Source of the DNA: Ostreococcus lucimarinus
Lineage: Eukaryota
Direction: 5' to 3' (one strand)
Assembly: GCA_000092065.1 (NCBI GenBank)
Contig: CP000594.1
DNA length: 64,000 nucleotides
Shown here: in pieces, positions 1 to 64,000 of the stretch
How the letters are laid out: the number at the start of each line of letters is the position of its first letter
How positions within the stretch are numbered: position 1 is the first letter of the stretch
Position numbers and translations under genes: made by a program
The notes under the pieces: model-generated
Database searches by the model: none
Told to the model about the DNA's origin: nothing
Seen by the model: the letters and a program-made list of their open reading frames with translations, nothing else

Positions 1-529
1 AGCATTCGCAAGCGCGCGGGCATCGCGGACGATTAGACTGTGTATCGCGCGCGCCGCCGCGATTCGATTTGCAAACCAAAGCACGCACCGCACGCCAGAC
101 GCGATGCCGCACCTCACGACGCGACGCTCGACGCTCGAGGTGCGAAATTCGCGCGAGAGACGCGACGGCGATGCGACGCGCGTCGCGCGCGATGCGACGC
201 GCGCCTCGAACGCGTCGCGCGCGACGAAACGACGACGATCTCGCGTCGCGGCTGACCCTAAGCCGAACGCATCATCGGTCGCCGCCGTCGTCTGACGACG
301 CCCGATCGACGCGCGCGCGACGGGAACGACGAACGAAGACTGACGTTAAACGCGCGATGATTCGGCGGACAGTGACTGCGCGAATAGACTCGTTCGATGA
401 TTTACGAAACCACCTCGGCGCTGTTTAGGTCGTTTTTGAAGTCGTCGCGCAACGACGATAAGTTTAGCCACGAAGGTAAGCGAAAGAGCGGACCGGGAGA
501 GAAAGCGTCGGCGAATAAACCTGTTATGG

Positions 530-973
530 ATGATTAATTCTGGAGAGATGACGTCGAGTGTGGAGACGACGGAGCCGAGATTGAGGCACGAAATGTTCGT
601 CGCCGACGTTCGAGGCGTCGAGTTGGCGTTTCAAGTGTATCACTTGCACGACCAATTGTTTGCGTACATCGGCGGTTGCGATGGGCGTTTTTCGGAATGC
701 GCGTTTGGGGTAAAGGCGCGAAGTAGTTTGGGAGGCGGCGGCGTCGCGACGACGACGTTGCTTGGAACGGAGGCGTCGGCTCGAGCGTCGAGCGACGCCG
801 CGAGACGATTAGCTTTGAGATCGGGAAAGTCGATCGTGATGAGCGTCAACATGCCCGCGGGCGCGGAGGAGCTCCAGGGTGACGCTGAGAAGGTTTTGAT
901 TCGGTACTTGCGCGAAAATCACGCGTTGGAAGGAGAAATGAACGACCTCGAACGCGCCTTGGGCGGCATGTAG
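530..973 (+). CDS. hypothetical small protein; weak resemblance to proteasome assembly chaperone 3 (PSMG3/PAC3) pattern
   Basis: 147-aa ORF with ATG at 530 and 548. Globular sequence (…FVADVRGVELAFQVYHLHDQLFAYIGGCDG…LLGTEA…EKVLIRYLRE) loosely matches the PAC3 hydrophobic pattern. Not low-complexity, unlike the surrounding Arg-rich ORFs. Confidence 0.3.
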   Translation: MINSGEMTSSVETTEPRLRHEMFVADVRGVELAFQVYHLHDQLFAYIGGCDGRFSECAFGVKARSSLGGGGVATTTLLGTEASARASSDAARRLALRSGKSIVMSVNMPAGAEELQGDAEKVLIRYLRENHALEGEMNDLERALGGM

Positions 974-1067
974 CGTACGCTCGCGTTTGTTATGAGAGAC
1001 GAGTGACGTTCGCGACGACACCACCGCGAGACACCGCGCTTCTACGATTTCTCTATCGATACACACA

Positions 1068-1625
1068 TTACAATTCCTCTATCATCTTCTTCGAGCGCTT
1101 CGCGTTCTTTGACGCCGCGCCGCTCTGTTTCGTCGGCACCACGAGCGTCTCCGCCTTGACCTCGTCTCGCGTCTCCTCGTGCGCCACCCCCGCGCGTTTC
1201 GCCGCCACGCGCACCGCGTCGTCTGTTTTCAAATCCACCACCCCGAGTCCCAAATCCTGCGTTCCAATCGCGCGCACGCGTCGAGTCAGTCGATCGATCG
1301 TTCGTTCGAGTCGCCGTCGCCGCGCGCGTCCCGCGCGCGCTCCTTCGTCTCCACGCACCATTTCGATCCTCGCCGCCCCGTCGTCGTCGCTCGCGACCTC
1401 GATGTTCACCTCGCTCGCCGTTTTCGTCGCCAGCGCCTCGTTCGCGCTCGCGAGCGACGGTAAAAACGTCGCGAGTTTGCCCAACAACGGACTCTGTTCG
1501 GGACGCGAAATGTTTGGCGGCGCCCGCGTCGTCGCGTCGTCGTCGCGTCGCGCGCGCGTCGCGAGCACGTCGAACGGGTCTTTCTTCGCGTCGTCGATCT
1601 CGAGCCTCTCGCGCGCGCGCGACAT
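1068..1625 (-). CDS. hypothetical protein (185 aa)
   Basis: Minus-strand ATG at 1623-1625 (MSRARERLEIDDAKKDPFDVL…KKMIEEL*). The rest of the 388-aa track ORF upstream is Arg-rich low complexity overlapping the methyltransferase gene and is rejected. Confidence 0.3.
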   Translation of the reverse strand: MSRARERLEIDDAKKDPFDVLATRARRDDDATTRAPPNISRPEQSPLLGKLATFLPSLASANEALATKTASEVNIEVASDDDGAARIEMVRGDEGARAGRARRRRLERTIDRLTRRVRAIGTQDLGLGVVDLKTDDAVRVAAKRAGVAHEETRDEVKAETLVVPTKQSGAASKNAKRSKKMIEEL

Positions 1626-1669
1626 GACGACGACGCGACGCGATGTGACGACGAATGCCCGACGCCCGA

Positions 1670-2271
1670 CTATCGCACGCGCTCGCACACGTACAACACC
1701 GGCGCGTTCTTGCGATTCACCACCGCGTGCACCACGACGGTGAAGTCCTTGGGCGACAATTCGGCGAACGCGCGACGCACCGCCTCGTTTTCCTCCGCGC
1801 CGCCGTCGTGACCGAGGTAGGCGACGACGGTGAACACGCCGCCGAGCCGCAGCGTCCGCGTCCCCGCGCGCACGAGTCGCGCCGACGTCGACGCCTCCGT
1901 GCGCGTTCTTCGCGCGCGTTCGTCCGCGCGCAGGCCCGGGGCGGGTAAGTACCCCAGGTTCGCCATCAGCACGCCGACGTCGCGCGCGCGCGTCGCCGCC
2001 ATCGCCTCCAACGCGTCGGCGTGACACCTCTGCTCGAAGGCGAACCGACGCGGCGCGACGCGCGCGTCCTCGAACGCGCGCGTCGACGCCTCCAGCGCCT
2101 CGCTCGCGACGTCGAAGCCGCGAATGATGACGTCGGGCGACGCGCACTCGAGCGCGAGGTACAGCGCGTCGCGTCCGCACCCGAGCGTCGCGTCGACGAC
2201 GACGTCGCCGTCGGCGCGCACGCGCTCGCACCACGCGCGACGCGCCCAGCGCAGGACGTCGGCGTCACCGA

Positions 2272-2305
<34 letters not shown>

Positions 2306-2377
2306 ACGCGCCGCGCGCGCGCGCGGCGGCGCGGCGCCGCGCGCGGGGCCCGCGGGCGCGCGCGCGATTCGCGTCAT
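1670..2377 (-). CDS. SAM-dependent methyltransferase, YtqB-like 'putative rRNA methylase' family
   Basis: 235 aa, ATG at 2375-2377. Motifs VVDATLGCGRDALYLA (SAM-binding, cf. DATCGNGxDTLxLA), GFDVASEAL and VAYLGHDGGAEE. The N-terminal poly-Ser is encoded by a (GAC)10 microsatellite at 2272-2301. Confidence 0.55.
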
Positions 2378-2399
2378 TCACTGACGCGACGACGCATCC

Positions 2400-3137
2400 A
2401 TGTCGCGCCGCGCGTTCGCGCCGACGCGCCAGAGCTCGGGCGCCGGACGCGCGGCGACGCGCGCGGCGACGCGAGCGCCGCGTTTGAGCCGCGCGAGGAC
2501 GCGCTCGAACGCGTCACCGCGCGATGATGTCGTCGACGACGTCGGTGACGCCGACGACGCGCGCGTCGACGCGTTTGAGCCGCGCGTGGACGCGCGCGCG
2601 ACGACGTCGGCGCTCGTCATCGGCGCGGCGTTCTTCGTCGTGAATCGACGCGTCGCGGCGGCGGTGGCGAAGCGAAGGGCGAGGGAGGAGGTGGAGGAGG
2701 AGAAGCGACGCGTCGCGCTCGAGCGACTGCGCGGCGGGGCGTCCATCGACGACGAAACCGAGATCGACGAGCGATTGCGACGGGCGTACGAGGAGGAAGC
2801 GAAGTCTAGGGAGGTGTTCTTCGGGTTGTTCAGGGTGCGAATGCCGCAACCGCTCGGGAAACCGTTGTCGGAGGTTGAGGCGGAGGAGGCGCGAGTGGCC
2901 GAGGCGAGCGGACGGCGAAGGAACGGTTCGGACGACGCCCGCGCGGGTCGCGAAGGGATGGCGGAGACGCCGCCGTGGTGGATGACGACCGTGAGCGCGA
3001 TCGTGTTGGTGCTGTTGACGTGGTCGAGCGTGGGATTGGGGAGCGTCGATCGCGTCGCCGAAGCGCCGCGGTTGACGCCGGATGAAATCGAACGATTTCG
3101 CGCGGGCGGCGGTGGCGGCGGCGGTGGGGGGGCGTGA
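2400..3137 (+). CDS. hypothetical membrane protein (two predicted TM helices)
   Basis: 245-aa ORF with an R/A/T/S-rich N-terminus. TM-like segments TTSALVIGAAFFVV and WWMTTVSAIVLVLLTWSSVGLG. Ends in poly-Gly. Its 3' end overlaps the proposed first exon and intron of the GT77 gene, so the 3' end is uncertain. Confidence 0.3.
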   Translation: MSRRAFAPTRQSSGAGRAATRAATRAPRLSRARTRSNASPRDDVVDDVGDADDARVDAFEPRVDARATTSALVIGAAFFVVNRRVAAAVAKRRAREEVEEEKRRVALERLRGGASIDDETEIDERLRRAYEEEAKSREVFFGLFRVRMPQPLGKPLSEVEAEEARVAEASGRRRNGSDDARAGREGMAETPPWWMTTVSAIVLVLLTWSSVGLGSVDRVAEAPRLTPDEIERFRAGGGGGGGGGA

Positions 3138-5433
3138 ACGCACCTACGACAGTATTTTTAATTTAATCTCATTGTTTCAGCGCGATCGCATCGAGCGCGC
3201 GCGTCGCCGCGACGACCTCGGCGCTTCCTCGGCGCCCGAGACGAAGCCGTCACGATCGCGCGCGCGCGCGCGTCGACGACGGCGTCCAACCGCGCGCGTC
3301 ATGCGCGACGTTCCGCGCGACGCGCGTCACCGCGCGCGCGCGTCACCGCGCGATCGGCGCTCGAAAAATCGTCGCGACACTGGATGGGTGTCGTCCGCGA
3401 TGACGCTCGCGATGGCGCTTACGTTGGCGCTGCGCGGCGCGTCGTGCGACGCGCGCGCGACGTCGTCGCGCAAACTGCTGCGACGCGAACCCGCCGGCGC
3501 GTCCAGGCCGGTCCATCGCGAACACCTGTCGTCTGGGGTGTCCAAGGAGCTCGTGCAAAGAGTCGCGCGCCGGGACGGCGGCGTCGCGGTGACGTTTGCG
3601 AACGAAGGCATGTACGACTTCGTGGTGAACTGGTGCGAACACATGGACGAAATCGGGATTACGAATTATTTAGTCGGGGCGATGGATGAGAGCTTATACG
3701 GTCGGTTGCGAAAGATTGGCGTCAACGCGTGGTTGATGGGATCGAAAAATATCGACGACGACGAAGTGAAGAAGGATTTCGGTTGGGGGACGAGGACGTT
3801 TCATAAGATGGGACGGGATAAGATTCGTTTAGTGCACGAGCTGACGAAGACTGGGTTTGATGTCATCGTCACGGACGTAGATGCGGTGTGGTTACGCGAC
3901 CCATTTCCGTTTTTGAGGCGATATCCCAAAGCGGATGCGTTGGTGAGCATCGATAATTTGCGCAATCATACCTCGGTCGTGGCGACGCAAGCGAATCACG
4001 CGGTCGATGGGGAAGGCTTAGAGCACAGCGCGTGCGGTGGGAACAAAAACATCGGTATTATGTGGTTTCGCTCGACCGAAGGCAGTCAGTCGTTCACGCA
4101 AGAGTGGTTGAACAAGCTCGAGTCAAATGACAAAGATTGGGATCAAGTCGTGTTTAACAAGTTGGTCGAGCAGGGCGGGTGCGAAACGGCGCGCGACGGG
4201 AGCGGTGTCGCCCCGGCGTATGGTGGCGGGCTCATGCTAGGAATCTTGCCGGTGGCGTTCTTTGCGAACGGTTACACATATTTCACCGAACGTCTTCACG
4301 AAATGTTCGGCTTGAAACCGTACGCTGTGCACACGACGTTTGGTTACGCAGGCACGGTTGGGAAGCGACATCGCCTGCGAGAGGCGAACCAGTGGTACGG
4401 CGATAAATACGAACCGACTTATTTTCAAGGGAAATTCATGTCGTACACGCCGCGGCTGCTCAAAGATGTCGATTACGCCGAATTCGTCAAGCGTGGCCAC
4501 CCGAATGAAGAAAATACACCCATGCTCGAGAGAGACGAGGACGTTGTGTTGGAGCACATGCGATTCGTCAATCATCAACTCGCGCAATTGTACGAAGCTG
4601 CGGTCGTCGCGAAGCATCTTGGACGTGCGTTGATTTTACCGCCATTTGCGTGCGGGTTAGATCGCGTTTGGTTCCCTCACAAAGGGCGATATCCCGGTGC
4701 TTTGCTCAAGCTTCCATTCGTGTGCCCTGCGGATCACGTGCTCAAGATTGAAGAGTTGCACGAATTCGCGCAAGACTATCGCGAATTTTCGTTTTTAGGG
4801 CATCCTTACATGCCGCGTCACTTTTTGACGAGTGAGAACGTTCGCCGCGTTGAGATTCCGTGGAGCGCAGCATTCGAGGCAACCATTCCTTTTCACGACA
4901 AGCTTCGCGCATGCTTTGAAAAGCGCGACAGAAAGCGAGGCGATGAGTCGTGTCTACCCGAGGGAAATGCAGTCTTCCGTGCTGCCGAAACGATCAAGCT
5001 ATCGGCACGCCTTGGTTCGCTCGACGCGTTGTCTGTCAACCTTGAGTCAGCAAAAGACGTCAAATTCTTGCACTTTGACACAATCATAGGCCTCACGGAG
5101 ACGTCACAGGCTACGACGGCGATGACGACACAGATTCCTCTCGGCGACTGGGGCATGGCACAGGGCACGAATGAAGACCTCGGCAAATTGGATTACAGCC
5201 TTGACAACGTTTCAATCTTTGGTGACGCGCCGCCTTCGCCGTCCAAGAACGAAACTCACGAACCGGAGGAAAGCGCCGAAAGATCAAGCGAAAAAGAGAG
5301 CGAGGCGTCGACGGCCGATGATGTGAAAGTGAGCATCGAGGCCGGTCTCATGAAGATGTTCCATGGCGATAAGAATAAAGTCGAAAGTGCCGTGCGCGCG
5401 ATTATGGAAGCTCAAGCGCTCGAAGCGGCTTAG
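3082..5433 (+). CDS. GT77-family glycosyltransferase (nucleotide-diphospho-sugar transferase domain), type II membrane topology
   Basis: Nucleotid_trans/GT77 motifs: VAVTFANEGMYDFVVNWCEHM…NYLVGAMDE, DVIVTDVDAVWLRDPF, GGNKNIGIMWFRST. Signal-anchor WVSSAMTLAMALTLAL sits upstream of the domain. Probable 57-nt intron 3124..3180 (donor GCG|GTGGGG, AT-rich acceptor tatttttaatttaatctcattgtttcag), giving join(3082..3123,3181..5433), both exons in phase 0. Alternative donor at 3112. Confidence 0.7.
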   Translation: MKSNDFARAAVAAAVGGRERTYDSIFNLISLFQRDRIERARRRDDLGASSAPETKPSRSRARARRRRRPTARVMRDVPRDARHRARASPRDRRSKNRRDTGWVSSAMTLAMALTLALRGASCDARATSSRKLLRREPAGASRPVHREHLSSGVSKELVQRVARRDGGVAVTFANEGMYDFVVNWCEHMDEIGITNYLVGAMDESLYGRLRKIGVNAWLMGSKNIDDDEVKKDFGWGTRTFHKMGRDKIRLVHELTKTGFDVIVTDVDAVWLRDPFPFLRRYPKADALVSIDNLRNHTSVVATQANHAVDGEGLEHSACGGNKNIGIMWFRSTEGSQSFTQEWLNKLESNDKDWDQVVFNKLVEQGGCETARDGSGVAPAYGGGLMLGILPVAFFANGYTYFTERLHEMFGLKPYAVHTTFGYAGTVGKRHRLREANQWYGDKYEPTYFQGKFMSYTPRLLKDVDYAEFVKRGHPNEENTPMLERDEDVVLEHMRFVNHQLAQLYEAAVVAKHLGRALILPPFACGLDRVWFPHKGRYPGALLKLPFVCPADHVLKIEELHEFAQDYREFSFLGHPYMPRHFLTSENVRRVEIPWSAAFEATIPFHDKLRACFEKRDRKRGDESCLPEGNAVFRAAETIKLSARLGSLDALSVNLESAKDVKFLHFDTIIGLTETSQATTAMTTQIPLGDWGMAQGTNEDLGKLDYSLDNVSIFGDAPPSPSKNETHEPEESAERSSEKESEASTADDVKVSIEAGLMKMFHGDKNKVESAVRAIMEAQALEAA

Positions 5434-5469
5434 ATACCTAGCTAGAGAGTTTGTAACAATATGCAAAAT

Positions 5470-6741
5470 CTACTCGTCGTCTGCGTCCTCGCGCGGTCGT
5501 GCAATAGTTTCCAGCGCCGACGCGGCGTCTGTGAGATTCTCTACGGGAAATCCCAATGCACTTTGAATGACGTTGCAGACGGCGCGCGTTCGCTCGACAA
5601 CGGAAGCTATTTCGTTCCTATCAGAACTCAGAATGTTATTTCGAAGCGTCGCCGCGAGCTCCTTCCACTCGGTTTCGACTTCGCTTCGTGACAAAGCGCC
5701 GGGAAACGCCCCGATAGCAAATATCTGAATCGCAAAATGACCGAGCGTGAGTTCCATCTCGTCCGTCGTCGCGTTTGGCGCACGTTTCGAGTGCCCACTC
5801 TTCAGAAGTGCGTTCGCGGAAGACTTGGACACAACGTCTACGGACAACTGGGCGCGCCGCACCTCTCGCAAGCAAGTCGCGAACGCTGTTTCATCGTCGC
5901 CAAAAAGTCGAACACACAACACTCGCGCGCGCGCGCACGATGATGGATCTAAAGCATCGCGATATTTCATCATCGCCGCGTCGAAGTCACTCCCCGCGAT
6001 CAACTCGCGCGCGACCTCGCGCGCGACGACGCGCGCGGCGGCGCACCACGACGTAATCGCTCGCTTGATTTCAGCTTCCACGCTTGCCTCGGCGTCCGCC
6101 ATCGTAGCTTCCAGCATGGTGCGCACCGCGTCAGCGCTCAAGCGTTCACCATCATGCTTGCGCCACACCTCGAGTTGTCGTCGCATCTCGCGCAAAGATG
6201 CGCACACCGTCTCGTGCTCGCCCGCTCGCTGCGCGTCTCTCAACGATTTCGCCGCTCGCGATAGCTCCAAACGAAACTTCGCCGCTTTGAACCCAACCTC
6301 GTACGCTCGCGCCCGCATAGTTTCCATCGTCGCTTCATTCGTGAATTGTTCCCTCATCCGCAAACCATTCTCGATCTCGCGCGCCATCGCTCGCGATTTC
6401 CGCCGCGCGTTCGCCAACGCCTCGCTCGCCGTCGCCGCGTCCCGTCGCGCTTCTCCGCTCGACCTCGGCGCCATCGCCCGCGCCTCGCGCGCCTCGCGAC
6501 GAATCATTCGCGATATTCGTTCGACATCGTTCCCATCGCGCCGCAGAATCTTCCGCAGCGCGTCCACGACCGCGTCGTCGTCGTCGTCGTCGTTTTCATT
6601 AAACTGCAACAGAAATCCATCCATCGCATCCATCGCCTCTCGTCGCGTCACCGACGTCGCGCGACCGCTCGCGCGTCTCGCATCGCGTCCATCGCGCTCG
6701 TCCTCGCTCGCGTCGGCGTCGCTGTCGTGAAAGTACCCCAT
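5470..6741 (-). CDS. hypothetical conserved-looking alpha-helical protein (423 aa)
   Basis: ATG at 6739-6741. Non-repetitive helical sequence with an acidic stretch (poly-D from (GTC)n at 6571-6594). No family recognised by eye. Confidence 0.4.
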   Translation of the reverse strand: MGYFHDSDADASEDERDGRDARRASGRATSVTRREAMDAMDGFLLQFNENDDDDDDAVVDALRKILRRDGNDVERISRMIRREAREARAMAPRSSGEARRDAATASEALANARRKSRAMAREIENGLRMREQFTNEATMETMRARAYEVGFKAAKFRLELSRAAKSLRDAQRAGEHETVCASLREMRRQLEVWRKHDGERLSADAVRTMLEATMADAEASVEAEIKRAITSWCAAARVVAREVARELIAGSDFDAAMMKYRDALDPSSCARARVLCVRLFGDDETAFATCLREVRRAQLSVDVVSKSSANALLKSGHSKRAPNATTDEMELTLGHFAIQIFAIGAFPGALSRSEVETEWKELAATLRNNILSSDRNEIASVVERTRAVCNVIQSALGFPVENLTDAASALETIARPREDADDE

Positions 6742-6984
6742 GACGGCGCCGTCGCGCTCGACGCGTCGCCGTCTGCGACCAACGACTCGGCACTGTCCGA
6801 CGCGTCGCCGTCGCGCGCACGACGCGTCATGGCGGATTCGAGCGCGCGCGCGTTCGCCAGCGTCACCAAGCGTCGTTTACTGGTGCGTCGTCGACCGCGC
6901 GTTCCCGCGCGCGCGAAGGCGCCGATGAACGCGCGACGCGCGACTGACTGCGACGTTTGGATGTTTGGCGCGCGTTAGGTGGAC

Positions 6985-9044
6985 ATGCTGACGACGAAAC
7001 TGCGCGATCGCGCGAGCGCGTGGCGGGTGTTGATCGTCGATGATACGTCGCTGCGGGTGGTGTCGTCGGCGTGCAAGATGAGCGATCTCGCGGAGGCGTG
7101 CGTGAGCGGTACGAGGAGGCGAGGCGACGAACGAGACCGACGCGAAGGCGAACCGAACGCGAACGCGAGGGAGGTGAGAGACGCGCGCGTGACTGACCGA
7201 TGGACGATGCGTCGTCGTCGTCGCTCGCAGTCGTGGAAAATTTGGACGTCGCGCGCGCGCCGCAACCGACGCTGGACGGGGTGTATTTCATCGCGCCGAG
7301 CGAACGCTCGGTGGCGCGCGTCGTGGAGGATTGCGAAAAGAAGCTGTATCGTAAGGCGCACGTGTTTTTTACCTCGGCCGCGCCGCGAGGGGTTTTGAAC
7401 GCGATCAAAGCGAGCAAGGCGTGCGTGTCCATGCTCGGGAACTGCAGTGAGATGAATCTGGAGTACTTTACGGTGGATCCGAAAGGTTTCAGCGTCGGCG
7501 TAGAGGACGCTTTGCGAGGGACGTTTGCGGTCGGATCGGAACAGTCGCAGGCGCAGGCGAGAATGATGGATATGATCGCGCAGCGGTTGGCGACGGTGAT
7601 GGTGTCGCTCGGGGAGATTCCGTCGATTAGGTACATGGCCAAGGTTGGGAATAAGAAGAGCGACGTATCGCGCGGCGTCGCCGACCGACTCGATCGTTCG
7701 CTCACCGCTCTTTTGCGCGCAAAAGGTGCGGAGGCGGCGAAGAACAATCCCACGTGCGACGTGTTGATCGTCGATCGCTCGTTCGACGTCATCACGCCCG
7801 TGGTTCACGAGTGGACGTACGAAAGCATGGTGACGGATTTGTTAAACGTGCCGAACGGCGTGTATCAGTACAAGATCACGACGAAGAAGGGCGAAGAATC
7901 AAAAGAAGCCGTGCTCGGGGAGAACGATCCGCTGTGGGTCGAGCTTCGCCACGCGCACATCGCCGAAGTTTTAACCGTATTAGCGGATAAAGCGAAAACG
8001 TTCGCGAACGTCGGTCCGGATGGGGGCGTTGTTGGTGGCCGTGATTTAACCACCGGTCAATTGAAGAAAGCCGTCGAGGCGTTGCCCAGAGTGTTGGAGC
8101 AACAAGCCAAACTTTCGGTGCACACGTCTATCGCTGGTGAGATCAACGCTGTTTTGCAAAAGTCCGCGTTGAGCGAGGTCGGGCGCTTGGAGCAAGACGT
8201 GGTGTTCGGCGACGCGACGAGCAAAGATCTCATCGCGTTGTTCAACGACCTCGACTCGCGCGGCGTGCGTTTGCCCATGGTGGAGAAACTTCGTCTATTG
8301 CTGTGCTACGTCAGTTCGCACCCGCAAAAGATTGACGAAAGTGAAAAGAAGCGATGGATGACGAACACTGGGCTGACGCTCGCGGACGTGAACATCTTGC
8401 AAAATCTAGAGTTATTGGGCGTGAAGGTTCTGAAAGACGGCGCATCGAATCCGTTTTCGAGCTCGATGTTTGGCTCGAGTACCAAGAGCATTCGACCGAA
8501 AGTGCTCGAACGCAAAGGCGCGGGGAGCGAGTGGGATTTATTTAGATTTTTACCCACGATGGCGGGCTTGGTGACCGAGCTTGATGCGGGAACTCTCGAC
8601 GCGACGGAGTATCCATCCGTCGGAATCTCTCCGGGAGCGGCGAACGCGCCGCCTACGATGATGTCGCCAACGAAATCGCGCTCGGTGCGCACGCGAACTG
8701 AAGCGTCGTGGGCGACACACAGTAGCGCGGGTAGCTTAGGCGGCGACGGCGACTCCGAGAGATCGGCATCGGGGACGAATCATCGACGAAGTGACTCCAT
8801 GACGTCGAATCGCGCGGCGAGCCAGCGTTCGAGTCGTCGCCTCATAGTCTTCGTCGTGGGCGGTATGACTCGTGGTGAGTTGCGCGAGGCACACGTCCTG
8901 AGTCAGAAATTACACCGTGAGGTCATCATCGGCTCCACCTCGCTCGAAACTCCCGCGTCGTTCGTAGAAAAACTCGCCGGCTTGGCGTCTGTCGCTTCGA
9001 TTCCAGAGAAATACGCCGACATCGCGGATTTGTCTGGACTGTAA
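6985..9044 (+). CDS. SEC1: Sec1/Munc18-family syntaxin-binding protein (SEC1/KEULE type)
   Basis: join(6985..7108,7231..9044). Exon 1 (…WRVLIVDDTSLRVVSSACKMSDLAEACVS) ends at donor G|GTACGAGG. A 122-nt intron runs to acceptor tcgctcgcag, and exon 2 continues VVENLDVARAPQPTLDGVYFIAPSE. Hallmarks DVLIVDRSFDVITPVVHEWTYESMVTDLL and LIVFVVGGMTRGE. The track ORF start 6979 is GTG; the first ATG is 6985. Confidence 0.8.
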
Positions 9045-9162
9045 TGGAAATAAACCTCGCGGAGTTCATGCGATACGTAAACGAGTGACGCTATACGAGA
9101 AGTACGATACATGAATGAGTGATACAGGAAGAAATACAGACTAAAATCGCGCGCAATCGCCG

Positions 9163-9612
9163 TCACATGACGGAGCAACACGTCGGTTGCGTCGCCGACG
9201 CGTCCTTGTTTGCCTCCGACGCCCGCTTCCGCGTCTCGCCCCGCGTCGACGCATTCTCGCTGACGATGAGATGCGCGATGCGTACCTCGCCACTCACGAA
9301 TCCGCACCACTTCAACGCCTTCGAGTCCGGCTCTAAAATTTTCCCGTCGAGCACCACGCGCAGGTACGCCGGCGACGCCGGCTTGGGCGACGTCGCCTCG
9401 TCCCCGTCCCCGATCGCCCCATCCGACGTCTCGCGCGCCAACCACGGCGCGTCCCACAGCGCGCGTTTCAAATCCGCCACCGTCGCGTTTTCATCCTCTA
9501 AAACCACCGGCCCTACGTCCGCGCCCTCGACGCGTCGCGCCTTGACGCGAAACGCCGCCGCCGCCGTCGTCTCACCTTCGTCCCCGCGCGCCCGCTCGCG
9601 CGCCGCGTCCAT
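9163..9612 (-). CDS. membrane-anchored ubiquitin-fold (MUB)-like protein with C-terminal CaaX prenylation box
   Basis: 149 aa, ATG at 9610-9612. Ubiquitin-like beta-grasp pattern (FRVKARRVEGADVGPVVLEDENATVADLKRALWD…LRVVLDGKILEPDSKALKW). The C-terminus …QPTCCSVM* is a CaaX motif (C-S-V-M), as found in MUB proteins. Confidence 0.45.
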   Translation of the reverse strand: MDAARERARGDEGETTAAAAFRVKARRVEGADVGPVVLEDENATVADLKRALWDAPWLARETSDGAIGDGDEATSPKPASPAYLRVVLDGKILEPDSKALKWCGFVSGEVRIAHLIVSENASTRGETRKRASEANKDASATQPTCCSVM

Positions 9613-9892
9613 GCCCGCGCTCGAATCGACCGACCGCGCGCCCCAACGCGCGCCGATCCGAGCTCGCGATCGCTCGTATCACCGCCGCGCCGGTCCGACG
9701 ACGCCGATCCGACGCAAAAATCCAAATCCAATCCGATCCGTTCGACGCCGCCGCCTCGCGTCCGCGCCGCCGCCTCGCGTTCGCGCGCGATCCGCGCGCG
9801 TCTCCCGACGCCGTCCTCGCGCGTCCGTCCCGTCCCGAGGCGTCCCGTCGCGCGTCGCGCGTCGCGCGATGCCGTTCGGTCGAATCGGCGCG

Positions 9893-9941
9893 CGTCGATC
9901 GGTCGATCGATCGATCGATCGATCGATCGATCGATCGATCG
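9893..9941. repeat. (GATC)n tetranucleotide microsatellite, ~11 units
   Basis: Direct read: cgatcgatcgatcgatcgatcgatcgatcgatcgatcg. It lies in the spacer between the divergent MUB-like and CCT-eta genes. Confidence 0.9.
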
Positions 9942-10362
9942 CCGCGCGCTCGAACCTCACCTCGAGGTTCGCGTCGCGTTCGTCGAAACCGACCCGCGCC
10001 GCGGACGGTTCGGTTCGAGTCAACGCGGCGCCGCGGCGCGATCGAGCGCGAAACCGCGACGCCGCGAACGCGCGAACGCGATGGCGGCGCCGATGGTGCG
10101 CATGCCCGATGGGCGATTAATAGTGCGTGTCGCGACGGCGACGGCGCGGACGACGCGACGCGCGACGCGCGAAGAGACGCGATCGGAACGCGCGCGCGCG
10201 ATGGCTCGCGACGGCGGATGAAGAGGATGATTTCGAGCGATGCGACGTCGCGCGAACGACGAGGGGGGGGGCGCGCGACGGAGGAGGGGTCGAAGAATTT
10301 GTGTGCTTCGAGCGCGGACGTCGCGCGGGACGTCGGCGCGACGCGGGAGACGCGAGGCGGCG

Positions 10363-12097
10363 ATGATGGTGATGATGAAGACTGAAGACTGAAGACTGAC
10401 GCTCGCGAACGAACGCGCGAACGCAGCAACCGCAAATCGTGCTGCTCAGGGAAGGCACGGACACGTCGCAAGGACGCGGACAGTGCGTGTCGAACATAAA
10501 CGCGTGCTGTGCGGTGGCGGATACGGTGCGAACGACGCTTGGACCGCGAGGATTAGATAAACTCGTGCGAGACGCGCGAGGAAACACGACGATTTCCAAC
10601 GACGGCGCGACGATTATGAAACTGTTGGAGATTGTGCATCCGGCGGCGAAAACGCTCGTGGACATCGCGAGAGCGCAGGATAGCGAAGTGGGGGACGGGA
10701 CGACGACGGTGGTGATACTGGCGGGGGAGCTGTTGAAGGAGGCGAAGACGTTCATCGAGGACGGCGTGCACCCGATGAATGTCATCAAGTCGTTTCGAGA
10801 GGCGTGCGATTTGGCGACGGCGCGCGTGCGCGAATTGGCGACGTCCATCGAAGGGAACAGCGCGGAGGAGAAGGATGAACTTTTGAAGAAATGCGCGATG
10901 ACGACGCTGAGCTCCAAACTTGTAGGAGGGGAGAAGGACTTCTTTGCCGACATGTGCGTCAAGGCGGTGCGCTCGCTCGATCAAGACTTGTTGGACCCGA
11001 AGATGATTGGCGTGAAAAAGGTCATGGGCGGAGGGATGACGGATTCGTTCTTGGTGGATGGCGTGGCGTTTAAGAAGACGTTCGCCTACGCCGGCTTCGA
11101 GCAAATGACGAAGAGCTTCAAAAAGCCGAAGATTTTGGCGCTCAACATGGAGCTCGAACTGAAGAGCGAAAAAGACAACGCCGAGGTGCGCCTGAGCGAT
11201 CCGACCAAGTATCAAGAAATCGTTGACGCTGAATGGAACATCATTTACGAGAAGCTCGACAAATGCGTGGCGTCGGGAGCGAACATCATTCTGAGTAGAC
11301 TCGCGATCGGGGACTTGGCGACGCAATATTTCGCCGACCGCGGATTGTTTTGCGCCGGTCGCGTAGACGCGCAGGATTTGGAACGCGTGACGCGCGCCAC
11401 CGGCGCGCCGGTGCAGACCACGGTGAACAACATCACGGACGCCCAGCTCGGATCGTGCGAGTTGTTCGAAGAGATTCAAGTCGGTAACGAACGGTACAAC
11501 ATTTTTAGAGGTTGTCCGCAGGCGAAGACATGCACGCTCATCTTGCGCGGCGGCGCCGAGCAATTCATCGAGGAGGCGGCGCGCTCGCTCAACGACGCCA
11601 TCGAAATTGTTCGCCGCGCGGTGAAGAACGCGGCGATCGTCCCTGGTGGCGGTGCGATCGATATGGAGTTGAGCAAGTACTTGCGCAACCACGCGCGCAC
11701 GGTGGCGGGCAAATCTCAGCTCTTCATCAACGCCTTTGCCAAAGCTTTAGAAATCATCCCGCGACAGCTCTGCGACAATTCCGGGCACGACGCGACCGAC
11801 GTGTTGAACAAGCTCAGACAAAAGCACGCGGGCGATGACGGGGCGAATTTCGGCGTCGATGTCAACGGAGGTGGCATCTGCGACACGCACGAACGCTTCA
11901 TCTGGGAACCGAGCCTGGTGAAAATCAACGCCCTGAACGCCGCCACCGAAGCGACGTGCTTGATTCTCTCCGTGGACGAAACCGTGAGAAACCCGCGAAG
12001 CGAAGGCGCGGATGAAGGCATGGGTGGCGGCGGTGGTCGGGGCATGCCGATGGGAGGTAGAGGAGGTGGTCGCGGCCGGGGTCGCGGCCGACGATAG
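10363..12097 (+). CDS. CCT7: T-complex protein 1 subunit eta (CCT7)
   Basis: join(10363..10368,10427..12097). A 6-nt first coding exon ATGATG with donor |GTGATG and a 58-nt intron (carrying (GAAGACT)3) to acceptor acgcag gives [18 protein letters not shown]. This aligns with metazoan CCT-eta MMPTPVILLKEGTD. Strong body matches ([23 protein letters not shown]) and a C-terminal GRGRGRGRR tail. The track ORF start at 10439 is a GTG. Confidence 0.85.
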
Positions 12098-12145
12098 ATT
12101 TGTTGAATACATACAACCTTAACATTTGTTACACAAACCGCACAA

Positions 12146-14503
12146 CTAGTCGCCGTCGTCGCTACTGAGCTCGCCGCTAAGAATGGAATCGTCGACGTAC
12201 AGATCCGAGGTATCCAACGCGTTGATGTATCTCGCGAGCATCGCCGCGGACTCCTCAGCCTCTTCTAATTCTTCTAAACGCACTTTCGCGTCCTCGTCTT
12301 GAAGATGCGCGTATTTAGGCGCCCAGGGCGAACCGGGTTCGTCGTCAATGGGCGACCCTGGACTCGTCTCGCTCGCCGGTTCGGGCGTCGGCGCGGCAAC
12401 GGATGGCGACTGTGCGGACATCAGAGCGTCTCTCGACAATCGCGACGCTTCGTCCGGCAAGTGCTCGTCCACATGCACGTTTCTCGCGGCGAGAAGGACG
12501 TTGTGTATGAGCATCACCGCCACCGGTTCGAAAATGCCCGACGACGTCAGCGTCGGCGTGCGAACGCCCGTCGTCAAATCCATGATGTCCCTGGGCGTGA
12601 GCACGGCGAATTTCTTCGGCGCAAATTGAGCGGCGGCGTAAGATGCGAGTCCAATCGACGTCGCGGAGGCTAAAGATCCTAGCAACGAAGGTGCGCCTCG
12701 CGACAAGTGCGCGTCGGCGCTTTCGTCGAGTACGTCTTCGTCCGCGGCGCCGCAGCGGCGCGAAAACGGCGCGCCGTCGAGCAACATTCCGAACACTTCT
12801 TCCGCCGTCTCTTCGACATCTCCCGGACTCGATGGTCGCATCGTCGACGCCCATTCTGACGAAGCGAACGCGCACGTCACGGCGTGTCGGGAAACTTCGT
12901 CCGCGTGGCGCGGATACGCCTTGGCTAATCGCGACCGCAGCGTCGCCATGCGAGGATGTCGGCACACGCCGTCCAGAACAATCGTCGACGCCGGTGCGAG
13001 TCGGCCGCGTTGCGCGCGACCGACCAGACGCAGCGTCGCGACTTCAAATGCGCTCAACGACGGGTGCGATGCGACGCGAAGAGCAAACATCGCGTGACCG
13101 GTTGAACGAAATTTCGGAAGCGCGTCGAGCTCGCTCGGATCCGTCGCCGGACACTTTCCGGTGTCCGCGCCGAGGGTCAGCGCGGAGTACAATATATCGA
13201 TCCAATTCGCCCCGCGTCCGACGCCGGTGACTTTTTCGACGACGCGCGACACGCTCCCGCCTCTCGTCTGCAGTCCGCACATCGGATCCCTGAGCAACTT
13301 CCACGCCTCGGCGTGCGGATCCAAGTACGCCGAGCTTCGACACAGCGTCACTCCCAACCGCATGCCGAGTCGAACGCGCTCGCGCGGAGGAAGCGTGGCG
13401 AGGAGTAAGAACGGGCGTATCAAACCGGCGCGGTACGCCTTGTCTCGGTAATCGCTCTCGCGGTCGAGAACGTCAAATATGAACCCCGCGCGCTCGTCCG
13501 CGGCTTCGCGTTTCGCCAGCCGCAAATCCCACCCGCGCGCGATCTCCTCCGCCGACGCCGTCGCCGTCGCCGCGTCGTCCCCGCGGCTCAGCGCGCGCTT
13601 AAACGCCTTCGCCAACGCCCCGATCGTGGGCACGGACACGTGTCCACCGATGTTTATTCTGCGCGTCGTCGTCTCCGCCGCGGCGCACCTCGCGCACGAT
13701 CCCCCACCCGGCCGCGAGCGCTTGCGCATCACCTCCGCGTCCTCGCCGCACCGCTCGCACGCCGCCGTCCCCCCCCCACACACCATGCACTCGTACGCGT
13801 CGCTCCCGCGCGTCCCACGCCTGACGTGCGAACTCTTTTCCCCGCACCACGAGCACCACGCGACGCGTCTCGTCGCCGCCGCGAACGCCTCGCTCGTCGT
13901 CCACGTCTCCACCCATCCCGCGCACTTCGCGCACCTCCCGTCCCCGATCTTCGCGAATCCCTCCGCGCATCGTTCGCACTTGTGCGTCGCCCTCGCGCAC
14001 CGCGCGCAGTGACTCAGATACGTCCCTCTTCTCCCCGTCGCTCGCGTCACTCGATGTCGCGTCTCTTTGCCGCACCACGAGCACCGCCCGCTCGGCGACA
14101 TCCTTCGCGCGACGCTCTCCACCCCGTCCCCGCCCTCCGCGTCCGACCACTTGAATCCATCATTATTTTTCGTCACCGCGCACGCGCACGCCAGGCACGC
14201 GTCGTCGTCCCATCCGTCGCCGCTTCTCGCCATCGCTCGACACGTCGCGAACCGCGCGCACGCCCGCGTCCGTCCCGCGCACGCCCCGCACGCGCGCGGC
14301 GCTCGCGCGGCGCTCGACCGCGTCACCGCCGCGTGCGACGTCTCGTGGAAGCACCACGAGCACCGCGCGATGAGCGCGCGCGTCGCGGCGGGCGTCGGCG
14401 CGTCGCGCGACGTCGAGGCGCCGGACGCGCTCGGCGTCGCGCTTCGCGTCGAGCGCGCGCGCGAGCTCGGCGCGCGGTCGAGCGCGTCGCGCGCGTCGCG
14501 CAT
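12146..14503 (-). CDS. hypothetical protein with three N-terminal CSWC(G)…H…CxxC…CxxC cysteine-rich modules and a C-terminal alpha-helical domain
   Basis: 785 aa, ATG at 14501-14503. Three repeated modules: RCSWCFHETSHAAV…CGAC…CARF, RCSWCGKETRHRVTR…CARCARATHKCERC…CAKCAGW and WCSWCGEKSSHVRRG…CMVCGGGTAACERC. No family recognised. Confidence 0.5.
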   Translation of the reverse strand: MRDARDALDRAPSSRARSTRSATPSASGASTSRDAPTPAATRALIARCSWCFHETSHAAVTRSSAARAPRACGACAGRTRACARFATCRAMARSGDGWDDDACLACACAVTKNNDGFKWSDAEGGDGVESVARRMSPSGRCSWCGKETRHRVTRATGRRGTYLSHCARCARATHKCERCAEGFAKIGDGRCAKCAGWVETWTTSEAFAAATRRVAWCSWCGEKSSHVRRGTRGSDAYECMVCGGGTAACERCGEDAEVMRKRSRPGGGSCARCAAAETTTRRINIGGHVSVPTIGALAKAFKRALSRGDDAATATASAEEIARGWDLRLAKREAADERAGFIFDVLDRESDYRDKAYRAGLIRPFLLLATLPPRERVRLGMRLGVTLCRSSAYLDPHAEAWKLLRDPMCGLQTRGGSVSRVVEKVTGVGRGANWIDILYSALTLGADTGKCPATDPSELDALPKFRSTGHAMFALRVASHPSLSAFEVATLRLVGRAQRGRLAPASTIVLDGVCRHPRMATLRSRLAKAYPRHADEVSRHAVTCAFASSEWASTMRPSSPGDVEETAEEVFGMLLDGAPFSRRCGAADEDVLDESADAHLSRGAPSLLGSLASATSIGLASYAAAQFAPKKFAVLTPRDIMDLTTGVRTPTLTSSGIFEPVAVMLIHNVLLAARNVHVDEHLPDEASRLSRDALMSAQSPSVAAPTPEPASETSPGSPIDDEPGSPWAPKYAHLQDEDAKVRLEELEEAEESAAMLARYINALDTSDLYVDDSILSGELSSDDGD

Positions 14504-14641
14504 CGTCGCGGCGGACCGCCGCGCGACGCGCGCTCGCGACGCGCAGTGACGCGACGATGCGCGACGCTTTGATTGATGCGTGCGATGCGTTGATTCATTT
14601 AATTCATTTAATCGCCGCGCGTGCGTTCGCGTCGACGCGTC

Positions 14642-15478
14642 TCAGCGTCGGGCGCGACGCACGCGATCGCGCATTCTGAACGCGCGGTCGTCCGGCGACG
14701 CGCGCTCGAAGGCGACGTCGCGAGGCGCGTCGACGACGGCGCGGCGGACGCGCTCGGGACGCTCGGGAAGCGGCGGCGCGGGTCTGCGCGCGGCGTCGAC
14801 GTCTAAACCGGCGAGCAAACGCGTGAGCTCTCGCGTGCTCACGGGACGCTCGCCCGGGGCGCGCGTCATGCACACGGCGTCGACGCCGTCGGCGTAGTAA
14901 CCGCGACGCGAGCCGCGCGTCTCGAAGCCGCACTTTTCGTACATGGCCAACGCGGCGACGTTGGTCGCGCGCACCTCCAACGCGGCCGCGTTCGTCGGCT
15001 GCAGACCTAACATGGCTTTTAACACGCGCGCGCCCAGGCCTCGGCGTCGCAGCGATCGCCTGGTCGCGATTTGCGTCACCTGCGTCTCGCCCGCCACGCA
15101 GACGCAAAATCCAATCGCGCCGACGACGCGCGCGTCCGATTCGCTCGCCTCGCCCGCCGCCGGCACCGCCACCAGCGCTCTGTGCGTCTTCGACGTCTCC
15201 GCGTCGACGCTTCGCTCGAGATCGTCTCGCACCGTCGCCTCGCTCCAATCGACGTCGGCGTCCGCGCACAGCGCCGTCGCCGCGTCGAAGTCGCGTCGAC
15301 GCGCCGGTCGAATCGCCCACGCCGCGACGCCTTCGCACAGCGCGTCCGTCGCGCTCGACGACGCGTCGCGAGAAGACGCGTTTCGCGACGCGTCACGTCC
15401 CGTCCGCGTCCGCGTCCGCGTCGCGCCGCGAATCGTCGCGAAACGCGGCGTCGTCGCGCCACATTCTCGAATCTTCAT
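14642..15478 (-). CDS. GNAT-family N-acetyltransferase (RimI/NAT-like)
   Basis: 278 aa from ATG at 15476-15478. Acetyl-CoA motif A (RRRGLGARVL) and the RimI-like motif LEVRATNVAALAMYEKCGFETRGSRRGYYADGVDAVCM. The upstream part of the 647-aa track ORF is low-complexity and rejected. Confidence 0.6.
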   Translation of the reverse strand: MKIRECGATTPRFATIRGATRTRTRTGRDASRNASSRDASSSATDALCEGVAAWAIRPARRRDFDAATALCADADVDWSEATVRDDLERSVDAETSKTHRALVAVPAAGEASESDARVVGAIGFCVCVAGETQVTQIATRRSLRRRGLGARVLKAMLGLQPTNAAALEVRATNVAALAMYEKCGFETRGSRRGYYADGVDAVCMTRAPGERPVSTRELTRLLAGLDVDAARRPAPPLPERPERVRRAVVDAPRDVAFERASPDDRAFRMRDRVRRARR

Positions 15479-15622
15479 TCGTCGCGCGCGCGCGCGCGCG
15501 CGCCGCGTCCGCGTCGCCGGCGCGCGTCCGCGCGCTCGAGCTTCGCAGGTCTCTGTACGCGCGTCCGCGGACGCGCACGAGCGCGCGCTCGTTCGCGGGC
15601 GACGCGATGATGACGACGCGCG

Positions 15623-15937
15623 ATGCGACGCCGGCGATTCGATTCGCGCCGCACAATGCCGCGCGACGACGACGACGACGCGCGACGACGCGCGGACGCG
15701 CGCGCGACGGTGTCCGGCGAGCGACGCGACGGCGCGCGTCGCCGCGCGCGCTCGAGGTCGAGCGAGGGACGACGACGACGGTCGAGGTCGGATTCGCGAC
15801 GACGACGACGACGACGCGACGACGCGAGCGACGACGCGCGCGACGACGACGCGCGCGAGCGACGACGCGCGCGACGGTCTCGGTCTCGGTCTCGGTCGCG
15901 ATCGAGGGACGACGCGCGACGAAGGCGACGACGACGG

Positions 15938-15972
<35 letters not shown>

Positions 15973-17440
15973 GCGCGGGCGGACGCGACGCGCGAGTCGA
16001 GATCGCGAACGACGCGAGGGAAGGACGAGGCGGCGAAGGAGTCGAAGCGAAAGCGCGCGGAACGAACGAAGAGGACGAAGATCGAGAAGCCGGGATCGCG
16101 AGCGACGGCGAGGACGGTCGAGATCGAGGTCGAATTCGAAGACGCGGCGACGCGGCGGACGAGCGAGAGCGTCGCGATGGGACGAGGACGGCGACGAGGA
16201 CGGGGACGGGGAGACGAGGGTGGATTTTGACGACGCGCGAAGGGACGCGGGGAGAGGTGATGAGAAATCGACGCAGTTGAAGACGCAGATCGAGATGATG
16301 CGAGCGCTGAGCTCGACGACGAAGGATGGGGTGAAGCGAGCGATCGAAGAGGCGCGAGAAAAGGCGGCGACGTTGATGGGAGAGGCGGCGCCGGCGCGCG
16401 TCGCGGCGGCGAAGGGTGACGCGAGCGGTGAAAGTGCGAGTGGTGGTGGGGATGCGCGCGCGCCCGTTCGGACGATGGCCGTTAATGTCGCGAAGGCGGC
16501 GCCGAAAAGCGCGCGCGACGACGAAGACGCGGGCGTCGTCGGAGATGGCGCGAATAGTAAAAAGGCGACGTATTGCGTGGAGCACTACGACATGGACGTC
16601 AAGTACGAAGGTTTAATCATCGGTCCGGGAGGCGCTACGATTCGTAAGCTGCAGCAGGACATCGGGACGTCCATCGAGGTCGTACGTGGCGAAGGGAAAT
16701 TACAAATTAAAGGATCCAGAGAGAAAATTGAGTACGCGCGGAAGATGCTCGATGAATTCTTCGAGCAAAAAGGATCGAAGACTGTCAAGGTGAAGTGCAA
16801 GGCACGATCGGGTCTGATCATAGGTAACGCTGGACAAACGATCAAAGCCCTTAAGGAGCAAACTGGCTGTCGTATAGAAGTCATGCGAGACGTCGAAGAG
16901 TGCGTCATCACGGGCCCGGGCGATCGCGTCAAAGTGGCGCAAGCCATCGTGGAGAAAATGATTGCGGATTCCTGGGAAGAAGGTGCCGATGGCGATATTA
17001 CCATCGTCGAGGAAGTGATTCCGTGCGCGTACAAGGCTGGCGCTATCATCGGTCCAAGCGGTGGGACGATTCGGCACATTCGCGAAACGACTGGAGTGGC
17101 GATTGACATCGAGCGCGGCGCGGACGGTTGCAAAGCGAGCGATCAGTGCCGCATAATCGGCACGCCGGCGCAAGTTAAAAAAGCTGTCGAAATTGTTCAT
17201 CAACTCTTGAAGGAGATGAACCAAGCGCAGTTGCAAGCCGCTCCAGTGGTACCGCCAATGTATGCGTACGGATACGGAACGATGCCCAACGCATACGCCG
17301 CCGTTCCGGGAATCCCAGTCAATTCATCGCAGATGCAGCAGATAGATCCGCAGACTGCCGCGTATTACGCGCAATGGCAGGCGTACTATGCGGCTCAGCA
17401 AAATACTGTGATGCCTCCGCACCCACCAGCCGATGGGTGA
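15623..17440 (+). CDS. KH-domain RNA-binding protein (three type-I KH domains) with N-terminal Arg/Ser/Asp-rich (RS-like) region
   Basis: KH GXXG loops: IGPGGATIRKL, IIGNAGQTIKAL, IIGPSGGTIRHI. The C-terminus is Q/Y/A-rich. The N-terminal 200 aa is RSRSRS/RRRRDDDD low complexity encoded by (GAC)n/(CGA)n repeats. The true start may be downstream, e.g. ATG ~16296 (MMRALSS). Confidence 0.6.
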
Positions 17441-17639
17441 CGGCTTGATGAGACTGAATGCGACTAGTTGCATGAGACTCGATCGATGGCTCAACGACTT
17501 AGTGGAAAGCGACGCGATTTGATTTGGAATTGAACTTAAGATCTGCTTACACGTTTGACTCTTTTCAATTTTTCGATTTTTTTGGTTCATCTCTGTTAAC
17601 TGCGCAAGTATAACTTACGGCGGGGGTATTATTTATTGC

Positions 17640-20600
17640 TCAGGCTGGCGTCGGTACGGCCGAAATCCAGCGCGCGTTGGCGAGCTCTGCGAGGTGGTTG
17701 TGAAACGACGTGTCCGCGTAGAGCGGGAAAGAAGGCGACGTCAAGCTCGTGTACTTGAGATCGCCGTCGACGTAGAACTCAATCGCGCCCGCGTCGTTCA
17801 CGATCACTTGGAAAGTCTCACCCGCGACGAAGACGCCGGCATCGAACTTGTTCACGCCCTTCTCTTGGAATCGGACCTGATTGCCGTTGCAGAACACGGC
17901 GTAGTCGATGGTCGTTTGGCTGTGGCCCGAGGGCGTGCTCGACAAGCCAAACTGCAAGTGCCTGTTGTCGGTGCGCATGCAGTCGCCGGAAATGCCGCGA
18001 ATCTCGTCGCCGACTTTCGTGATGGCGCGCGCGCTGTACGCGCCTCTTGCCCAGTTGTTCCCGCCTTGAGTACGTTTGAGGTAGCCCTGTTTGCCGTCCG
18101 TCGTCATGCCCTGCGAAAGTCCGACCCACTCGATGAGATCCAAGTCGTTCGCACCCTCGTGGACAGTCTGTATCCAGGAGACTCGAGAGAAAGACGCGCC
18201 TGCAGTGTTGAAGCGCGCGGTGGCGTAGAGCGGGAAGGCAGGCGCCTCATCAGACGTCGCAAACGCCGCGCCATCCTTGTAGTACGTGACGACGCCCGAG
18301 TCGAGCACGACCACTTGGAACGTCTCACCGACGAAGTAATCGCCAAAGTCGCCGTCGCGCACGACGCCGTGTTCGGAGATGCGGATCACGCCGTTGTCGC
18401 ACACAATGCCGAAGTCGACCACCTCGTCGACGGAGTTCGTCGAGCCAGAGTTCAAGCCAATCATCATGGACTTGTCCGTTTGGTCGCAATCCGCGGAGAC
18501 GCCACGCACTTCGTCGCCGATCTTCGTGATGGCACGTTTGCTCGTGGCGCCGACGTTCCAGCCACTGCCTGCCATTGTGCGCGTCACTTGGCCCGCGGAA
18601 GACTCGACGCCTTCCGCGTCTTCAAACTCCATGGCCGCCAAGTCGTTCGCGCCCTTGACAACCTTGTGAACCCAGCGCGCGTTGGCCAGCTCTGCGAGGT
18701 GGTTGTGAAACGACGTGTCCGCGTAGAGCGGGAAAGAAGGCGACGTCAAGCTCGTGTACTTGAGATCGCCGTCGACGTAGAACTCAATCGCGCCCGCGTC
18801 GTTCACGATCACTTGGAAAGTCTCACCCGCGACGAAGACGCCGGCATCGAACTTGTTCACGCCCTTCTCTTGGAATCGGACCTGATTGCCGTTGCAGAAC
18901 ACGGCGTAGTCGATGGTCGTTTGGCTGTGGCCCGAGGGCGTGCTCGACAAGCCAAACTGCAAGTGCCTGTTGTCGGTGCGCATGCAGTCGCCGGAAATGC
19001 CGCGAATCTCGTCGCCGACTTTCGTGATGGCGCGCGCGCTGTACGCGCCTCTTGCCCAGTTGTTCCCGCCTTGAGTACGTTTGAGGTAGCCCTGTTTGCC
19101 GTCCGTCGTCATGCCCTGCGAAAGTCCGACCCACTCGATGAGATCCAAGTCGTTCGCACCCTCGTGGACAGTCTGTATCCAGGAGACTCGAGAGAAAGAC
19201 GCGCCTGCAGTGTTGAAGCGCGCGGTGGCGTAGAGCGGGAAGGCAGGCGCCTCATCAGACGTCGCAAACGCCGCGCCATCCTTGTAGTACGTGACGACGC
19301 CCGAGTCGAGCACGACCACTTGGAACGTCTCACCGACGAAGTAATCGCCAAAGTCGCCGTCGCGCACGACGCCGTGTTCGGAGATGCGGATCACGCCGTT
19401 GTCGCACACAATGCCGAAGTCGACCACCTCGTCGACGGAGTTCGTCGAGCCAGAGTTCAAGCCAATCATCATGGACTTGTCCGTTTGGTCGCAATCCGCG
19501 GAGACGCCACGCACTTCGTCGCCGATCTTCGTGATGGCACGTTTGCTCGTGGCGCCGACGTTCCAGCCACTGCCTGCCATTGTGCGCGTCACTTGGCCCG
19601 CGGAAGACTCGACGCCTTCCGCGTCTTCAAACTCCATGGCCGCCAAGTCGTTCGCGCCCTTGACAACCTTGTGAACCCAGCGCGCGTTGGCCAGCTCTGC
19701 GAGGTGGTTGTGAAACGACGTGTCCGCGTAGAGCGGGAAAGAAGGCGACGTCAAGCTCGTGTACTTGAGATCGCCGTCGACGTAGAACTCAATCGCGCCC
19801 GCGTCGTTCACGATCACTTGGAAAGTCTCACCCGCGACGAAGACGCCGGCATCGAACTTGTTCACGCCCTTCTCTTGGAATCGGACCTGATTGCCGTTGC
19901 AGAACACGGCGTAGTCGATGGTCGTTTGGCTGTGGCCCGAGGGCGTGCTCGACAAGCCAAACTGCAAGTGCCTGTTGTCGGTGCGCATGCAGTCGCCGGA
20001 AATGCCGCGAACCTCGTCGCCGACTTTCGTGATGGCGCGCGCGCTGTACGCACCTCTTGCCCAGTTGTTCCCGCCTTGAGTACGTTTGAGGTAGCCCTGT
20101 TTGCCGTCCGTCGTCATGCCCTGCGAAAGTCCGACCCACTCGATGAGATCGAGATCCCGTGAACCTTTATGAACAACTTTTATCCACTTCACATTTTCGA
20201 GGTGTCCTCCACCTTCATCAACGTATCCATCGGCAAACAATGGGAAGATCGGTTCTCTGCTACTATTGTAGACAGAATGTCCTTCTTTATAATAGTGAAC
20301 GATACCCTCGTCATTAAATGCGACCTGGAACGTTTCTCCCGCGAGGTATGTTCCGATCGTGGCCATAAGCTCACCGTCTTCGTAAACTTCCATTGTTCCG
20401 GCATTGCAACCAACGGCATACTCAATAGCATCGCCATCCGAGGGTGTGTAATGAGCGCTGCTCAAACCGAATATCATTTTCGTTGTTGTGTCACTGCAAT
20501 CCGCAGAAATACCGCGAACTTCGTCATAAATTTTAGTTACGGCGCGTTTACTTGTCGAGCGCACAATGTCCATTTTTTCAGGTGTAACCGGCAAGTACAC

Positions 20601-23600
20601 GTCGCCGTGTGACACTTCACATCGCTGGACTGTTTCAAAGTCCATCATGTTTAGCCAATGCATGTGGCTTAGCTTCGCACCTTCGGTGAAGATTCGAGCC
20701 TGGGAGTAAAGAGGGAATTCAACACTTTTAGTGCTGACATGAAGAACATTACCATTTTGCAGATACTCGATGACACCATGCTCGTTGATGACGATAGAAA
20801 ATGTCTCTCCAGGGCTGTACGCCGAAGGAGGCTCGACAATGCGCTCGTGCCTTTGGAAGGCTGACGCATTGTGTTGGTCATTTATGTATTCGGGTGAATC
20901 ACTATCCAATGAATCAAGTGCCAAGTCTGGCGAAGTACCAAGATGTGTTGAAGGCGGTGGACCTTGAGCATCGTTCTCCGGGGTCGGGACTTGAAGTTGG
21001 CCTTCAATCCCATGTGGTGTATTCGGCTCGGGACGTCGATGTGGCTCGATTGTTTTGATGACAACTCCATCTTCAAGGAGACGCAACGTTCCGGCATCAC
21101 AGTATATCGCAAAGGACAGGTTCGTCTGCGCCGGAGCAGTAGCGGTTTCATTCGCAGCGGTTTCATTCAACTGAGCATCTTGATCACCTTGCACCATGAG
21201 TCCAAACATCATCTGTGACTTGTTGTCGGAACAATCGGCAGACACGCCTTTTTTGGTGTCATTCCAACCGCGAATTGATGAACGACTCGTTGCGAAAGCA
21301 AGTAATGAAGCTTCTTCGATGCGTTTTGCCGCCTCTTCACTCAACACGTGAGCGAGAGATCCAGGTGTAAGAGTCGCATTCTCAGGTAGAAGGAACTCAA
21401 CAGGCTCAAGGTCATCGGCACCTTCAATGATTCGGTAAACCCAGCGCGCGTTGGCCAGCTCTGCGAGGTGGTTGTGAAACGACGTGTCGGCGTAGAGCGG
21501 GAAAGAAGGCGACGTCAAGCTCGTGTACTTGAGATCGCCGTCGACGTAGAACTCAATCGCGCCCGCGTCGTTCACGATCACTTGGAAAGTCTCACCCGCG
21601 ACGAAGACGCCGGCATCGAACTTGTTCACGCCCTTCTCTTGGAATCGGACCTGATTGCCGTTGCAGAACACGGCGTAGTCGATGGTCGTTTGGCTGTGGC
21701 CCGAGGGCGTGCTCGACAAGCCAAACTGCAAGTGCCTGTTGTCGGTGCGCATGCAGTCGCCGGAAATGCCGCGAATCTCGTCGCCGACTTTCGTGATGGC
21801 GCGCGCGCTGTACGCGCCTCTTGCCCAGTTGTTCCCGCCTTGAGTACGTTTGAGGTAGCCCTGTTTGCCGTCCGTCGTCATGCCCTGCGAAAGTCCGACC
21901 CACTCGATGAGATCCAAGTCGTTCGCACCCTCGTGGACAGTCTGTATCCAGGAGACTCGAGAGAAAGACGCGCCTGCAGTGTTGAAGCGCGCGGTGGCGT
22001 AGAGCGGGAAGGCAGGCGCCTCATCAGACGTCGCAAACGCCGCGCCATCCTTGTAGTACGTGACGACGCCCGAGTCGAGCACGACCACTTGGAACGTCTC
22101 ACCGACGAAGTAATCGCCAAAGTCGCCGTCGCGCACGACGCCGTGTTCGGAGATGCGGATCACGCCGTTGTCGCACACAATGCCGAAGTCGACCACCTCG
22201 TCGACGGAGTTCGTCGAGCCAGAGTTCAAGCCAATCATCATGGACTTGTCCGTTTGGTCGCAATCCGCGGAGACGCCACGCACTTCGTCGCCGATCTTCG
22301 TGATGGCACGTTTGCTCGTGGCGCCGACGTTCCAGCCACTGCCTGCCATTGTGCGCGTCACTTGGCCCGCGGAAGACTCGACGCCTTCCGCGTCTTCAAA
22401 CTCCATGGCCGCCAAGTCGTTCGCGCCCTTGACAACCTTGTGAACCCAGCGCGCGTTGGCCAGCTCTGCGAGGTGGTTGTGAAACGACGTGTCCGCGTAG
22501 AGCGGGAAAGAAGGCGACGTCAAGCTCGTGTACTTGAGATCGCCGTCGACGTAGAACTCAATCGCGCCCGCGTCGTTCACGATCACTTGGAAAGTCTCAC
22601 CCGCGACGAAGACGCCGGCATCGAACTTGTTCACGCCCTTCTCTTGGAATCGGACCTGATTGCCGTTGCAGAACACGGCGTAGTCGATGGTCGTTTGGCT
22701 GTGGCCCGAGGGCGTGCTCGACAAGCCAAACTGCAAGTGCCTGTTGTCGGTGCGCATGCAGTCGCCGGAAATGCCGCGAATCTCGTCGCCGACTTTCGTG
22801 ATGGCGCGCGCGCTGTACGCGCCTCTTGCCCAGTTGTTCCCGCCTTGAGTACGTTTGAGGTAGCCCTGTTTGCCGTCCGTCGTCATGCCCTGCGAAAGTC
22901 CGACCCACTCGATGAGATCCAAGTCGTTCGCACCCTCGTGGACAGTCTGTATCCAGGAGACTCGAGAGAAAGACGCGCCTGCAGTGTTGAAGCGCGCGGT
23001 GGCGTAGAGCGGGAAGGCAGGCGCCTCATCAGACGTCGCAAACGCCGCGCCATCCTTGTAGTACGTGACGACGCCCGAGTCGAGCACGACCACTTGGAAC
23101 GTCTCACCGACGAAGTAATCGCCAAAGTCGCCGTCGCGCACGACGCCGTGTTCGGAGATGCGGATCACGCCGTTGTCGCACACAATGCCGAAGTCGACCA
23201 CCTCGTCGACGGAGTTCGTCGAGCCAGAGTTCAAGCCAATCATCATGGACTTGTCCGTTTGGTCGCAATCCGCGGAGACGCCACGCACTTCGTCGCCGAT
23301 CTTCGTGATGGCACGTTTGCTCGTGGCGCCGACGTTCCAGCCACTGCCTGCCATTGTGCGCGTCACTTGGCCCGCGGAAGACTCGACGCCTTCCGCGTCT
23401 TCAAACTCCATGGCCGCCAAGTCGTTCGCGCCCTTGACAACCTTGTGAACCCAGCGCGCGTTGGCGAGCTCTGCGAGGTGGTTGTGAAACGACGTGTCCG
23501 CGTAGAGCGGGAAAGAAGGCGACGTCAAGCTCGTGTACTTGAGATCGCCGTCGACGTAGAACTCAATCGCGCCCGCGTCGTTCACGATCACTTGGAAAGT

Positions 23601-24137
23601 CTCACCTGCGACGAAGACGCCGGCATCGAACTTGTTCACGCCCTTCTCTTGGAATCGGACCTGATTGCCGTTGCAGAACACGGCGTAGTCGATGGTCGTT
23701 TGGCTGTGGCCCAAGGGCGTGCTCGACAAGCCAAACTGCAAGTGCCTGTTGTCGGTGCGCATGCAGTCGCCGGAAATGCCGCGAATCTCGTCGCCAACTT
23801 TCGTGATGGCGCGCGCGCTGTACGCGCCTCTTGCCCAGTTGTTCCCGCCTTGAGTACGTTTGAGGTAGCCCTGTTTGCCGTCCGTCGTCATGCCCTGCGA
23901 AAGTCCGACCCACTCGATGAGATCCAAGTCGTTCGCGCTTTCCACGGTCCCTTGTCTCGCCACCGTGCGCACGATCGTCGGTCTCTCTCCTAACCCGACG
24001 CCCAGCGCGCTCAGCGCCAGCCCCGCGCACGCCGCCCGCGCGCCCCATCGCCAGATTCCACCGGAAACCTCCTCGCGACGCCTCTCCGACCGCAACAACG
24101 GCGTCGCCTCATCCCTCGACGTCCACCTCGCCGCCAT
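17640..24137 (-). CDS. giant membrane-anchored tandem-repeat protein (~2165 aa): ~12 SPRY/ConA-like beta-sandwich domains
   Basis: Continuous ORF; the first ATG is 24135-24137 (the track start 24200 is TTG). An N-terminal cytoplasmic tail precedes the signal-anchor IWRWGARAACAGLALSALGVGLG. Six near-identical 335-aa units follow, each an A+B subdomain pair. The A subdomain reads …WARGAYSARAITKVGDEIRGISGDC…IDYAVFCNGNQVRFQEKG…GETFQVIVNDAGAIEFYVDGDL…SFPLYADTSF. The B subdomain reads …WNVGATSKRAITKIGDEVRGVSADC…VDFGIVCDNGVIRISEHG…GETFQVVVLDSGVVTYYKDGAAF…AFPLYATARF. A divergent central segment carries two degenerate copies and a P/acidic linker. Confidence 0.6.
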   Translation of the reverse strand: MAARWTSRDEATPLLRSERRREEVSGGIWRWGARAACAGLALSALGVGLGERPTIVRTVARQGTVESANDLDLIEWVGLSQGMTTDGKQGYLKRTQGGNNWARGAYSARAITKVGDEIRGISGDCMRTDNRHLQFGLSSTPLGHSQTTIDYAVFCNGNQVRFQEKGVNKFDAGVFVAGETFQVIVNDAGAIEFYVDGDLKYTSLTSPSFPLYADTSFHNHLAELANARWVHKVVKGANDLAAMEFEDAEGVESSAGQVTRTMAGSGWNVGATSKRAITKIGDEVRGVSADCDQTDKSMMIGLNSGSTNSVDEVVDFGIVCDNGVIRISEHGVVRDGDFGDYFVGETFQVVVLDSGVVTYYKDGAAFATSDEAPAFPLYATARFNTAGASFSRVSWIQTVHEGANDLDLIEWVGLSQGMTTDGKQGYLKRTQGGNNWARGAYSARAITKVGDEIRGISGDCMRTDNRHLQFGLSSTPSGHSQTTIDYAVFCNGNQVRFQEKGVNKFDAGVFVAGETFQVIVNDAGAIEFYVDGDLKYTSLTSPSFPLYADTSFHNHLAELANARWVHKVVKGANDLAAMEFEDAEGVESSAGQVTRTMAGSGWNVGATSKRAITKIGDEVRGVSADCDQTDKSMMIGLNSGSTNSVDEVVDFGIVCDNGVIRISEHGVVRDGDFGDYFVGETFQVVVLDSGVVTYYKDGAAFATSDEAPAFPLYATARFNTAGASFSRVSWIQTVHEGANDLDLIEWVGLSQGMTTDGKQGYLKRTQGGNNWARGAYSARAITKVGDEIRGISGDCMRTDNRHLQFGLSSTPSGHSQTTIDYAVFCNGNQVRFQEKGVNKFDAGVFVAGETFQVIVNDAGAIEFYVDGDLKYTSLTSPSFPLYADTSFHNHLAELANARWVYRIIEGADDLEPVEFLLPENATLTPGSLAHVLSEEAAKRIEEASLLAFATSRSSIRGWNDTKKGVSADCSDNKSQMMFGLMVQGDQDAQLNETAANETATAPAQTNLSFAIYCDAGTLRLLEDGVVIKTIEPHRRPEPNTPHGIEGQLQVPTPENDAQGPPPSTHLGTSPDLALDSLDSDSPEYINDQHNASAFQRHERIVEPPSAYSPGETFSIVINEHGVIEYLQNGNVLHVSTKSVEFPLYSQARIFTEGAKLSHMHWLNMMDFETVQRCEVSHGDVYLPVTPEKMDIVRSTSKRAVTKIYDEVRGISADCSDTTTKMIFGLSSAHYTPSDGDAIEYAVGCNAGTMEVYEDGELMATIGTYLAGETFQVAFNDEGIVHYYKEGHSVYNSSREPIFPLFADGYVDEGGGHLENVKWIKVVHKGSRDLDLIEWVGLSQGMTTDGKQGYLKRTQGGNNWARGAYSARAITKVGDEVRGISGDCMRTDNRHLQFGLSSTPSGHSQTTIDYAVFCNGNQVRFQEKGVNKFDAGVFVAGETFQVIVNDAGAIEFYVDGDLKYTSLTSPSFPLYADTSFHNHLAELANARWVHKVVKGANDLAAMEFEDAEGVESSAGQVTRTMAGSGWNVGATSKRAITKIGDEVRGVSADCDQTDKSMMIGLNSGSTNSVDEVVDFGIVCDNGVIRISEHGVVRDGDFGDYFVGETFQVVVLDSGVVTYYKDGAAFATSDEAPAFPLYATARFNTAGASFSRVSWIQTVHEGANDLDLIEWVGLSQGMTTDGKQGYLKRTQGGNNWARGAYSARAITKVGDEIRGISGDCMRTDNRHLQFGLSSTPSGHSQTTIDYAVFCNGNQVRFQEKGVNKFDAGVFVAGETFQVIVNDAGAIEFYVDGDLKYTSLTSPSFPLYADTSFHNHLAELANARWVHKVVKGANDLAAMEFEDAEGVESSAGQVTRTMAGSGWNVGATSKRAITKIGDEVRGVSADCDQTDKSMMIGLNSGSTNSVDEVVDFGIVCDNGVIRISEHGVVRDGDFGDYFVGETFQVVVLDSGVVTYYKDGAAFATSDEAPAFPLYATARFNTAGASFSRVSWIQTVHEGANDLDLIEWVGLSQGMTTDGKQGYLKRTQGGNNWARGAYSARAITKVGDEIRGISGDCMRTDNRHLQFGLSSTPSGHSQTTIDYAVFCNGNQVRFQEKGVNKFDAGVFVAGETFQVIVNDAGAIEFYVDGDLKYTSLTSPSFPLYADTSFHNHLAELANARWISAVPTPA
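17659..20157. repeat. tandem array, 1005-bp period (~2.5 units), near-identical copies (coding, C-terminal half of giant protein)
   Basis: The motif cccagcgcgcgttggccagctctgcgaggtggttgtgaaacg recurs at 17659/18671/19676. The antisense track ORFs 17818/18823/19828 are identical apart from single substitutions. Confidence 0.9.
21440..23936. repeat. second tandem array of the same 1005-bp unit (~2.5 units) (coding, N-terminal half of giant protein)
   Basis: Same motif at 21443/22445/23450. The antisense track ORFs 21592/22597/23602 are identical to those in array 1. Confidence 0.9.
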
Positions 24138-24393
24138 CGTCGCGCCCGTCTCCCTCACGCGCGCGCGAAATCGATTCAACACCTCCTCACGGCACCGCAA
24201 ACGTCACGAGTCGACGCGCGTCGCCTCGTTCTTTCGCGCGCGCTCGCACCGCGTGGGTCCCGAGACCGGTCGCGCGAGTTATTTCTCCGCCCCGCTCACT
24301 CGCTCGTTCGACGCGCGCCTCGCCGTCGCGGCCGCGCGTCGCTGAATGCCGCGCGCGCCCGGTCCGCGCTGATTGTGCTGACTCGTCAAAGGT

Positions 24394-24480
24394 GTTACGC
24401 GAGTGGGTCGTCGCTTGAGTCATGAACCCTCGATGGTTACGCGAGTGGGTCGTCGCTTGAGTCATGAACCCTCGATGGTT
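24394..24480. repeat. 42-bp perfect tandem duplication (2 copies + 3 nt)
   Basis: gttacgcgagtgggtcgtcgcttgagtcatgaaccctcgatg occurs at 24394..24435 and 24436..24477. It lies in the 5' flank of the glucosidase II beta gene and produces the spurious ATG at 24464 used by the track ORF. Confidence 0.9.
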
Positions 24481-24541
24481 GATTTGTTTCGCCTTTTCGG
24501 TCGTGGCACACGAACCGCACTTCGCGACGCCTCGACCGACG

Positions 24542-26053
24542 ATGCGGCGTCGCGCGCGCGCGACGCTTCGCGCGGCGTGCGTCGCGTGCGTCCTGTCCGC
24601 GACCGTCGTCGCCGCGTCGACGATGCGCGCCGACGCGCGACGCGCGGCGCGGCGAGGCGTCGACCCGATGGCGATCGCATCGTACGACGTCGAGACGTTT
24701 CGCTGCGACGACGGCGCGACGACGCTCGCGATCGCGCGCGTGAACGATGATTATTGCGATTGCGCGGACGGGTCGGACGAACCGGGGACGAGCGCGTGCG
24801 CGGGTCGAGGGCTGGGGAGGGATTCGTTTTACTGTCGAAACCTCGGGGCGACGCCGCGCGCGGTGCCGAGTTCGCGAGTGGACGACGGCGTGTGCGATTG
24901 CTGCGACGGTAGCGACGAAGCGCACGGGAGAAAGGGGACGGTGTGTGAGAACACGTGCACTAGCGAGGCGCGGGCGAGGCGAGAGACGTTGATGGCGACG
25001 CTGGCGGAGCACACAAGAGGGGCGAAGGCACGCGGGAAGGCGGCGGGCAAGGCGAACGGAAAGCGAGAGGGCTGGATTAGGGAGCGCGCGGCGTTGGAGA
25101 GGGAGATGAGCGGGAAGAGGGAGCGTGTTGAGGCGTTGAGAGTCGAGGCGGAGGCGGCGGAAGAGGAAGAGCGGAAGATTCGCGAGGAGAAGGAGGCGGA
25201 GGAAGCCGAGGCGAAGGAGAAAATCGCGGCGGACGCGGTCAAAGCCGAGGATGCCGAGAACGACGCAGGCGCGGCGGAACGAGACGTGGAAAATTCTAAC
25301 GTCGACGAACCGGAAGCTCCAGCAGAGGAGACGGATGAGGAGCGCGGCAAACGCATCGCGAGTCAGTGGATCTCAAACGACGAGAAGAGCGCTGACGACT
25401 CTTCGGCGAGCGAAGAAGAAAAAGTCGCCGCCGAGGGCGCTGTTGAGAGCGACGACTTTATGAGACCCCCTCGCAAGGTTGGTTCGTTCTTTAAACGCTT
25501 GCGGGACGTCGTGCGTCGACCTCGCGACGCCGTACTCGCGTCGCAGGCAAAGTCAAAGCGAGACGCGTACGACGTCGAGCGGCGCGCGCTGGAGGCCAAC
25601 GACGATAAACTCAGAGAGCTGCGAGAAAACATCGATCGCGATTACGGCCCGGACGACGCTCTTATTTCGTTACAAGGTTTGTGTTTCGATCAGAAGATAG
25701 AAAAGTACGTGTACAAGGCGTGCCCGTTTGGTGAGGCCAAACAAGACAACACGCAACTTGGACGAAACTCTGAAGGCGTCCGAATCGACGCCGACGGTAA
25801 GACGATGACTCTGAAATTCGCAGACGGCGACGCGTGTTGGAACGGTCCGAAGCGCTCGCTCACGCTCACCCTCAAATGTGGCGACAAAGAGCGCTTAGCC
25901 GCGATCGAAGAACCGTCTCGATGCGAATACGTCGGCGTCTTCTACGCCCCCGCGGCGTGCGACGACGCCTCCGTCTTCGCCTTGGAGCGCGAGCTCAGCG
26001 ATCTCGACCGCATCCTCGCGGCGTCTTCCATCTCACCGCGCGACGAATTGTAA
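24542..26053 (+). CDS. GIIbeta: glucosidase II beta subunit (PRKCSH-like), ER-retained (RDEL)
   Basis: Signal peptide MRRRARATLRAACVACVLSATVVAAS. Two LDLa-like Ca-binding modules (FRCDDG…VNDDYCDCADGSDEPGTSAC; FYCRNLG…VDDGVCDCCDGSDE). An acidic coiled-coil follows, then an MRH domain (CWNGPKRSLTLTLKCGDKERL…CEYVGVFYAPAAC) and a C-terminal RDEL*. Confidence 0.8.
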   Translation: MRRRARATLRAACVACVLSATVVAASTMRADARRAARRGVDPMAIASYDVETFRCDDGATTLAIARVNDDYCDCADGSDEPGTSACAGRGLGRDSFYCRNLGATPRAVPSSRVDDGVCDCCDGSDEAHGRKGTVCENTCTSEARARRETLMATLAEHTRGAKARGKAAGKANGKREGWIRERAALEREMSGKRERVEALRVEAEAAEEEERKIREEKEAEEAEAKEKIAADAVKAEDAENDAGAAERDVENSNVDEPEAPAEETDEERGKRIASQWISNDEKSADDSSASEEEKVAAEGAVESDDFMRPPRKVGSFFKRLRDVVRRPRDAVLASQAKSKRDAYDVERRALEANDDKLRELRENIDRDYGPDDALISLQGLCFDQKIEKYVYKACPFGEAKQDNTQLGRNSEGVRIDADGKTMTLKFADGDACWNGPKRSLTLTLKCGDKERLAAIEEPSRCEYVGVFYAPAACDDASVFALERELSDLDRILAASSISPRDEL

Positions 26054-26079
26054 TCCACGCGTTCGTCGTCCCCGCTCGA

Positions 26080-26265
26080 TCACACGTCGAACCCCTCCGC
26101 GCGCAAACACTTCAGGTGTTGCTCAATCTTCTCCCTGCACGCCCCGTCCTCGTCCGCCCCGTGCGTCACCACGCACTCGTCCCGCGCGCGCTTCGTCTCC
26201 GGACACGCGCAGCATATTTTCTTCGGCTTTTCTTTCGTCTCCGCTTTGCTCGCCGCGCCTCCCAT
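26080..26265 (-). CDS. COX17: cytochrome c oxidase copper chaperone COX17
   Basis: 61 aa: …KKICCACPETKRARDECVV…GACREKIEQHLKCLRAEGFDV*. It has the CCxC copper motif and twin Cx9C. Confidence 0.85.
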   Translation of the reverse strand: MGGAASKAETKEKPKKICCACPETKRARDECVVTHGADEDGACREKIEQHLKCLRAEGFDV

Positions 26266-26318
26266 CGCGCGCGTCGGAATTTGACGTCACTCCTGGTCCG
26301 CGCGCGCGTCTCGCCGCC

Positions 26319-27974
26319 ATGTCGCGCGTCGCGACGCCCGCGCCGCGCGCGCCGCTTCGCTCGACGCGCGCCTCGCGATGCGCGCGCGCGCGTCGTCCCT
26401 CTCGCGCGACGACGACGCGATGCGCGCCCGCGCGCGACGCGACGACGCGTTCGATGACGCGCGGGCGACGCGCGGGCGCGCTCGCGCCGGCGCCGATGAC
26501 GCGCGCGGGCGCGGCGACGCGGCGACGCGCGCTGCAGACGACGGAGGACACGCCCGTGAGCGCGGAGGCGAGGGCGGAGGCGTACGATTGGCGCGCGCAC
26601 TGGTACCCGGCGGCGTACGTCGCCGACGTGGAGAAGGACGCGCCGCTGACGTTTACGCTCCTGGGCGAACCGCTGGTGTTCTGGCGGGACAAGAGCGGCG
26701 AGATGCGCTGCGTCGCGGATAGGTGCCCGCACAGGTTGGTACCGCTGAGCGAAGGACGCGTCAACGAGACGGGTGAGCTCGAGTGCGGGTATCACGGGTG
26801 GACGTTTACGGGAGAGGGTAAGTGCACGTCCATTCCGCAAATCGAGCAAGGGACGGGTTTGGAGACGGCTTTGAAGTCTCCGAGATCGTGCGTCGCGGCG
26901 TACCCGACGAAAGAGGCGCAAGGCATGCTTTGGGTGTATCCGACCTCGATGGATAAAGCGCCGGCGACGCTGCCAGATTTGCCGCTAATCCCAGAGTACG
27001 ACGACCCGGAGTGCGTGTGTCAAGACATCTTTCGGGATCTTCCCATGGATTGGGCGACTTTGCTTGAAAACGTCATGGATGTTAGTCATGTGCCGTTTAC
27101 GCATCACAACAGCGTTGGTAAGCGAGAAAATGCGACGCCAGTGAATTTGGAATTGGCGAGCGCCGCGGGCGTCACGGCGAACGGATTCGAAGGGATATGG
27201 AAGGAAGGTCCGAGGAAAGGTAAATATGGGTCTCAATACACCGAGTTCAAAGCACCGACGTTAATGCGCCACACGCTCAAGACGGAGGCTTTCACGACGC
27301 TCACCGTCGTGTACGCGGTGCCGACGACACCCGGCCGATGCCGACTTATGGCGCGATTTCCATTCATCTTCAAATCGGCGTTGCCGCGATTCTTTTTCGG
27401 TCTTTACCCGCAATGGTTCTCGCACACGAATCAAAATGCAATTTTAGAGGATGACCAAATCTTCTTGCACAAGCAAGAGCGATTGATCGAGGTTGAGCAA
27501 AAAGAAGGCAAGTCATACGCGCAGTCGTGCTACATGCCCACCAAGGCAGACGTCTACGTTTCGGCGTTCCGCAAGTGGATTGTCGACGTCGCCGGCGGCG
27601 GTCCAGCGTGGCCGAAGGATATGCCCACTGATTTGCCACCGCAAGAAACCACGCGCGAGGCTTTGCTCGATCGCTACCATTCGCACACGATAAACTGCAA
27701 GTCGTGCGCCAGCGCTTTGGCGAAAATCGGCAAGGCGCGAAAGGCGCTTCGCGTGCTCACCTTTGTCGCTCTCGCCGCTGCCGTGGCGACTTTTGCGCGA
27801 GCAGTACCGTTGAAGTACACGATCGCCTTGTCGGTACTATCCGCCGCGTGCGCTTTGGTTCGCGAGAAACTCGGCGCGTTTGCCGCGAAGATGAAAATCG
27901 GGCCGTATCCGCCACCGCGCAGACCGCCATCCATGATGGAGGCAGCGTTGCAACAAGCGCGAATCGCGTTTTAA
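26319..27974 (+). CDS. Rieske [2Fe-2S] non-heme iron oxygenase of the PAO/Tic55/PTC52 family, plastid transit peptide
   Basis: Rieske CPHRLVPLSEG…CGYHGWTF. Mononuclear iron site NVMDVSHVPFTHH. C-terminal CxxC (INCKSCASAL) and two C-terminal TM helices. N-terminal ~75 aa is R/A/T/S-rich. Confidence 0.8.
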   Translation: MSRVATPAPRAPLRSTRASRCARARRPSRATTTRCAPARDATTRSMTRGRRAGALAPAPMTRAGAATRRRALQTTEDTPVSAEARAEAYDWRAHWYPAAYVADVEKDAPLTFTLLGEPLVFWRDKSGEMRCVADRCPHRLVPLSEGRVNETGELECGYHGWTFTGEGKCTSIPQIEQGTGLETALKSPRSCVAAYPTKEAQGMLWVYPTSMDKAPATLPDLPLIPEYDDPECVCQDIFRDLPMDWATLLENVMDVSHVPFTHHNSVGKRENATPVNLELASAAGVTANGFEGIWKEGPRKGKYGSQYTEFKAPTLMRHTLKTEAFTTLTVVYAVPTTPGRCRLMARFPFIFKSALPRFFFGLYPQWFSHTNQNAILEDDQIFLHKQERLIEVEQKEGKSYAQSCYMPTKADVYVSAFRKWIVDVAGGGPAWPKDMPTDLPPQETTREALLDRYHSHTINCKSCASALAKIGKARKALRVLTFVALAAAVATFARAVPLKYTIALSVLSAACALVREKLGAFAAKMKIGPYPPPRRPPSMMEAALQQARIAF

Positions 27975-28068
27975 TCAGGCGTTTTAATCAGGCGATTCAG
28001 TTAGTATATTCATGATTACAACCATTTTTACGCTCATCTCTCATCGTCATCGAACAGTCACGACGATA

Positions 28069-28428
28069 TTACGAAAACGCGAGCGTCTTCGACCCCGATT
28101 CCAGACACGCCGAACATCTCCAGGAGACGCTCCTTGAGAGGCGCGAGAGCAATCCAGCCTTTTTTGCGCATCTCGCGTGCACGAAGCGTTCGCATGCGCG
28201 ACAGCGCAGCCAGGGATTAATTAATTCGAACGAGCGATGTTCGATGCGCACGTCAAGATGGGTTTCACACAGCGCGCACGCTTGTTCGTTCAAGACGAGA
28301 CGAGAACGCGCGCGCGTGCGCGCGCGCGTGCCCAACGCCGCCGGCGCGGATCTCGGCACGAATAATTTCTCCAGCGACATCTCGAATGTGGGCTCGTCGT
28401 AACGCGTGTTGAACATCTCCGTGAGCAC
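28069..28428 (-). CDS. small PHD-type (C4HC3) zinc-finger protein
   Basis: 119 aa. C-x2-C-x22-C-x2-C-x4-H-x2-C-x17-C-x2-C (CALCETHL…CRACERFVHARC…WRCSAC). Confidence 0.35.
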   Translation of the reverse strand: MLTEMFNTRYDEPTFEMSLEKLFVPRSAPAALGTRARTRARSRLVLNEQACALCETHLDVRIEHRSFELINPWLRCRACERFVHARCAKKAGLLSRLSRSVSWRCSACLESGSKTLAFS

Positions 28429-28750
28429 GCGCGCTCGCGCGGTCTCGAACGCGTCCGCCGCGAGTTGTTCCGCGCAAACTCGTCTCTGCGGCGCAGTGAG
28501 TGAAAATTCAAATTTGAACGAAACTTTTGACGTACCTTGAGCGTTTCTGGCGTGCGCGCGCGTCGAACGAGCTCGATTTCGAAGTGTTTTGTCGTTTTTC
28601 GTTGCGCTCTATCCTTTTTGGGCGGCATGAGACGGTGAAGAGGCGACGAATGAAGTCTGTTGTGTTGTCAAAGCGTCGAGGCGAGTCGATGTTCTATCAT
28701 CATTGTAGACGTCTATCATTGTAGGCTATCATCGTTGTAGACGCTTCTTG

Positions 28751-31700
28751 CTATACTAGGAAATCGCTATCGCCGATTAACAACTCCGTTGTCTTGGGCG
28801 AGGTTTCGTCGGCGATGAAGAAGTGGCGCTCGGCCATGTTTTCTTCGTCGCCCATGGTAGAACCGCCAAGCACAGGCGGAACAACGGAGAAAAACTTTTC
28901 AGTGACGCGTTCAAGCAACACGCCTTCGTCGACGAGATGGTTCAACGCGCGCGCAATGAGGTGAATTGGGTACGATTTGCCAAGTGCATTCACGATCCGC
29001 GTCTCCGAGGATCCCGGTTGGTTGAGCGCCACGGCGGCGGCGGCGCGTGTGCAATTTTCAAACGCCGCATTGTCGGCGAAATCCATGGCGTTCTCTGAAG
29101 GCATGGAATATACGATTTCGTTCTCGTGCGTTTCCGTTCGAAGGGCTCCACTCGAAACAAGCACGCCGAGCGCATGATGCACGTTGTACGCTCCAAGTGC
29201 TCCAAAGGTCTCGGCGACTTTCGCCACTCGAAGTTCATCGATGATGACTTGACTCGGTACCGCTGTGCCAGCTTTTTCAACAATCTTCAAGCACTTCGAT
29301 TCTACGTTCTTTAAATTTTTTGCGGGCAAGCGAAGCGTACCGACGGTTTCCACCGCGACTTCTGCACTCGCTTTCGAAGCGTCGAGAATTTCAATCTTCA
29401 CGCTGTGCATCGCCTTGACTGCGACGTTGGGCGATTTAAAGTACGTCGAATCGCCAGCACCTTGACCGTTGAACGCTTGTGGTAACGAGTCTCCCACCGA
29501 GTCAGTCGTGGTAGACATAGCAACTCTATTGTCGACCAATGCTTGGCATAGAGTGAGGACTTGCGGACCGTTCGGAGCGATGCAGGCTACAGTGTTTGGG
29601 GCGTTAGCGTCGAAGAGTGTCTGCGCGTAACTGAGCGCGTCCACTCGAGGCGAGGGCACGACGTGGTCGTGCAAATCCTTGAACGGAACTGTGATTTCCT
29701 CGTCGACGTCTGAATCATCGTAGTCACTAACGTCGTCTTCGTCGCTATCATCGCTCTCGTCCTGAAATGAGATGGCGCGTCGGCGAAGAAATGCGATTGG
29801 CGCGAGACGCGCAAGGATAATGTCGTCGTCGGCCTCAGTGAGATCTCGACCGGCTCGGATTCGACGAACTTTTTCCTCCCGTTTTTGCCTCATGCGATTG
29901 CCGTGTCGAGGTGACTTGGGCACGTCGCGTCGTGAGAGAGGATAAGGCACTGGGAAGTCATGCAAGACTGCGCGCGTAGCTTGCAAAACTTGTTTCGCGA
30001 TGCCCTCTGACCATTTTCCGGTGCAATCCCAGATTTCATCCCAGCGATCGATCGCTTCGGAACTATCCGGCGTCGGTGACGGTAAATGAGGAAGCGCACT
30101 ATCGCGCCGAGCGCGAGCGCCGCGCTCGTAAAATTCTGCCCCGATTCGAAGTATAGCGTCGTGTCTCTGGGTCTTGATATCGCCTTCGTCTTCACCTTCG
30201 CCAACGGTGAGTTGTCTCCAACGCTTTACCACCGTACGCTTCTTCACTACTGGATAACGCGAACGCCACATTGGATCAGAGTACACCACTGACGCACGAT
30301 AGTCACGTTTTTCTGCTCTCAAAGCGTTCGTTCCAGAAAGCGCGATGAAACGAATCATGCAAAACACCAAGAATTCGTCCTCTGACGGGCCAAAGATGAA
30401 TTTCTTGCGCGAGGTGGTTACACCAAATTCACCGTCGCTTTCGTCGTCATCGAACAACTCTTGCGGAGCGACTCTACTATCATCTATGTTTTCTTTTGCT
30501 AAGGCGCTCGATGGGGATTCAATGTGCGATAAAGAGTCCAATCGAAGCGTCGGTGCACGCGCTGTGTTCGCCGGCGGCATAATCGAGCGTTGCGACACAC
30601 GACTGCTTACTTTGAAGCGAGAGTAGTGCGCATACATGTTCAACGCCCTAGCCGCCACGTCTGATGAAACCACTCCATCTGTCACGGCTGCACATATTTT
30701 CGCATAGCAAAAATTTCGCCATGTTTGCTTGATGTGATTCAAATCGTCCGGGAGATCAAGATCTTGGGCGAGTTGCTCGACGCGAAGCGCGTCTTCGTTG
30801 GGCAACCCAGATTCTGCAAGAGATTCGATCGCCGCACCGACGAGCGATTTGTTTTCACTTGCTGAGCCATCGTTCAGATGTTCATCTTTGGTCGAAACCT
30901 CCGCGCGGACGAGCAACAGATGGAGAAGTGCGTCCCAAGCCTCTCGTAAACGATCCATGAGAATGATGCAGTTATCCAACGATAGTGCCCACTTGCGATT
31001 CCACGCGCGCACTGAAGTGATTCGAGGGTAAGTGAAGTCTATAGCCGGGTGCGCGTTATCCATCTCAGGTTTACCCTTAAACGTATTCTCTAGCGCACTC
31101 CAATATTCTCGCGCGCCGGTTTCGGTCGTGACGTCAAAATTTTCGCTCCACGAACTCTCATCCTCGGTGTCGGCAGGTTTCGTTTGAAATCGCGCGCTCT
31201 TTCTGAGCGTTAACACGAGTTCTATTGATTCAGTCGCCTCGTTATACTGAGGCACCTCGTAAAGTAATCCGAGCGTCATCAATCGCTGTGTGAGCCTGGA
31301 CATGTAATACGTCGATTGTACTTTATCACGTAATTCTCTCGGTAAATCTTTCACGAGCTTTTCGCGCAAGCCCTCGGCTTTGATGTGCTCTAAATCTTGA
31401 GCGACAATAGATTTTGACTCCGTGCTGTTCACCACTTTAATGTAAATCGAAATCGGCATTGATCCATCCAGTACGTCGCCGTTAATCGCGCCGTCCTCGG
31501 AGCCGCGCTCGAAAACGTTTGCAACCAAGTACAAGTGTAGGGCTTCGAGACGAACGAGCGCAGACTTGATGTAACCCAACCCGATAGCGTGAAAGTCGTG
31601 AAGCGTCCGGTAATTAGAGCGAATGTCAACATCGTCCTCCATGACTACGTCTCGCGTCGCGATTGCAGACGCCGGCGGCGCCGGCAACGCCTGCATCGGT

Positions 31701-33016
31701 TCGACGCGCACGACTTCACTCAAGCCAAGTTTCTTAATCGTGCGCTGCCTATGCGCTACCTCCGTCGTTTGAATGTCATCTTTCAGCGCCTCGATAAAAG
31801 CCGCATCCTCGGCGCTCGCCGGATCAAATGGGTAGTCAATGTGAAACAGAATCTTGTCTGGCGGACGTTCCGTCACACTCCACGCGATCTCGCGCACGAC
31901 GCCTTCGCCGTTACGAACGACGTTATCGACGATCGCATTGATACTTTTCTTGTCGACAGCCTTATACAATCCGCCTTCGGCGGCGGCGAGCCACGTGCTC
32001 AAGCGATTGATGTAAAGAAATCCTTTCATGCGTAATTCTTCGACAAGAATGTCGTAACGACGCGTGGCGTCGTCGACAATCATCAAGTCTTCTTTCAACG
32101 CGGCCGACTTCGCGGTCGTCGCCGGCGCATCGCGCGTTCCGACGTCTACGTCGTTCTCGTTCGGCGCAAAGAAGGTGACCTTTGCCTTGCCGCGCTGCAC
32201 GGTGACGCGCCGAAACAGCTTGTCATCGTCGCACATTTTCAACACGCGTTTCTCCAAGACTCGCGGTGCAACGTCGTAGTCGCTCAAGATTTCCGCTTGA
32301 CTAACACTACCACACTCGCGCACGCGTTGGCAAAGCTGCGTCTCGAACGTTTGTTCCGCCACGACGGCGGCGCGCGCGCCGCGGCCGGTCCAATCCGCGT
32401 CGTCAAAATTCTCCTCGCCGTCGACGTCATTTTCGTCTACGTCGTTCGCGTCGTAAAGTCTCAGCAATCGCAACGAGTCACCTATATCGCCTAAAACGGG
32501 TTCGACGTACTTTAAACGACACAACTGAAGCTTGACCGCGTTGAAGACTTTCGTCTGCTGCTTCATAGTTTTACCCACCAGCAACGACGAGTGCGCGAAT
32601 TCCTCGTGCAAGCGCTCGCGGACGCTCTTGGCCAGCGCCGTTCGCTGCGGCGCCGCATCTAGTATTCTAGTAAACGCTTCGTTATACGCCGCGCTCTCAT
32701 CCACTCTCGACGTTTCACTTCGAGCGAAACGACGCAGCCGCGCCACGTTCTCCGTCGCTCCGCTCCTCGCGTTTGTCTTTTTCAAACTCACCAATCCCGC
32801 CCCCGCGAGCGTGCGCACGGCGTGATCCATGCTCTTCCCCCCGCACGCCTTGTTCAACTCGATCGTCGTGATCCCTCGCGCGCCGCATCGACCGATGATC
32901 TCCAGCGCCCCGCGCGCGTTGTCGCTCAGCCCGTGTTCCCACGTCGCCTCGTCCCCGATCCCCAGCGCTCGCGCCCGCGTCGCCGCGTCCGCCACGAACC
33001 GCACTCCCGACGACAT
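28751..33016 (-). CDS. TFIIIC B-block-binding subunit-like protein (GTF3C1/Tfc3-like), ~1421 aa
   Basis: N-terminal winged-helix region LEIIGRCGARGITTIELNKACGGKS…LAGAGLVSLKK resembles the B-block_TFIIIC domain. Long mostly alpha-helical body with acidic stretches. Start taken as ATG 33014-33016 (MSSGVRFV); the Arg-rich 171 aa upstream in the track ORF is rejected. Confidence 0.4.
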   Translation of the reverse strand: MSSGVRFVADAATRARALGIGDEATWEHGLSDNARGALEIIGRCGARGITTIELNKACGGKSMDHAVRTLAGAGLVSLKKTNARSGATENVARLRRFARSETSRVDESAAYNEAFTRILDAAPQRTALAKSVRERLHEEFAHSSLLVGKTMKQQTKVFNAVKLQLCRLKYVEPVLGDIGDSLRLLRLYDANDVDENDVDGEENFDDADWTGRGARAAVVAEQTFETQLCQRVRECGSVSQAEILSDYDVAPRVLEKRVLKMCDDDKLFRRVTVQRGKAKVTFFAPNENDVDVGTRDAPATTAKSAALKEDLMIVDDATRRYDILVEELRMKGFLYINRLSTWLAAAEGGLYKAVDKKSINAIVDNVVRNGEGVVREIAWSVTERPPDKILFHIDYPFDPASAEDAAFIEALKDDIQTTEVAHRQRTIKKLGLSEVVRVEPMQALPAPPASAIATRDVVMEDDVDIRSNYRTLHDFHAIGLGYIKSALVRLEALHLYLVANVFERGSEDGAINGDVLDGSMPISIYIKVVNSTESKSIVAQDLEHIKAEGLREKLVKDLPRELRDKVQSTYYMSRLTQRLMTLGLLYEVPQYNEATESIELVLTLRKSARFQTKPADTEDESSWSENFDVTTETGAREYWSALENTFKGKPEMDNAHPAIDFTYPRITSVRAWNRKWALSLDNCIILMDRLREAWDALLHLLLVRAEVSTKDEHLNDGSASENKSLVGAAIESLAESGLPNEDALRVEQLAQDLDLPDDLNHIKQTWRNFCYAKICAAVTDGVVSSDVAARALNMYAHYSRFKVSSRVSQRSIMPPANTARAPTLRLDSLSHIESPSSALAKENIDDSRVAPQELFDDDESDGEFGVTTSRKKFIFGPSEDEFLVFCMIRFIALSGTNALRAEKRDYRASVVYSDPMWRSRYPVVKKRTVVKRWRQLTVGEGEDEGDIKTQRHDAILRIGAEFYERGARARRDSALPHLPSPTPDSSEAIDRWDEIWDCTGKWSEGIAKQVLQATRAVLHDFPVPYPLSRRDVPKSPRHGNRMRQKREEKVRRIRAGRDLTEADDDIILARLAPIAFLRRRAISFQDESDDSDEDDVSDYDDSDVDEEITVPFKDLHDHVVPSPRVDALSYAQTLFDANAPNTVACIAPNGPQVLTLCQALVDNRVAMSTTTDSVGDSLPQAFNGQGAGDSTYFKSPNVAVKAMHSVKIEILDASKASAEVAVETVGTLRLPAKNLKNVESKCLKIVEKAGTAVPSQVIIDELRVAKVAETFGALGAYNVHHALGVLVSSGALRTETHENEIVYSMPSENAMDFADNAAFENCTRAAAAVALNQPGSSETRIVNALGKSYPIHLIARALNHLVDEGVLLERVTEKFFSVVPPVLGGSTMGDEENMAERHFFIADETSPKTTELLIGDSDFLV

Positions 33017-33702
33017 CGATCCGTTCTCCGCGCTCTGTCGCACCGCGTCGACCGCGCGCTCCAAGCGCGTCGTCCCGGTTCGTCGTCGCGTTCGCCTCCG
33101 CGTCTCGCCGTCGCCGCCGTCGTCTCGTCCATCACCATCGTCACCCCCCACGCGCGATCCGCCGCCGCGCGCACCGCCGCGCGCACGCCCGACGCTCCCC
33201 CGAGCGTCTCTCGCCGCCGCGCGTCGCTCGCGCCGTCCCTCGCGTCGCCCTCGCGCGTCGTCTCGTCGACGGTTGCGCGCGCATCGAAATGCGTCGCGAT
33301 TTCGCGCGCGTCCGCGCCGCGCGCGCCCGCGAGGGCGACGTACGCCACCGCGAGCGACGCGTCGCGCGCGTCGTCGCGCATGCGCGCGCGCGATCGCCGC
33401 GACGCGCGCGTGTGCCGACGCGACGCGCGTCGCGCGACGGGACGACGACCGCGCGCGCGACCGAAAACCCACGCGAGGCGAAACTCGGCGCGCGGTGTGA
33501 CCCTCGCGCGCGCGCGTCGAGGCGCGCACACGGCGCCGCGACGCGACGCGCGCGACGACGCGCCGCGAGGGCGACGTAAAAAACTCCCTCGACGGCTCGG
33601 ACGCGCGAAAGCGGCGAAACGACGCGCGCGACGACGCGAGCGACGGTGAAACGAGCGCGCGCGGGAATTTCGAACGATCGCGACGGACGGTGATTCCGCG
33701 CG

Positions 33703-35070
33703 ATGACGACGACGCTGGACGTCGACAGCGTCATCGAACGGTTGCTGAGCGTGCGAGGACAACCGAATAATCGAACGGTGCAGCTCGCGGAGGGAGAGAT
33801 CAGGGCGCTGTGCGCGGCGGCGAGGTACGTTGGAATGGTGGATCGATGACGCGCGGACGCGGCGGTGAGGCGAAGATCTAAGGGTGATTGGCGCGCGCGC
33901 GACGTCGTGGAGAGGCGTTGACGCGCGGCGTGCGATGAGGCGATATTTGCGTCGTCGCGAGACGCGAATGGAGGGACGAGGGAGGCGACGGGCGTCGAGG
34001 GAGGAGGGACGAAGCCGGGCAGTTGGAACGCGCGAGGCGGACGCCGATCTCGAGCGAACGCGACGCGCGTCGTCGACGGCCGAGCGCGGATGACGCGGGC
34101 GTTACGACTGGTGAATCGTTGAGGGTGATGAGGTGATGCGGAAGGATGCGGGATGGCGCGCGATGTGGCGACGAAGACTGACGAAATCGAAACTTTCGCT
34201 CGCTCGCTCGCTCGCAGAGAAATTTTCCTGGCGCAGCCGTGCTTGTTGGAGCTCGAGGCGCCGTTGAAGATTTGTGGTGACGTTCACGGACAGTACTCAG
34301 ACTTGTTGCGATTGTTCGAGTACGGTGGGTTTCCGCCGGAGGCGAACTATCTGTTCTTGGGGGATTACGTCGATCGCGGCAAGCAAGGCTTGGAGGTGAT
34401 TTGTTTGCTCCTGGCGTACAAGGTGAAGTACCCGGAAAACTTTTTCCTACTCAGAGGTAACCACGAGTGCAACTCGATCAGTCGGATTTACGGGTTCTAC
34501 GACGAGTGCAAGAGGCGCTACAACATAAAGCTGTGGCGCGTGTTTTGCGACGTCTTTAACTGTCTGCCGTTCGCCGCCATCGTGGATGAGAAGATCTTTT
34601 GCATTCACGGTGGACCGAGCCCGGAGTTGAAGGACTTGCAGCAGATAGTTCAAATCAAGCGGCCGACGGATATTCCCGACATGGGAATGCTTTGTGACTT
34701 TTTATGGAGCGATCCGGATGCGGATATACAAGGCTGGGGCGAAAACGACCGCGGCGTGTCGTACACTTACGGTACCGACGTCGTCGGCGATTTCCTCCAC
34801 AAGTTTGATTTTGACTTAGTTGTTAGAGCACATCAGGTGGTTGAGAACGGTTACGAGTTTTTCGGAAAGCGTCAACTCGTCACGGTGTTCTCGGCGCCGA
34901 ATTACTGCGGGGAGTTTGACAACGCCGGCGCGATGATGACGGTGGATGAAAACTTAATGTGCAGCTTCCAGATATTAAAGCCTGCGGAGCGCAAACTCAT
35001 GGGTGGTTTTGGGAGTATGATGGGCGCGCGTCCTTCCACGCCTCCTCGAACAGGCGGCGCGAAGACGTAA
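33703..35070 (+). CDS. PP1: serine/threonine protein phosphatase PP1 catalytic subunit
   Basis: join(33703..33824,34218..35070). Exon 1 [40 protein letters not shown] ends AG|GTACGT. A 393-nt intron runs to acceptor ctcgcag, and exon 2 continues [27 protein letters not shown]…GDYVDRG…LRGNHE…. The track ORF's N-terminus [11 protein letters not shown]… is intron read-through. Confidence 0.85.
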
Positions 35071-35357
35071 GCCTGGTTTGACAAATTTCGCGAGGCGACG
35101 AGAGATTGGGTGTCGGTATTGGAAGAAAGTTTAGCTCGAACTTATGTGTAAACGAACTGGTATAACGCTAATCGCTTCATCGCCCTAACGTTCGCGCGCT
35201 ATATCGTTCTGCGAACGGTATTCTCCAACCTCTGCGACGGACGCGCGAAGCGTCACTCCGCGGCGCTCCGCGGCGGCTTCGCGCCGCGCGTCCCGAACGC
35301 CCGCGCGCGCCCGAACGCGCGCCCGAACGCACCGCGCGTTCGGAATCGTCGCGCATC

Positions 35358-36348
35358 ATGAGTGGCATCAAGACCGCGACGAGAGTGCGCGGGGATGCCA
35401 TCACGAACGCGCGCCACTCTACGAAGGGAGCCGAGGGGGAACAACCGCCGGAAAAGACATCGTCACCCACCGCGACGACGAAGCGACGAGAGCGCGAATC
35501 GAGCGAACGGGATGACTGGAACGAAAATTATAGCGAGCACGCGCGGTGTAACGCGCTCAGGGTGCGTGCGCGCGACGCACAGGCGGAAGAGTCTGTTCAT
35601 TTCTCTGTCCCAAAGTCGAGCGGGACGACGACGCCGTTTTGACCGACGAGCGAACGCGAACGCGCGACTGACGGTGCGAACGCGCGAGCGCGCGCGATCA
35701 TTTATCCAACAGATTGGCGCGAAACGCGATTTTGCGGCGGCGGAATCGATCGGGATACGCGTGAGAGGTTGGGACGAGAAGGACGTTCGGGACGCGGGCC
35801 GAGCGTCCTTTGTGGGCGGGTCGTACGAGTTTTTAAAACCGAGCGCGAGCGCGGCGACGTTCGGCGCCGGGTTCGTCCCGAACGGAACGGCGAGTGCGAG
35901 TGGTCGCCTGTCGTTGTCTGCGTCGCCGGGACGCGCGGGGGAGATTCGACAGAGCGTACACAAGGTGGCGCGACAAAAAGGCGTCTCGAGCGGTCGCACG
36001 TACACGAGCAAGTATCGCGGCGTCCATCAAACGTTTCCCACGGGGCGTTGGGAGGCACAGTTCCGCCGCAACGGCAAACCCACATCTTTGGGTTGTTTCG
36101 ATCGCGAAGAAGAGGCGGCAAAGGCGTACGATCGCATGATGCTTTGGTGTGAAATGCACGCCAGTCAGCTCGCCGTCGTATCGGCGTCGCCGCAAAAGCA
36201 AGGCGCGGCGCAGTTAAATTTCGACGTCGCGACGTATACCAACGACTTGCACGCCCTCGAGCACATGTCTCAGGATGATTTAATGTTAGAGCTGCGCCGA
36301 TTGGGGCGCGCGCAGGCGGGAGGGCAGCAGGTTGCGTTCGTCCCGTAG
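35358..36348 (+). CDS. AP2/ERF-domain transcription factor
   Basis: AP2 domain YRGVHQTFPTGRWEAQFRRNGKPTSLGCFDREEEAAKAYDRMML. Proposed join(35358..35561,35713..36348): exon 1 MSGIKTATRVRGD…HARCNALR ends AGG|GTGCGT; acceptor tcatttatccaacag; both phase 0. The alternative is the unspliced track ORF from 35362. Confidence 0.6.
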
Positions 36349-36408
36349 TCGACCTCGCGTCTGAAATGTCAAATCCGCAGCGCTAGTAGCCCCATTCTCC
36401 GCCCGTCC

Positions 36409-37326
36409 ATGTCCGTCGCGCCGTCGATCGCGACGAAACTCCGCACGCGCACGAATACGACCGCGAACGACGCGCGAACGAACGAATCAAGACTCGCGCG
36501 CGCGCACAGACGAAGCAAACGAGCGACGCAGACGCGAAGCATGTCCAACGATGATGCGTCGACGAGCGACGCCGCAGCGCCCGCACACGCGCCGAGCGCG
36601 TACGGGAAGCTCATGCAAAGCATGAACACCGCCGGTATCGCGCTTTTTTTTAAGTCATCGGTGACGGATCGCGCGCTGGCGATGCCGCAGGTGTCGTGCG
36701 AGGACGTGTCGCGGGTACGTTGGTCGCACCTAAAGTCGCTCGGGTTCGCGGGAGTCGTGTTCGACAAAGATAACACGCTGACCACTCCTTACGCGTTGGA
36801 AGTGCATGAAAAAGTGCGCGCGTCGTTGGAGGCGTGCAAAGAAGCGTTCGGGGCGGAGAATGTGGCGGTGTATAGTAACTCGGCCGGGTTGTTTCAATAC
36901 GACCCAGATGGGAAAGAGGCGGACGCAATGGAGCGCGCGCTCGGGATAAAGTTCATAAGACACGCCACGAAAAAGCCCGCGGGTGATGTCGACGACGTCG
37001 TTGCGCATTTTCCCTCGTGTGACAGCGCAAAAAAGTTAATCTTCGTGGGCGATAGATACCTCACGGATGTCGTCTACGGCAATAGGCACGGGATGTTCAC
37101 CGTCAGAGTCGCCCCATTCACCACCAAGGGCGAATCGCTCGCCATCAAGAGCGCGAGAAAAATAGAAGAATCCGTCGTCGCCCTGTGGCGCTCGCTCGGC
37201 GTCGCTCCGAAACCCCACGAGCTGTTATTCCCGGGCGGCGTCTCCTCGGACGCCGACGGCAAGTCTCACTGGACCCTCATCGACGGCGAACCGGCGTCGG
37301 AAAACCTCAAGCGCGCGCTTTTGTGA
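36409..37326 (+). CDS. HAD-superfamily phosphatase, PGP-phosphatase (GEP4-like, HAD-IIIA/YqeG) family
   Basis: GVVFDKDNTLT (DxDxT nucleophile motif), YSNSAG, FVGDRYLTDVVYGNRHGMFTVRV. Alternative ATG at 36541. Confidence 0.65.
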   Translation: MSVAPSIATKLRTRTNTTANDARTNESRLARAHRRSKRATQTRSMSNDDASTSDAAAPAHAPSAYGKLMQSMNTAGIALFFKSSVTDRALAMPQVSCEDVSRVRWSHLKSLGFAGVVFDKDNTLTTPYALEVHEKVRASLEACKEAFGAENVAVYSNSAGLFQYDPDGKEADAMERALGIKFIRHATKKPAGDVDDVVAHFPSCDSAKKLIFVGDRYLTDVVYGNRHGMFTVRVAPFTTKGESLAIKSARKIEESVVALWRSLGVAPKPHELLFPGGVSSDADGKSHWTLIDGEPASENLKRALL

Positions 37327-37506
37327 TGTTCTAATTTGTCTCTATCGGCTCTTTGCCTTCACGCTTCGACCCCATCGCGCGCCCGCGCGCGCGCTCGCTC
37401 GCGCCCCTGGACTTATCTATCGGGTGTCCCCCTACCGACGTCACGAGACGGCGATTCAATTCGCCACTCCTCGACGCGCCCGCGTCGTCGACCAAGCCCG
37501 TTCAAA

Positions 37507-39674
37507 ATGAGCGCGCAACAACTCCTGAGTAACACCGTCGCGGTTTCTGCGCGCACCTCGCGCGCGAACGCGACGAACAAGTCGCAGCGCGCGAAATGCG
37601 TCGCCAAGCGGTCGCAGACTCGAACGAACGCTGTCGCCGAACGTACGTCGCGCCCACGCCTTGATGACGCCCGCGATGGACGCGAAGACGACGATGATGA
37701 TTTTTATGAAGCCCGAGCGCGCTCGAACGGCGCGCTCGGGGCGCGAGCGAGGCGCCAGACCCCTGGTTTCGGCGAAAAGCGCCGCCGCCGCCACGCGTCT
37801 TATCCACAGAACGAACGACTGACGGATGAAAATGAGCGATTTTGACGCACGCAGCGACGGTGACGGCGGGCGCGACGGCGAGAGATGAAATCAGAAACAT
37901 TGCCATCATCGCGCACGTCGATCACGGCAAGACGACGCTTGTTGACTCGATGTTGGCGCAATCGAAGGTGTTTCGGGACAACGAAAAAGTGGAGGAACGC
38001 ATCATGGACTCGAACGATCTCGAACGCGAGCGTGGGATCACGATTCTGTCGAAGAACACGGCGGTGACTTACAAGGATAAGAAGATTAACATCATCGATA
38101 CTCCGGGTCACGCTGATTTCGGTGGGGAAGTCGAACGCGTGTTGAACATGGTGGACGGCGTGCTTTTGCTCGTGGACAGCGTCGAAGGGCCGATGCCGCA
38201 GACGCGTTTCGTGTTGAAGAAGGCGTTGGAGATTGGTCTTAAGGTTGTCGTTGTCGTCAACAAGATTGATCGCGAGGGTGCGCGCCCGGATTATGTGGTT
38301 GATACCACGTTTGATTTGTTTTGCAACCTCGGCGCGACGGATGAGCAGTGTGAGTTCCCGGTTGTCTACGCCTCGGGCTTCCAAGGCATCGCCGGTATGG
38401 AGCCGGATCAGCTCTCCGATTCACTCGAACCGTTGTTTGAAATGATCGTGAACGAAGTCCCGGCCCCAGTCGGAGACGTGACCGCGCCGCTTCAAATGTT
38501 GGTGACCAACTTGGACTACGACGAATTCAAGGGACGCATCGCGCTCGGCCGCGTTCGCGCGGGCACCATGACCAAGGCGACCAACGTCAAGATTGGCGTC
38601 CCGGACAAGGATGCTCGTAATGGCAAGGTCACCGAAGTGTTCATCTACAACAACTTCGTCCGCTCGCCGGTCGACTCCGTCGGCGCTGGTGACATTTGCG
38701 CCATCGCCGGTCTTCCGGACGTCATGATTGGCGAAACCATCATGGTCGAAGGCTCTAAGCCGCTCCCGACGATTACCGTCGAAGAGCCCACCGTTCGTAT
38801 GTCCATGTCCGTGAACACGTCTCCGTTCGCCGGCCAAGAAGGCAAATACGTCACTTCCCGTAACTTGAAAGCGCGACTCGACCAAGAACTCGAGCGCAAC
38901 TTGGCGCTCAAGGTTGAACCGGGTGACACAGCCGATACCTTTGTTATTTGCGGTCGCGGTGCTCTCCACATCACGATTTTGATCGAAACCATGCGCCGTG
39001 AGGGGTACGAGTTCACGATTGGCCCGCCGGAAGTCATCACGAAGAAGGATGCCGATGGCCACAAGGTTGAGCCGTACGAGGAAGCCTTCGTCGAGGTGCC
39101 GGAGGAGTACACGGGCTCGTGCGTCGATTTGCTCGCCAACCGCAAGGGTCAAATGCTTGACCTCGTCACTGACGACAAGGGTCAAACGAAGATGAAGTAC
39201 AAGGTCCCTACGCGCGGTTTGCTCGGCTTGCGCAACGCCATTTTGACTGCCACTCGCGGTACCGCCGTGTTGAACACAAACTTTGACGAGTACGGCCCGT
39301 GGGCTGGCGACATTTCCATGCGCGACCAAGGGTCGCTCATCGCGCACGAAACCGGCCAAGTCACTACTTACGCCATTCAAAGCGCGCAAGATCGCGGCAT
39401 TTTGATCGTCAAGCCGGGTGCCGAAGTCTACGAAGGCCAAGTTGTCGGCATTCACCAGCGTGCTGGTGACTTGAAGGTCAACGTGTGTAAGAAGAAAGCG
39501 GCGACCAACGTTCGTTCGAACAAGGACGCTACCGTCGTGCTCAACGAATCCAAGGAATTGAGCTTGGACGATTGCGTCGAATACATCGCGCAAGACGAAC
39601 TCGTCGAAGTCACGCCGCTTTCGATCCGCATTTGCAAGAACACGAAGATGAAGACGCGCAACAAGAAGAACTAA
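37507..39674 (+). CDS. typA: GTP-binding translational GTPase BipA/TypA, plastid-targeted
   Basis: Body [19 protein letters not shown]…[15 protein letters not shown]…NKIDR plus full BipA C-terminal domains. The track ORF starts at TTG 37842 with no in-frame ATG upstream. Proposed join(37507..37642,37855..39674): a 45-aa transit-peptide exon [25 protein letters not shown]… with phase-1 donor AAC|GTACGT and acceptor cacgcag. The intron placement is tentative. Confidence 0.75.
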
Positions 39675-39782
39675 AGTCCTTCGCGTCCTTTGCGTGCATG
39701 TGTATCATTTCTATTCATTCCACCATTCTTTAGTGTTAGAGTTTGCCTATTCAGCGAGTTTGATGCCATTTCAATATAAAAT

Positions 39783-39824
39783 ACAAAGCCATTGCTTATC
39801 AGTACAAAGCCATTGCTTATCAGT
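39783..39824. repeat. 21-bp perfect tandem duplication
   Basis: acaaagccattgcttatcagt appears twice in the convergent 3' region between BipA and REP. It overlaps the REP stop codon. Confidence 0.85.
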
Positions 39825-41478
39825 CTTCGAGCATCGCGTCCATGTCGTCGTCGCCCGTCGTCTCCTTCGGCTCACCTTCTGTGAGCGGAAACATCTCCTG
39901 GTCGTCGCCGAAGAGCGCTTTGTACGCACGCTCAGCGGCGCGTAAAGCGCCCTCGAACGTCGCAAGTTCGTCTGGTCCAGGACAATATGCCACGTTCGAT
40001 GACGAGCATTCGATGTCGTCGAGATGACCGCACCGTCTCTTGTACATCGTGCCCCAAAGAACTTCGGGTTTTTCGACGTCGGCGCCGAATGCGCTCGCCG
40101 TAGAGGATACTTCGCCTCGGCGTACTAGCACGTCTAGCGCGGCATTTAAGCCTGCATAGGGATCGACGTTTACATCATCCACGACAGTGGAGAGATACAA
40201 AAGGTACTTGCCCTCTGGACAACACCCCGTGTGCGAGCCCACTTGAAGCGCGCGGATGACGGCGGTTTGCGCATCGGCGGCGCTCAAAGGCGGGAACACG
40301 ACGAGCATCTGGCCGTACTCCGCGACCAACGGCGCGTCTAAAATACACACAGCGTGCACCAAAAGCGGTCCACTGGAACGCTCAGGCGCTGGTACGATGA
40401 ATTTTCTCGCACGAATCTCTTGACCGCCCGTCGAAATCGCCGCCGAAATCGTCGTCGAGGCGTCCAACTCGCGAACGCCTTGACGCAAGACGTACGTCGC
40501 ACCATCCACGGCACCAACGCGACAGAACGCTTGCGGGATATCACCGGCACCGTACACAGGAATTAAGCACGCTCCAGTCTGCGGACCGTACTTGGCCACG
40601 CTCAAAATGTACACTTTTAAATCTTCGAGCGCCGTCGCCGCGGCGCAATCCGCTCTCGTTTGTAACGCCAGCGCGTAAGTCACGGCCGCACGAAGACTCG
40701 CGCTGAGCCCGTGCCGCGTCAAAAACGCATCCATCGTTTCGCCGTTTTCCACGCGCAATCCCTCGGCGTCGTCGTCGTCTTTCGTCGTTTGGAATTCGTC
40801 GCCGCCCCACTCGCTTCCCGGCGCGCCCACGGCGACGTTTGTCTCTTCCCCGCTCTTCCCACTTCGCCGCCGTCCGGTCGCGTCCCGCATCGCCTCCACG
40901 TGTACCGCCTTCAAAAACCGCATCAACGCCCGTTTCTCGCCCCCGGACAACCCTCGATCCTTGAACACGTCGCTTCGATTACTCGCCACCGCTCGAGCGA
41001 CGCCGTCCGCGTACACGAACGTCCGCTCGATCGCCTTGAACTCCAAATACTTGTGCGCTCCCGATCGCACGAGCGTTTCCACGAACCCATCCGCGCCGAG
41101 CGCCAATCGCGGGGCGTTTAAATCGATCGAGTACCCTCTCGCCGGCGCGTTCGCGTCCTCGTTCGCCGACCGCCGCAACCGCCTCGACGCCGTGTCGTCC
41201 ACGCGTCCCGTCTTCGCGTCCACGCACGTCCCGAACGTCTCCCACGCGTTCTCTCCGTCGATCGCATCGCTCGCGAACAGCCCGCGCGCGGGCGTCGTCG
41301 CCGCGAACGCACCGAACGCGTCGCCGTAAGATGTCCCGGCGTCCAGGCAAACGACGCGCTCGCCGCGCCGCGCGATCGCCGCGGCGAGCACCGCCTGCGG
41401 GAGCGCGGTGCCGACGATCAGGACGTCGCACGACTTCGGCAGGTCGAACTCGTCGCCGCGCGCGTCGTTCGCGGGCAT
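39820..41478 (-). CDS. Rab escort protein / Rab GDP-dissociation inhibitor family (REP-like by length)
   Basis: N-terminal dinucleotide-binding fold CDVLIVGTALPQAVLAAAIARRGERVVCLDAGTSYGD. GDI/REP conserved blocks KYLEFKAIERTFVY, LSGGEKRALMRFL and VAKYGPQTGACLIPVYGAGDIPQAFCRVGAVDGATYVLRQ. The track start 41652 is TTG; the first ATG is 41476-41478 (MPANDARGDEF). Confidence 0.7.
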   Translation of the reverse strand: MPANDARGDEFDLPKSCDVLIVGTALPQAVLAAAIARRGERVVCLDAGTSYGDAFGAFAATTPARGLFASDAIDGENAWETFGTCVDAKTGRVDDTASRRLRRSANEDANAPARGYSIDLNAPRLALGADGFVETLVRSGAHKYLEFKAIERTFVYADGVARAVASNRSDVFKDRGLSGGEKRALMRFLKAVHVEAMRDATGRRRSGKSGEETNVAVGAPGSEWGGDEFQTTKDDDDAEGLRVENGETMDAFLTRHGLSASLRAAVTYALALQTRADCAAATALEDLKVYILSVAKYGPQTGACLIPVYGAGDIPQAFCRVGAVDGATYVLRQGVRELDASTTISAAISTGGQEIRARKFIVPAPERSSGPLLVHAVCILDAPLVAEYGQMLVVFPPLSAADAQTAVIRALQVGSHTGCCPEGKYLLYLSTVVDDVNVDPYAGLNAALDVLVRRGEVSSTASAFGADVEKPEVLWGTMYKRRCGHLDDIECSSSNVAYCPGPDELATFEGALRAAERAYKALFGDDQEMFPLTEGEPKETTGDDDMDAMLED

Positions 41479-41666
41479 CGCGCGCGCGATGTGGCGGACG
41501 GTCGGTTCGCGCGCCGCGCGCGAGCGCGCGAACGCGCGGCGACCGATCGGCGGTGACGCGTCGGACGACGACGAAGCGCGGTCGTTCACGACGGCGCCTC
41601 GAGCGCGGCGACGGGCGCGAGGGACGTCTCGACGCGTAGAATTGATTGGCAAACTAACGACGACGG

Positions 41667-43311
41667 TTACTCTACTTTTTGGCGAACTTTGGCGAACTTG
41701 CCCTTGCCCTTTTCGAGGAGCGGGTCGTGGACCTCGTAATCGTTGACGTCGGCCGCGTAGGAACCGACGTCGTTTCGAGACTCGGGGACGAAGGCCAACT
41801 TGTGAGATTTCCAGTCGCTCGCGTCGTCCTCTTCGTCTTCGTTCTCCTCCATGTAGTACAAGCCCTGCGGGACGAAGCGAGAAACGCCGGCGCGACCGGT
41901 TCGTTCGTCGCCGTCTTCCGGTTTGTTCGTCGCCGACGCCGGCGCCTTTTTCGGTTGATTCGAGTTGAACGCGGCGAGACGCGCGAGCGTTTCTTTTTCA
42001 CGATCGTACACGCGAGACTTGCGCACTTTGGCCTCGATGCGCTTAACTTCACCGCTCGTCATCAACGCGGCGTCTTCCTCGCGCACGGCTCGCTTGCCGA
42101 GACCGAGCTTTTTCAGTTTGGTCGCCTCGCGTCGTCGTCGCTCGGCTTCACGCGCCTCCTTCTCCGCCCGTCGCTTTTCCTTCAGATCGCGCTTGTCTCG
42201 CTTCGCCGCGAACGCGTCGGCTTGTTCTTTGATGTCTTTTTCGATCTCTTTCAGCCCACCATCGACGTCGCCCAACTCGCGTCGCTTTCGAATCATCTTT
42301 TCGCGCATTTGCTCCTGAAACGACGCCGCGTCGGCGCCGCCGTCGGCGTCGTCCCAAGCCCTGCGCCCACCACCGCCCGCCAACGCGGCCTCGTCATCGC
42401 TCACGTCCTCGCCCATATCGCGCAAGCGCTCTTTGACGCGTTCCTTCTTTTCTTGCGCCAACGCCTTCTCGCGCGTCGTGCGCTCGAGCGCCTCGCGCGT
42501 CTCCTCGGCGTCGGCGCTCACGAGCGTGGCGTCGCCGCCGACATCGTGCGATGACTTGATCCCTTTCAACCCGACTTCTTCTAAGGTCGCCTCCTCTTCC
42601 GCCGCTTCTTCGCCGAAAGACAACAGCGCCAGCTTCTTCTTCGCCTTCTTCTGTTTTCTAAAATCCTCCACCTCCGCCTCCGCCTCCGCCTCGCTCGCGC
42701 GTCGCCTCGGCTCGATGTCTGGAAACGGATTCGCCAGCACCTCCACTCGCAAGATCTTCGGCGCTGGATCGATCGGACGATCGCCCTCCGTCTCCACGTT
42801 CCCTATCTGTATCGCGTTATACATCGTCGCTCCCACGATTTTCCCAAAAATCGTGTGCCGGCGATTCAACCACTCGCACTCGCCCAGCGTCACGAACCAC
42901 TGACTACCGTTGCTATCCCGTCGTCCCTCGTTCGCCATCGCCACCCGGCCTCGCGCGTTAAACCTTAACCTCGAGTGAAATTCATCCTTGAACCCCTTCC
43001 CGTCGTTCACCGCGCTCGCGCCGCCGCGTCCCGTGTTCGTCGGGTCGCCCGTCTGCGCCATGAAGTTGGCCACGCACCGCGTGAATTCATTCTCATCGTA
43101 ATACCTGCGTCGTAAGGCGCGTCGTTTTGTCAGTCGCGCGTCGCGCGTCTTCTCGCGCGCGTTCGACGCACCCCTCGAGCGCGAGCTGCACGAAGTTTCG
43201 GCACGCCAGCGGCGCCTCGCGGGCAAAGAATTCAATCTCTAATTCACCGTGCGTCGTGCGCACGACCGCCTTTCCCTCCGTCGGCGGCTCGAGGGCGTAC
43301 ACCGCGGACAT
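41667..43311 (-). CDS. CWC27: spliceosome-associated cyclophilin-type PPIase CWC27
   Basis: complement(join(41667..43104,43172..43311)). Exon 1 [47 protein letters not shown] ends at donor GG|GTGCGT. A 67-nt intron runs to acceptor cgacgcag, and exon 2 continues [28 protein letters not shown]…NGSQWFVTL… followed by a long K/E-rich tail. Confidence 0.75.
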
Positions 43312-43427
43312 GCGCGACGCGGCTCGCGCGCGCGCGCCGGTCGCGCGGCGTCGCGCGGCGACGTCGAGGCGGACACTGCCGCGCCGCCGGGCGCGCGTCC
43401 GCACATCGCGCCGCGGCGTCGCGCGCC

Positions 43428-45095
43428 ATGGCGCGCGATCGCCCCGCGGACGTCGCCGGGCGCAGCGAGAGCGAGCGTAAGGTGCTGGCGATCGCGGACA
43501 TCGTCGCGCAGCTCGTCGCGCGCGACGCGAGCGATGGATTCATGAACTTGAACTCGGTCAAAAACGCGACGAGCCGCAAGTACAAGCTTTCGAAGGCGCC
43601 GAAGCTCACCGAACTCATCGCGGCGGTGCCGGTGGAACATCGCGATCAGTTGCTGCCGAAACTCAGGGCGAAACCGGTGCGAACGGCGAGCGGGGTGGCG
43701 GTGGTGGCGGTGATGAGTAAACCGCATCGGTGCCCGCACATAGCGACGACGGGCAACGTGTGCGTGTACTGCCCGGGAGGACCCGATAGTGATTTTGAGT
43801 ACTCCACGCAGTCTTACACTGGATATGAACCGACGTCGATGCGAGCGATACGGGCGAGGTACGATCCGTACGCGCAGTCTCGAGGACGGGTGGACCAGTT
43901 GCGACGGCTGGGACACGCGGTGGACAAGGTGGAGTTCGTGCTCATGGGAGGGACGTTCATGTCGCTGCCGATCGATTATAGAGATTTTTTCATCAGAAAT
44001 TTGCACGATTCGCTCAGTGGGGCGAGCTCGTCGTGCGTGGATGAGGCTGTGAAGGCGTCGGAGCAGAGTAGGACGAAGTGCGTGGGGTTGACGATTGAGA
44101 CGCGGCCGGATTATTGTCAGTCACCGCATTTGCGACAGATGTTGTCGTACGGGTGCACGCGATTGGAAATCGGTTTGCAGAGCATCTATGAAGACGTCGC
44201 GCGCGACACCAATCGTGGGCACACCGTGGCGGCGGTGCAAAAGTGTTTTGAATTAGCCAAAGACGCGGGATTTAAAGTCATCGCGCACATGATGCCGGAT
44301 TTGCCAAACGTGGGCATGGAGCGCGATTTGGAGTCGTTTCGAGAATTTTTCGAGTCGCCTGATTTTAGAACAGATGGCTTGAAGCTTTATCCTACGCTCG
44401 TCATTCGAGGTACAGGATTGTACGAGTTGTGGCGCACCGGCAAGTATAGAAATTACCACCCCGAGCGCTTGGTGGATTTAGTCGCGCGAGTGCTCGCGCT
44501 CGTCCCACCCTGGGTCCGGGTCTATCGCGTCCAGCGCGATATTCCCATGCCTCTCGTCACCGCGGGCGTGGAGAAGGGTAACCTTCGTGAGCTCGCGATG
44601 GCGCGCATGGCGGATCTAGGCTTAAGATGTCGCGACGTGCGCACGCGCGAAGTCGGCTTACAAGATATTCATAACCGCGTCGCTCCGACGCACGTTGAAC
44701 TCGTCCGTCGCGACTACGTCGCCAATGGCGGGTGGGAGACATTCTTATCTTACGAAGATCCGCGACAAGACATCTTGGTAGGACTCTTGCGTCTTCGCAA
44801 GTGCGGTCGAACGGCCGCCAAGACGTCGCCTGCGCTCAAGGGCAAATGTTCCATGGTTCGCGAGCTTCACGTCTACGGCACCGCCGTCGCCGTGCACTCG
44901 CGACACAAGGGTCGCTTTCAACACCGCGGGTATGGCACTTTACTCATGCGCGAGGCCGAGCGCATCGCTCGCGAAGAACACGGCTCGAGCAAGCTCGCCG
45001 TGATTTCCGGCGTCGGCACGCGACACTACTATCGCAAGCTCGGATACGAATTAGAAGAAACCTACATGGTGAAGCATCTCTCCGCGAACGAGTAG
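43428..45095 (+). CDS. ELP3: Elongator complex protein 3 (radical-SAM + GNAT acetyltransferase)
   Basis: Radical SAM block [17 protein letters not shown]. Highly conserved ELP3 blocks throughout, with a C-terminal GNAT ([22 protein letters not shown]). Confidence 0.9.
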
Positions 45096-45584
45096 CGCCG
45101 AGTCCAACTTGTAAACACAAACACACTCAAACGCGCGCGCGCGATCGAGTGGGCACGAAACTTCGTCGCCGCCGCGACGTCGCCGCCGCGCTCGCCTCGC
45201 CCCCCGCACTTCACCGCTTGCACGACGGCGACGCACGCGCCCGCGATCCACCCGCGCGCGCACAAACGATGAACGGGCCGACTTTAGATTTCAGCTTCCT
45301 CGACGCCACCGCGCGCGGCTCGATGGCGTCGAAACACGTCGACGAAAGGTTCGTTTCAGATCGCGTCAACGCGCGATCGACGACTGACGCCGCGTTTTAA
45401 CGCGTTCACAGCCTCGACGCGATCGATGGAAACATGCACGAGTGTAACTTTAAAGCCCCTGCGGTGGAAGACGTGCGTGAGCGACGCGAACGCGACGCGC
45501 ACGACGAGTGAGCGCTGGCGATCGGGAGAGCAACGGTTTGGTTAGGTCGCGGCGCTCGCGAAGAGTGAAAATGGACGACTGACG

Positions 45585-46364
45585 ATGACGGTGGACGATT
45601 TGCGCGCGCAGTTTGAAGGATTCCAGCGAGAGGTGATCAATTACGTCAAACCGAACCACGGGACGACGACGCTGGCGTTTATTTTTGAGCACGGTATCGT
45701 CGTCGCGGTGGACTCTCGCGCGTCGCAAGGACCGTACATTTCTTCGCAGACGGTGAAAAAGGTGATCGAGATTAATCCGTTCTTGCTCGGGACCATGGCC
45801 GGGGGGGCGGCAGATTGTCAGTTTTGGCAGCGAAACCTCGGGATTCAGTGCCGGTTGCACGAGTTGGAAAATGGGAAGCGAATCACGGTGCGCGCGGCGA
45901 GCAAGCTGTTGGCGAACACGCTGTACAGTTACAAGGGCAAGGGATTGTCCATGGGGACGATGGTGGCTGGGTGGGATTTGAACGGGCCTGGGCTGTATTA
46001 CGTCGATAGCGAGGGCACACGGTTGAAGGGGCAGCGGTTTAGCGTCGGTTCGGGGTCGTTGTTTGCATACGGGGTGTTGGATCAAGGATACAAGTGGGAC
46101 TTGACGGTTGAGGAAGCGTGCGAACTCGGACGACGCGCGATTTATCACGCCACGTTTCGCGACGCATTTTCTGGTGGTACTGTCAGTGTGTACCACGTCG
46201 GTGCGAATGGGTGGACTAAGGTGACCGGGGACGATGTCGGCGAGTTACACTTCTCGTATTACCCGGCGACGCCGGTCGACGACGTCGATGCGCACTGCGG
46301 CGGAGAAGGCAAGAAGGAAGCCGAGGCGAGAGCGGCTACGGAAGCGAGCGCGATGGAGACGTGA
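45585..46364 (+). CDS. PSMB5: 20S proteasome subunit beta type-5
   Basis: A propeptide precedes the catalytic Thr block [23 protein letters not shown]. Other conserved blocks: [18 protein letters not shown]…[11 protein letters not shown]. Confidence 0.85.
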
Positions 46365-46423
46365 GAATTGTACATCATTACGTAGCACAGTTTAATTCTG
46401 ATCTCTTTACACACTATTAATTA

Positions 46424-48940
46424 TTACTCACCGTCCAAGCCTTTGAACAGAGGGGAAGAACGCTTGATCGGCGAGATGCCGTCAATCGAGCGATTTGAAG
46501 AAGCGGGCGGAGAGCGCGGAGAGCGGATCGCCGTGATCGGCGTCGGCGCCGGTCGCGATACCGGTGAGCCGGGCGTGAATGTTCCCGGGGTTAGGAAAAA
46601 GCTTCGACTCGGCGAAGCCGCGGGCGAAGCTGATCCAGGCATCGGCGATCCAGACATGGACGACTCGAGCGAACGCAAACGTTGGGACAAAGTTTTGACT
46701 TGAGACTTTGAAGCCGACATGGCGTCGTCTTGGAGCTTGGTTAACGCTTCATATCGATTGAGCTGCGCACGCAGATCCTCTGCCTCTTCGCGCGCGATAT
46801 TTCTGCCCTCAAGCGCCTCGGCAAGATCCTTTTCGAGCGCGGCGATGCGCCCTTGGTTTTCGCTCGAAGCGCGATGCGCAGACATTTCCAGGCCGCGCTT
46901 CAGCGCGTCGATTTCGAGCTGTGCCATGTCCTGTGCGCGCTTCACCGCAGCTAACCCTTCCGCTTTTGACTCTTCGAGTTGTTTTTGGAGCGATTGCATC
47001 GTATTCGACTCGTTTTGAGACAACGCCTCCTCTTCTTCTCCCGCGAGAGAAGTCTTGCGAACGCTGAGCAATGCCCCGAGGTCTCGCACGTTGGCTTCGG
47101 ATTCTTCGAGCTCGCCCTTTAGTCGCTGAAACTTTTCTTCGTACGTCGCGCGCTCAGCTTTGAGTGCAGCGATGTGTTCGTTTGCGGCGACGAGCGCCGC
47201 CTCCATCGCTTCTCGGTCCTTCACGGACGACTCCAAACGCTCGCGCGCCTCCCGCGCGCTCAATTCAGCCACGGCTTTGGCTTTTTCAGCCTCAATCGTG
47301 CGCTGCGTAGACGACCGTATGGATGACTCGGACGCGCTTGCGACGGCCTGTCGCTCAGATGCCAATGCATCTTCCAACTCACGCGCGTGCGTACGCTTCA
47401 ATTTTGCGATTTCGCCCTCGAGATCGACGACTTCACGTCGCAACTCGGCGACGACACCTTCGCTTGACGCGTGCAATCGACTCTTGTAATGTTGCTCGGT
47501 GCGATGCAAGGCACTTTGCATATCCTGCGCACACTGCGCCTTGAGCGCGCCCAGTTCATTTATAAACCTCGCCTTCGCGTCTGCCGCGAGTTCCTTCGCG
47601 CTTTGAATTTCTGCCGTGAGATGCGTCACGCGCGCGCGCAAAATCATGACGCTTCGCTTGTGCCCGCCGACGTCGCCCAGGACCTCTTCCAAAGACGACA
47701 CCTTCATCTCCAAGTCGCGGTTTGTGATTTCGAGTCTATTCAGGTTTGCCCGCGCATCATCACGCGCGCTCTCGATGGCCCGCAATTCCCTTCGAGTCGT
47801 CGCCAGAGCTTCATCACGGGCGTGAATGACGTCGCGAGCGCTTGCGAGCTCTGCTCGAAACGATTCAAACTGTCCCATGGCTTCGTCCATGTCCCGTTTT
47901 GCCATTGTCGCCGCGTGCGTGGCGTTCGAGCGCTCGCGATTTACCGTCGCAAGTTCTTCTTCTAATGTTTCTATGCGCGTCTTCAACGCGTTCGCCTCAC
48001 GCGTCGCTCGTACCTCAGTCGACGACGCGAGCGCGCCGAATCGCCCGATGGCATCCCTCGCGCGTTGGGCGGCGTCGCGCTCAGCTTCACTCAGACGCTT
48101 TTCGCAATTTGCCACTCTCGCAGCGACGCGCTCTTCCACGCGTGACGCCGCTTCGTTGGCTTCGCGCATCCTCGTCTCCGCTGCTTCGCGCAAGGCGTTC
48201 ACCTCCGCGATTTGCGCCTCTCGCCACTCCGCCGAAGATCGTCGCACGTCTTCCAGTCGCGTTTCGCTCGTTGCGCGCTCTTCATCGAGCCGACGCGTGA
48301 GCTCATCTACGCGCGCATTCGCCGTGCGTTCACGCGTGGTCGACGCTTCGAGCGCTTCGCGAGTTTCATCGCGCTGTCGCAACACAGCCGTCGCGTGCAC
48401 GCCGAGCTCTTCATACTTTTTCCTCGTGCGCAGATGCGCGTCCCGCTCGCGACGTAACATCTCACCCAAAGAGCTCTGCGGCGCCGGTATCTCGCGTCGT
48501 CGATCAGCGACCAAACCTCTCGACGATGACGACGGGCGTGTACGTCTTCGCGTAGACGTGCCTCCTGTGGCTTGGCTGCCTCGCACGTTCCTTCGCAGCT
48601 CCTCCATGAAATCGCCGTCGGAATCGTCGCTCGCGTTCGCCGCGCCGAACCGCGCGTTCAAATTCTCCCCCTTCGGCCGATCCTCGCCCTTACCCGCGCG
48701 CGAATCGCGCTCGCTAATATACATATCCTCGCTCCGCGCGTCCCCGCTCACCTCTCGCCGCATGCGCTCCGCGAATCCCCGCGCGCGCCGTATGTACGCG
48801 CTCGACGGTTCGTCCCGGTGCGGCGACCCCCACGCCGGCACCGCGCGCACGAAATCATCCTCATCCGACCCGCTCGCGCTCACCGACGCGTCGGTAGCTC
48901 CTCGTAGCACCTTGTCGATGAGCTTTTTCGCGCTCGACAT
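46424..48940 (-). CDS. long coiled-coil protein (838 aa), unknown function
   Basis: ATG at 48938-48940. About 600 aa of heptad-like E/R/A/L-rich sequence with an S/P-rich C-terminal tail. Confidence 0.5.
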   Translation of the reverse strand: MSSAKKLIDKVLRGATDASVSASGSDEDDFVRAVPAWGSPHRDEPSSAYIRRARGFAERMRREVSGDARSEDMYISERDSRAGKGEDRPKGENLNARFGAANASDDSDGDFMEELRRNVRGSQATGGTSTRRRTRPSSSSRGLVADRRREIPAPQSSLGEMLRRERDAHLRTRKKYEELGVHATAVLRQRDETREALEASTTRERTANARVDELTRRLDEERATSETRLEDVRRSSAEWREAQIAEVNALREAAETRMREANEAASRVEERVAARVANCEKRLSEAERDAAQRARDAIGRFGALASSTEVRATREANALKTRIETLEEELATVNRERSNATHAATMAKRDMDEAMGQFESFRAELASARDVIHARDEALATTRRELRAIESARDDARANLNRLEITNRDLEMKVSSLEEVLGDVGGHKRSVMILRARVTHLTAEIQSAKELAADAKARFINELGALKAQCAQDMQSALHRTEQHYKSRLHASSEGVVAELRREVVDLEGEIAKLKRTHARELEDALASERQAVASASESSIRSSTQRTIEAEKAKAVAELSAREARERLESSVKDREAMEAALVAANEHIAALKAERATYEEKFQRLKGELEESEANVRDLGALLSVRKTSLAGEEEEALSQNESNTMQSLQKQLEESKAEGLAAVKRAQDMAQLEIDALKRGLEMSAHRASSENQGRIAALEKDLAEALEGRNIAREEAEDLRAQLNRYEALTKLQDDAMSASKSQVKTLSQRLRSLESSMSGSPMPGSASPAASPSRSFFLTPGTFTPGSPVSRPAPTPITAIRSPRSPPASSNRSIDGISPIKRSSPLFKGLDGE

Positions 48941-49262
48941 CGCTCGGCGCGACGCGCGCGACGAAAATGACGACGAGCTGTGCGCTGGATTTCAAATTCG
49001 CACGCGCGTTCGACCGTCGCGCGGCGTCTGCGCGCGCCTGGAGGCGTCTACGCGCGCGCGGTGACGTACACTTTTGTCTTTGTCGCTCGCGCGCGGCGTT
49101 TCGCGGCCCGCAATCGCGCTGCGCGCGCGCACGAGTGCGGAACGCCTTCAAGATGCGCGCGCGTTCGGGACGCATTCGAGACGCGGCGGCGAGGCGAAGC
49201 GAAGCGAAGCGAGCGGACTACAGCACCGACTAACGTAATGATACAACCATGGGCGACGCGCG

Positions 49263-50051
49263 TCAAGTCATGCCCTTTGCGATCTTGGACGCGCGCACGC
49301 GCTCGCCCTCCAACGCGCTCCGCAACGCCGCGTGCGCGGCTCGCGGACTCGTCCCTTTGGCCAACAGCGTGCGCGACGTCTGCTTGTGCCCGCGTAACAA
49401 GCTCATCTGCGCCAATCTCAACCCTAAAACCCGCGCCAAAAACTCCACTAATTCCCCGTCGCACGCGTGCGCGGGTCCGATGACGTCGACGAAGACGCAC
49501 GACGCGCTAATCTTCGTCACCGCGTGCGTCGCCGCGCGTTGCGAAATTTCTAAATCGATTTGCGTCGCCCCGCCCGCGCCGGCTATGATGCACGGCGGCG
49601 GCGGCGCGTCGTCCCCGATTCCCTCTCCCGCGCTCGCGCCGTGATCTTTTTCGTAATCGAACGCGCTCAGCGCGCCTTTATGTATGTAAAACACTCCCTT
49701 TTCGTCCGCTCTCGCGTTCGCGCCGCGAGACGCGTCCCGGTATCCCACCGGCGTCGTCCCGCACCGCGCCCTCTGTCTCTTCTCGTACGTCCCGTCTCTC
49801 CCTCGCACCGCGACGACTTCGGCGTCGAGCGCGGCGAGGATTCGCGTGGGGTGCTTCGCGAGGTCGAGCATCAGCGCGCCGTCCGTGCGTCGTCGCGGCA
49901 GCGCGGAGAGGTCGTCGCAGGTTGAGGTCATGACGTGTTGGCCGCAGAATTTGCAATAATACGTCGTGTATTTCGCCTCATCCGCGCGCTCGTGCTCGGC
50001 GTCTTCGCTGGTGAAGACGTGCGCGGACGCGCGCTTGCGTCCGGGAGGCAT
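49263..50051 (-). CDS. DUF167/UPF0235 (YggU-like) domain protein with N-terminal CxxC-containing extension
   Basis: The C-terminal region EISQRAATHAVTKISASCVFVDVIGPAHACDGELVEFLARVLGLRLAQMSLLRGHKQTSRTLLAKG matches the DUF167 pattern. N-terminus YYCKFCGQHV. Confidence 0.5.
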   Translation of the reverse strand: MPPGRKRASAHVFTSEDAEHERADEAKYTTYYCKFCGQHVMTSTCDDLSALPRRRTDGALMLDLAKHPTRILAALDAEVVAVRGRDGTYEKRQRARCGTTPVGYRDASRGANARADEKGVFYIHKGALSAFDYEKDHGASAGEGIGDDAPPPPCIIAGAGGATQIDLEISQRAATHAVTKISASCVFVDVIGPAHACDGELVEFLARVLGLRLAQMSLLRGHKQTSRTLLAKGTSPRAAHAALRSALEGERVRASKIAKGMT

Positions 50052-50199
50052 CGCGGCGCGACTCGTCGCGCGCGGCGAAAAGTGACGCCGAGGTGGAGTC
50101 AGAACGCGACGGCTGGACGCTCGCGAAGAAAGTTCGTCGATCGATCGGTGCGAGAAGCGCGCGGTGGCGCGCTCTGAAGTTGAACTAAAGCTATTTTGA

Positions 50200-53100
50200 C
50201 TAGTCTAGAGCGTCTAAAGCGGCGGCGACGCGGCGCGCGCGTTTGCGGTGTCGCGCGCGACCGGCGTCGCCGAGCGCGCGCGTGGCGTGGAGACGCGCCC
50301 AGGCGCGAGCGGCGGCGGCGCGGCGCGCGTCGAACGCGCGACGTTTCGCGTGCACGCGCTCGACTCGGAGGGTTTCGTCGGGGCCTTCGTCCACGGTGAT
50401 CACGCCGAGCGCGGGCGTCGCGCGGATGTCGTCGTTCAGGGTGAGTCGGGCGAGCGGGGGCGCGAGACGCGATCGTCCCGAAGCCGACTTCGCGGGAACG
50501 TTGAGGTTTTCAACCGCGTGTCGTCGATCGTCGTTTTCGTCTGCATCGGCGTCCACGGGAAAGGAGCCGATGTCTGCGATGACTTGCTTCACCGCGGTGG
50601 ACAATGTGGTAGGTTTGAAGGCGCGAGGTTCGCGCTCGCGCGCGATTCGGGCGTCTCTCGCTCCGGCGTGCGCGCCGGCGTCGAGCAGTCGCAATTCCAG
50701 CTTTGGTCCGTGCGTGCGCGTCTGCGTGCACGACATTTGAACCCATACCTTCTGGAGAAGTGCGTAAGAGCGCACGACGGTGTCGTCGCTCGAACGCACG
50801 ACATTCAAGGAATCACCCTCGACGCTCGTCGAGCGCCGCAACGTTTCGCCGGCGACGCCGACGACGGGCGTCGCTTGAAGCCACTGTTTCGCGTCTTTGT
50901 CGTCAGGATCTCGCGTCTCAAACGTGCTTTCTTTGAGTTCTTCGATGGCGTTCCCCGCGTCATCGACGAGCCTGATCGGGGCCTTCATGTGAAACGCCGG
51001 CAGGAACACCATGACGCCGTCGTCGCGAATCTCGTGCACCACGGCGGGCTCAATCATCGGCTTTTCGCGCAAAAGCCACAAAAGATAGATTTCTCCACAC
51101 CGTGATTGCGCGTGTTTTGACGCACGATTGCGCTCGTTCAAGTGTTGCGCCAGAGAGTCCAGATCACGCTCCGTCGCTCTCTTCTCCGCCTCGGCGACAT
51201 CCACGGCGGCGATGAGCTGACGATGCACGACAACATCCGCATATCGACGAATAGGAGACGTGAAATGCGTGTAATACGTCAACGCGAGACCGTAATGCCC
51301 GAACCCACCATCGGCACCGGAAATGGACCCAGAACTGATGTATTGCGCCTCTGACATCGCGCGCGTGGCCAATCCTCTGAACAGGGTCGTCACCTCTGGC
51401 TCGGACGTCGCGGCGACGCGCGCCAACGACGCGTTCAACGCCTCACCGCTCGAACCGTCGAGCTCGATGCCTTTCGCCGCAGCAAGTTTTGTGAGCTCTT
51501 CAAAACCACCTTCGCGAGGTGGCGCGTGGCGCCGAAGAAGCGCGCGGGATGGAAATGCGCGGTGCGTCGTTCGCGCCGCCGCGCTATTCGCCAAAATCAT
51601 CAACTCGGCGACGACGCGCATCATCGGCACTTCATCTTTTTGTAAAACCTCCGTCGGTGTCTTCGTTTGTGCGTCGGTTTCAAATCTCAACTCGGCGCTC
51701 TCGAGCTCTACAGCGCCGTGCGCGAGCCGAATGGCGTTCGTCTTGTTCGCAAACGCCACGAGCGTTTGCAAATCCCCGCGAACGAGTTCGCGCTCTACGG
51801 CGTCAAACGTATCGCTCGAGTCACCGTGCGGCAGCGGTTGTCCGTCGTGAATCGCTTGGGCTTGGTAATACGTCATTTGATGTCTCGAATGGATCACCGT
51901 GCGACCGAGCCAAACGTCGACGACGTCGAGATTCCTATCGAGCGTCCAAACGCAACTCACCGCGAGGCGATCGCGTCGTTCCAACAGCGACGCCAAATTT
52001 TCGCTCAATAAGCTCGGAAGCATGTCCAAACGGCGATCGACCAAATACACCGTCGTTCCACGCATTTGTGCCTCGTGATCGAGCAACGTTCCGGGGCGCA
52101 CGAAGTACGACACGTCCGCGATGTGAACGCCGATTTCGACGCGATCGGCTGAGACGTGCACGCTCAGCGCGTCGTCGACGTCGGTACATCCCGGGGGATC
52201 TATTGAACACGCTCTGTGATGGCGCAAGTCTCTCCTTTTCTCGATTTCTTCTTTGGGCACCATCCAATCGGCGCCTTCGCGCGGGAGCTCCGCGAGCGCA
52301 CGCGCGCCAAACGGCTCCGCGGGAATGTCGTAACGCGCCAACAGCGCCGCCATCTCGCCGTCGACCTCTCCCACGCCACCGAGAATTTTCACCAAGTGTC
52401 CGCTCGGGTAGCGCTGATTCGCCAGCCAGCGATCGATGCGCACGATGAAGCGCTGACCGACCAAGTCCCGCGCGCGGCGTGTCAAGAGTTTCACTTTGAC
52501 GATTTTTGAATCCATCGGCACGCAGAGCGCGCCGTTTCGTTCGCCGCGCGCGTCGCTCTTCAAGTCTTCCTCATCCACGACATCCAAACACGCCACGACG
52601 TCCAGCGTGGCGCGATGCGTGATGCCCACGACTCGTCCCGTGCGAACCTTTGACGTCGTCGTCGTCTGGTCGCCGTCTTCGAGCGTCACCGACGTCGCCG
52701 TCGCCGCGCGCCACTCGTCCTCGGGACAAATCTCCACCGCCACCGAGTCCCCATGAATCGCTCGATTCATCGCGTGTTTCGACGGTATGAGCACCCCATC
52801 GACGAACCCTTCGCACACCGCGCCTAACCGTTGCACTCGAAGCGCGCCGAGGACGATCGTCCCCGCCGCCGCGCCCTCGGCGATTTCTCCCTCGCTCCGG
52901 TGCGCGTCGTACGACGTCCCCGCTCCCGCGTTCCCGCCCGCGTCCTCCGCGTCCGCCCCGTCCGCCGCCACCGCCGCCTCGTACGCCTCGCGCGCGATTT
53001 CTCGACCCTCTCCGTCGCAGTACGCGTCGATGAACGCCTCGACGCTCAGCACCTCGACGTTCGCGTTCGCGTTCGCGTTCGCGTTCGCGCGTCCCGCGAG

Positions 53101-53571
53101 CGCGTCCGACGCCACCACCACCGGAAACTTCCCTCCGACCTTCTCCGCGTAATACGCCGCCACCGCCACTTCCCTCGACGCGAACGCGCCGTCGCCCGAC
53201 GTCGCGCGCGCGATCTCCGCGCAGTGTTCGTCGTCGAAGACGAAGGCGCCGCCGCGCGCCGTCCCGCCGCGCGCCGTCCCGCGCGCGCGCCGCCCACCGC
53301 GCCCGACGCGCGTCGATCGCAGCGCGATCACGTCGCGCGCGCACCGCGGATCGCTGAAAACGTCTCCGTGCGCGCGCCAGGCGGCGGCGTCCGGGACGAC
53401 GTAGCACCGCGCGCCGTCGTCGGCGCTCGCGAGCGCGGCGGCGCAGCCGCGCGCGAGGTTGAGCGCGCGGTGACGCGCGCACTCGGCGCTGCCGCACGCG
53501 ACGTCGTCGCGGGCGTAGGTTTCGCGCGCGCGACGACCGGGTTCGCGGCGCGCGCGCGCGTCGCGCGACAT
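50200..53571 (-). CDS. DIS3: exosome catalytic subunit DIS3/RRP44-like 3'-5' exoribonuclease (CR3-PIN-CSD-RNB-S1)
   Basis: N-terminal CR3/PIN-like region (RDDVACGSAECARH…CYVVPDAAAW…VVVASDA). RNB catalytic motifs DPPGCTDVDDALS, HIADVSYFV and RGTTVYLVDRRLDMLP. C-terminal S1-like domain. Start taken at ATG 53569-53571 (MSRDARARREPG…); the upstream 33 aa of the track ORF are Arg-rich. Confidence 0.8.
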   Translation of the reverse strand: MSRDARARREPGRRARETYARDDVACGSAECARHRALNLARGCAAALASADDGARCYVVPDAAAWRAHGDVFSDPRCARDVIALRSTRVGRGGRRARGTARGGTARGGAFVFDDEHCAEIARATSGDGAFASREVAVAAYYAEKVGGKFPVVVASDALAGRANANANANANVEVLSVEAFIDAYCDGEGREIAREAYEAAVAADGADAEDAGGNAGAGTSYDAHRSEGEIAEGAAAGTIVLGALRVQRLGAVCEGFVDGVLIPSKHAMNRAIHGDSVAVEICPEDEWRAATATSVTLEDGDQTTTTSKVRTGRVVGITHRATLDVVACLDVVDEEDLKSDARGERNGALCVPMDSKIVKVKLLTRRARDLVGQRFIVRIDRWLANQRYPSGHLVKILGGVGEVDGEMAALLARYDIPAEPFGARALAELPREGADWMVPKEEIEKRRDLRHHRACSIDPPGCTDVDDALSVHVSADRVEIGVHIADVSYFVRPGTLLDHEAQMRGTTVYLVDRRLDMLPSLLSENLASLLERRDRLAVSCVWTLDRNLDVVDVWLGRTVIHSRHQMTYYQAQAIHDGQPLPHGDSSDTFDAVERELVRGDLQTLVAFANKTNAIRLAHGAVELESAELRFETDAQTKTPTEVLQKDEVPMMRVVAELMILANSAAARTTHRAFPSRALLRRHAPPREGGFEELTKLAAAKGIELDGSSGEALNASLARVAATSEPEVTTLFRGLATRAMSEAQYISSGSISGADGGFGHYGLALTYYTHFTSPIRRYADVVVHRQLIAAVDVAEAEKRATERDLDSLAQHLNERNRASKHAQSRCGEIYLLWLLREKPMIEPAVVHEIRDDGVMVFLPAFHMKAPIRLVDDAGNAIEELKESTFETRDPDDKDAKQWLQATPVVGVAGETLRRSTSVEGDSLNVVRSSDDTVVRSYALLQKVWVQMSCTQTRTHGPKLELRLLDAGAHAGARDARIAREREPRAFKPTTLSTAVKQVIADIGSFPVDADADENDDRRHAVENLNVPAKSASGRSRLAPPLARLTLNDDIRATPALGVITVDEGPDETLRVERVHAKRRAFDARRAAAARAWARLHATRALGDAGRARHRKRARRVAAALDALD

Positions 53572-53733
53572 CGCGCGAGGCGCGGTGCGCGGCTCGGGAC
53601 GCCGACGCGCCGCGAACGACGCGACGCGACGCGACGACGCGCGTTCGCGCGCGCGCGCGCGCGCGCACATCTATAATCTACGTTACACTTCGCCGCGCGC
53701 CGACCCGCGTCGCGCGCGCCGTCCGCGTCTAAA

Positions 53734-54441
53734 TCACGTCCCGCGCGCGCAGCTCGCGAGCGCCCGCGCGGCGCCGCGCGCCGCCCCTTCGAACGGATTC
53801 AACCCGCTCTCACCGCGTCGCCACGCCTCGACGGCGCTCTCACCCCTCGCGTACATCGCCATTCGCCCCCACGTCGTCACCACGCGCCCCGAGCCGCGAT
53901 GCACGACCGCCACCGTCGGCAGCGTCGTCGCGCCGAGCGCTCTCAAGATGAAATTCGTCTCGCGCGCGCGCGAGTACGACGCGTCCCCCTCCCGCGCCTC
54001 CGCCGCTCGCAGCGTCTCGTCCCGCGTCCCGCTCGCTTCCACCGCTCTGTCCACGCACTCGTACCCGTTGTTCGCGTCGCACGCGATCAAGACGACGTCG
54101 CACGCGTCGCGCCGCGCCGCCGCGAGCGCGACGACGCGCGGCGCGAACGCGCGACACGCCCCGCAGTCGTCCCTCGTGAAGCACGCGACGAGCAGCGGTC
54201 GCGTCGCCTCGGACCCGCTCGAGAGATTCACCGCGCGTCCGCGCGCGTCGACGAGCGGGAGATTCGCGAGCGCGGCGGCGACGTCGCGCGTCCCGTCGTC
54301 GTCGTCCGTCATCGCGAAGCAATCATCGCGACGCGTCGCGTCGTCGCGCGTCCCGACGCCGCGACACGCCGCGCACGCCGCGAACCCATCGCTCGCGCAC
54401 GTCGCGCCCGTGCCCGCGCACGCGTCGCACGCGCGCGCCAT
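53734..54441 (-). CDS. thioredoxin-fold protein (nucleoredoxin/tryparedoxin-like) with CGAC active-site motif
   Basis: [28 protein letters not shown]…[23 protein letters not shown]…[12 protein letters not shown] fits the Trx-like pattern Φ-Φ-FSA-WCxPC…vvfvS.D…iPtl. ATG at 54439-54441. Confidence 0.45.
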
Positions 54442-54483
54442 TTGTGTGACGACGCGCCGTGTGACGCCAGACCGCGACGCGTC

Positions 54484-54690
54484 ATGGAAGTCGCCGACAT
54501 CGCCGTCAAGCCCGTGCGCGACTTCGCGCGCGACAGCGCGCGGCTGGTGAAGAAGTGCGCCAAGCCCGACGCGCGCGAGTTCTGGAAGATCGCCGCGCGA
54601 ACGGCGACGGGGTTCGTCATCATGGGATTCGTGGGATTCTTCGTCAAGCTCATCTTCATCCCGATCAACAACATCATCCTGAGCAGCTGA
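54484..54690 (+). CDS. SEC61G: protein translocase subunit Sec61 gamma
   Basis: 68 aa: [68 protein letters not shown]. Near-identical to Sec61gamma consensus. The upstream 195 aa of the track ORF are an antisense artifact. Confidence 0.85.
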
Positions 54691-55196
54691 GCGCGCGCGA
54701 AGACGACGGCGGAGTAGCGCGTTTACGCTACGCGGATCGCGCGCGCGCGACGGGGCGCGCGCGGCGCGCGACGTCGGACGGGAGAGACGCGCGGACGGGA
54801 GACGCGCGATCGAGACGACGGACGCATCTCGTAAACGCGCGATCGGCGACGACGCGACGGCGCGATCGGGGACGACGCGACGGCGGAGCGGTCGCGCGAT
54901 GACGGCGGCGCGGACGCGCGACGATCGCGGCGACGCGCGACGCGAGGGTTGTAAGGATGTCTTAGGTCACGACTGCATGCCCGCGCGACGCGCGCGCGAC
55001 GCCGTCTCGCGGCGCTCGAGACGCCGCAGAGCGCGACTCGACGCGAACGGCGACGCGCGCGACGCGCGAACGCGAGGGACGCCGACGCGAACGCGCGACG
55101 CGCGACGCGCGCGGGACGAGACGCGACGCGCGAGCGACGCGGACGCGCGATCGACGACCGAACGCGTCAACACCCTTCGACGACCGCGGCGAGAAG

Positions 55197-58100
55197 ATGG
55201 CGCGCGGTGAGCGCGCGCCGCTGCTGGCGCGAGGCGAAGACGTCGAGCGCGGACTTCGCGATGACGACGCGGCGATCGGCGCGGCGGACGCGTCGAAAGG
55301 CGCGAGAGAGGGACGCGAGGGACGGGGAAGGACGCGGACGACGGCGCTGGCGCTGGGCGGATGCGCGGCGCTCGCGAGCGTCGCGGCGTACGCGATGACG
55401 GCGGGTTCGGGGTCGAAGGCGACGATGACGGCGAGCGGTGCGAGCTTGGGGGAGCGATTCGCGGCGAATCGGGCGCAGATGGTGGCGAGACGACGACAGG
55501 CGCGCGCGCGGGCGAATCGTAAACGCGCGGCGAACGAGCGAAGGATGAAGGCGGAACGCGAAGAAAAGGTGAATGAGGTTTTGATGACGCTCGCGAAGGA
55601 GAAGCCGGAAGACGCGAAGACGATGGTGGAGAATGCGATCGAGCGATGGGAGGCGAAGCAAGCGGCGCGAGCCAAGGCGAGCTTGGGCGAAGACGAACGG
55701 GCGCCGAAGCGGCGCGCGTCGCGTCGACGCGAACGACGCGAACACGCGCGCAGAAGCACCACGAAAGGACGCCGTGCTCACGTGGCCGAGGCGCGTATGG
55801 GCGTGGGCGCTGAGACGTCGGTGGAGAGTCTGTCCCGCGGAGACGCCGCCGTGCGAGCCAAGGGTGAAGAAAAAATTCGGCAAGTCGAGGACGAATCCGA
55901 TGAGCTCATCACTGAAATCAGTTCTTCCGTGGTCAAGCGCGTAGGAAAGATTAAGGCTGCAGCCGAGGCCGAAGGCTCGGAACAAGCGAGAGACGCCGCG
56001 CGAGCCGAGGCCGAGAAGTTTGTACAGGCGGCGAACGAACGCATCGAACGCATCGAAGAAAAGACGGCGACGCGCGTATCGATGATCAAGGATCTGACGA
56101 TGCAACACATGTCGTATGACGGTCGTAACGCGTACTCGGCGCAAGTGGGCCAGAGTGAGGTGGCCAACATGGGTGAATCCGAAACGAACGATCCTGACTC
56201 CGCCGACGAGCAAGAAGACGACGAGGACGAGGACGAGGAGTTGGTCGAAGATTTGCTGGCGGATGGCGAACAAGAACAAGAAGAACAAGAAGACGCTGGT
56301 AGTGGCAATCAGGTTGTGCCGGGGACGGCGACGGAGACGGAGACAGGGAGTGACGAAGAAGACGAGGCCAACGAAGCAGCCGAAGAAGAAGAAGAAGATC
56401 ATGAGATCAACAAGCTGTCCAACGTCGAACTCATTCAGTTATTGGATGACAAACTCGATAACCTGGAACAGAGTAACGAAGACTTCAAATCGGCGATTAC
56501 TGAGCAAATCGAAGGCTTGTCGACAAGAATGTCTAACCTCGAGAATTCATCGGAGGAGCTGCAGGACGACGTCACGGAGATGGCGCTCGACGAGCACTAC
56601 GACAACGACGAGGACGGCGACGGCGACAGCGACAGCGACAGCGACGAGGACGGCGACGAGGACGGCGACGGCGACGGCGACGGTTATCCCAGAGACGAGA
56701 CCATCGACGGCAACTACCCCACCGGGAACGGTAAATATCCCGCCGATAGCAACGGCAACTATCCCACCGCCCAAACCGTCACCGTCGATGAAAACGCCTT
56801 GAGCATCAGCGCGGTCAATGACCAAATTTCCAATCTCACGGCGCAGCTTCAGAACGCCACCGCCGCCGCCGCGCAAGCGCAAGCGACTCAGGAACAATTG
56901 GATCAGACGCGAGCTGAGCTTGCGGCGGCGCAAGCGCAGCTTAACGCTCGTTACTTCGATTTGGACGTTTTCCGTAGGCGTCCGGTCGGTCTCGAACCGG
57001 ATTTCCAAACCAGTGACCCGACCGCGGAATCTGGCGCATTTTACGCTTGCGACGTGCAAAATCAATGCATGACGGGCGCGACGCTTTTGACACGTAATAA
57101 TAAGTTGCTCGCGATGAAGGGCGTGTGCGACAACGGCGCGAAGTCGACGGATTTGTCTTCAGGATCCTATGAAATGTTCCCGACGCACGGTACGATTGAC
57201 TTTTCGTCGACGGACACCGACAACGAGTGCACGATGGAATTCGGTGAAAACTCGCGGTCGGTTTGGATTCGCAAGGAAAATGATTTTGTCATCGCCATGT
57301 CCAAGGACGGCTCCGCACACACGCGGTGTGGTCGCGATGTCGCGAGCGCGTCTTCCATCAAGTATCAGTGCCAAAATCCGAAAGCGTGCATCACGGGATA
57401 TCACATCAAGAATCAGTACGGCAACTTCGATGGCGACGCGAGCACACGCACCGAAGAAGACTTGGCTATATCCGTCGTTGATTTCGTGTGCTCCGACGGC
57501 AGTTTCGCCGTCGACCCGGTTTCACTGCGACCGGATTACGGCCAAATTAGAGTTGAACCAGAATTTACCATTGGCTTGGCGAACACGCCGCGAAAGGATG
57601 GTTCGGTCAGGCGCACGGTGACGCCGTATTTGCGACTCAAGACGAATACGGTAGTGAGCGATTCGTTTCTCTTGGCTGTTCGCGTCCGCGACGTGACCGC
57701 GTTGACCGAACAAGAGAAACACGGTTGGTGTACGCAACAACACGTGCAAGCGCACCTAAACGCTCCGCACACGTGCAAAGATGGAAGCAAGCTGTGCGCG
57801 AAGCCGGCGTTTGTGTTCAACCCAGGCGGATCAGAGTATGAGTTGAAATTTGGCGAACAGACGTTCGATCTTCTCGACGCCCAAGCGCACGAATCCGCGC
57901 GCATCGTCGTTGAGAACGAAGACCAAGCAAACGACGCACGCGTCAAAAACTTTCCGATGCCGGCGAATGAGGAATTCTTCATGTTTGGTCATCACTACGA
58001 AGTGTGCGTCGCCGCCATCGAGCGTTCGAGCTTCAAAACTAAAATCATCGACCCAAGCACGGGCGCGGTGAAGGATTCGTTCTACAATCGCCACCTCGAC

Positions 58101-58466
58101 GGTTCCGCGCACCTCGTCGGCTTGGCCACGACGGGCGAGCTCTCCGTCACCATGGAAGGGGGACCGAGACACTTCAACATCGTCGCTCCAGCGGCGCCGA
58201 CGACCGCTGATTTACAAAATCTTCAGTGTTACGACAACGATTGCGCCATTTCGGGCGGTGTCGCCCCGGTGGTGAGCGCGCAGAGCCAAGTGTCGCCGCA
58301 ACCGACGCCGCAACCGACGCCGGCGCCGCAACCGACGCCGCGACCGAACGACGGCGTCGCGACGCTCGCCAAGGAATCCGCGCAGCAAAAGACGCACGTC
58401 ACCACCGTCCTCGACGCGCGCAAAGCGCTCGAAGCGCGTCTCCAAGACGCGCAGCGGCGCCATTAA
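55197..58466 (+). CDS. hypothetical membrane protein (1089 aa): N-terminal TM, acidic/coiled-coil middle with (DGDGDSDS)n, Cys-rich C-terminal domain
   Basis: ATG at 55197. TM-like segment TTALALGGCAALASVAAYAMTAG. A long E/D-rich region follows (the (GACAGC)n repeat at 56625-56645 encodes DGDSDSDSD). C-terminal ~450 aa has ~20 Cys (YACDVQNQCMTG…CDNGAKS…ECTMEF…RCGRD…YQCQNPKACITGYH…). Ends with a PQPTPQPTPAPQPTP linker. Confidence 0.45.
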   Translation: MARGERAPLLARGEDVERGLRDDDAAIGAADASKGAREGREGRGRTRTTALALGGCAALASVAAYAMTAGSGSKATMTASGASLGERFAANRAQMVARRRQARARANRKRAANERRMKAEREEKVNEVLMTLAKEKPEDAKTMVENAIERWEAKQAARAKASLGEDERAPKRRASRRRERREHARRSTTKGRRAHVAEARMGVGAETSVESLSRGDAAVRAKGEEKIRQVEDESDELITEISSSVVKRVGKIKAAAEAEGSEQARDAARAEAEKFVQAANERIERIEEKTATRVSMIKDLTMQHMSYDGRNAYSAQVGQSEVANMGESETNDPDSADEQEDDEDEDEELVEDLLADGEQEQEEQEDAGSGNQVVPGTATETETGSDEEDEANEAAEEEEEDHEINKLSNVELIQLLDDKLDNLEQSNEDFKSAITEQIEGLSTRMSNLENSSEELQDDVTEMALDEHYDNDEDGDGDSDSDSDEDGDEDGDGDGDGYPRDETIDGNYPTGNGKYPADSNGNYPTAQTVTVDENALSISAVNDQISNLTAQLQNATAAAAQAQATQEQLDQTRAELAAAQAQLNARYFDLDVFRRRPVGLEPDFQTSDPTAESGAFYACDVQNQCMTGATLLTRNNKLLAMKGVCDNGAKSTDLSSGSYEMFPTHGTIDFSSTDTDNECTMEFGENSRSVWIRKENDFVIAMSKDGSAHTRCGRDVASASSIKYQCQNPKACITGYHIKNQYGNFDGDASTRTEEDLAISVVDFVCSDGSFAVDPVSLRPDYGQIRVEPEFTIGLANTPRKDGSVRRTVTPYLRLKTNTVVSDSFLLAVRVRDVTALTEQEKHGWCTQQHVQAHLNAPHTCKDGSKLCAKPAFVFNPGGSEYELKFGEQTFDLLDAQAHESARIVVENEDQANDARVKNFPMPANEEFFMFGHHYEVCVAAIERSSFKTKIIDPSTGAVKDSFYNRHLDGSAHLVGLATTGELSVTMEGGPRHFNIVAPAAPTTADLQNLQCYDNDCAISGGVAPVVSAQSQVSPQPTPQPTPAPQPTPRPNDGVATLAKESAQQKTHVTTVLDARKALEARLQDAQRRH

Positions 58467-59063
58467 AGTAGCCCCATTAAAGTACCCTTGTAACGCGTCG
58501 ACGCCGCCGCGTCCCGGTAGGGCTACACCACAATCCAACGCATCGCCGCGTCACGATCCGCCGCGCGGTGCGTCCTCGACCGCGCGCCTCGACCTCGATC
58601 TCGACCTCGACTCGACCTCGACCACGACCAAGTCAGCTGCCGACGGTCGCGACGCTCGTCGTCGCACCGCCACCCGTCGGCGCGTTACGCTCGTGGGACA
58701 ACGAATGCCGAATGCGACCGAACGCGCGCGTCGTTCTGACGCGCGTCGTCCTCGGAAGCGCGGCGCACTCGCGCGTGCGCTCGGACGTCCGCGTGCGCGC
58801 GGACGCGCCGAGCGACGCGCGGGACATCACATCGCGACGCGCGCGTCTCGCGCGGGACGGGGACGACGACGAAACGCTCGACTGACGCGCGGGACCGGAC
58901 TCGGGTTTTTACGACGCTTCGCAGGGACGGACGCGCGCGATGACGTCGCGACGGGCGCGGTGAATCGTTCACACTGTGAATCGTTTAAACAGTGTTGTTG
59001 TAATTTTACAAAGTGTTGTGCGGTGATAAAACTAAACCGAGACGACGCGCGTCGACGAACGAG

Positions 59064-60649
59064 TTACGCCGTGATTTTTTCCGACGGGGAAGAAGAAAAC
59101 TGAGAGATTCTTTCTTCGAGGAGAGGGCGGAAATGGCGAATCACTCCTTGTATCGGCCACGCAGCGGCATCGCCGAGAGCCTGAGGAATCACGACGCAAA
59201 GAGGCGCACGAGGTCAGTCAGTCGATCCTTTTTTGGGAAAAAAAAATGAACGCGCGGAGGAATCGTCGACGGACGTACGCAAATAGTGTGCCCTTCGATT
59301 TGTTTCGTGAGCTCCTGTAATGTGTCAATCTCTTCGAGACGCGCGTCGCCCTTGACCATGCGTTGCATGATGTTGTACAACCACGACGTCCCTTCGCGGC
59401 AGGGCGTGCACTGGCCGCACGATTCGTGCTTGTAAAAGTAACTCAAACGCGCGATGGCGTCGATGACGTCGGTGGATTTGTCCATGACGATCACCGCCGC
59501 GGTCCCGAGACCGCTCTGGGCTTCTTTCAAAGAGTCAAAATCCATCAACACGTCTTCGCACACGTTCTTGGGAATGAGCGGTACTGAGGATCCGCCGGGG
59601 ATGACGGCTAAGAGGTTGTCCCAACCGCCTCGCACGCCGCCGCAGTGCTTCTCGATGAGGTCTCGCAAAGGAATAGACATCTCTTCCTCCACCGTGCACG
59701 GGTTGTTGACGTGCCCAGAGATGCAAAACAACTTCGTACCGGCGTTATTCTTTCGACCGAAGGAGGCGAACCAATCCGCGCCTCGGCGCAAAATCGTCGG
59801 CGCCACGGCGACGGTTTCGACATTCGTCACCGTCGTCGGGCATCCGTACAGGCCGACGTTGGCGGGGAACGGCGGTTTCAACCTCGGTTTGCCCTGTTTA
59901 CCCTCTAAAGACTCGATCAAAGCCGTCTCTTCGCCGCAAATATACGCCCCAGCGCCGTAGTGAATGTTGACGTCGAAATCCATCCCGCTTCCGCACGCAT
60001 TCTTCCCCAAATATCCCGCCGCGTAACACTCCGCCAACGCCCGTTCCAGCGCCAACCGTTCGTTCACATACTCACCACGAATGTAAATGTACGCCGCACG
60101 CGCCCGCATCGCCGTCCCCGCGATCAAGCATCCCTCCAACAACTTGTGCGGGTCGTGTCGCATGATTTCCCTGTCCTTGCACGTCCCCGGTTCGCTCTCA
60201 TCCGCGTTCACCACGAGATAATTCGGCCGTCCATCGCTCACCCTCGGCATGAACGACCACTTCAGCCCGCTCGGGAACCCCGCGCCGCCGCGTCCGCGCA
60301 ATCCGCTCGCCTTCATCTCGCTTATTATCCAATCCGCCCCGAGTTCCACGAGCGACTTCGTGTTGTGCCAGTCCCCGCGCTTCATCGCGCCCTTCAGGAA
60401 CGGATCGTGCTTCCCGTACAGGTTGGTGAAGATGCGATCTTGGTCCTTCAAATCACCGTGCGCGCGCTCGCTCGAGTACGCGCGATGCGGTCGCGTTCGC
60501 GCGGCGACGGTGCGATGACCCTGGATCGTCGGTTTCGTCGTCGTTTCGCGCGCGCCATCGACGCCGTGCGCCGCGGAGGCGTCCGCGAGCGCGACGGCGC
60601 GAAGGGTGAGGGTTTTTGTCAGCCGCTGGCGCGTCGCGGAGGCGAGCAT
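59064..60649 (-). CDS. NDUFV1: NADH dehydrogenase [ubiquinone] flavoprotein 1 (51-kDa subunit of complex I), mitochondrial
   Basis: complement(join(59064..59180,59279..60649)). [41 protein letters not shown]…EGHTIC then donor |GTACGT. A 98-nt intron runs to acceptor gattcctcag. The last exon [38 protein letters not shown] matches the canonical NDUFV1 C-terminus. The track ORF tail [14 protein letters not shown]… is intron read-through. The track start 60694 is TTG; the first ATG is 60647-60649 ([10 protein letters not shown]…, presequence). Confidence 0.9.
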
Positions 60650-60759
60650 GGCGTCCGAGCGCGCGCGCGTCGCGCGATGACGCCGTACAGTCAACTAGGT
60701 TTGGTGCGGCGTGAAATTTCACTTCAAACAAACGCCGCGCCGACGAAAGGACGACGGAA

Positions 60760-62391
60760 TCAGCTCGACATAGTCGCCTTGTTGATCTCGAAAATGAGCA
60801 AACGCCAAAGAGAAATGACGAAAGGCTCGCACTCGGCGTCTAAAACCGGGTCGAGATCGACGATGAGGTCGAGAGGGGAAACGCGAGCGTCGAGCTTTTC
60901 GAGGACGAAGCGCGCGAGAGCGGGCTCGGATTCGCCGAGGAGGTCGGTGAGCTTCTTGGAGATCCACTTGGAGGCGACGGCGTCGATTTCGGCGGTGGTG
61001 TAAGTGGACCAATCCATGGGATGGGCGAAGATGTCGTCGCGAGCGGTGGGAACGGTGGCGATGATGGCGGCGACGTCGACGGGTCGTCGCTCGGCGCGAC
61101 GGCGATCGACGTCGCGGGCGGCGTCTTCGAAGACGTCCGGAGGTGGTTTCGCGTGCGATGCGGAGAACGCGGCGGATAGACCGCCGGTCGGTCGCTTCGG
61201 TGCGGTCAAGCCGAAAGACGTCTTTGCCTGCTGCTGCTGCTGCGGTGGCGGCGGCACCGACACCAAATCGCTCGAGCGCGGTTCGGCAAAGCCTCGAACG
61301 CGCTCGGGCTCGTGCGTCGACTTTCGAGCTTTTGAAATCGGAAACGCCTCTGCGTGGACATCATCGCTCGTCGAACGCGAACGCGCCGCCGCGCGAACCG
61401 TCGCGCGAGTATCGCGTCGCTCGAGCTCCTCTTCCTCATCGCGACGGTCTCGTTCGTCGTCCTCGATTTCTAAATCTCGAAACCGTCGTCGTCGCGCCCG
61501 CTCGCGGTCGGACTTTTCCCAAAGCGGCGTTTGGATGCCGTCCTCTTCGCTATCGCTCGCTAAGTCGCGCTTGATCGCCGCGCGACGTTCCATCTTCTTT
61601 TCCTTTTCTATTTTCGCTCGCCTCGCGCGTTCGCGGACGTTGGCGCCGACTAAATCATCCATCACCTTCTCCCGCTCGCGAAACAACCGCTCGGCGCGCT
61701 CGGTCGCTTCGTATTCGTGTCTTCCACCGCGCACGAACCGCGCGGTGGCGGAGTTCGTCACCGGCGCGCTCGTCCCGCTCTCGAACCTCCCGGCGTCGGA
61801 AGCGTTCGCCGGCGAGCGCCCCCTCGACGTCGACCTCCGCCCACCCTCCCTCGCCGCCGCGCCGCGCGTCGACTCTCGCGCCTTCCCCTCGTCCACCGAC
61901 CGCGGCGGTAACCCACGCACGACGACCTCCGCCTTCGCGTTCGCCGCCTTCGCCGCCTTTCCCGCCTTCGCCTTCGCCGTCGCCTCGTCGTCCGAAATCT
62001 CCCCGATCTCCACCTCCTCCCCCTCCATCCCTCGCCCGAGCACCCTCGCGATCTCTCTTCGTCGCCTCGCGTCCCCGTCCGCGTCCAGCGCGCGCTCTCC
62101 CGCGCGTCTCAGGTACGCCGTCGTCGCCGCCCTCGTCGCCGCGTTCGCCGCGCACGTCATCGCCTCGTCCGCCTCGCTCACGCGCAGCCCATCGATCGCG
62201 CGCGCGCACCGCACCGCGCCCTCGATCGTCTCGAACGTCGCGAATCCGAACCGCTTCGGCGCGCGCGTCGCGGGATCGCGGACGCGTTTCCACGTTTTCA
62301 GCGCGCCGCAGATTTCGAGCGCGCGCTCGACGATCGCGTCGTCCGCGAGCGCGATTGGGATCTTTCCCACGTACACGCGCGGCGCGGACAT
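60760..62391 (-). CDS. RBM25-like splicing factor (N-terminal RRM, ER-rich middle, C-terminal PWI domain)
   Basis: RRM MSAPRVYVGKIPIALADDAIVERALEICGALKTWKRV…KRFGFATFETIEGAVRCARAIDGL. Central RE/RD-rich region with poly-Q. C-terminal PWI-like IDAVASKWISKKLTDLLGESEPALARFVLEKL…FVISLWRLLIFE. Alternative upstream ATG at 62647-62649. Confidence 0.65.
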   Translation of the reverse strand: MSAPRVYVGKIPIALADDAIVERALEICGALKTWKRVRDPATRAPKRFGFATFETIEGAVRCARAIDGLRVSEADEAMTCAANAATRAATTAYLRRAGERALDADGDARRRREIARVLGRGMEGEEVEIGEISDDEATAKAKAGKAAKAANAKAEVVVRGLPPRSVDEGKARESTRGAAAREGGRRSTSRGRSPANASDAGRFESGTSAPVTNSATARFVRGGRHEYEATERAERLFREREKVMDDLVGANVRERARRAKIEKEKKMERRAAIKRDLASDSEEDGIQTPLWEKSDRERARRRRFRDLEIEDDERDRRDEEEELERRDTRATVRAAARSRSTSDDVHAEAFPISKARKSTHEPERVRGFAEPRSSDLVSVPPPPQQQQQAKTSFGLTAPKRPTGGLSAAFSASHAKPPPDVFEDAARDVDRRRAERRPVDVAAIIATVPTARDDIFAHPMDWSTYTTAEIDAVASKWISKKLTDLLGESEPALARFVLEKLDARVSPLDLIVDLDPVLDAECEPFVISLWRLLIFEINKATMSS

Positions 62392-62693
62392 CGTCGCTGC
62401 GCGTCGCGTCTCGACGCGCGACGCGACGCGCGGCGCGACGTGACGCGCGACGATGTCCGCGCGCGCGAAGGCGATGGATGCGCCGCACATCGGCGCTCGA
62501 AATCTGCGTCGCGCGTCGCGTCGCGCGGCGCATGGCGACGGCGAGCGCGCGCGTTCGTCGCGCGTCACCGCGCGCCGCGCGACGCCCCGCGCGACGCAAC
62601 GCGAGAGGAGGACGCGCGACGCGGATTCGTCGGCGCGCGACGTCGGCATCGGACGACGAAACCGCGCGCGCGACGCGCGATGCGACGACGCGG

Positions 62694-63449
62694 ATGTCGT
62701 ACGACGACGGGGAACCGCTGATCGACGCGCGCTCGGCGCGGGTGAAGCGGACGGGGCGCAAGAGCGCGGCGCCGCCGGTGACGCGGCCGGGGATCTTGAA
62801 GTCCAAAGCCGCGGCGCTGCGAGAAATCGACGAGGCGACGCGAGGCGACGAGGAGGCGGCGGAGGCGGCGGGGGAGGCGGAGGACGACGACGGGCGGTCG
62901 CGAAGGAAACGGCGGGACGGGGAGAGGGCGGAGTTGACGTCGACGGCGAGCGTCGTGGAGTGGATGGTTCGATCGACGGATGATATGCTGGACGATTTGG
63001 AGGCGCGAGAACCGCCGGGCGCCGTCGCGGCGTGGGCGCTGAGTAAACGCGCGGAATCCGTGGTGGGGAATCCGGCGGTGAAGAAGACGGTGGACGTCGT
63101 CGGTAAGGTTGGCGTGGCGGCCGTGCGCGCGGCGGCGCCCGTGGTGGCGGATGGCGCGGGGAAGGTGGTGAAGGAAGGGTCGAAATTAGCCGTCAAGGCG
63201 GCGGTGAGCGCGGCGACGGCCAAGGTTGGATACGACAAGCGCGAACGCGAGAAAGAACGATCGACCCCGTTCGGGGGGCTGCTGGGAGGGAATAAGAAGA
63301 CGCCGCCGCTGGAATCCGAGAGGGAGAAGAAGAAAAACCCATTCGCGTTCCCGTCGCTCGCGAAGAAACCAGAACCCGAACCGCCGAGAGGCTTGTTTGG
63401 GCGCAAGAAGGATGACAAGCCGAAGAGAGGATTCTTCGGCGGGAAGTAG
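62694..63449 (+). CDS. hypothetical protein (251 aa) with C-terminal FGGLLGG/GLFGRKK/GFFGGK glycine-aromatic repeats
   Basis: ATG at 62694 (MSYDDGEPLID…). The C-terminus reads …TPFGGLLGGNKK…NPFAFPSLAKK…RGLFGRKKDDKPKRGFFGGK*. Confidence 0.35.
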   Translation: MSYDDGEPLIDARSARVKRTGRKSAAPPVTRPGILKSKAAALREIDEATRGDEEAAEAAGEAEDDDGRSRRKRRDGERAELTSTASVVEWMVRSTDDMLDDLEAREPPGAVAAWALSKRAESVVGNPAVKKTVDVVGKVGVAAVRAAAPVVADGAGKVVKEGSKLAVKAAVSAATAKVGYDKREREKERSTPFGGLLGGNKKTPPLESEREKKKNPFAFPSLAKKPEPEPPRGLFGRKKDDKPKRGFFGGK

Positions 63450-63668
63450 AGTTAGCGCATGCAATTGGAAGGCTCAATTACAAAAGATGTTCGCCGCGCA
63501 ATAGATTTTGAAAATTTGCGCTCGCGGTGGCGCGTTGTATATGTAGTAAAAGTGTCGAGACGGCGGACGTCGTCGAATAAGTTATTATTTTGGTTGTCGA
63601 TCCGTCGCGACGGAGTCGCGCAGATCCTCGTGACGGATCGGTTTCGATCCACGTAGTAAAGTGACGAA

Positions 63669-64000
63669 TTAGAAGCAGCAAATCCCCAAGCCACACAAGC
63701 CGCTGGACTTTTGCTCGACCACCGGCACGGTTTGCGCGGGCTTGTCGCTCGCAGCCGTCGTCTCCTCGGTCTTTTCGTTCCCTCCGAGCACGGATGGGAT
63801 GATGGACAACGCGCGGCCGATCAACTTGCCAGGCATGGCGAACAGACCACCCATCTTTTCCTTGGCAGCCTTTTCTTCGGCTTCCCTGCGCGCGGCTTCG
63901 GCGGCGGCGGCGGCGGCTTGCTTCTCGGCGAGTTCGCGCTCTTCCTTCGCCTTCTTCGCCGCAGCTTCAGCCTCGGCAGCCTCTTTTTCGGCTTGCTTTT
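63669..64000 (-). CDS. partial CDS (5' end beyond window): K/E/A-rich coiled-coil protein with C-terminal GGLF…GLCGLGICCF tail (remorin-like C-terminal anchor?)
   Basis: The minus-strand frame is open from the window edge: …KQAEKEAAEAEAAAKKAKEERELAEKQAAAAAAEAARREAEEKAAKEKMGGLFAMPGKLIGRALSIIPSVLGGNEKTEE…SSGLCGLGICCF*. Confidence 0.3.
   Translation of the reverse strand, partial: KQAEKEAAEAEAAAKKAKEERELAEKQAAAAAAEAARREAEEKAAKEKMGGLFAMPGKLIGRALSIIPSVLGGNEKTEETTAASDKPAQTVPVVEQKSSGLCGLGICCF

What the first reader, a model, noticed from the sequence alone, without database searches (positions are those of the whole stretch)
9163..9612. Ubiquitin-fold protein ending in a CaaX box (CCSVM): MUB-like lipid-anchored ubiquitin-fold protein
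A 149-aa ORF with a ubiquitin-like beta-grasp pattern terminates in …TCCSVM*. The C-aliphatic-aliphatic-X motif and its upstream extra Cys match membrane-anchored ubiquitin-fold (MUB) proteins, which are prenylated and often palmitoylated. MUBs are best known from land plants, where they tether E2 enzymes to the plasma membrane.
Basis: partly seen in the sequence, partly recalled or inferred. Interest (0 to 1): 0.5.

Follow-up and report, generated by a model that had tools for sequence, protein, structure and literature searches.

The report
Algal MUB/UBL3 lipid-anchored ubiquitin-fold protein
This is a real single-exon gene of the tiny green alga Ostreococcus lucimarinus for a ubiquitin-shaped protein that is probably tethered to a membrane by a farnesyl lipid; it belongs to the known MUB/UBL3 family and public databases already label it UBL3-like, so it is ordinary.

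Summary
Window 9163..9612 (minus strand) holds a 149-aa ORF ending TCCSVM*. It matches Pfam PF13881, the MUB/UBL3 family, over the whole profile (E 1e-21). A profile of its clade aligns with plant and animal MUB/UBL3 proteins from the first strand to the CaaX box (hhalign 96.8%, E 2e-10). Two AlphaFold models give a ubiquitin beta-grasp core. Their PDB matches include mouse UBL3 and Arabidopsis MUB3 and MUB1.

The CC-aaX ending is kept in every full-length ortholog retrieved, including O. tauri. CSVM is the same box as in Arabidopsis MUB1, which a review lists as farnesylated.

The exact protein is XP_001421373.1 / UniRef A4S711 of Ostreococcus lucimarinus, already named "UBL3-like ubiquitin domain-containing protein". 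[quoted passage not shown] Novelty is therefore low.

The Ostreococcus-type clade does diverge from studied MUBs:
- It lacks the invariant Pro (and the Phe) of the lap-bar loop that blocks E1 in plant and human MUBs.
- It carries a 20-31-residue disordered insert after helix 1.
- Its cysteines are arranged CC-aaX as in animals, not CxC-aaX as in plants.

Membrane anchoring is well supported by inference. E2 tethering is plausible. E1-blocking inhibition is doubtful.

The parts
9163..9612 (-). Complete single-exon coding sequence (149 codons plus TGA stop) of the O. lucimarinus MUB/UBL3 homolog, XP_001421373.1
   Evidence: ORF list. Exact-sequence look-up. Pfam PF13881 at E 1.1e-21.
9553..9612 (-). 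N-terminal extension, residues 1-20, predicted disordered. It is variable in length and sequence among orthologs and absent from plant and animal MUBs.
   Evidence: pLDDT below 50 for residues 1-16. Alignments A1 and A5.
9259..9552 (-). Ubiquitin-fold (beta-grasp) core, residues 21-118. It contains the plant-MUB-like R-x-x-E-G-A-D-V-G-P motif (R26..P35) and the Ile44-type surface (V87, G90, I92, I112, H114, I116).
9385..9441 (-). Clade-specific disordered acidic/Gly-rich insert, residues 58-76, between W57 and K77-P78. The W-to-P stretch is 20-31 residues in the algal clade, 9-10 in plant and animal MUB/UBL3, and ubiquitin has only 5 residues in those columns.
   Evidence: Alignment A5 and the loop-length count. 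pLDDT below 50 for residues 62-73.
9286..9303 (-). Alpha2-beta5 loop, residues 104-109 (GFVSGE), the position of the MUB lap-bar loop. Its length is animal-like, and the invariant Pro and the Phe of the (K/R)xPFG motif are absent.
   Evidence: column read-out. Motif definition from PMC4996978.
9181..9258 (-). Flexible C-terminal tether, residues 119-144, between the fold and the lipidation site
   Evidence: pLDDT below 50 for residues 123-143. AtMUB3 has an unstructured C-terminal tail of 19 residues.
9178..9180 (-). Cys145, the extra cysteine directly before the CaaX box. It is invariant in the clade and is a candidate S-acylation site or UBL3-type reactive Cys.
   Evidence: Listed among the invariant columns in A1. 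The role of C113 in human UBL3 comes from PMC10511055.
9166..9177 (-). CaaX box C146-S-V-M149, the predicted farnesylation site. It is identical to the CaaX of Arabidopsis MUB1.
   Evidence: Sequence. The 1se9 chain ends CVCSVM. AtMUB1 is listed as farnesylated in PMC12197051. PFT prefers X = Q, M, S according to PMC3017772.

Best explanation
The ORF is the single-exon gene for the Ostreococcus lucimarinus member of the MUB/UBL3 family, the membrane-anchored ubiquitin-fold proteins (Pfam PF13881).

Shown here:
- It is a conserved coding gene.
- It is homologous to plant MUBs and animal UBL3.
- It is predicted to fold as a ubiquitin beta-grasp, followed by a disordered tail of about 27 residues.
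- It ends in a CC-aaX motif that every full-length ortholog retrieved keeps.

Inferred from established CaaX biochemistry and from the identical CSVM box of farnesylated AtMUB1:
- Cys146 is farnesylated by protein farnesyltransferase.
- The SVM tripeptide is then removed and the new C-terminus is methylated.
- Cys145 probably adds a second membrane signal by S-acylation.
- The ubiquitin fold would therefore hang on a flexible leash at the cytosolic face of a membrane.

Inferred more weakly: the fold uses its conserved Ile44-type face (R26, G30, V87, G90, I92, I112, H114, I116) to dock on the backside of a UBC4/5/UBE2D-type E2. This would concentrate ubiquitylation capacity at that membrane.

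Probably not conserved: the lap-bar-loop mechanism by which plant and human MUBs block E1 charging of the bound E2. The Pro-Phe core of that loop is missing in the whole Ostreococcus-type clade.
For: - Family profile: PF13881 at E 1.1e-21 over the full profile, with no other family above its cut-off. Human UBL3 and AtMUB1 hit the same model at 121 and 145 bits.
- Profile-profile comparison: hhalign of the clade against canonical MUB/UBL3 gives 96.8% probability, E 2.2e-10, over 111 columns ending in the aligned CaaX.
- CaaX conservation: the orthologs end CCSVM, CCAVM, CCSIM, CCSIQ or CCRIS, and both Cys are invariant. The O. tauri ortholog XP_003083166.2 sits in a cluster whose representative ends TCCSVM.
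- Lipid type: X is M, Q or S throughout, which are PFT-type residues. AtMUB1 has the identical CSVM and is listed as farnesylated.
- E2 surface: of the ten AtMUB3 residues that contact the E2 backside, five are identical and three are conservative here (contact list).
- Synteny: the convergent Sec1-family neighbour is kept in the 63%-identical ortholog.
Against: - No experiment shows prenylation, membrane location or E2 binding for this or any Mamiellophyceae protein.
- I did not verify that farnesyltransferase, the CaaX protease, the methyltransferase or a group VI-type E2 exist in this genome.
- The lap-bar-loop Pro is invariant in the plant and animal MUBs aligned here. In all eight algal sequences examined it is replaced by V, A or R, and the Phe position is not kept either.
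- The conserved surface residues are the generic ubiquitin Ile44 patch. Ubiquitin itself has G, I, G, H and V at five of the ten positions, so they do not single out an E2 as partner.
- Sequence-only PDB searches hit MUB1 and MUB3 at E 0.01-0.03, no better than the RAD23 and SNRNP25 ubiquitin-like domains.
- The orthologs score only 34-49 bits on PF13881, and one (P0011) scores nothing.
- The protein evolves fast. It is 44% identical to the representative of the O. tauri cluster, and dN/dS is 0.42 in the core and above 1 in the disordered parts.
Confidence: 0.8

Rival explanations
1. It is a true MUB/UBL3 homolog but works in the mode proposed for animal UBL3. The two adjacent cysteines (C145 and C146) would mediate covalent, cysteine-dependent attachment to other proteins and sort them into vesicles. 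Alternatively, the prenylated protein acts as a cofactor for a membrane-bound RING-CH (MARCH-type) ligase. In either case it is not a simple E2 tether or inhibitor.
For: - The cysteines are arranged CC-aaX as in animals, not CxC-aaX as reported for plants and other green algae.
- In human UBL3, modification of substrates depends on C113 and C114 (PMC10511055).
- UBL3 function with MARCH1 requires prenylation at C114 (PMC9001657).
- The lap-bar Pro-Phe needed for E1 blocking is absent.
Against: - Cysteine-dependent modification by UBL3 has been shown only in mammalian cells. The same review says it is unknown even for Arabidopsis.
- Outside the CC motif, the fold's N-terminal motif R..EGADVGP resembles plant MUBs (R..DGSDIGP) and not animal UBL3.
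- No MARCH-type ligase or vesicle-sorting data exist for this alga.
Confidence: 0.12
2. It is a generic ubiquitin-like domain protein, for example related to the RAD23, DSK2 or SNRNP25 ubiquitin-like domains. Its C-terminal CSVM would be incidental and not lipid-modified.
For: - Profile searches of PDB sequences give similar weak E-values for RAD23 (0.004), SNRNP25 (0.017) and MUB1/MUB3 (0.012-0.026).
- The alpha2-beta5 loop resembles an ordinary ubiquitin-like 'G-L-x-D-G' loop.
Against: - Pfam reports only PF13881 above its cut-off, and no ubiquitin-family (PF00240) hit at all up to E = 1.
- hhalign to MUB/UBL3 covers the whole domain plus the tail and CaaX at E 2e-10.
- Both cysteines and a farnesyl-type X residue are kept across orthologs that share only 30-45% identity and have otherwise unalignable tails.
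- The protein has no further domains such as UBA, and no Gly-Gly end.
Confidence: 0.04
3. It is lipid-anchored by geranylgeranyl rather than farnesyl, or by S-acylation alone as in AtMUB2.
For: - Family members use all three lipids: AtMUB3/5/6 are geranylgeranylated and AtMUB2 is palmitoylated.
- Human UBL3 ends in CVIL.
Against: - The X residue is M, Q or S in every ortholog and never L.
- Arabidopsis PGGT1 uses CVIM and CVIQ at only about 7% of its CVIL efficiency, whereas PFT prefers Q and M.
- AtMUB1, with the identical CSVM, is listed as farnesylated.
Confidence: 0.04

Closest known systems
Arabidopsis MUB1 (At3g01050, PDB 1se9), a farnesylated membrane-anchored ubiquitin-fold protein
   Same: - Same Pfam family, PF13881.
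- Shared N-terminal motif: R-x-x-(D/E)-G-(S/A)-D-(I/V)-G-P.
- Conserved W after helix 1, G-K in strand 3 and H in strand 5.
- Identical CaaX box, CSVM.
- A disordered tail leads to the lipidation site.
   Different: - Plant MUBs have CxC-aaX (CVCSVM); this protein has CC-aaX.
- The plant alpha2-beta5 loop spans 19 residues on the L-to-H measure, with an invariant Pro. Here it spans 15 and has no Pro.
- The plant W-P motif is W-L here.
- This protein has a 20-residue N-terminal extension and an insert after helix 1 of about 12-13 extra residues in O. lucimarinus.
Arabidopsis MUB3 in complex with the E2 UBC8 (PDB 4x57; Lu et al. 2016, PMC4996978)
   Same: - Foldseek E 1.7e-4, 22-23% identity.
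- Eight of the ten E2-backside contact residues are identical or conservative.
- A flexible C-terminal tether is present.
   Different: - MUB3 has the lap-bar loop K-T-P-F-G-D-I, which blocks E1. The Pro-Phe is the part most responsible for inhibition and is absent here.
- MUB3 ends in CTIL and is geranylgeranylated; this protein ends in CSVM.
- Contact residues S60 and Q92 are D89 and S118 here.
Animal UBL3 (human and mouse; PDB 1wgh)
   Same: - Top Foldseek hit.
- Same family model.
- Same CC-aaX cysteine arrangement, and the same alpha2-beta5 loop length of 15 residues on the L-to-H measure.
   Different: - UBL3 has the L-P-(F/L/V)-G lap-bar motif, ends in CVIL (geranylgeranyl type) and has S-G-K-T-K instead of E-G-A-D-V-G-P.
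- It has no insert after helix 1.
- Identity is only 19-21%.
Putative UBL3 orthologs of unicellular green algae (Chlamydomonas, Chlorella, Monoraphidium) listed in the review PMC10511055
   Same: [quoted passage not shown] Their function is untested.
   Different: The review reports CxC-aaX for Chlamydomonas and Monoraphidium, whereas the Ostreococcus-type clade has CC-aaX. I did not retrieve those sequences, so their loop motifs were not compared.

Membership tests
MUB/UBL3 family (Pfam PF13881, InterPro 'UBL3-like ubiquitin domain') | Significant match to the family profile, above the curated threshold and covering the domain | tested here: met
   77.5 bits against a cut-off of 23, E 1.1e-21, profile positions 2-111 of 111. 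Human UBL3 and AtMUB1 hit the same model at 121 and 145 bits. Orthologs score lower (34-49 bits) and P0011 has no hit.
MUB/UBL3 family (Pfam PF13881, InterPro 'UBL3-like ubiquitin domain') | Homology to experimentally studied plant MUBs and animal UBL3, shown by profile-profile comparison | tested here: met
   hhalign of A1 (algal clade) against A4 (named MUB and UBL3 proteins) gives probability 96.8%, E 2.2e-10, over 111 aligned columns including the CaaX.
MUB/UBL3 family (Pfam PF13881, InterPro 'UBL3-like ubiquitin domain') | Ubiquitin beta-grasp fold | tested here: met
MUB/UBL3 family (Pfam PF13881, InterPro 'UBL3-like ubiquitin domain') | C-terminal CaaX prenylation box, conserved in orthologs | tested here: met
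   CSVM at residues 146-149. Orthologs carry CSVM, CAVM, CSIM, CSIQ or CRIS, and the Cys is invariant.
MUB/UBL3 family (Pfam PF13881, InterPro 'UBL3-like ubiquitin domain') | Additional cysteine just upstream of the CaaX box | tested here: met
   Cys145 is invariant in the clade. The arrangement is CC-aaX as in animals and some fungi, not the CxC-aaX reported for plants and chlorophytes.
MUB/UBL3 family (Pfam PF13881, InterPro 'UBL3-like ubiquitin domain') | No C-terminal Gly-Gly for conjugation; instead an unstructured tail links the fold to the lipidation site | tested here: met
   There is no GG after strand 5 in alignment A5, whereas ubiquitin ends in RGG. Residues 123-143 have pLDDT below 50. 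AtMUB3 has a 19-residue unstructured tail.
MUB/UBL3 family (Pfam PF13881, InterPro 'UBL3-like ubiquitin domain') | Actual prenylation and membrane localisation | not testable with these tools
   This needs in vitro prenylation, or localisation of wild-type against C146S protein. The indirect support is that AtMUB1 has the identical CSVM and is listed as farnesylated.
MUB as E2 regulator (Lu et al. 2016: backside binding plus lap-bar loop) | [quoted passage not shown] | tested here: not met
   The loop is GFVSGE. The column of the invariant Pro holds V, A or R in all eight algal sequences, and there is no Phe at the following position. Loop length on the L-to-H measure is 15-18 residues, against 13 in ubiquitin, 15 in animals and 19 in plants (motif). 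This lowers the claim that it inhibits E1 charging like AtMUB3 or HsMUB. It does not lower homology-based family membership.
MUB as E2 regulator (Lu et al. 2016: backside binding plus lap-bar loop) | Conserved residues that contact the E2 backside (AtMUB3 R12, G16, I58, S60, G61, I63, V86, H88, V90, Q92) | tested here: inconclusive
   The equivalents here are R26, G30, V87, D89, G90, I92, I112, H114, I116 and S118: five identical, three conservative, two different. Five of these positions are also identical in ubiquitin itself, so the pattern is compatible with E2 binding but not specific for it.
MUB as E2 regulator (Lu et al. 2016: backside binding plus lap-bar loop) | Physical binding to a group VI / UBE2D-type E2 | not testable with these tools
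   No E2 of this organism was retrieved, and no complex prediction tool was available.

The most novel reading that the evidence does not exclude
The Ostreococcus-type (Mamiellophyceae) MUBs may be a distinct, fast-evolving sub-lineage of the family that keeps the lipid anchor and the Ile44-type face. It has lost the Pro-Phe lap-bar that lets plant and human MUBs block E1. It has gained a 20-31-residue disordered insert after helix 1, and it uses the animal-type CC-aaX. If so, these proteins would tether a partner to the membrane without inhibiting its charging, or would serve a different partner altogether. That would make them a natural separation-of-function variant of MUB in one of the smallest free-living eukaryotes.
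Probability: 0.3. Interest if true: 0.35.

Novelty: already known. Interest (0 to 1): 0.15.

Why it matters
It matters little as a discovery. The family has been known since 2006 in plants, animals and fungi, and green-algal orthologs have been pointed out in a review. This exact protein already carries the UBL3-like domain name in UniRef.

Its modest value is comparative. It shows that a minimal eukaryote with a very compact genome retains a lipid-anchored ubiquitin-fold protein. The lipid-anchor motif is the most conserved part of the tail, while the E1-blocking loop motif of studied MUBs is not conserved. This hints that membrane anchoring, and not E2 inhibition, is the ancestral constrained function.

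Tried and rejected
- Single-sequence phmmer against PDB sequences found nothing relevant.
- NCBIfam gave no hit, as expected for a prokaryote-oriented library.
- phmmer against 1.8 billion cluster representatives found only 11 proteins, all from the same algal clade or chance repeats. No plant MUB appeared, which shows how divergent the clade is.
- Profile searches of PDB sequences gave only weak and non-discriminating hits: RAD23, SNRNP25, MUB1 and MUB3 at E 0.004-0.03. I considered RAD23-like and SNRNP25-like identities and rejected them on the Pfam and hhalign results, the conserved CaaX, and the lack of other domains.
- Whole-gene dN/dS against the 63% ortholog is 0.87 and therefore uninformative. 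Synonymous change is depressed by a GC3 of 0.84 and the disordered parts are unconstrained. Only the core (0.42) and the last seven codons (0.25) look constrained.
- The overlapping ORFs (333 aa on +, 299 aa and 184 aa on -) have no Pfam hits and are treated as GC-driven chance ORFs.
- A literature search for Ostreococcus together with MUB or UBL3 found nothing relevant.
- The 70%-identical 'homolog' P0002 is not a homolog. It comes from an assembly of bisulfite-converted reads of the same locus, so it was excluded from the conservation arguments.
- P0004 shares only the C-terminal 69 residues behind an unrelated N-terminus. I treated it as a mis-called or frameshifted metagenomic variant.

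Full report
**Observation**

The window carries an ATG-to-TGA ORF of 149 codons at 9163..9612 on the minus strand. It ends ...ATQPTCCSVM*.

ORF length is not evidence in this roughly 62% GC DNA. The same stretch carries longer overlapping ORFs (333 aa on +, 299 aa and 184 aa on -), and none of them matches any Pfam family. Several results mark this frame as the coding one:
- A full-length Pfam match to PF13881 (E 1.1e-21, 77.5 bits, profile 2-111 of 111).
- A GC3 of 0.84 in this frame.
- Orthologs that keep the fold residues and the C-terminal motif.

**Source organism and existing annotation**

An exact-sequence look-up identifies the protein as ABO99666.1 / XP_001421373.1, 'predicted protein [Ostreococcus lucimarinus CCE9901]'. 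It is also UniRef100_A4S711, named 'UBL3-like ubiquitin domain-containing protein'. The RefSeq model equals the ORF, so the gene is single-exon.

The neighbours fit a compact green-algal chromosome:
- A Sec1 / syntaxin-binding protein gene at 7200..9044 (+), convergent, with 118 bp between the two stop codons.
- A TCP-1/cpn60 (CCT-type) chaperonin gene to the right.
- Further along, a pheophorbide a oxygenase, a glucosidase II beta subunit and an RNB-domain (Dis3-like) exoribonuclease.

The pairing with Sec1 is kept in a 63%-identical ortholog from a metagenome.

**Family assignment**

PF13881 is the MUB/UBL3 family model. Human UBL3 and Arabidopsis MUB1 score 121 and 145 bits on it.

Single-sequence searches show that the protein is divergent. 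phmmer over 1.8 billion representatives finds only relatives from the same algal clade. Sequence searches of the PDB are weak and do not discriminate.

I built a profile of eight clade members (A1) and a profile of fifteen named plant MUBs and animal UBL3s retrieved (A4). hhalign gives 96.8% probability, E 2.2e-10, over 111 columns. The alignment runs from strand 1 through the tail into the aligned CaaX.

**Fold**

Two AlphaFold2 runs, with 10 and 26 aligned sequences, agree:
- Strands at 21-27, 32-38, 84-88 and 110-117, and a helix at 45-54.
- Core pLDDT of 75-85.
- Disordered residues 1-16, 62-73 and 123-149.

Foldseek against the PDB ranks mouse UBL3 (1wgh) first, AtMUB3 (4x57) third and fourth, and AtMUB1 (1se9) ninth. 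These carry the highest identities in the list, 22-24%.

**CaaX box**

All full-length orthologs end in CC-a-a-X: CCSVM, CCAVM, CCSIM, CCSIQ or CCRIS. Both cysteines are invariant, although the preceding tails cannot be aligned. One of these orthologs (P0006, ending TCCSVM) represents the cluster that contains O. tauri XP_003083166.2. It is only 44% identical to the O. lucimarinus protein.

The X residue is always M, Q or S. Recombinant Arabidopsis farnesyltransferase prefers Q, M and S at X and is tolerant at a1. Geranylgeranyltransferase-I uses CVIM and CVIQ at about 7% of its CVIL efficiency (PMC3017772).

The PDB chain of AtMUB1 ends CVCSVM, so its CaaX box is identical to the one here. 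AtMUB1 is listed as farnesylated (PMC12197051). Farnesylation of Cys146, followed by -SVM removal and carboxymethylation, is therefore the expected fate. This is inferred, not shown.

Cys145 is a candidate for S-acylation, by analogy with dually lipidated CaaX proteins (my own knowledge). It is also a candidate for the cysteine-dependent modifier activity reported for human UBL3 C113 (PMC10511055).

**How it differs from studied MUBs**

Lu et al. 2016 (PMC4996978) define two interaction elements in AtMUB3. One is a backside-binding surface: R12, G16, I58, S60, G61, I63, V86, H88, V90 and Q92. [quoted passage not shown] The Pro-Phe of that loop is the part most responsible for blocking E1-dependent charging of the E2.

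I mapped these elements through alignment A5:
- The backside residues here are R26, G30, V87, D89, G90, I92, I112, H114, I116 and S118. Five are identical, three conservative and two different. Five of the ten are also identical in ubiquitin, so this is the generic Ile44-type face.
- The lap-bar loop here is GFVSGE. The Pro column holds V, A or R in all eight algal sequences, and the Phe is not kept.
- Loop length on the L-to-H measure is 15-18 residues, against 13 in ubiquitin, 15 in animals and 19 in plants.

The clade has three further peculiarities:
- A 20-31-residue disordered acidic/Gly/Thr-rich stretch between W57 and K77-P78, against 9-10 residues in canonical MUBs.
- An N-terminal extension.
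- W-L in place of the canonical W-P.

Its cysteine arrangement is CC-aaX, as in animals. Its N-terminal motif R..EGADVGP is of the plant type (R..DGSDIGP).

**Mechanism**

The best-supported reading is a farnesyl-anchored ubiquitin fold, perhaps additionally S-acylated, on a flexible leash of about 27 residues at the cytosolic face of a membrane.

Docking on the backside of a UBC4/5/UBE2D-type E2 is plausible by homology. Plant and human MUBs tether such E2s to the plasma membrane. This step is unproven here.

Inhibition of E1 charging through the lap-bar mechanism is doubtful, because the motif is absent.

The rivals are an animal-UBL3-style cysteine-dependent modifier or MARCH-type ligase cofactor role, a generic ubiquitin-like protein with an incidental CaaX, and a different lipid. 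They are weighed in the rival section. The second is largely excluded.

**Comparison with what is known, and novelty**

MUBs were described in 2006 as a family in plants, animals and fungi (as summarised). A 2022 review explicitly lists putative UBL3 orthologs with a CaaX in unicellular green algae: Chlamydomonas, Chlorella and Monoraphidium. This exact protein already carries the UBL3-like domain name.

I found no paper that discusses the Ostreococcus protein itself. The finding is a correct recognition of an ordinary, already-catalogued family member. The only mildly new points are the clade's loss of the lap-bar Pro-Phe, the insert, and the CC-aaX arrangement.

**Verdict**

Novelty is low (already known as a family member) and interest is 0.15.

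Noticed in passing
L003 (Logan assembly of run SRR847306), aligned to window 6501..9917: The 70%-identical 'homolog' P0002 is an artefact of bisulfite-converted reads of this same locus. The alignment shows 952 C-to-T differences on the minus strand and no other mismatch, and all 120 unconverted C lie in CpG. These presumably methylated CpGs form 14 clusters spaced 172-200 bp apart, three of them inside the MUB gene (9172-9202, 9346-9392, 9517-9566). This matches the nucleosome-linker CG methylation reported for marine algae by Huff and Zilberman 2014, as cited in PMC5728721.
   Followed up: yes
window 10081..10441: The CCT-type chaperonin ORF starts only at a GTG at 10439 and has no in-frame ATG nearby. 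The sequence suggests a 15-nt first exon, ATGGCGGCGCCGATG (MAAPM), at 10081-10095. A GT..AG intron of 331 nt would follow at 10096-10426, with exon 2 starting at 10427 ([12 protein letters not shown]...). This is inferred from reading the sequence and was not tested against transcripts.
   Followed up: partly
window 9746..9941: The 468-bp divergent region between the MUB start codon (9612, -) and the putative chaperonin start codon (10081, +) contains a (TCGA) microsatellite of 11.8 copies at 9895-9941. It also contains two GC-rich 19-nt tandem repeats at 9746-9786 and 9811-9863.
   Followed up: no
window 17640..24200 (-): A 2186-aa ORF gives only odd Pfam whole-protein hits with no single significant stretch (Laminin_G_3, HasA, Enolase_N). 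This suggests a large repetitive or low-complexity protein.
   Followed up: no
window 28751..33529 (-), 12146..14503 (-), 5470..6741 (-): Three long ORFs of 1592, 785 and 423 aa have no Pfam family at E 1e-5 or better. I did not check whether they are real genes or GC-driven ORFs.
   Followed up: no
P0004 (metagenomic protein, 121 aa): This protein shares the C-terminal 69 residues (LRVVLDGKIL...TCCSVM) exactly with the window protein, but its N-terminus is unrelated and Arg-rich. It is probably a frameshifted or mis-called gene on a metagenomic contig of a close strain.
   Followed up: no
window 9163..9612 compared with orthologs P0003 and P0006: The protein evolves unusually fast for a ubiquitin-fold protein. 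It is 63% identical to the closest other lineage and 44% identical to the representative of the O. tauri cluster. NG86 dN/dS is 0.42 in the fold core and above 1 in the disordered segments, with dS depressed by a GC3 of 0.84.
   Followed up: partly

What the first reader, a model, noticed from the sequence alone, without database searches (positions are those of the whole stretch)
12146..14503. Protein with three tandem novel 'CSWCG…H…CxxC…CxxC' cysteine-rich modules
The N-terminal 270 aa contain three copies of a module beginning (R/W)CSWC(G/F)-x4-H. It is followed 10-15 residues later by paired CxxC motifs (CARCARATHKCERC…CAKCAGW and CMVCGGGTAACERC…). The spacing suggests a zinc-ribbon or treble-clef-like metal site. 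I cannot map it to a known zinc-finger family. The C-terminal 500 aa are helical and non-repetitive. This could be an undescribed metal-binding module.
Basis: seen in the sequence. Interest (0 to 1): 0.6.

Follow-up and report, generated by a model that had tools for sequence, protein, structure and literature searches.

The report
Uncatalogued tandem zinc-binding module family
This Ostreococcus gene really does encode three copies of a conserved 65-residue, eight-cysteine (probably two-zinc) module that matched no family in the domain and structure libraries I could search, and the same module turns up across many protists and a few myxobacteria, often attached to lipid-handling enzymes.

Summary
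The 785-aa ORF at 12146-14503 (-) matches Ostreococcus lucimarinus XP_001421374.1, annotated only as 'predicted protein'. It carries three ~65-aa modules with the signature CSWC-x5-H-x~15-CxxC-x3-T-x2-C-x2-5-C-x3-(M/F)A(R/K)-x~10-Cxx(C/H).

- **Conservation:** all eight metal-ligand columns are about 100% conserved in 276 non-redundant modules.
- **Spread:** a module profile finds 441 protein clusters (E<=1e-3), usually with 2-3 copies each.
- **Taxa:** the module occurs in green algae, ichthyosporeans, Amoebozoa, Rhizaria, Rhodelphis and two myxobacterial MAGs.
- **Partners:** it is fused to an orphan all-alpha C-terminal domain (this gene), to phospholipase D, to DUF726/TMCO4 hydrolases, and to GRAM, PH and ELMO domains.

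Best reading: a new family of binuclear, zinc-ribbon-derived modules that act as a tandem targeting or adaptor array, probably at membranes. Metal binding and function are inferred, not shown.

The parts
12146..14503 (-). Complete single-exon ORF (785 aa plus stop) for the three-module protein with its C-terminal helical domain
   Evidence: One search lists the ORF. It is colinear with 36 homologs. It falls in the same 90% identity cluster as O. lucimarinus XP_001421374.1, 'predicted protein, partial'.
14372..14503 (-). N-terminal 44-aa leader rich in Arg, Ser, Thr and Ala, not conserved
   Evidence: This region is variable or absent in the alignment A2. No function is assigned.
14156..14371 (-). 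Module 1 (aa 45-116): CSWC..H..CGAC..T..C-x5-C..MAR..CLAC
   Evidence: (i-E 2e-12). The widened third knuckle is shared with module 1 of Micromonas-type and myxobacterial homologs, which have C-x4-C and a terminal CxxH.
13892..14092 (-). Module 2 (aa 138-204): CSWC..H..CARC..T..CERC..FAK..CAKC..W
   Evidence: (i-E 1.8e-10). The AF2 model has pLDDT 88.6 and four beta-strands.
13658..13864 (-). Module 3 (aa 214-282): CSWC..H..CMVC..T..CERC..MRK..CARC
   Evidence: (i-E 2.4e-10).
12446..13555 (-). Orphan all-alpha C-terminal domain (aa 317-686) with the motifs AGLIRPFLLLATLPPRER and LDPHAEAW
12542..12754 (-). Low-confidence Ala/Ser-rich stretch inside the C-terminal domain (aa ~584-654). It stands where most other family members have a 35-55-aa strongly hydrophobic hairpin-like segment.
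   Evidence: pLDDT is below 50 for model residues 268-338. Hydropathy comparison: maximum Kyte-Doolittle score 1.9-2.7 in non-Mamiellophyceae members, against about 1.5 here.
12149..12445 (-). Acidic, probably disordered C-terminal tail (aa 687-785), conserved only within Ostreococcus-type sequences
   Evidence: Alignment A2. Most non-algal members end right after the last helix with '...EDYY'.

Best explanation
The gene encodes a member of an uncatalogued protein family. Its N-terminus is an array of three independently folding, ~65-residue, all-beta metal-binding modules.

Each module has four CxxC-type knuckles, giving eight ligands (Cys7-8, His0-1), and most likely holds two structural Zn2+ ions in sequence. 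Knuckles 1 and 2 would clamp a beta-hairpin as in a classical zinc ribbon. Knuckles 3 and 4 would form a second site fused directly behind it.

The triple array most likely acts as a multivalent targeting or adaptor device. It would bring the C-terminal all-alpha domain to a membrane surface or to a membrane-associated partner. In most family members the C-terminal domain carries a hydrophobic hairpin.

Shown here: the repeat, its strict ligand conservation, its wide distribution, its absence from the curated libraries I searched, the confident predicted fold, and its domain partners. Inferred: zinc as the metal, sequential ligand pairing, and the membrane-targeting or adaptor role.
For: - **Repeat and conservation:**. 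The eight ligand columns are about 100% conserved in 276 non-redundant modules, and the last ligand is C 85% / H 15%. A Cys-to-His swap is typical of zinc sites.
- **Family size:** 441 clusters at E<=1e-3 and 158 at E<=1e-10, mostly with 2-3 modules each.
- **Domain partners:** the module occurs with the orphan helical domain (60 of 143), with PLDc/PLDc_2 in 7 proteins that show no PX, PH or C2 domain, and with DUF726/TMCO4 in 4 proteins. It also occurs with GRAM+cNMP, PH, DUF639, ELMO and LRR. Most of these partners are lipid or membrane-traffic domains.
- **Membrane hints:** most non-algal members have a hydrophobic hairpin in the C-terminal domain. Modules are mildly basic, with mean net charge +2.6, and have conserved basic positions 23 and 47 and aromatic positions 2, 5, 26 and 67.
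- **Age of the triplication:** module index tends to be position-specifically conserved across lineages, so the triplication is old.
Against: - There is no experimental metal or binding data.
- Model coordinates could not be inspected, so the ligand pairing (sequential or cross-braced) is not verified.
- The conserved His12 (80%) has no assigned role.
- The membrane-targeting idea rests only on domain co-occurrence and hydropathy. In the window protein itself the hydrophobic hairpin has degenerated to a weakly hydrophobic Ala/Ser-rich stretch.
- LRR and ELMO partners would fit a protein-protein adaptor just as well.
Confidence: 0.6

Rival explanations
1. The modules are divergent members of an already described zinc-finger family (LIM, ZZ/RING/PHD/FYVE cross-brace, or a named zinc-ribbon family such as DZR or Zn_ribbon_8). 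They are missed only because the sequences have drifted.
Confidence: 0.15
2. The modules bind iron (rubredoxin-like Fe(Cys)4 sites or Fe-S clusters) and have a redox or sensing role, rather than being structural zinc sites.
Against: The last ligand is His in 15% of modules. The partners are PLD, PH, GRAM, ELMO and DUF726, with no redox partner domains. Tandem arrays of 2-4 modules are typical of adaptor zinc fingers.
Confidence: 0.07
3. The modules are nucleic-acid-binding zinc fingers and the protein is a transcription or RNA factor.
For: The modules are basic. The Balamuthia homolog is auto-named 'TFIID subunit 1' in NCBI. Profile hits to C2H2 arrays in the PDB are only marginal (best E=0.0016; most 0.04 or weaker), as expected for Cys-rich profiles.
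Against: No DNA- or RNA-binding partner domain was found in any architecture. All recurrent partners are lipid or membrane-associated. Most members carry a hydrophobic hairpin. The TFIID name has no support from Pfam.
Confidence: 0.08
4. The region is merely low-complexity Cys/Arg-rich sequence in a GC-rich genome, with no defined fold.
For: The genome is about 60-65% GC, and many spurious Arg-rich ORFs overlap the locus.
Against: Cys columns are invariant down to 24% identity. The modules score at E about 1e-10 against an HMM built from distant taxa, while shuffles score below 0 bits. AF2 gives pLDDT 88.6.
Confidence: 0.01

Closest known systems
Classical zinc ribbons (e.g. the NrdR N-terminal ribbon, the TFIIS/TFS C-terminal ribbon, Pfam Zn_ribbon_8 and DZR)
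   Same: Two CxxC knuckles flank a beta-hairpin and the fold is all-beta. The first half of the module (C3-x2-C6-x21-C28-x2-C31) gives the best, though weak, structural matches to these proteins. Pfam hits to zinc-ribbon families are sub-threshold.
   Different: A second four-ligand site is fused 6 residues behind the first. The family has its own signature (CSWC, His12, Thr35, the MAR motif and a C-terminal Trp). No curated zinc-ribbon model reaches threshold. The module occurs as tandem arrays of 2-4 in eukaryotic multidomain proteins.
LIM domain
   Same: About 55-65 aa with eight ligands in four pairs, probably forming two sequential zinc sites. The last ligand varies between Cys and His. 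LIM domains also occur as tandem arrays that act as adaptors.
Membrane-targeting domains N-terminal to eukaryotic phospholipase D (PX-PH, C2) and FYVE fingers
   Same: The module sits N-terminal to the PLD catalytic HKD motifs, in proteins where Pfam detects no PX, PH or C2 domain. FYVE fingers also bind two zinc ions through eight cysteines.
   Different: There is no sequence or fold similarity to these domains. The FYVE motifs WxxD, R(R/K)HHCR and RVC are absent. Lipid binding by the module is purely hypothetical.

Membership tests
Zinc-ribbon fold group | Two CxxC knuckles at the ends of a beta-hairpin or three-stranded sheet, coordinating one Zn | tested here: inconclusive
Zinc-ribbon fold group | A match to a curated zinc-ribbon sequence family above its threshold | tested here: not met
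   The best hit is Zn_ribbon_8 at 25.8 bits against a cutoff of 34.4, and for module 3 only. No zinc-ribbon family recurs among 43 modules.
LIM domain | Signature C-x2-C-x16-23-H-x2-C-x2-C-x2-C-x16-21-C-x2-(C/H/D) | tested here: not met
FYVE finger | The WxxD, R(R/K)HHCR and RVC motifs, a cross-braced two-zinc site and a C-terminal helix | tested here: not met
   The motifs are absent from the column profile. The model is all-beta with no helix. There is no Pfam FYVE hit.
RING/PHD/ZZ cross-brace fingers | A match to the family profile and an interleaved ligand topology | tested here: not met
Rubredoxin / Fe-S proteins | Iron as the bound metal | not testable with these tools
   This needs metal analysis of purified protein. 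The Cys-to-His swap at ligand 8 in 15% of modules argues mildly for zinc.
New 'CSWC' module family (proposed here) | Eight ligand columns plus Ser4, Trp5, His12, Thr35 and (M/F)-A-(R/K)45-47, in a unit of about 65 aa | tested here: met
   All three window modules match an HMM built from modules of other taxa, at i-E 2e-12 to 2.4e-10.
Three-module plus helical C-terminal domain family (proposed here) | An orphan all-alpha domain with the RPF, HAE-W and C-terminal LLAA-G motifs directly behind the last module | tested here: met
   The window protein aligns over the whole domain with homologs from Micromonas-type algae, Chromosphaera, Balamuthia and others.

The most novel reading that the evidence does not exclude
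The 'CSWC' module is an undescribed, ancient membrane- or lipid-targeting double-zinc finger. It takes the place of PX-PH or C2 in the phospholipases D of several protist lineages, and it also directs DUF726/TMCO4 hydrolases and an orphan helical, hairpin-containing domain to the same compartment. Together these would define a new membrane-associated protein family shared by diverse eukaryotes and passed at least once into myxobacteria.
Probability: 0.3. Interest if true: 0.7.

Novelty: new variant of a known kind. Interest (0 to 1): 0.55.

Why it matters
If confirmed, this adds a new, widespread family to the catalogue of small zinc-binding domains: at least 441 clusters at 50% identity, across at least four eukaryotic supergroups.

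It would give the first structural and functional handle on hundreds of 'hypothetical' proteins in ecologically important picoalgae and in protists. It would also offer a testable idea of how PLD and TMCO4-like hydrolases are targeted in lineages whose PLDs lack PX-PH or C2 domains. The orphan C-terminal domain is itself a candidate new fold.

On the practical side, public gene models for this locus start inside module 1 and should be extended.

Tried and rejected
- **Word-indexed profile searches with the module alignments** were useless for such a short query. One search returned one hit and one search returned none.
- **The search for related loci with alignments** failed because there is no stretch of 7-10 conserved columns. 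For the prokaryotic genome scan only the single protein P0238 could be used.
- **Literature searches** found nothing relevant. I searched 'CSWC', DUF726+zinc, 'phospholipase D'+'zinc ribbon' and the NCBI accessions. The Lipocone-superfamily preprint that turned up does not describe this module or domain.
- **NCBIfam and PADLOC** give nothing for the protein, its bacterial homolog or that homolog's neighbours. Pfam on the bacterial neighbours gives nothing significant.
- **PDB sequence searches** found nothing for the whole protein or for the C-terminal profile.
- **Ligand pairing:** I considered reading the zinc-ligand pairing from the model, but the coordinates are not exposed.

Full report
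**What is at the locus**

The window is GC-rich (about 60-65%) eukaryotic DNA. The minus-strand ORF 12146..14503 encodes 785 aa. A nearly identical sequence (P0001) shares a 90% identity cluster with Ostreococcus lucimarinus CCE9901 XP_001421374.1, annotated 'predicted protein, partial'. The window is therefore O. lucimarinus or a very close strain. Other ORFs overlapping the locus on either strand are Arg-rich artefacts of the GC content and have no homolog support.

**Check of the observation**

Three modules lie at these positions:

| Module | Residues | Window coordinates (-) |
|---|---|---|
| 1 | 45-116 | 14156-14371 |
| 2 | 138-204 | 13892-14092 |
| 3 | 214-282 | 13658-13864 |

An HMM built from 42 other modules, of which only two come from the related alga Micromonas and none from Ostreococcus, scores the three at i-E 2e-12, 1.8e-10 and 2.4e-10. 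It hits nothing else in the six-frame translation of the window. A thousand composition-preserving shuffles of the N-terminal 300 aa never exceed -2.3 bits.

In a 16-protein alignment reaching 24% identity, all ligand cysteines of all three modules are invariant.

One correction concerns the gene start. Public gene calls (P0001, XP_001421374.1) begin at Met91 (MARSGDGW...), inside module 1. The complete module 1 is conserved in P0002, P0003, Micromonas-type homologs and beyond. The ATG at 14503 is therefore the better start.

**Anatomy of the module**

From 427 module instances I derived 276 non-redundant ones (<70% identity). Their column frequencies are as follows:

| Position | Residue and frequency |
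|---|---|
| 3, 6, 28, 31, 38, 57 | Cys, 100% each |
| 41/42 | Cys, 97% combined |
| 60 | Cys 85%, His 15% |
| 4 | Ser 96% |
| 5 | Trp 89% |
| 12 | His 80% |
| 23 | Arg 75% |
| 26 | Tyr/Phe 84% |
| 35 | Thr 82% |
| 45-47 | Met/Phe-Ala-Arg |
| 54 | Asp/Glu 70% |
| 67 | Trp 57% |

The signature is:

[WYR]-C-S-W-C-x5-H-x(~10, with inserts up to ~50)-R-x2-[YF]-x-C-x2-C-x3-T-x2-C-x(2-5)-C-x3-[MF]-A-[RK]-x(7-15)-C-x2-[CH]-x-G-x-[IV]-x2-W

Eight ligands in four knuckles imply two tetrahedral metal sites.

AF2 on module 2, using a 22-module alignment, gives a confident all-beta model (pLDDT 88.6, pTM 0.73) with strands at 12-18, 23-28, 34-37 and 44-47. The first half therefore has the knuckle, beta-hairpin, knuckle layout of a zinc ribbon.

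I infer sequential sites, C3/C6/C28/C31 and C38/C41/C53/C56. I could not inspect the coordinates, so this is an inference.

**Is it a known family?**

- **Pfam (2025 copy), window protein:** no hit for the whole protein even at E<=10. Single modules give only sub-threshold, mutually inconsistent hits: Zn_ribbon_8 at 25.8 bits against 34.4, Lar_restr_allev and Zn_ribbon_GRF_2.
- **Pfam, 43 diverse modules:** no family is hit by more than one module at E<=0.01.
- **NCBIfam:** nothing.
- **Profile searches against all PDB sequences:** only marginal matches to C2H2 arrays, L33 and ClpX knuckles, as expected for Cys-rich profiles. The best is E=0.0016.
- **LIM:** the ligand formula is reminiscent of LIM. 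However, the inter-site spacer is 6 rather than 2, ligand 3 is Cys rather than His, and no LIM profile or structure is matched.
- **FYVE, ZZ, RING and PHD:** the signatures are absent.

Within the limits of the libraries available, the module is an uncurated family of the zinc-ribbon kind.

**Distribution and partners**

A full HMMER scan of 1.84 billion representative proteins with the module profile finds 441 proteins at E<=1e-3, 158 at E<=1e-10 and 28 at E<=1e-30. Most have 2-3 modules, and some have up to 4.

Named sources place the module in these taxa:
- Mamiellophyceae
- the ichthyosporeans Chromosphaera perkinsii and Creolimax fragrantissima
- Balamuthia mandrillaris
- Cercozoa sp. M6MM
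- the foraminiferan Nonionella stella
- Artemidia motanka
- Rhodelphis marinus
- two myxobacterial MAG species

Of the 143 new hits listed, 60 carry the same C-terminal domain as the window protein. Other recurrent architectures are:
- two modules N-terminal to phospholipase D HKD domains, in 7 proteins where Pfam detects no PX, PH or C2
- one module N-terminal to the DUF726/TMCO4 hydrolase-like domain, in 4 proteins

Single cases occur with GRAM plus cNMP-binding, PH, DUF639, ELMO and LRR.

Best-match analysis shows that module 2 and module 3 usually match the module of the same index in other proteins (68 of 90 and 64 of 90 comparisons). Module 1 does so only as a plurality (42 of 90, against 37 for module 2). 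It shares its idiosyncratic C-x4/5-C third knuckle, and often a terminal CxxH, between Micromonas-type and myxobacterial proteins. The triplication is therefore old.

**The C-terminal domain**

Invariant or near-invariant polar residues cluster in two motifs, AG(L/M)IRPF...P..R and GD.HAE.W. They might mark an active or binding site, but I cannot assign a chemistry.

Most non-algal members have a 35-55-aa strongly hydrophobic, Pro/Gly-punctuated segment just before the last conserved helix (maximum Kyte-Doolittle score 1.9-2.7). This is typical of a membrane hairpin. In Ostreococcus and its relatives this segment is replaced by a weakly hydrophobic Ala/Ser-rich stretch, which is the low-pLDDT region.

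**Most likely mechanism**

- **Shown:** a conserved triple repeat with eight ligands per unit, a confident predicted fold, and recurrent fusion to lipid or membrane-traffic domains and to a hairpin-bearing orphan domain.
- **Inferred:** each module binds two structural Zn2+. The tandem array acts as a multivalent targeting or adaptor unit at a membrane, either on an acidic lipid surface or on a membrane-bound protein. It would take the position that PX-PH or C2 domains hold in other PLDs.

Two further observations are compatible with the targeting idea but not decisive. The modules are mildly basic (mean net charge +2.6, and 74% are positive). They also have conserved basic positions (23, 47) and aromatic positions (2, 5, 26, 67).

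My confidence levels are:
- the modules are structural zinc domains of a new family: about 0.85
- they serve targeting or adaptor functions: about 0.6
- the target is specifically a membrane or lipid: about 0.35-0.4

**Rivals**

- **Divergent member of a named family (0.15).** Only a profile-profile search I could not run would settle this.
- **Iron or redox site (0.07).**
- **Nucleic-acid binding (0.08).** The 'TFIID subunit 1' label on the Balamuthia homolog has no domain support.
- **Low-complexity artefact.** This is refuted.

**Novelty and score**

The locus is annotated only as a predicted protein. I found no literature on it. Neither the module nor the C-terminal domain is in Pfam or NCBIfam.

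Small zinc-binding modules are a well-known kind of domain, and new families are still found regularly. I therefore rate this 'new variant of a known kind' with moderate interest (0.55). The interest comes from the breadth of the family, its PLD and DUF726 associations, and the orphan C-terminal fold. It does not come from any surprising principle.

Noticed in passing
L002:8800-12000 (also L003, L004, L005): A near-consensus homolog (P0238: three modules at 77-84 bits each plus the C-terminal domain) sits on contigs of marine Polyangiaceae/Sandaracinus-type MAGs, in a clearly bacterial gene context (TonB_C, VWA/YfbK_C, SpoU, UbiA). It lies inside a ~3.2-kb island of 57-61% GC, against 71-80% in the flanks. 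This suggests horizontal acquisition, possibly from a eukaryote. A second myxobacterial MAG has a copy at 56% identity (L006).
   Followed up: partly
L002:10001-11608 (+): The myxobacterial ORF is interrupted by a single in-frame TAA at codon 413, where the relative P0096 has Glu. The downstream 123 codons stay conserved to the family's C-terminal '...AEGIDIADYY'. The same 412-aa product is seen on roughly 90-100 contigs. This could be a recent pseudogene, a split gene or read-through; I did not resolve which.
   Followed up: partly
window 14233-14503 (-): Public gene calls for this locus (P0001 at 695 aa; NCBI XP_001421374.1 at 678 aa, 'partial') start at or after Met91, which lies inside module 1. 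Homolog conservation shows that the protein begins further upstream, at the ATG at 14503.
   Followed up: yes
P0017 (NCBI protein, 449 aa): An NCBI gene model from a related alga joins a fragment of the C-terminal domain of this family (HMM match over aa 12-307) to a KH domain (PF00013). In the window, the adjacent gene at 15623-17440 (+) looks like a KH-domain protein, so this model is probably a chimera of two neighbouring genes.
   Followed up: no
P0032 aa 119-219: In one Micromonas-type homolog the start of module 2 (GRCSWCLDNKRHF...) is duplicated 36 residues apart. This is either a partial internal duplication or an assembly artefact.
   Followed up: no
window 10439-12097 (+), 14642-16585 (-) and 15623-17440 (+): Neighbouring ORFs, judged from sequence reading only and not checked with tools. 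The first looks like a CCT/TCP-1 chaperonin subunit ending in an RGG-rich tail. The second is a long GC-biased ORF whose C-terminal part resembles a GNAT acetyltransferase. The third looks like a KH-domain protein with an extreme Arg/Asp/Ser-rich N-terminus.
   Followed up: no
Micromonas-type homologs P0018-P0030, C-terminal ends: Lineage-specific acidic tails end in a conserved 'DDGWPSADEDE' or 'DDWLEDEI' motif. Ostreococcus-type proteins instead have 'YINALDTSDLY'. These may be short linear interaction motifs.
   Followed up: no

Follow-up and report, generated by a model that had tools for sequence, protein, structure and literature searches.

Positions 17640-24137 on the minus strand of the window analysed here (64,000 nucleotides of Ostreococcus lucimarinus CCE9901 nuclear DNA) contain one intact gene whose 2165-aa product is a chain of homologous modules, each predicted to fold as a SPRY-like beta-sandwich. 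Most of these modules belong to two nearly identical repeat arrays that are continuously homogenised and differ in length between related strains. We lean towards reading the product as a multivalent extracytoplasmic recognition or adhesion protein of variable length, located at the cell surface or in the secretory pathway, for which we infer the topology, the surface location and the binding function.

The preliminary description of this locus had proposed a single minus-strand ORF of ~6.5 kb, and this is borne out by an open frame of 2186 codons (17640-24200 in the ORF listing) and by the existing annotation. According to our calculation, a stop-free run of this length would arise by chance with a probability of ~1e-29.5 at 61% GC. 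The product translated from the ATG at 24137 matches XP_001421376.1 (UniProt A4S716, annotated as "predicted protein") at every residue. The flanking genes are ordinary eukaryotic genes, with KH-domain and GNAT genes on one side and glucosidase II beta (PRKCSH), COX17 and pheophorbide a oxygenase on the other, and the same order was found in two further contigs of related lineages (L002 and L052). Two long plus-strand ORFs overlapping the gene (17694-20162 and 21468-23993) were rejected as coding candidates; they are most probably mirror ORFs arising from the GC-rich repeats, and the substitution pattern suits the minus frame. Elsewhere in the window, the ELP3 ORF at 43428-45095 is identical to XP_001421200.1.

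Features of the module-array gene and its product in the window.
Feature	Position	Strand	Basis
Complete CDS including stop, 2165 aa	17640..24137	-	identity to XP_001421376.1 / A4S716
N-terminal tail, aa 1-30, with acidic dileucine-type motif EATPLL at aa 10-15	24048..24137	-	sequence, orthologue comparison
Hydrophobic segment, aa 31-50, WGARAACAGLALSALGVGLG	23988..24047	-	hydropathy
Left array A1-B1-A2-B2-A3, aa 68-906, 2.5 periods of 1005 bp	21420..23936	-	repeat and module mapping
Module A2, modelled unit, predicted 13-strand beta-sandwich, conserved C58 and C88 (module numbering)	22425..22931	-	structure prediction
Module C, divergent, single copy, aa 907-1165	20643..21419	-	module alignment
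Pro/acidic low-complexity insertion in module C, ~76 aa (aa ~1031-1106)	20820..21047	-	module alignment
Module D, divergent, single copy, aa 1166-1325	20163..20642	-	module alignment
Right array A4-B4-A5-B5-A6, aa 1326-2165, 2.5 periods	17643..20162	-	repeat and module mapping

The protein consists of a 30-aa charged tail, the hydrophobic segment, a 17-aa spacer, 12 homologous modules of ~165 aa each and eight last residues (ISAVPTPA), with which it stops directly after the right array. Six A, four B and single C and D modules follow each other as A1 B1 A2 B2 A3 C D A4 B4 A5 B5 A6, i.e. (AB)2A-C-D-(AB)2A. This order (ABABACDABABA) is the one given in the preliminary description, and its ~12 related subdomains with recurring sequence blocks were recovered in full, since FPL[YF] and the other motif blocks each occur 12 times along A4S716. 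Its count of six near-identical 335-aa units has to be corrected to four complete AB units plus two extra A modules, corresponding to 2.5 periods in each array. Similarly, the divergent pair in the middle is real (C and D), but the Pro/acidic stretch assigned to it is a loop insertion within module C that separates the 'E-x-G' and 'GETF' strands, and no inter-domain linker. In a sister species, represented by the 531-kb lagoon contig L001, this loop of the orthologue holds a (GPGPQ)n insertion.

A and B modules share 39% identity. Exactly two conserved cysteines are present in each of the 12 modules, accounting for 24 of the 26 cysteines in the protein, while one of the others is located in the putative anchor and one in module D. 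N-x-S/T sequons (n=8) are confined to modules C (7) and D (1), and the A and B modules have none. In addition, GC3 follows the repeat status, jumping from 0.44 to 0.82; the single-copy, divergent modules C and D show values of 0.45 and 0.44, respectively.

Structure prediction with AlphaFold2, based on an alignment of 16 algal module rows, gave an all-beta model of module A with 13 strands (pLDDT 92.7, pTM 0.89). The domains are kept in a three-module A-B-A model (mean pLDDT 81, pTM 0.43), in which the two 8-aa linkers fall below a pLDDT of 50. The low linker values and the pTM of 0.43 indicate no confident packing between modules, which would leave them arranged like beads on a string. The modelled module displays the SPRY-type bent beta-sandwich and, more broadly, the jelly-roll sandwich common to LamG, L-type lectins, GH16 and PL7. 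Its nearest structural neighbours are the cytosolic or nuclear SPRY domains of SPRYD3 (2yyo), RanBP9/10, TRIM proteins (e.g. TRIM67) and Ash2L. SPRY domains scored above L-type lectins in the fold search, which also listed GH16 glucanases and PL7 alginate lyases below SPRY. As far as a predicted structure allows, the SPRY/concanavalin A-like fold suggested in the preliminary description, which had called for such a model of one unit, is thus supported by the 13-strand all-beta architecture and its SPRY neighbours.

At the sequence level, Pfam SPRY (PF00622) matched neither the whole protein nor any of the 16 single modules, even at E<=10, and SPRY chains were absent from the results of the PDB profile search. 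Laminin_G_3 (PF13385) reached an E-value of 1.9e-11 on the whole protein only by adding weak repeats, with no single stretch passing; in the single-module test the match was weak (best E 0.0056, 4/16 modules). Neuralized gave a faint Pfam match only, NCBIfam gave none, and PDB sequence searches with the algal profile returned no relevant match. A regular-expression search of the 2165 aa for the GH16 catalytic motif ExDxxE was also negative. Further whole-protein Pfam matches (HasA, Enolase_N, PAP2 and U79_P34) were dismissed as an artefact of adding weak matches over identical repeats, no passing stretch of them fitting the fold. The earlier statement that no specific family could be recognised therefore stands, with nothing significant per domain in Pfam, NCBIfam or PDB.

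The module nevertheless belongs to a large family. A word-based homologue search, which returned 11 and then two proteins, had given the impression of a tiny family, but this reading was overturned by an exhaustive profile search: with the algal module profile as query, hmmsearch retrieved 4,246 representatives at E<=1e-3, of which 1,740 also passed E<=1e-10. For the most part, the relatives are very large bacterial proteins (up to 6.7 kaa) that carry a signal peptide and 4-25 modules in tandem. Profile homology between the algal and bacterial sequences yields 50-100 bits for each domain and, in multi-copy proteins, E-values down to 1e-200. T9SS sorting domains were present in both relatives checked (2/2), one of which is named a Cytophagales T9SS cargo; MCP4521096.1, a Bacteroidota T9SS cargo, may serve as an example of such relatives. 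A pattern scan of GTDB genomes with a narrow bacterial alignment detected the module in Sorangium, many Acidobacteriota, Bacteroidota, Verrucomicrobiia and Gammaproteobacteria. The joint alignment has a common core of W..GA.S, GLS, IDYA, (I/V)YE.G, GD.F.V, YTS and P..PL with invariant S, G, E, G and S columns. Restricted to the algal clade are the RAITK-GDE-RG-S-DC block and the Cys pair, the latter being largely missing in the bacterial relatives. A small insertion of the algal clade (V/I-R/x-G-V/I-S) recurs in a few other, probably eukaryotic sequences, including one from a Tara metatranscriptome. In all members tested, the module lacks a Pfam or NCBIfam model.

Phage proteins were reached only by the bacterial-type module. 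It matches PHROG 19691/26502 ('virion structural protein'), structural proteins of the Cellulophaga phages phiST, phi13:1 and phi19:2, a protein of Pseudomonas phage Rollin and proteins of Nitrosopumilaceae spindle-shaped viruses. A broad profile matched the solved phage 'Structural protein' 26gp_Q in the PDB (E = 6e-5), and the best fold matches in BFVD (TM 0.79-0.81, 22-24% identity) were the structural protein of phi13:1 and a protein from an uncultured marine phage with the label 'ash2'. The algal unit by itself matched no PHROG model and, in tblastn searches, no GenBank phage. The algal profile found no relative, prasinovirus or other, among the IMG/VR viral contigs, so that no direct link to virus interaction emerges.

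As a next point, we considered the evolution of the two arrays. The 1005-bp period described earlier as common to both maps to six copies (17664, 18669, 19674, 21438, 22443 and 23448) that are 99-100% identical. The arrays had been called almost base-identical, and indeed only 28/2511 nt differ between the left and the right one. The four B copies do not differ at any of 498 nt, and the A copies differ by 0-9/471 nt, with A1 and A4 at the array edges being the most divergent. The L001 orthologue follows the same plan with a DEATPLL tail, an anchor segment, (AB)4A, C, D and (AB)3A at a period of 1020 bp. Except for one indel-bearing copy, its units are mutually identical across both arrays, but their DNA identity to the CCE9901 unit is only ~77%. 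A closer lineage with a syntenic locus (L052/P0216), for which identities to CCE9901 range over 87-97% aa, shows the same pattern: its A copies are at least 99.3% identical to each other and 87-89% identical to those of CCE9901, while B is 96.7% identical between the lineages. Given the shared layout and an identity within genomes far above that between lineages, the two-array layout is older than these splits. Of the two explanations offered previously, recent amplification or concerted evolution, the latter is documented by the 99-100% identity within the genome against ~77% nucleotide identity to L001. Homogenisation is ongoing, also between the left and right arrays.

Besides that, the number of AB units varies among assemblies of the lucimarinus-type syntenic locus, some of which are metagenomic with frameshifts or gaps. 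Counted as left + right, CCE9901 and P0214 carry 2 + 2 units, L002 3 + 2, P0212 at least 3 + 3 and P0210 at least 4 + 3; in L052, four units on the left are followed by a 100-N gap in place of the remainder. The preliminary suspicion that the assembled copy number might be collapsed or variable is hence confirmed for variability (2+2 to at least 4+3), but CCE9901 is not obviously collapsed, as P0214, an independent contig, has the same 2.5+2.5 layout; further assemblies of the same population carry more units. The single-module 'mini' proteins P0007 and P0138 were not accepted as real short alleles and more likely reflect repeat collapse, P0007 being on a short contig and P0138 on a short-read MEGAHIT k141 contig. 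P0158, located beside O. tauri-type genes, is a putative O. tauri-type relative whose short N-terminus looks like a signal peptide and lacks the motif found in the tail.

The gene is functional and under purifying selection, and module A is its fastest-evolving part. Compared with L001, modules A and B have dN/dS values of 0.34 and 0.32, respectively; synonymous sites in C and D are saturated. Against the L052 lineage, A shows a dN/dS of 0.73 (23 non-synonymous and 9 synonymous changes), as opposed to 0.38 for B, 0.19 for tail and anchor, 0.27 for the first part of C and 0.13 for the end of C and the start of D (A versus other regions, Fisher's exact p = 0.018). The N-terminal loop region (positions 12-33 of the segment compared) accounts for six of the 18 A substitutions between the lineages.

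The proposed role depends on the topology of the protein. In agreement with the short tail and N-terminal hydrophobic stretch of the preliminary description, aa 31-50 form the sole hydrophobic segment of A4S716 (KD 1.34, Ala/Gly rich; other stretches never exceed ~1.1), preceded by the 30-aa tail and flanked by even charges (+2/+2). It may act as a signal anchor, a signal peptide being possible instead. We infer that the module array is extracytoplasmic, because the polypeptide that follows a hydrophobic segment at the N-terminus is normally translocated, modules C and D bear N-glycosylation sequons, and every sequence relative of known context is a secreted or virion protein. The Cys pair in every algal module, scarce in the bacterial relatives, points the same way, as does the conserved ExxxLL motif, which needs to be on the cytosolic side for reading by adaptor complexes. 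The usual place of eukaryotic SPRY domains, the cytosol or nucleus, counts against this topology, and so do the missing sequons in modules A and B and the weak hydrophobicity and balanced flanking charges of the segment. Judged from the sequence, the tail motif suggests endosomal/vacuolar trafficking over stable surface residence.

Taken together in the favoured reading, the product would be a single-pass protein with an N-terminal anchor and a short cytosolic tail bearing an ExxxLL sorting-type motif. Its extracytoplasmic part would be a flexible chain of 12 independently folded SPRY-like modules of the ConA superfamily, most likely acting as units that bind a glycan or protein ligand, given that binding domains and lectins are the neighbours of their predicted fold. 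Unequal crossing-over and gene conversion would homogenise the two ABA arrays, keeping copies near-identical while altering the AB number, so that reach and valency would differ between strains. A role in adhesion or recognition gains support from the secreted bacterial relatives and the phage relatives in virions. A more far-reaching version, which we hold with low confidence, is that of an exposed recognition molecule of a wall-less picoalga, for example as a prasinovirus attachment target or decoy or in mating (cell-cell) recognition. The fast A module and the repeat number would then be arms-race products, and the protein the founding characterised eukaryotic member of an extracellular SPRY-like family shared with T9SS cargo and phage virion proteins.

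Several other explanations could be considered. The ExxxLL motif might also fit an endomembrane lectin or cargo receptor cycling between Golgi, endosome and vacuole, with lumenal ConA-fold modules binding cargo glycans as in ERGIC-53, VIP36 or Emp46-47. We regard this as unlikely, since known cargo lectins carry one carbohydrate-recognition domain rather than 12-18 near-identical modules of strain-variable number, rapid concerted evolution and a fast A module fit exposed surface proteins better, and the SPRY fold scores exceed those of L-type lectins. A similarly low probability is given to a secreted matrix protein, in which the hydrophobic segment would be a cleaved signal peptide and the chain would be freed as a soluble extracellular or cell-coat protein. 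The segment is indeed short, Ala/Gly rich, weakly hydrophobic and followed by small residues (GLG/SGG), a C-terminal anchor is absent, and the N-terminus of P0158 resembles a signal peptide and has no tail motif. However, a 30-aa charged N-region in which DEATPLL is kept in the sister-species orthologues would be unusual for a cleaved signal peptide, and this conservation suggests a functional cytosolic tail.

If the N-terminus itself were translocated or the segment formed no TM helix, the SPRY-like modules could be protein-interaction platforms of a cytosolic scaffold. The cytosolic and nuclear SPRY domains nearest in structure and the neutral charge balance around the hydrophobic segment would suit this idea, but it appears quite improbable in view of the absent SPRY membership at the sequence level, the secreted bacterial and virion relatives, the two conserved cysteines per module confined to the algal clade, and the usual translocation of whatever follows an N-terminal hydrophobic segment. 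An array of carbohydrate-active enzymes, with the modules as GH16- or PL7-like catalytic jelly rolls, is suggested by the presence of both families among the fold neighbours; it is very improbable, because ExDxxE is absent, the scores are below SPRY, no Pfam GH/PL matches were found and the 165-aa module is smaller than the GH16 or PL7 catalytic domains. There is likewise only a very slight chance that the gene is a duplication made by the assembly or a decaying pseudogene with a non-functional repeat expansion. Near-identical 1-kb repeats do assemble poorly, the gene is reduced to a single module in short-read contigs (P0007, P0138), and frameshifts occur in some long-read contigs. Yet the same ordered layout is found in the finished CCE9901 sequence and in independent metagenome contigs, it occurs in two species, the 6.5-kb frame is open, and dN/dS is ~0.3.

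The gene model is already public and the fold is already known, while the 165-aa module is an uncurated domain family in an unusual architecture. Searches of the literature on Ostreococcus SPRY, ConA-like and tandem-repeat proteins and on SPRY with T9SS did not return this protein. As far as this literature shows, a large module family without a Pfam or NCBIfam model, a SPRY-like array that is probably extracellular in a eukaryote, and a two-array, concerted, copy-variable organisation are undescribed so far. Ostreococcus is a naked cell of ~1 µm across, and surface recognition is an obvious role to consider for a long, copy-variable and rapidly homogenised chain of putative binding modules. 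The gene also provides a clean natural example of concerted evolution within a single eukaryotic gene. Moreover, the family of this SPRY-like module counts thousands of members across bacteria, phages and marine eukaryotes, and its curation would annotate many giant 'hypothetical' surface proteins.

Among known systems, the SPRY/B30.2 proteins (SPRYD3 2yyo, RanBP9/10, TRIM67, Ash2L, SPSB) are similar in predicted fold, but share only 8-16% identity with the algal module, with no significant Pfam SPRY or PDB sequence matches. SPRY domains usually occur in one copy per protein, rarely in three (ryanodine receptors), and in cytosolic or nuclear adaptors, whereas the algal array has 12 tandem copies with two cysteines per module and is likely extracytoplasmic. 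The L-type lectin cargo receptors ERGIC-53, VIP36 and Emp46/47 are type I proteins that each carry one lectin domain and need Ca2+ to bind mannose, and no sequence relationship of the algal modules to them was detected. True sequence homology, common core motifs and a tandem organisation (4-25 copies) link the algal module to the bacterial and phage repeat domain. The bacterial proteins have signal peptides and T9SS tails in the cases checked, in place of the N-terminal anchor of the alga, and their modules are without the small insertion, the RAITK-GDE block and the two cysteines. Intragenic copy-number variation is known from tandem-repeat surface adhesins such as yeast Flo/Als, streptococcal alpha-C/Rib and staphylococcal Bap/Sas. 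These differ from the algal protein in fold and lineage. What is repeated in the alga is a pair of modules (AB), its two arrays enclose a unique C-D core, and adhesion is a putative function. Like these adhesins, the algal gene has near-identical in-frame DNA repeats that vary in number from strain to strain, the outermost copies being the most divergent.

The array gene of the window shows a sharp shift in GC3 within a single coding sequence, with values of 0.79–0.82 in the repeated SPRY-like modules A and B and 0.44–0.45 in the single-copy modules C and D. A like contrast was found in the orthologue of the sister species (contig L001), where GC3 is 0.70–0.75 in A and B versus 0.41–0.51 in C and D. 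Synonymous divergence between the species (pS) is lower in A and B (0.43–0.55) than in C and D (0.80–0.85). This combination of elevated GC3 and reduced synonymous divergence fits GC-biased gene conversion within the arrays. The long plus-strand ORFs mirroring the two arrays are most likely by-products of the GC-rich repeats, and the substitution pattern agrees with the minus frame.

Features of the array gene, its surroundings and related contigs
Feature	Sequence	Position	Strand	Description
Array gene	window	17643-24137	-	GC3 shift
Array gene, orthologue	L001	1769-9622		GC3 contrast
Frameshifted array gene	L001	1769-11635		split into called genes
Frameshifted array gene	L002	8913-16044		split into called genes
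Assembly gap	L052	15732-15831		100 N in place of module D and second array
Antisense ORF	window	17694-20162	+	822 aa, mirrors one array
Antisense ORF	window	21468-23993	+	841 aa, mirrors other array
Tandem duplication	window	24394-24480		42 bp, perfect, 2.1 copies, 5' end of PRKCSH
Low-complexity tandem repeats	window	15272-15971, 26321-26553		imperfect, CG-rich, periods 3-44 bp
P0158 gene	L004	314-913		199 aa, signal-peptide-like N-terminus and one module

The sister-species orthologue is flanked by NAD kinase and TBCC/globin genes and a collapsed copy on contig L003 by cobW and SBF genes. Both settings differ from the KH/PRKCSH neighbourhood of the window, and the position of the array gene is therefore not conserved among these Ostreococcus lineages. 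The glucosidase II beta gene (PRKCSH), transcribed divergently from the array gene, carries a tandem duplication whose unit is present as a single copy in a near-identical contig (L002). The low-complexity repeats fall within the reading frames of two neighbouring genes, GNAT and pheophorbide a oxygenase.

In metagenome contigs, frameshifts split the array gene into 2–4 called genes. Because these frameshifts and the assembly gap interrupt the gene, gene calling and 90% clustering leave the family dispersed over partial pieces, several of which bear misplaced labels, for example ‘IspG/GcpE’ and ‘ribosomal protein S4E’. The gene of the short relative P0158 adjoins genes identical to O. tauri proteins (plastocyanin OUS48726.1), and its cluster showed no O. 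tauri protein from NCBI; P0158 is either a true relative with a single module, belonging to genomes of the O. tauri type, or the product of repeat collapse in short-read assembly. A further relative, P0225 (VW982_08110; partial, 649 aa, 1.9-kb contig), is an NCBI MAG protein labelled ‘Candidatus Poseidoniales archaeon’. It shares 66% identity with the C–D region of the algal array gene and almost certainly stems from a contig of a picoalga that was wrongly assigned to an archaeal MAG during binning.

Beyond the algae, the broad profile built from the wider family matched a solved phage ‘Structural protein’ of 620 aa (26gp_Q; E = 6e-5), which contains one bacterial-type module. These PDB entries (26gp_Q, 26la and 44nx) could reveal where in the virion the bacterial-type module is located.
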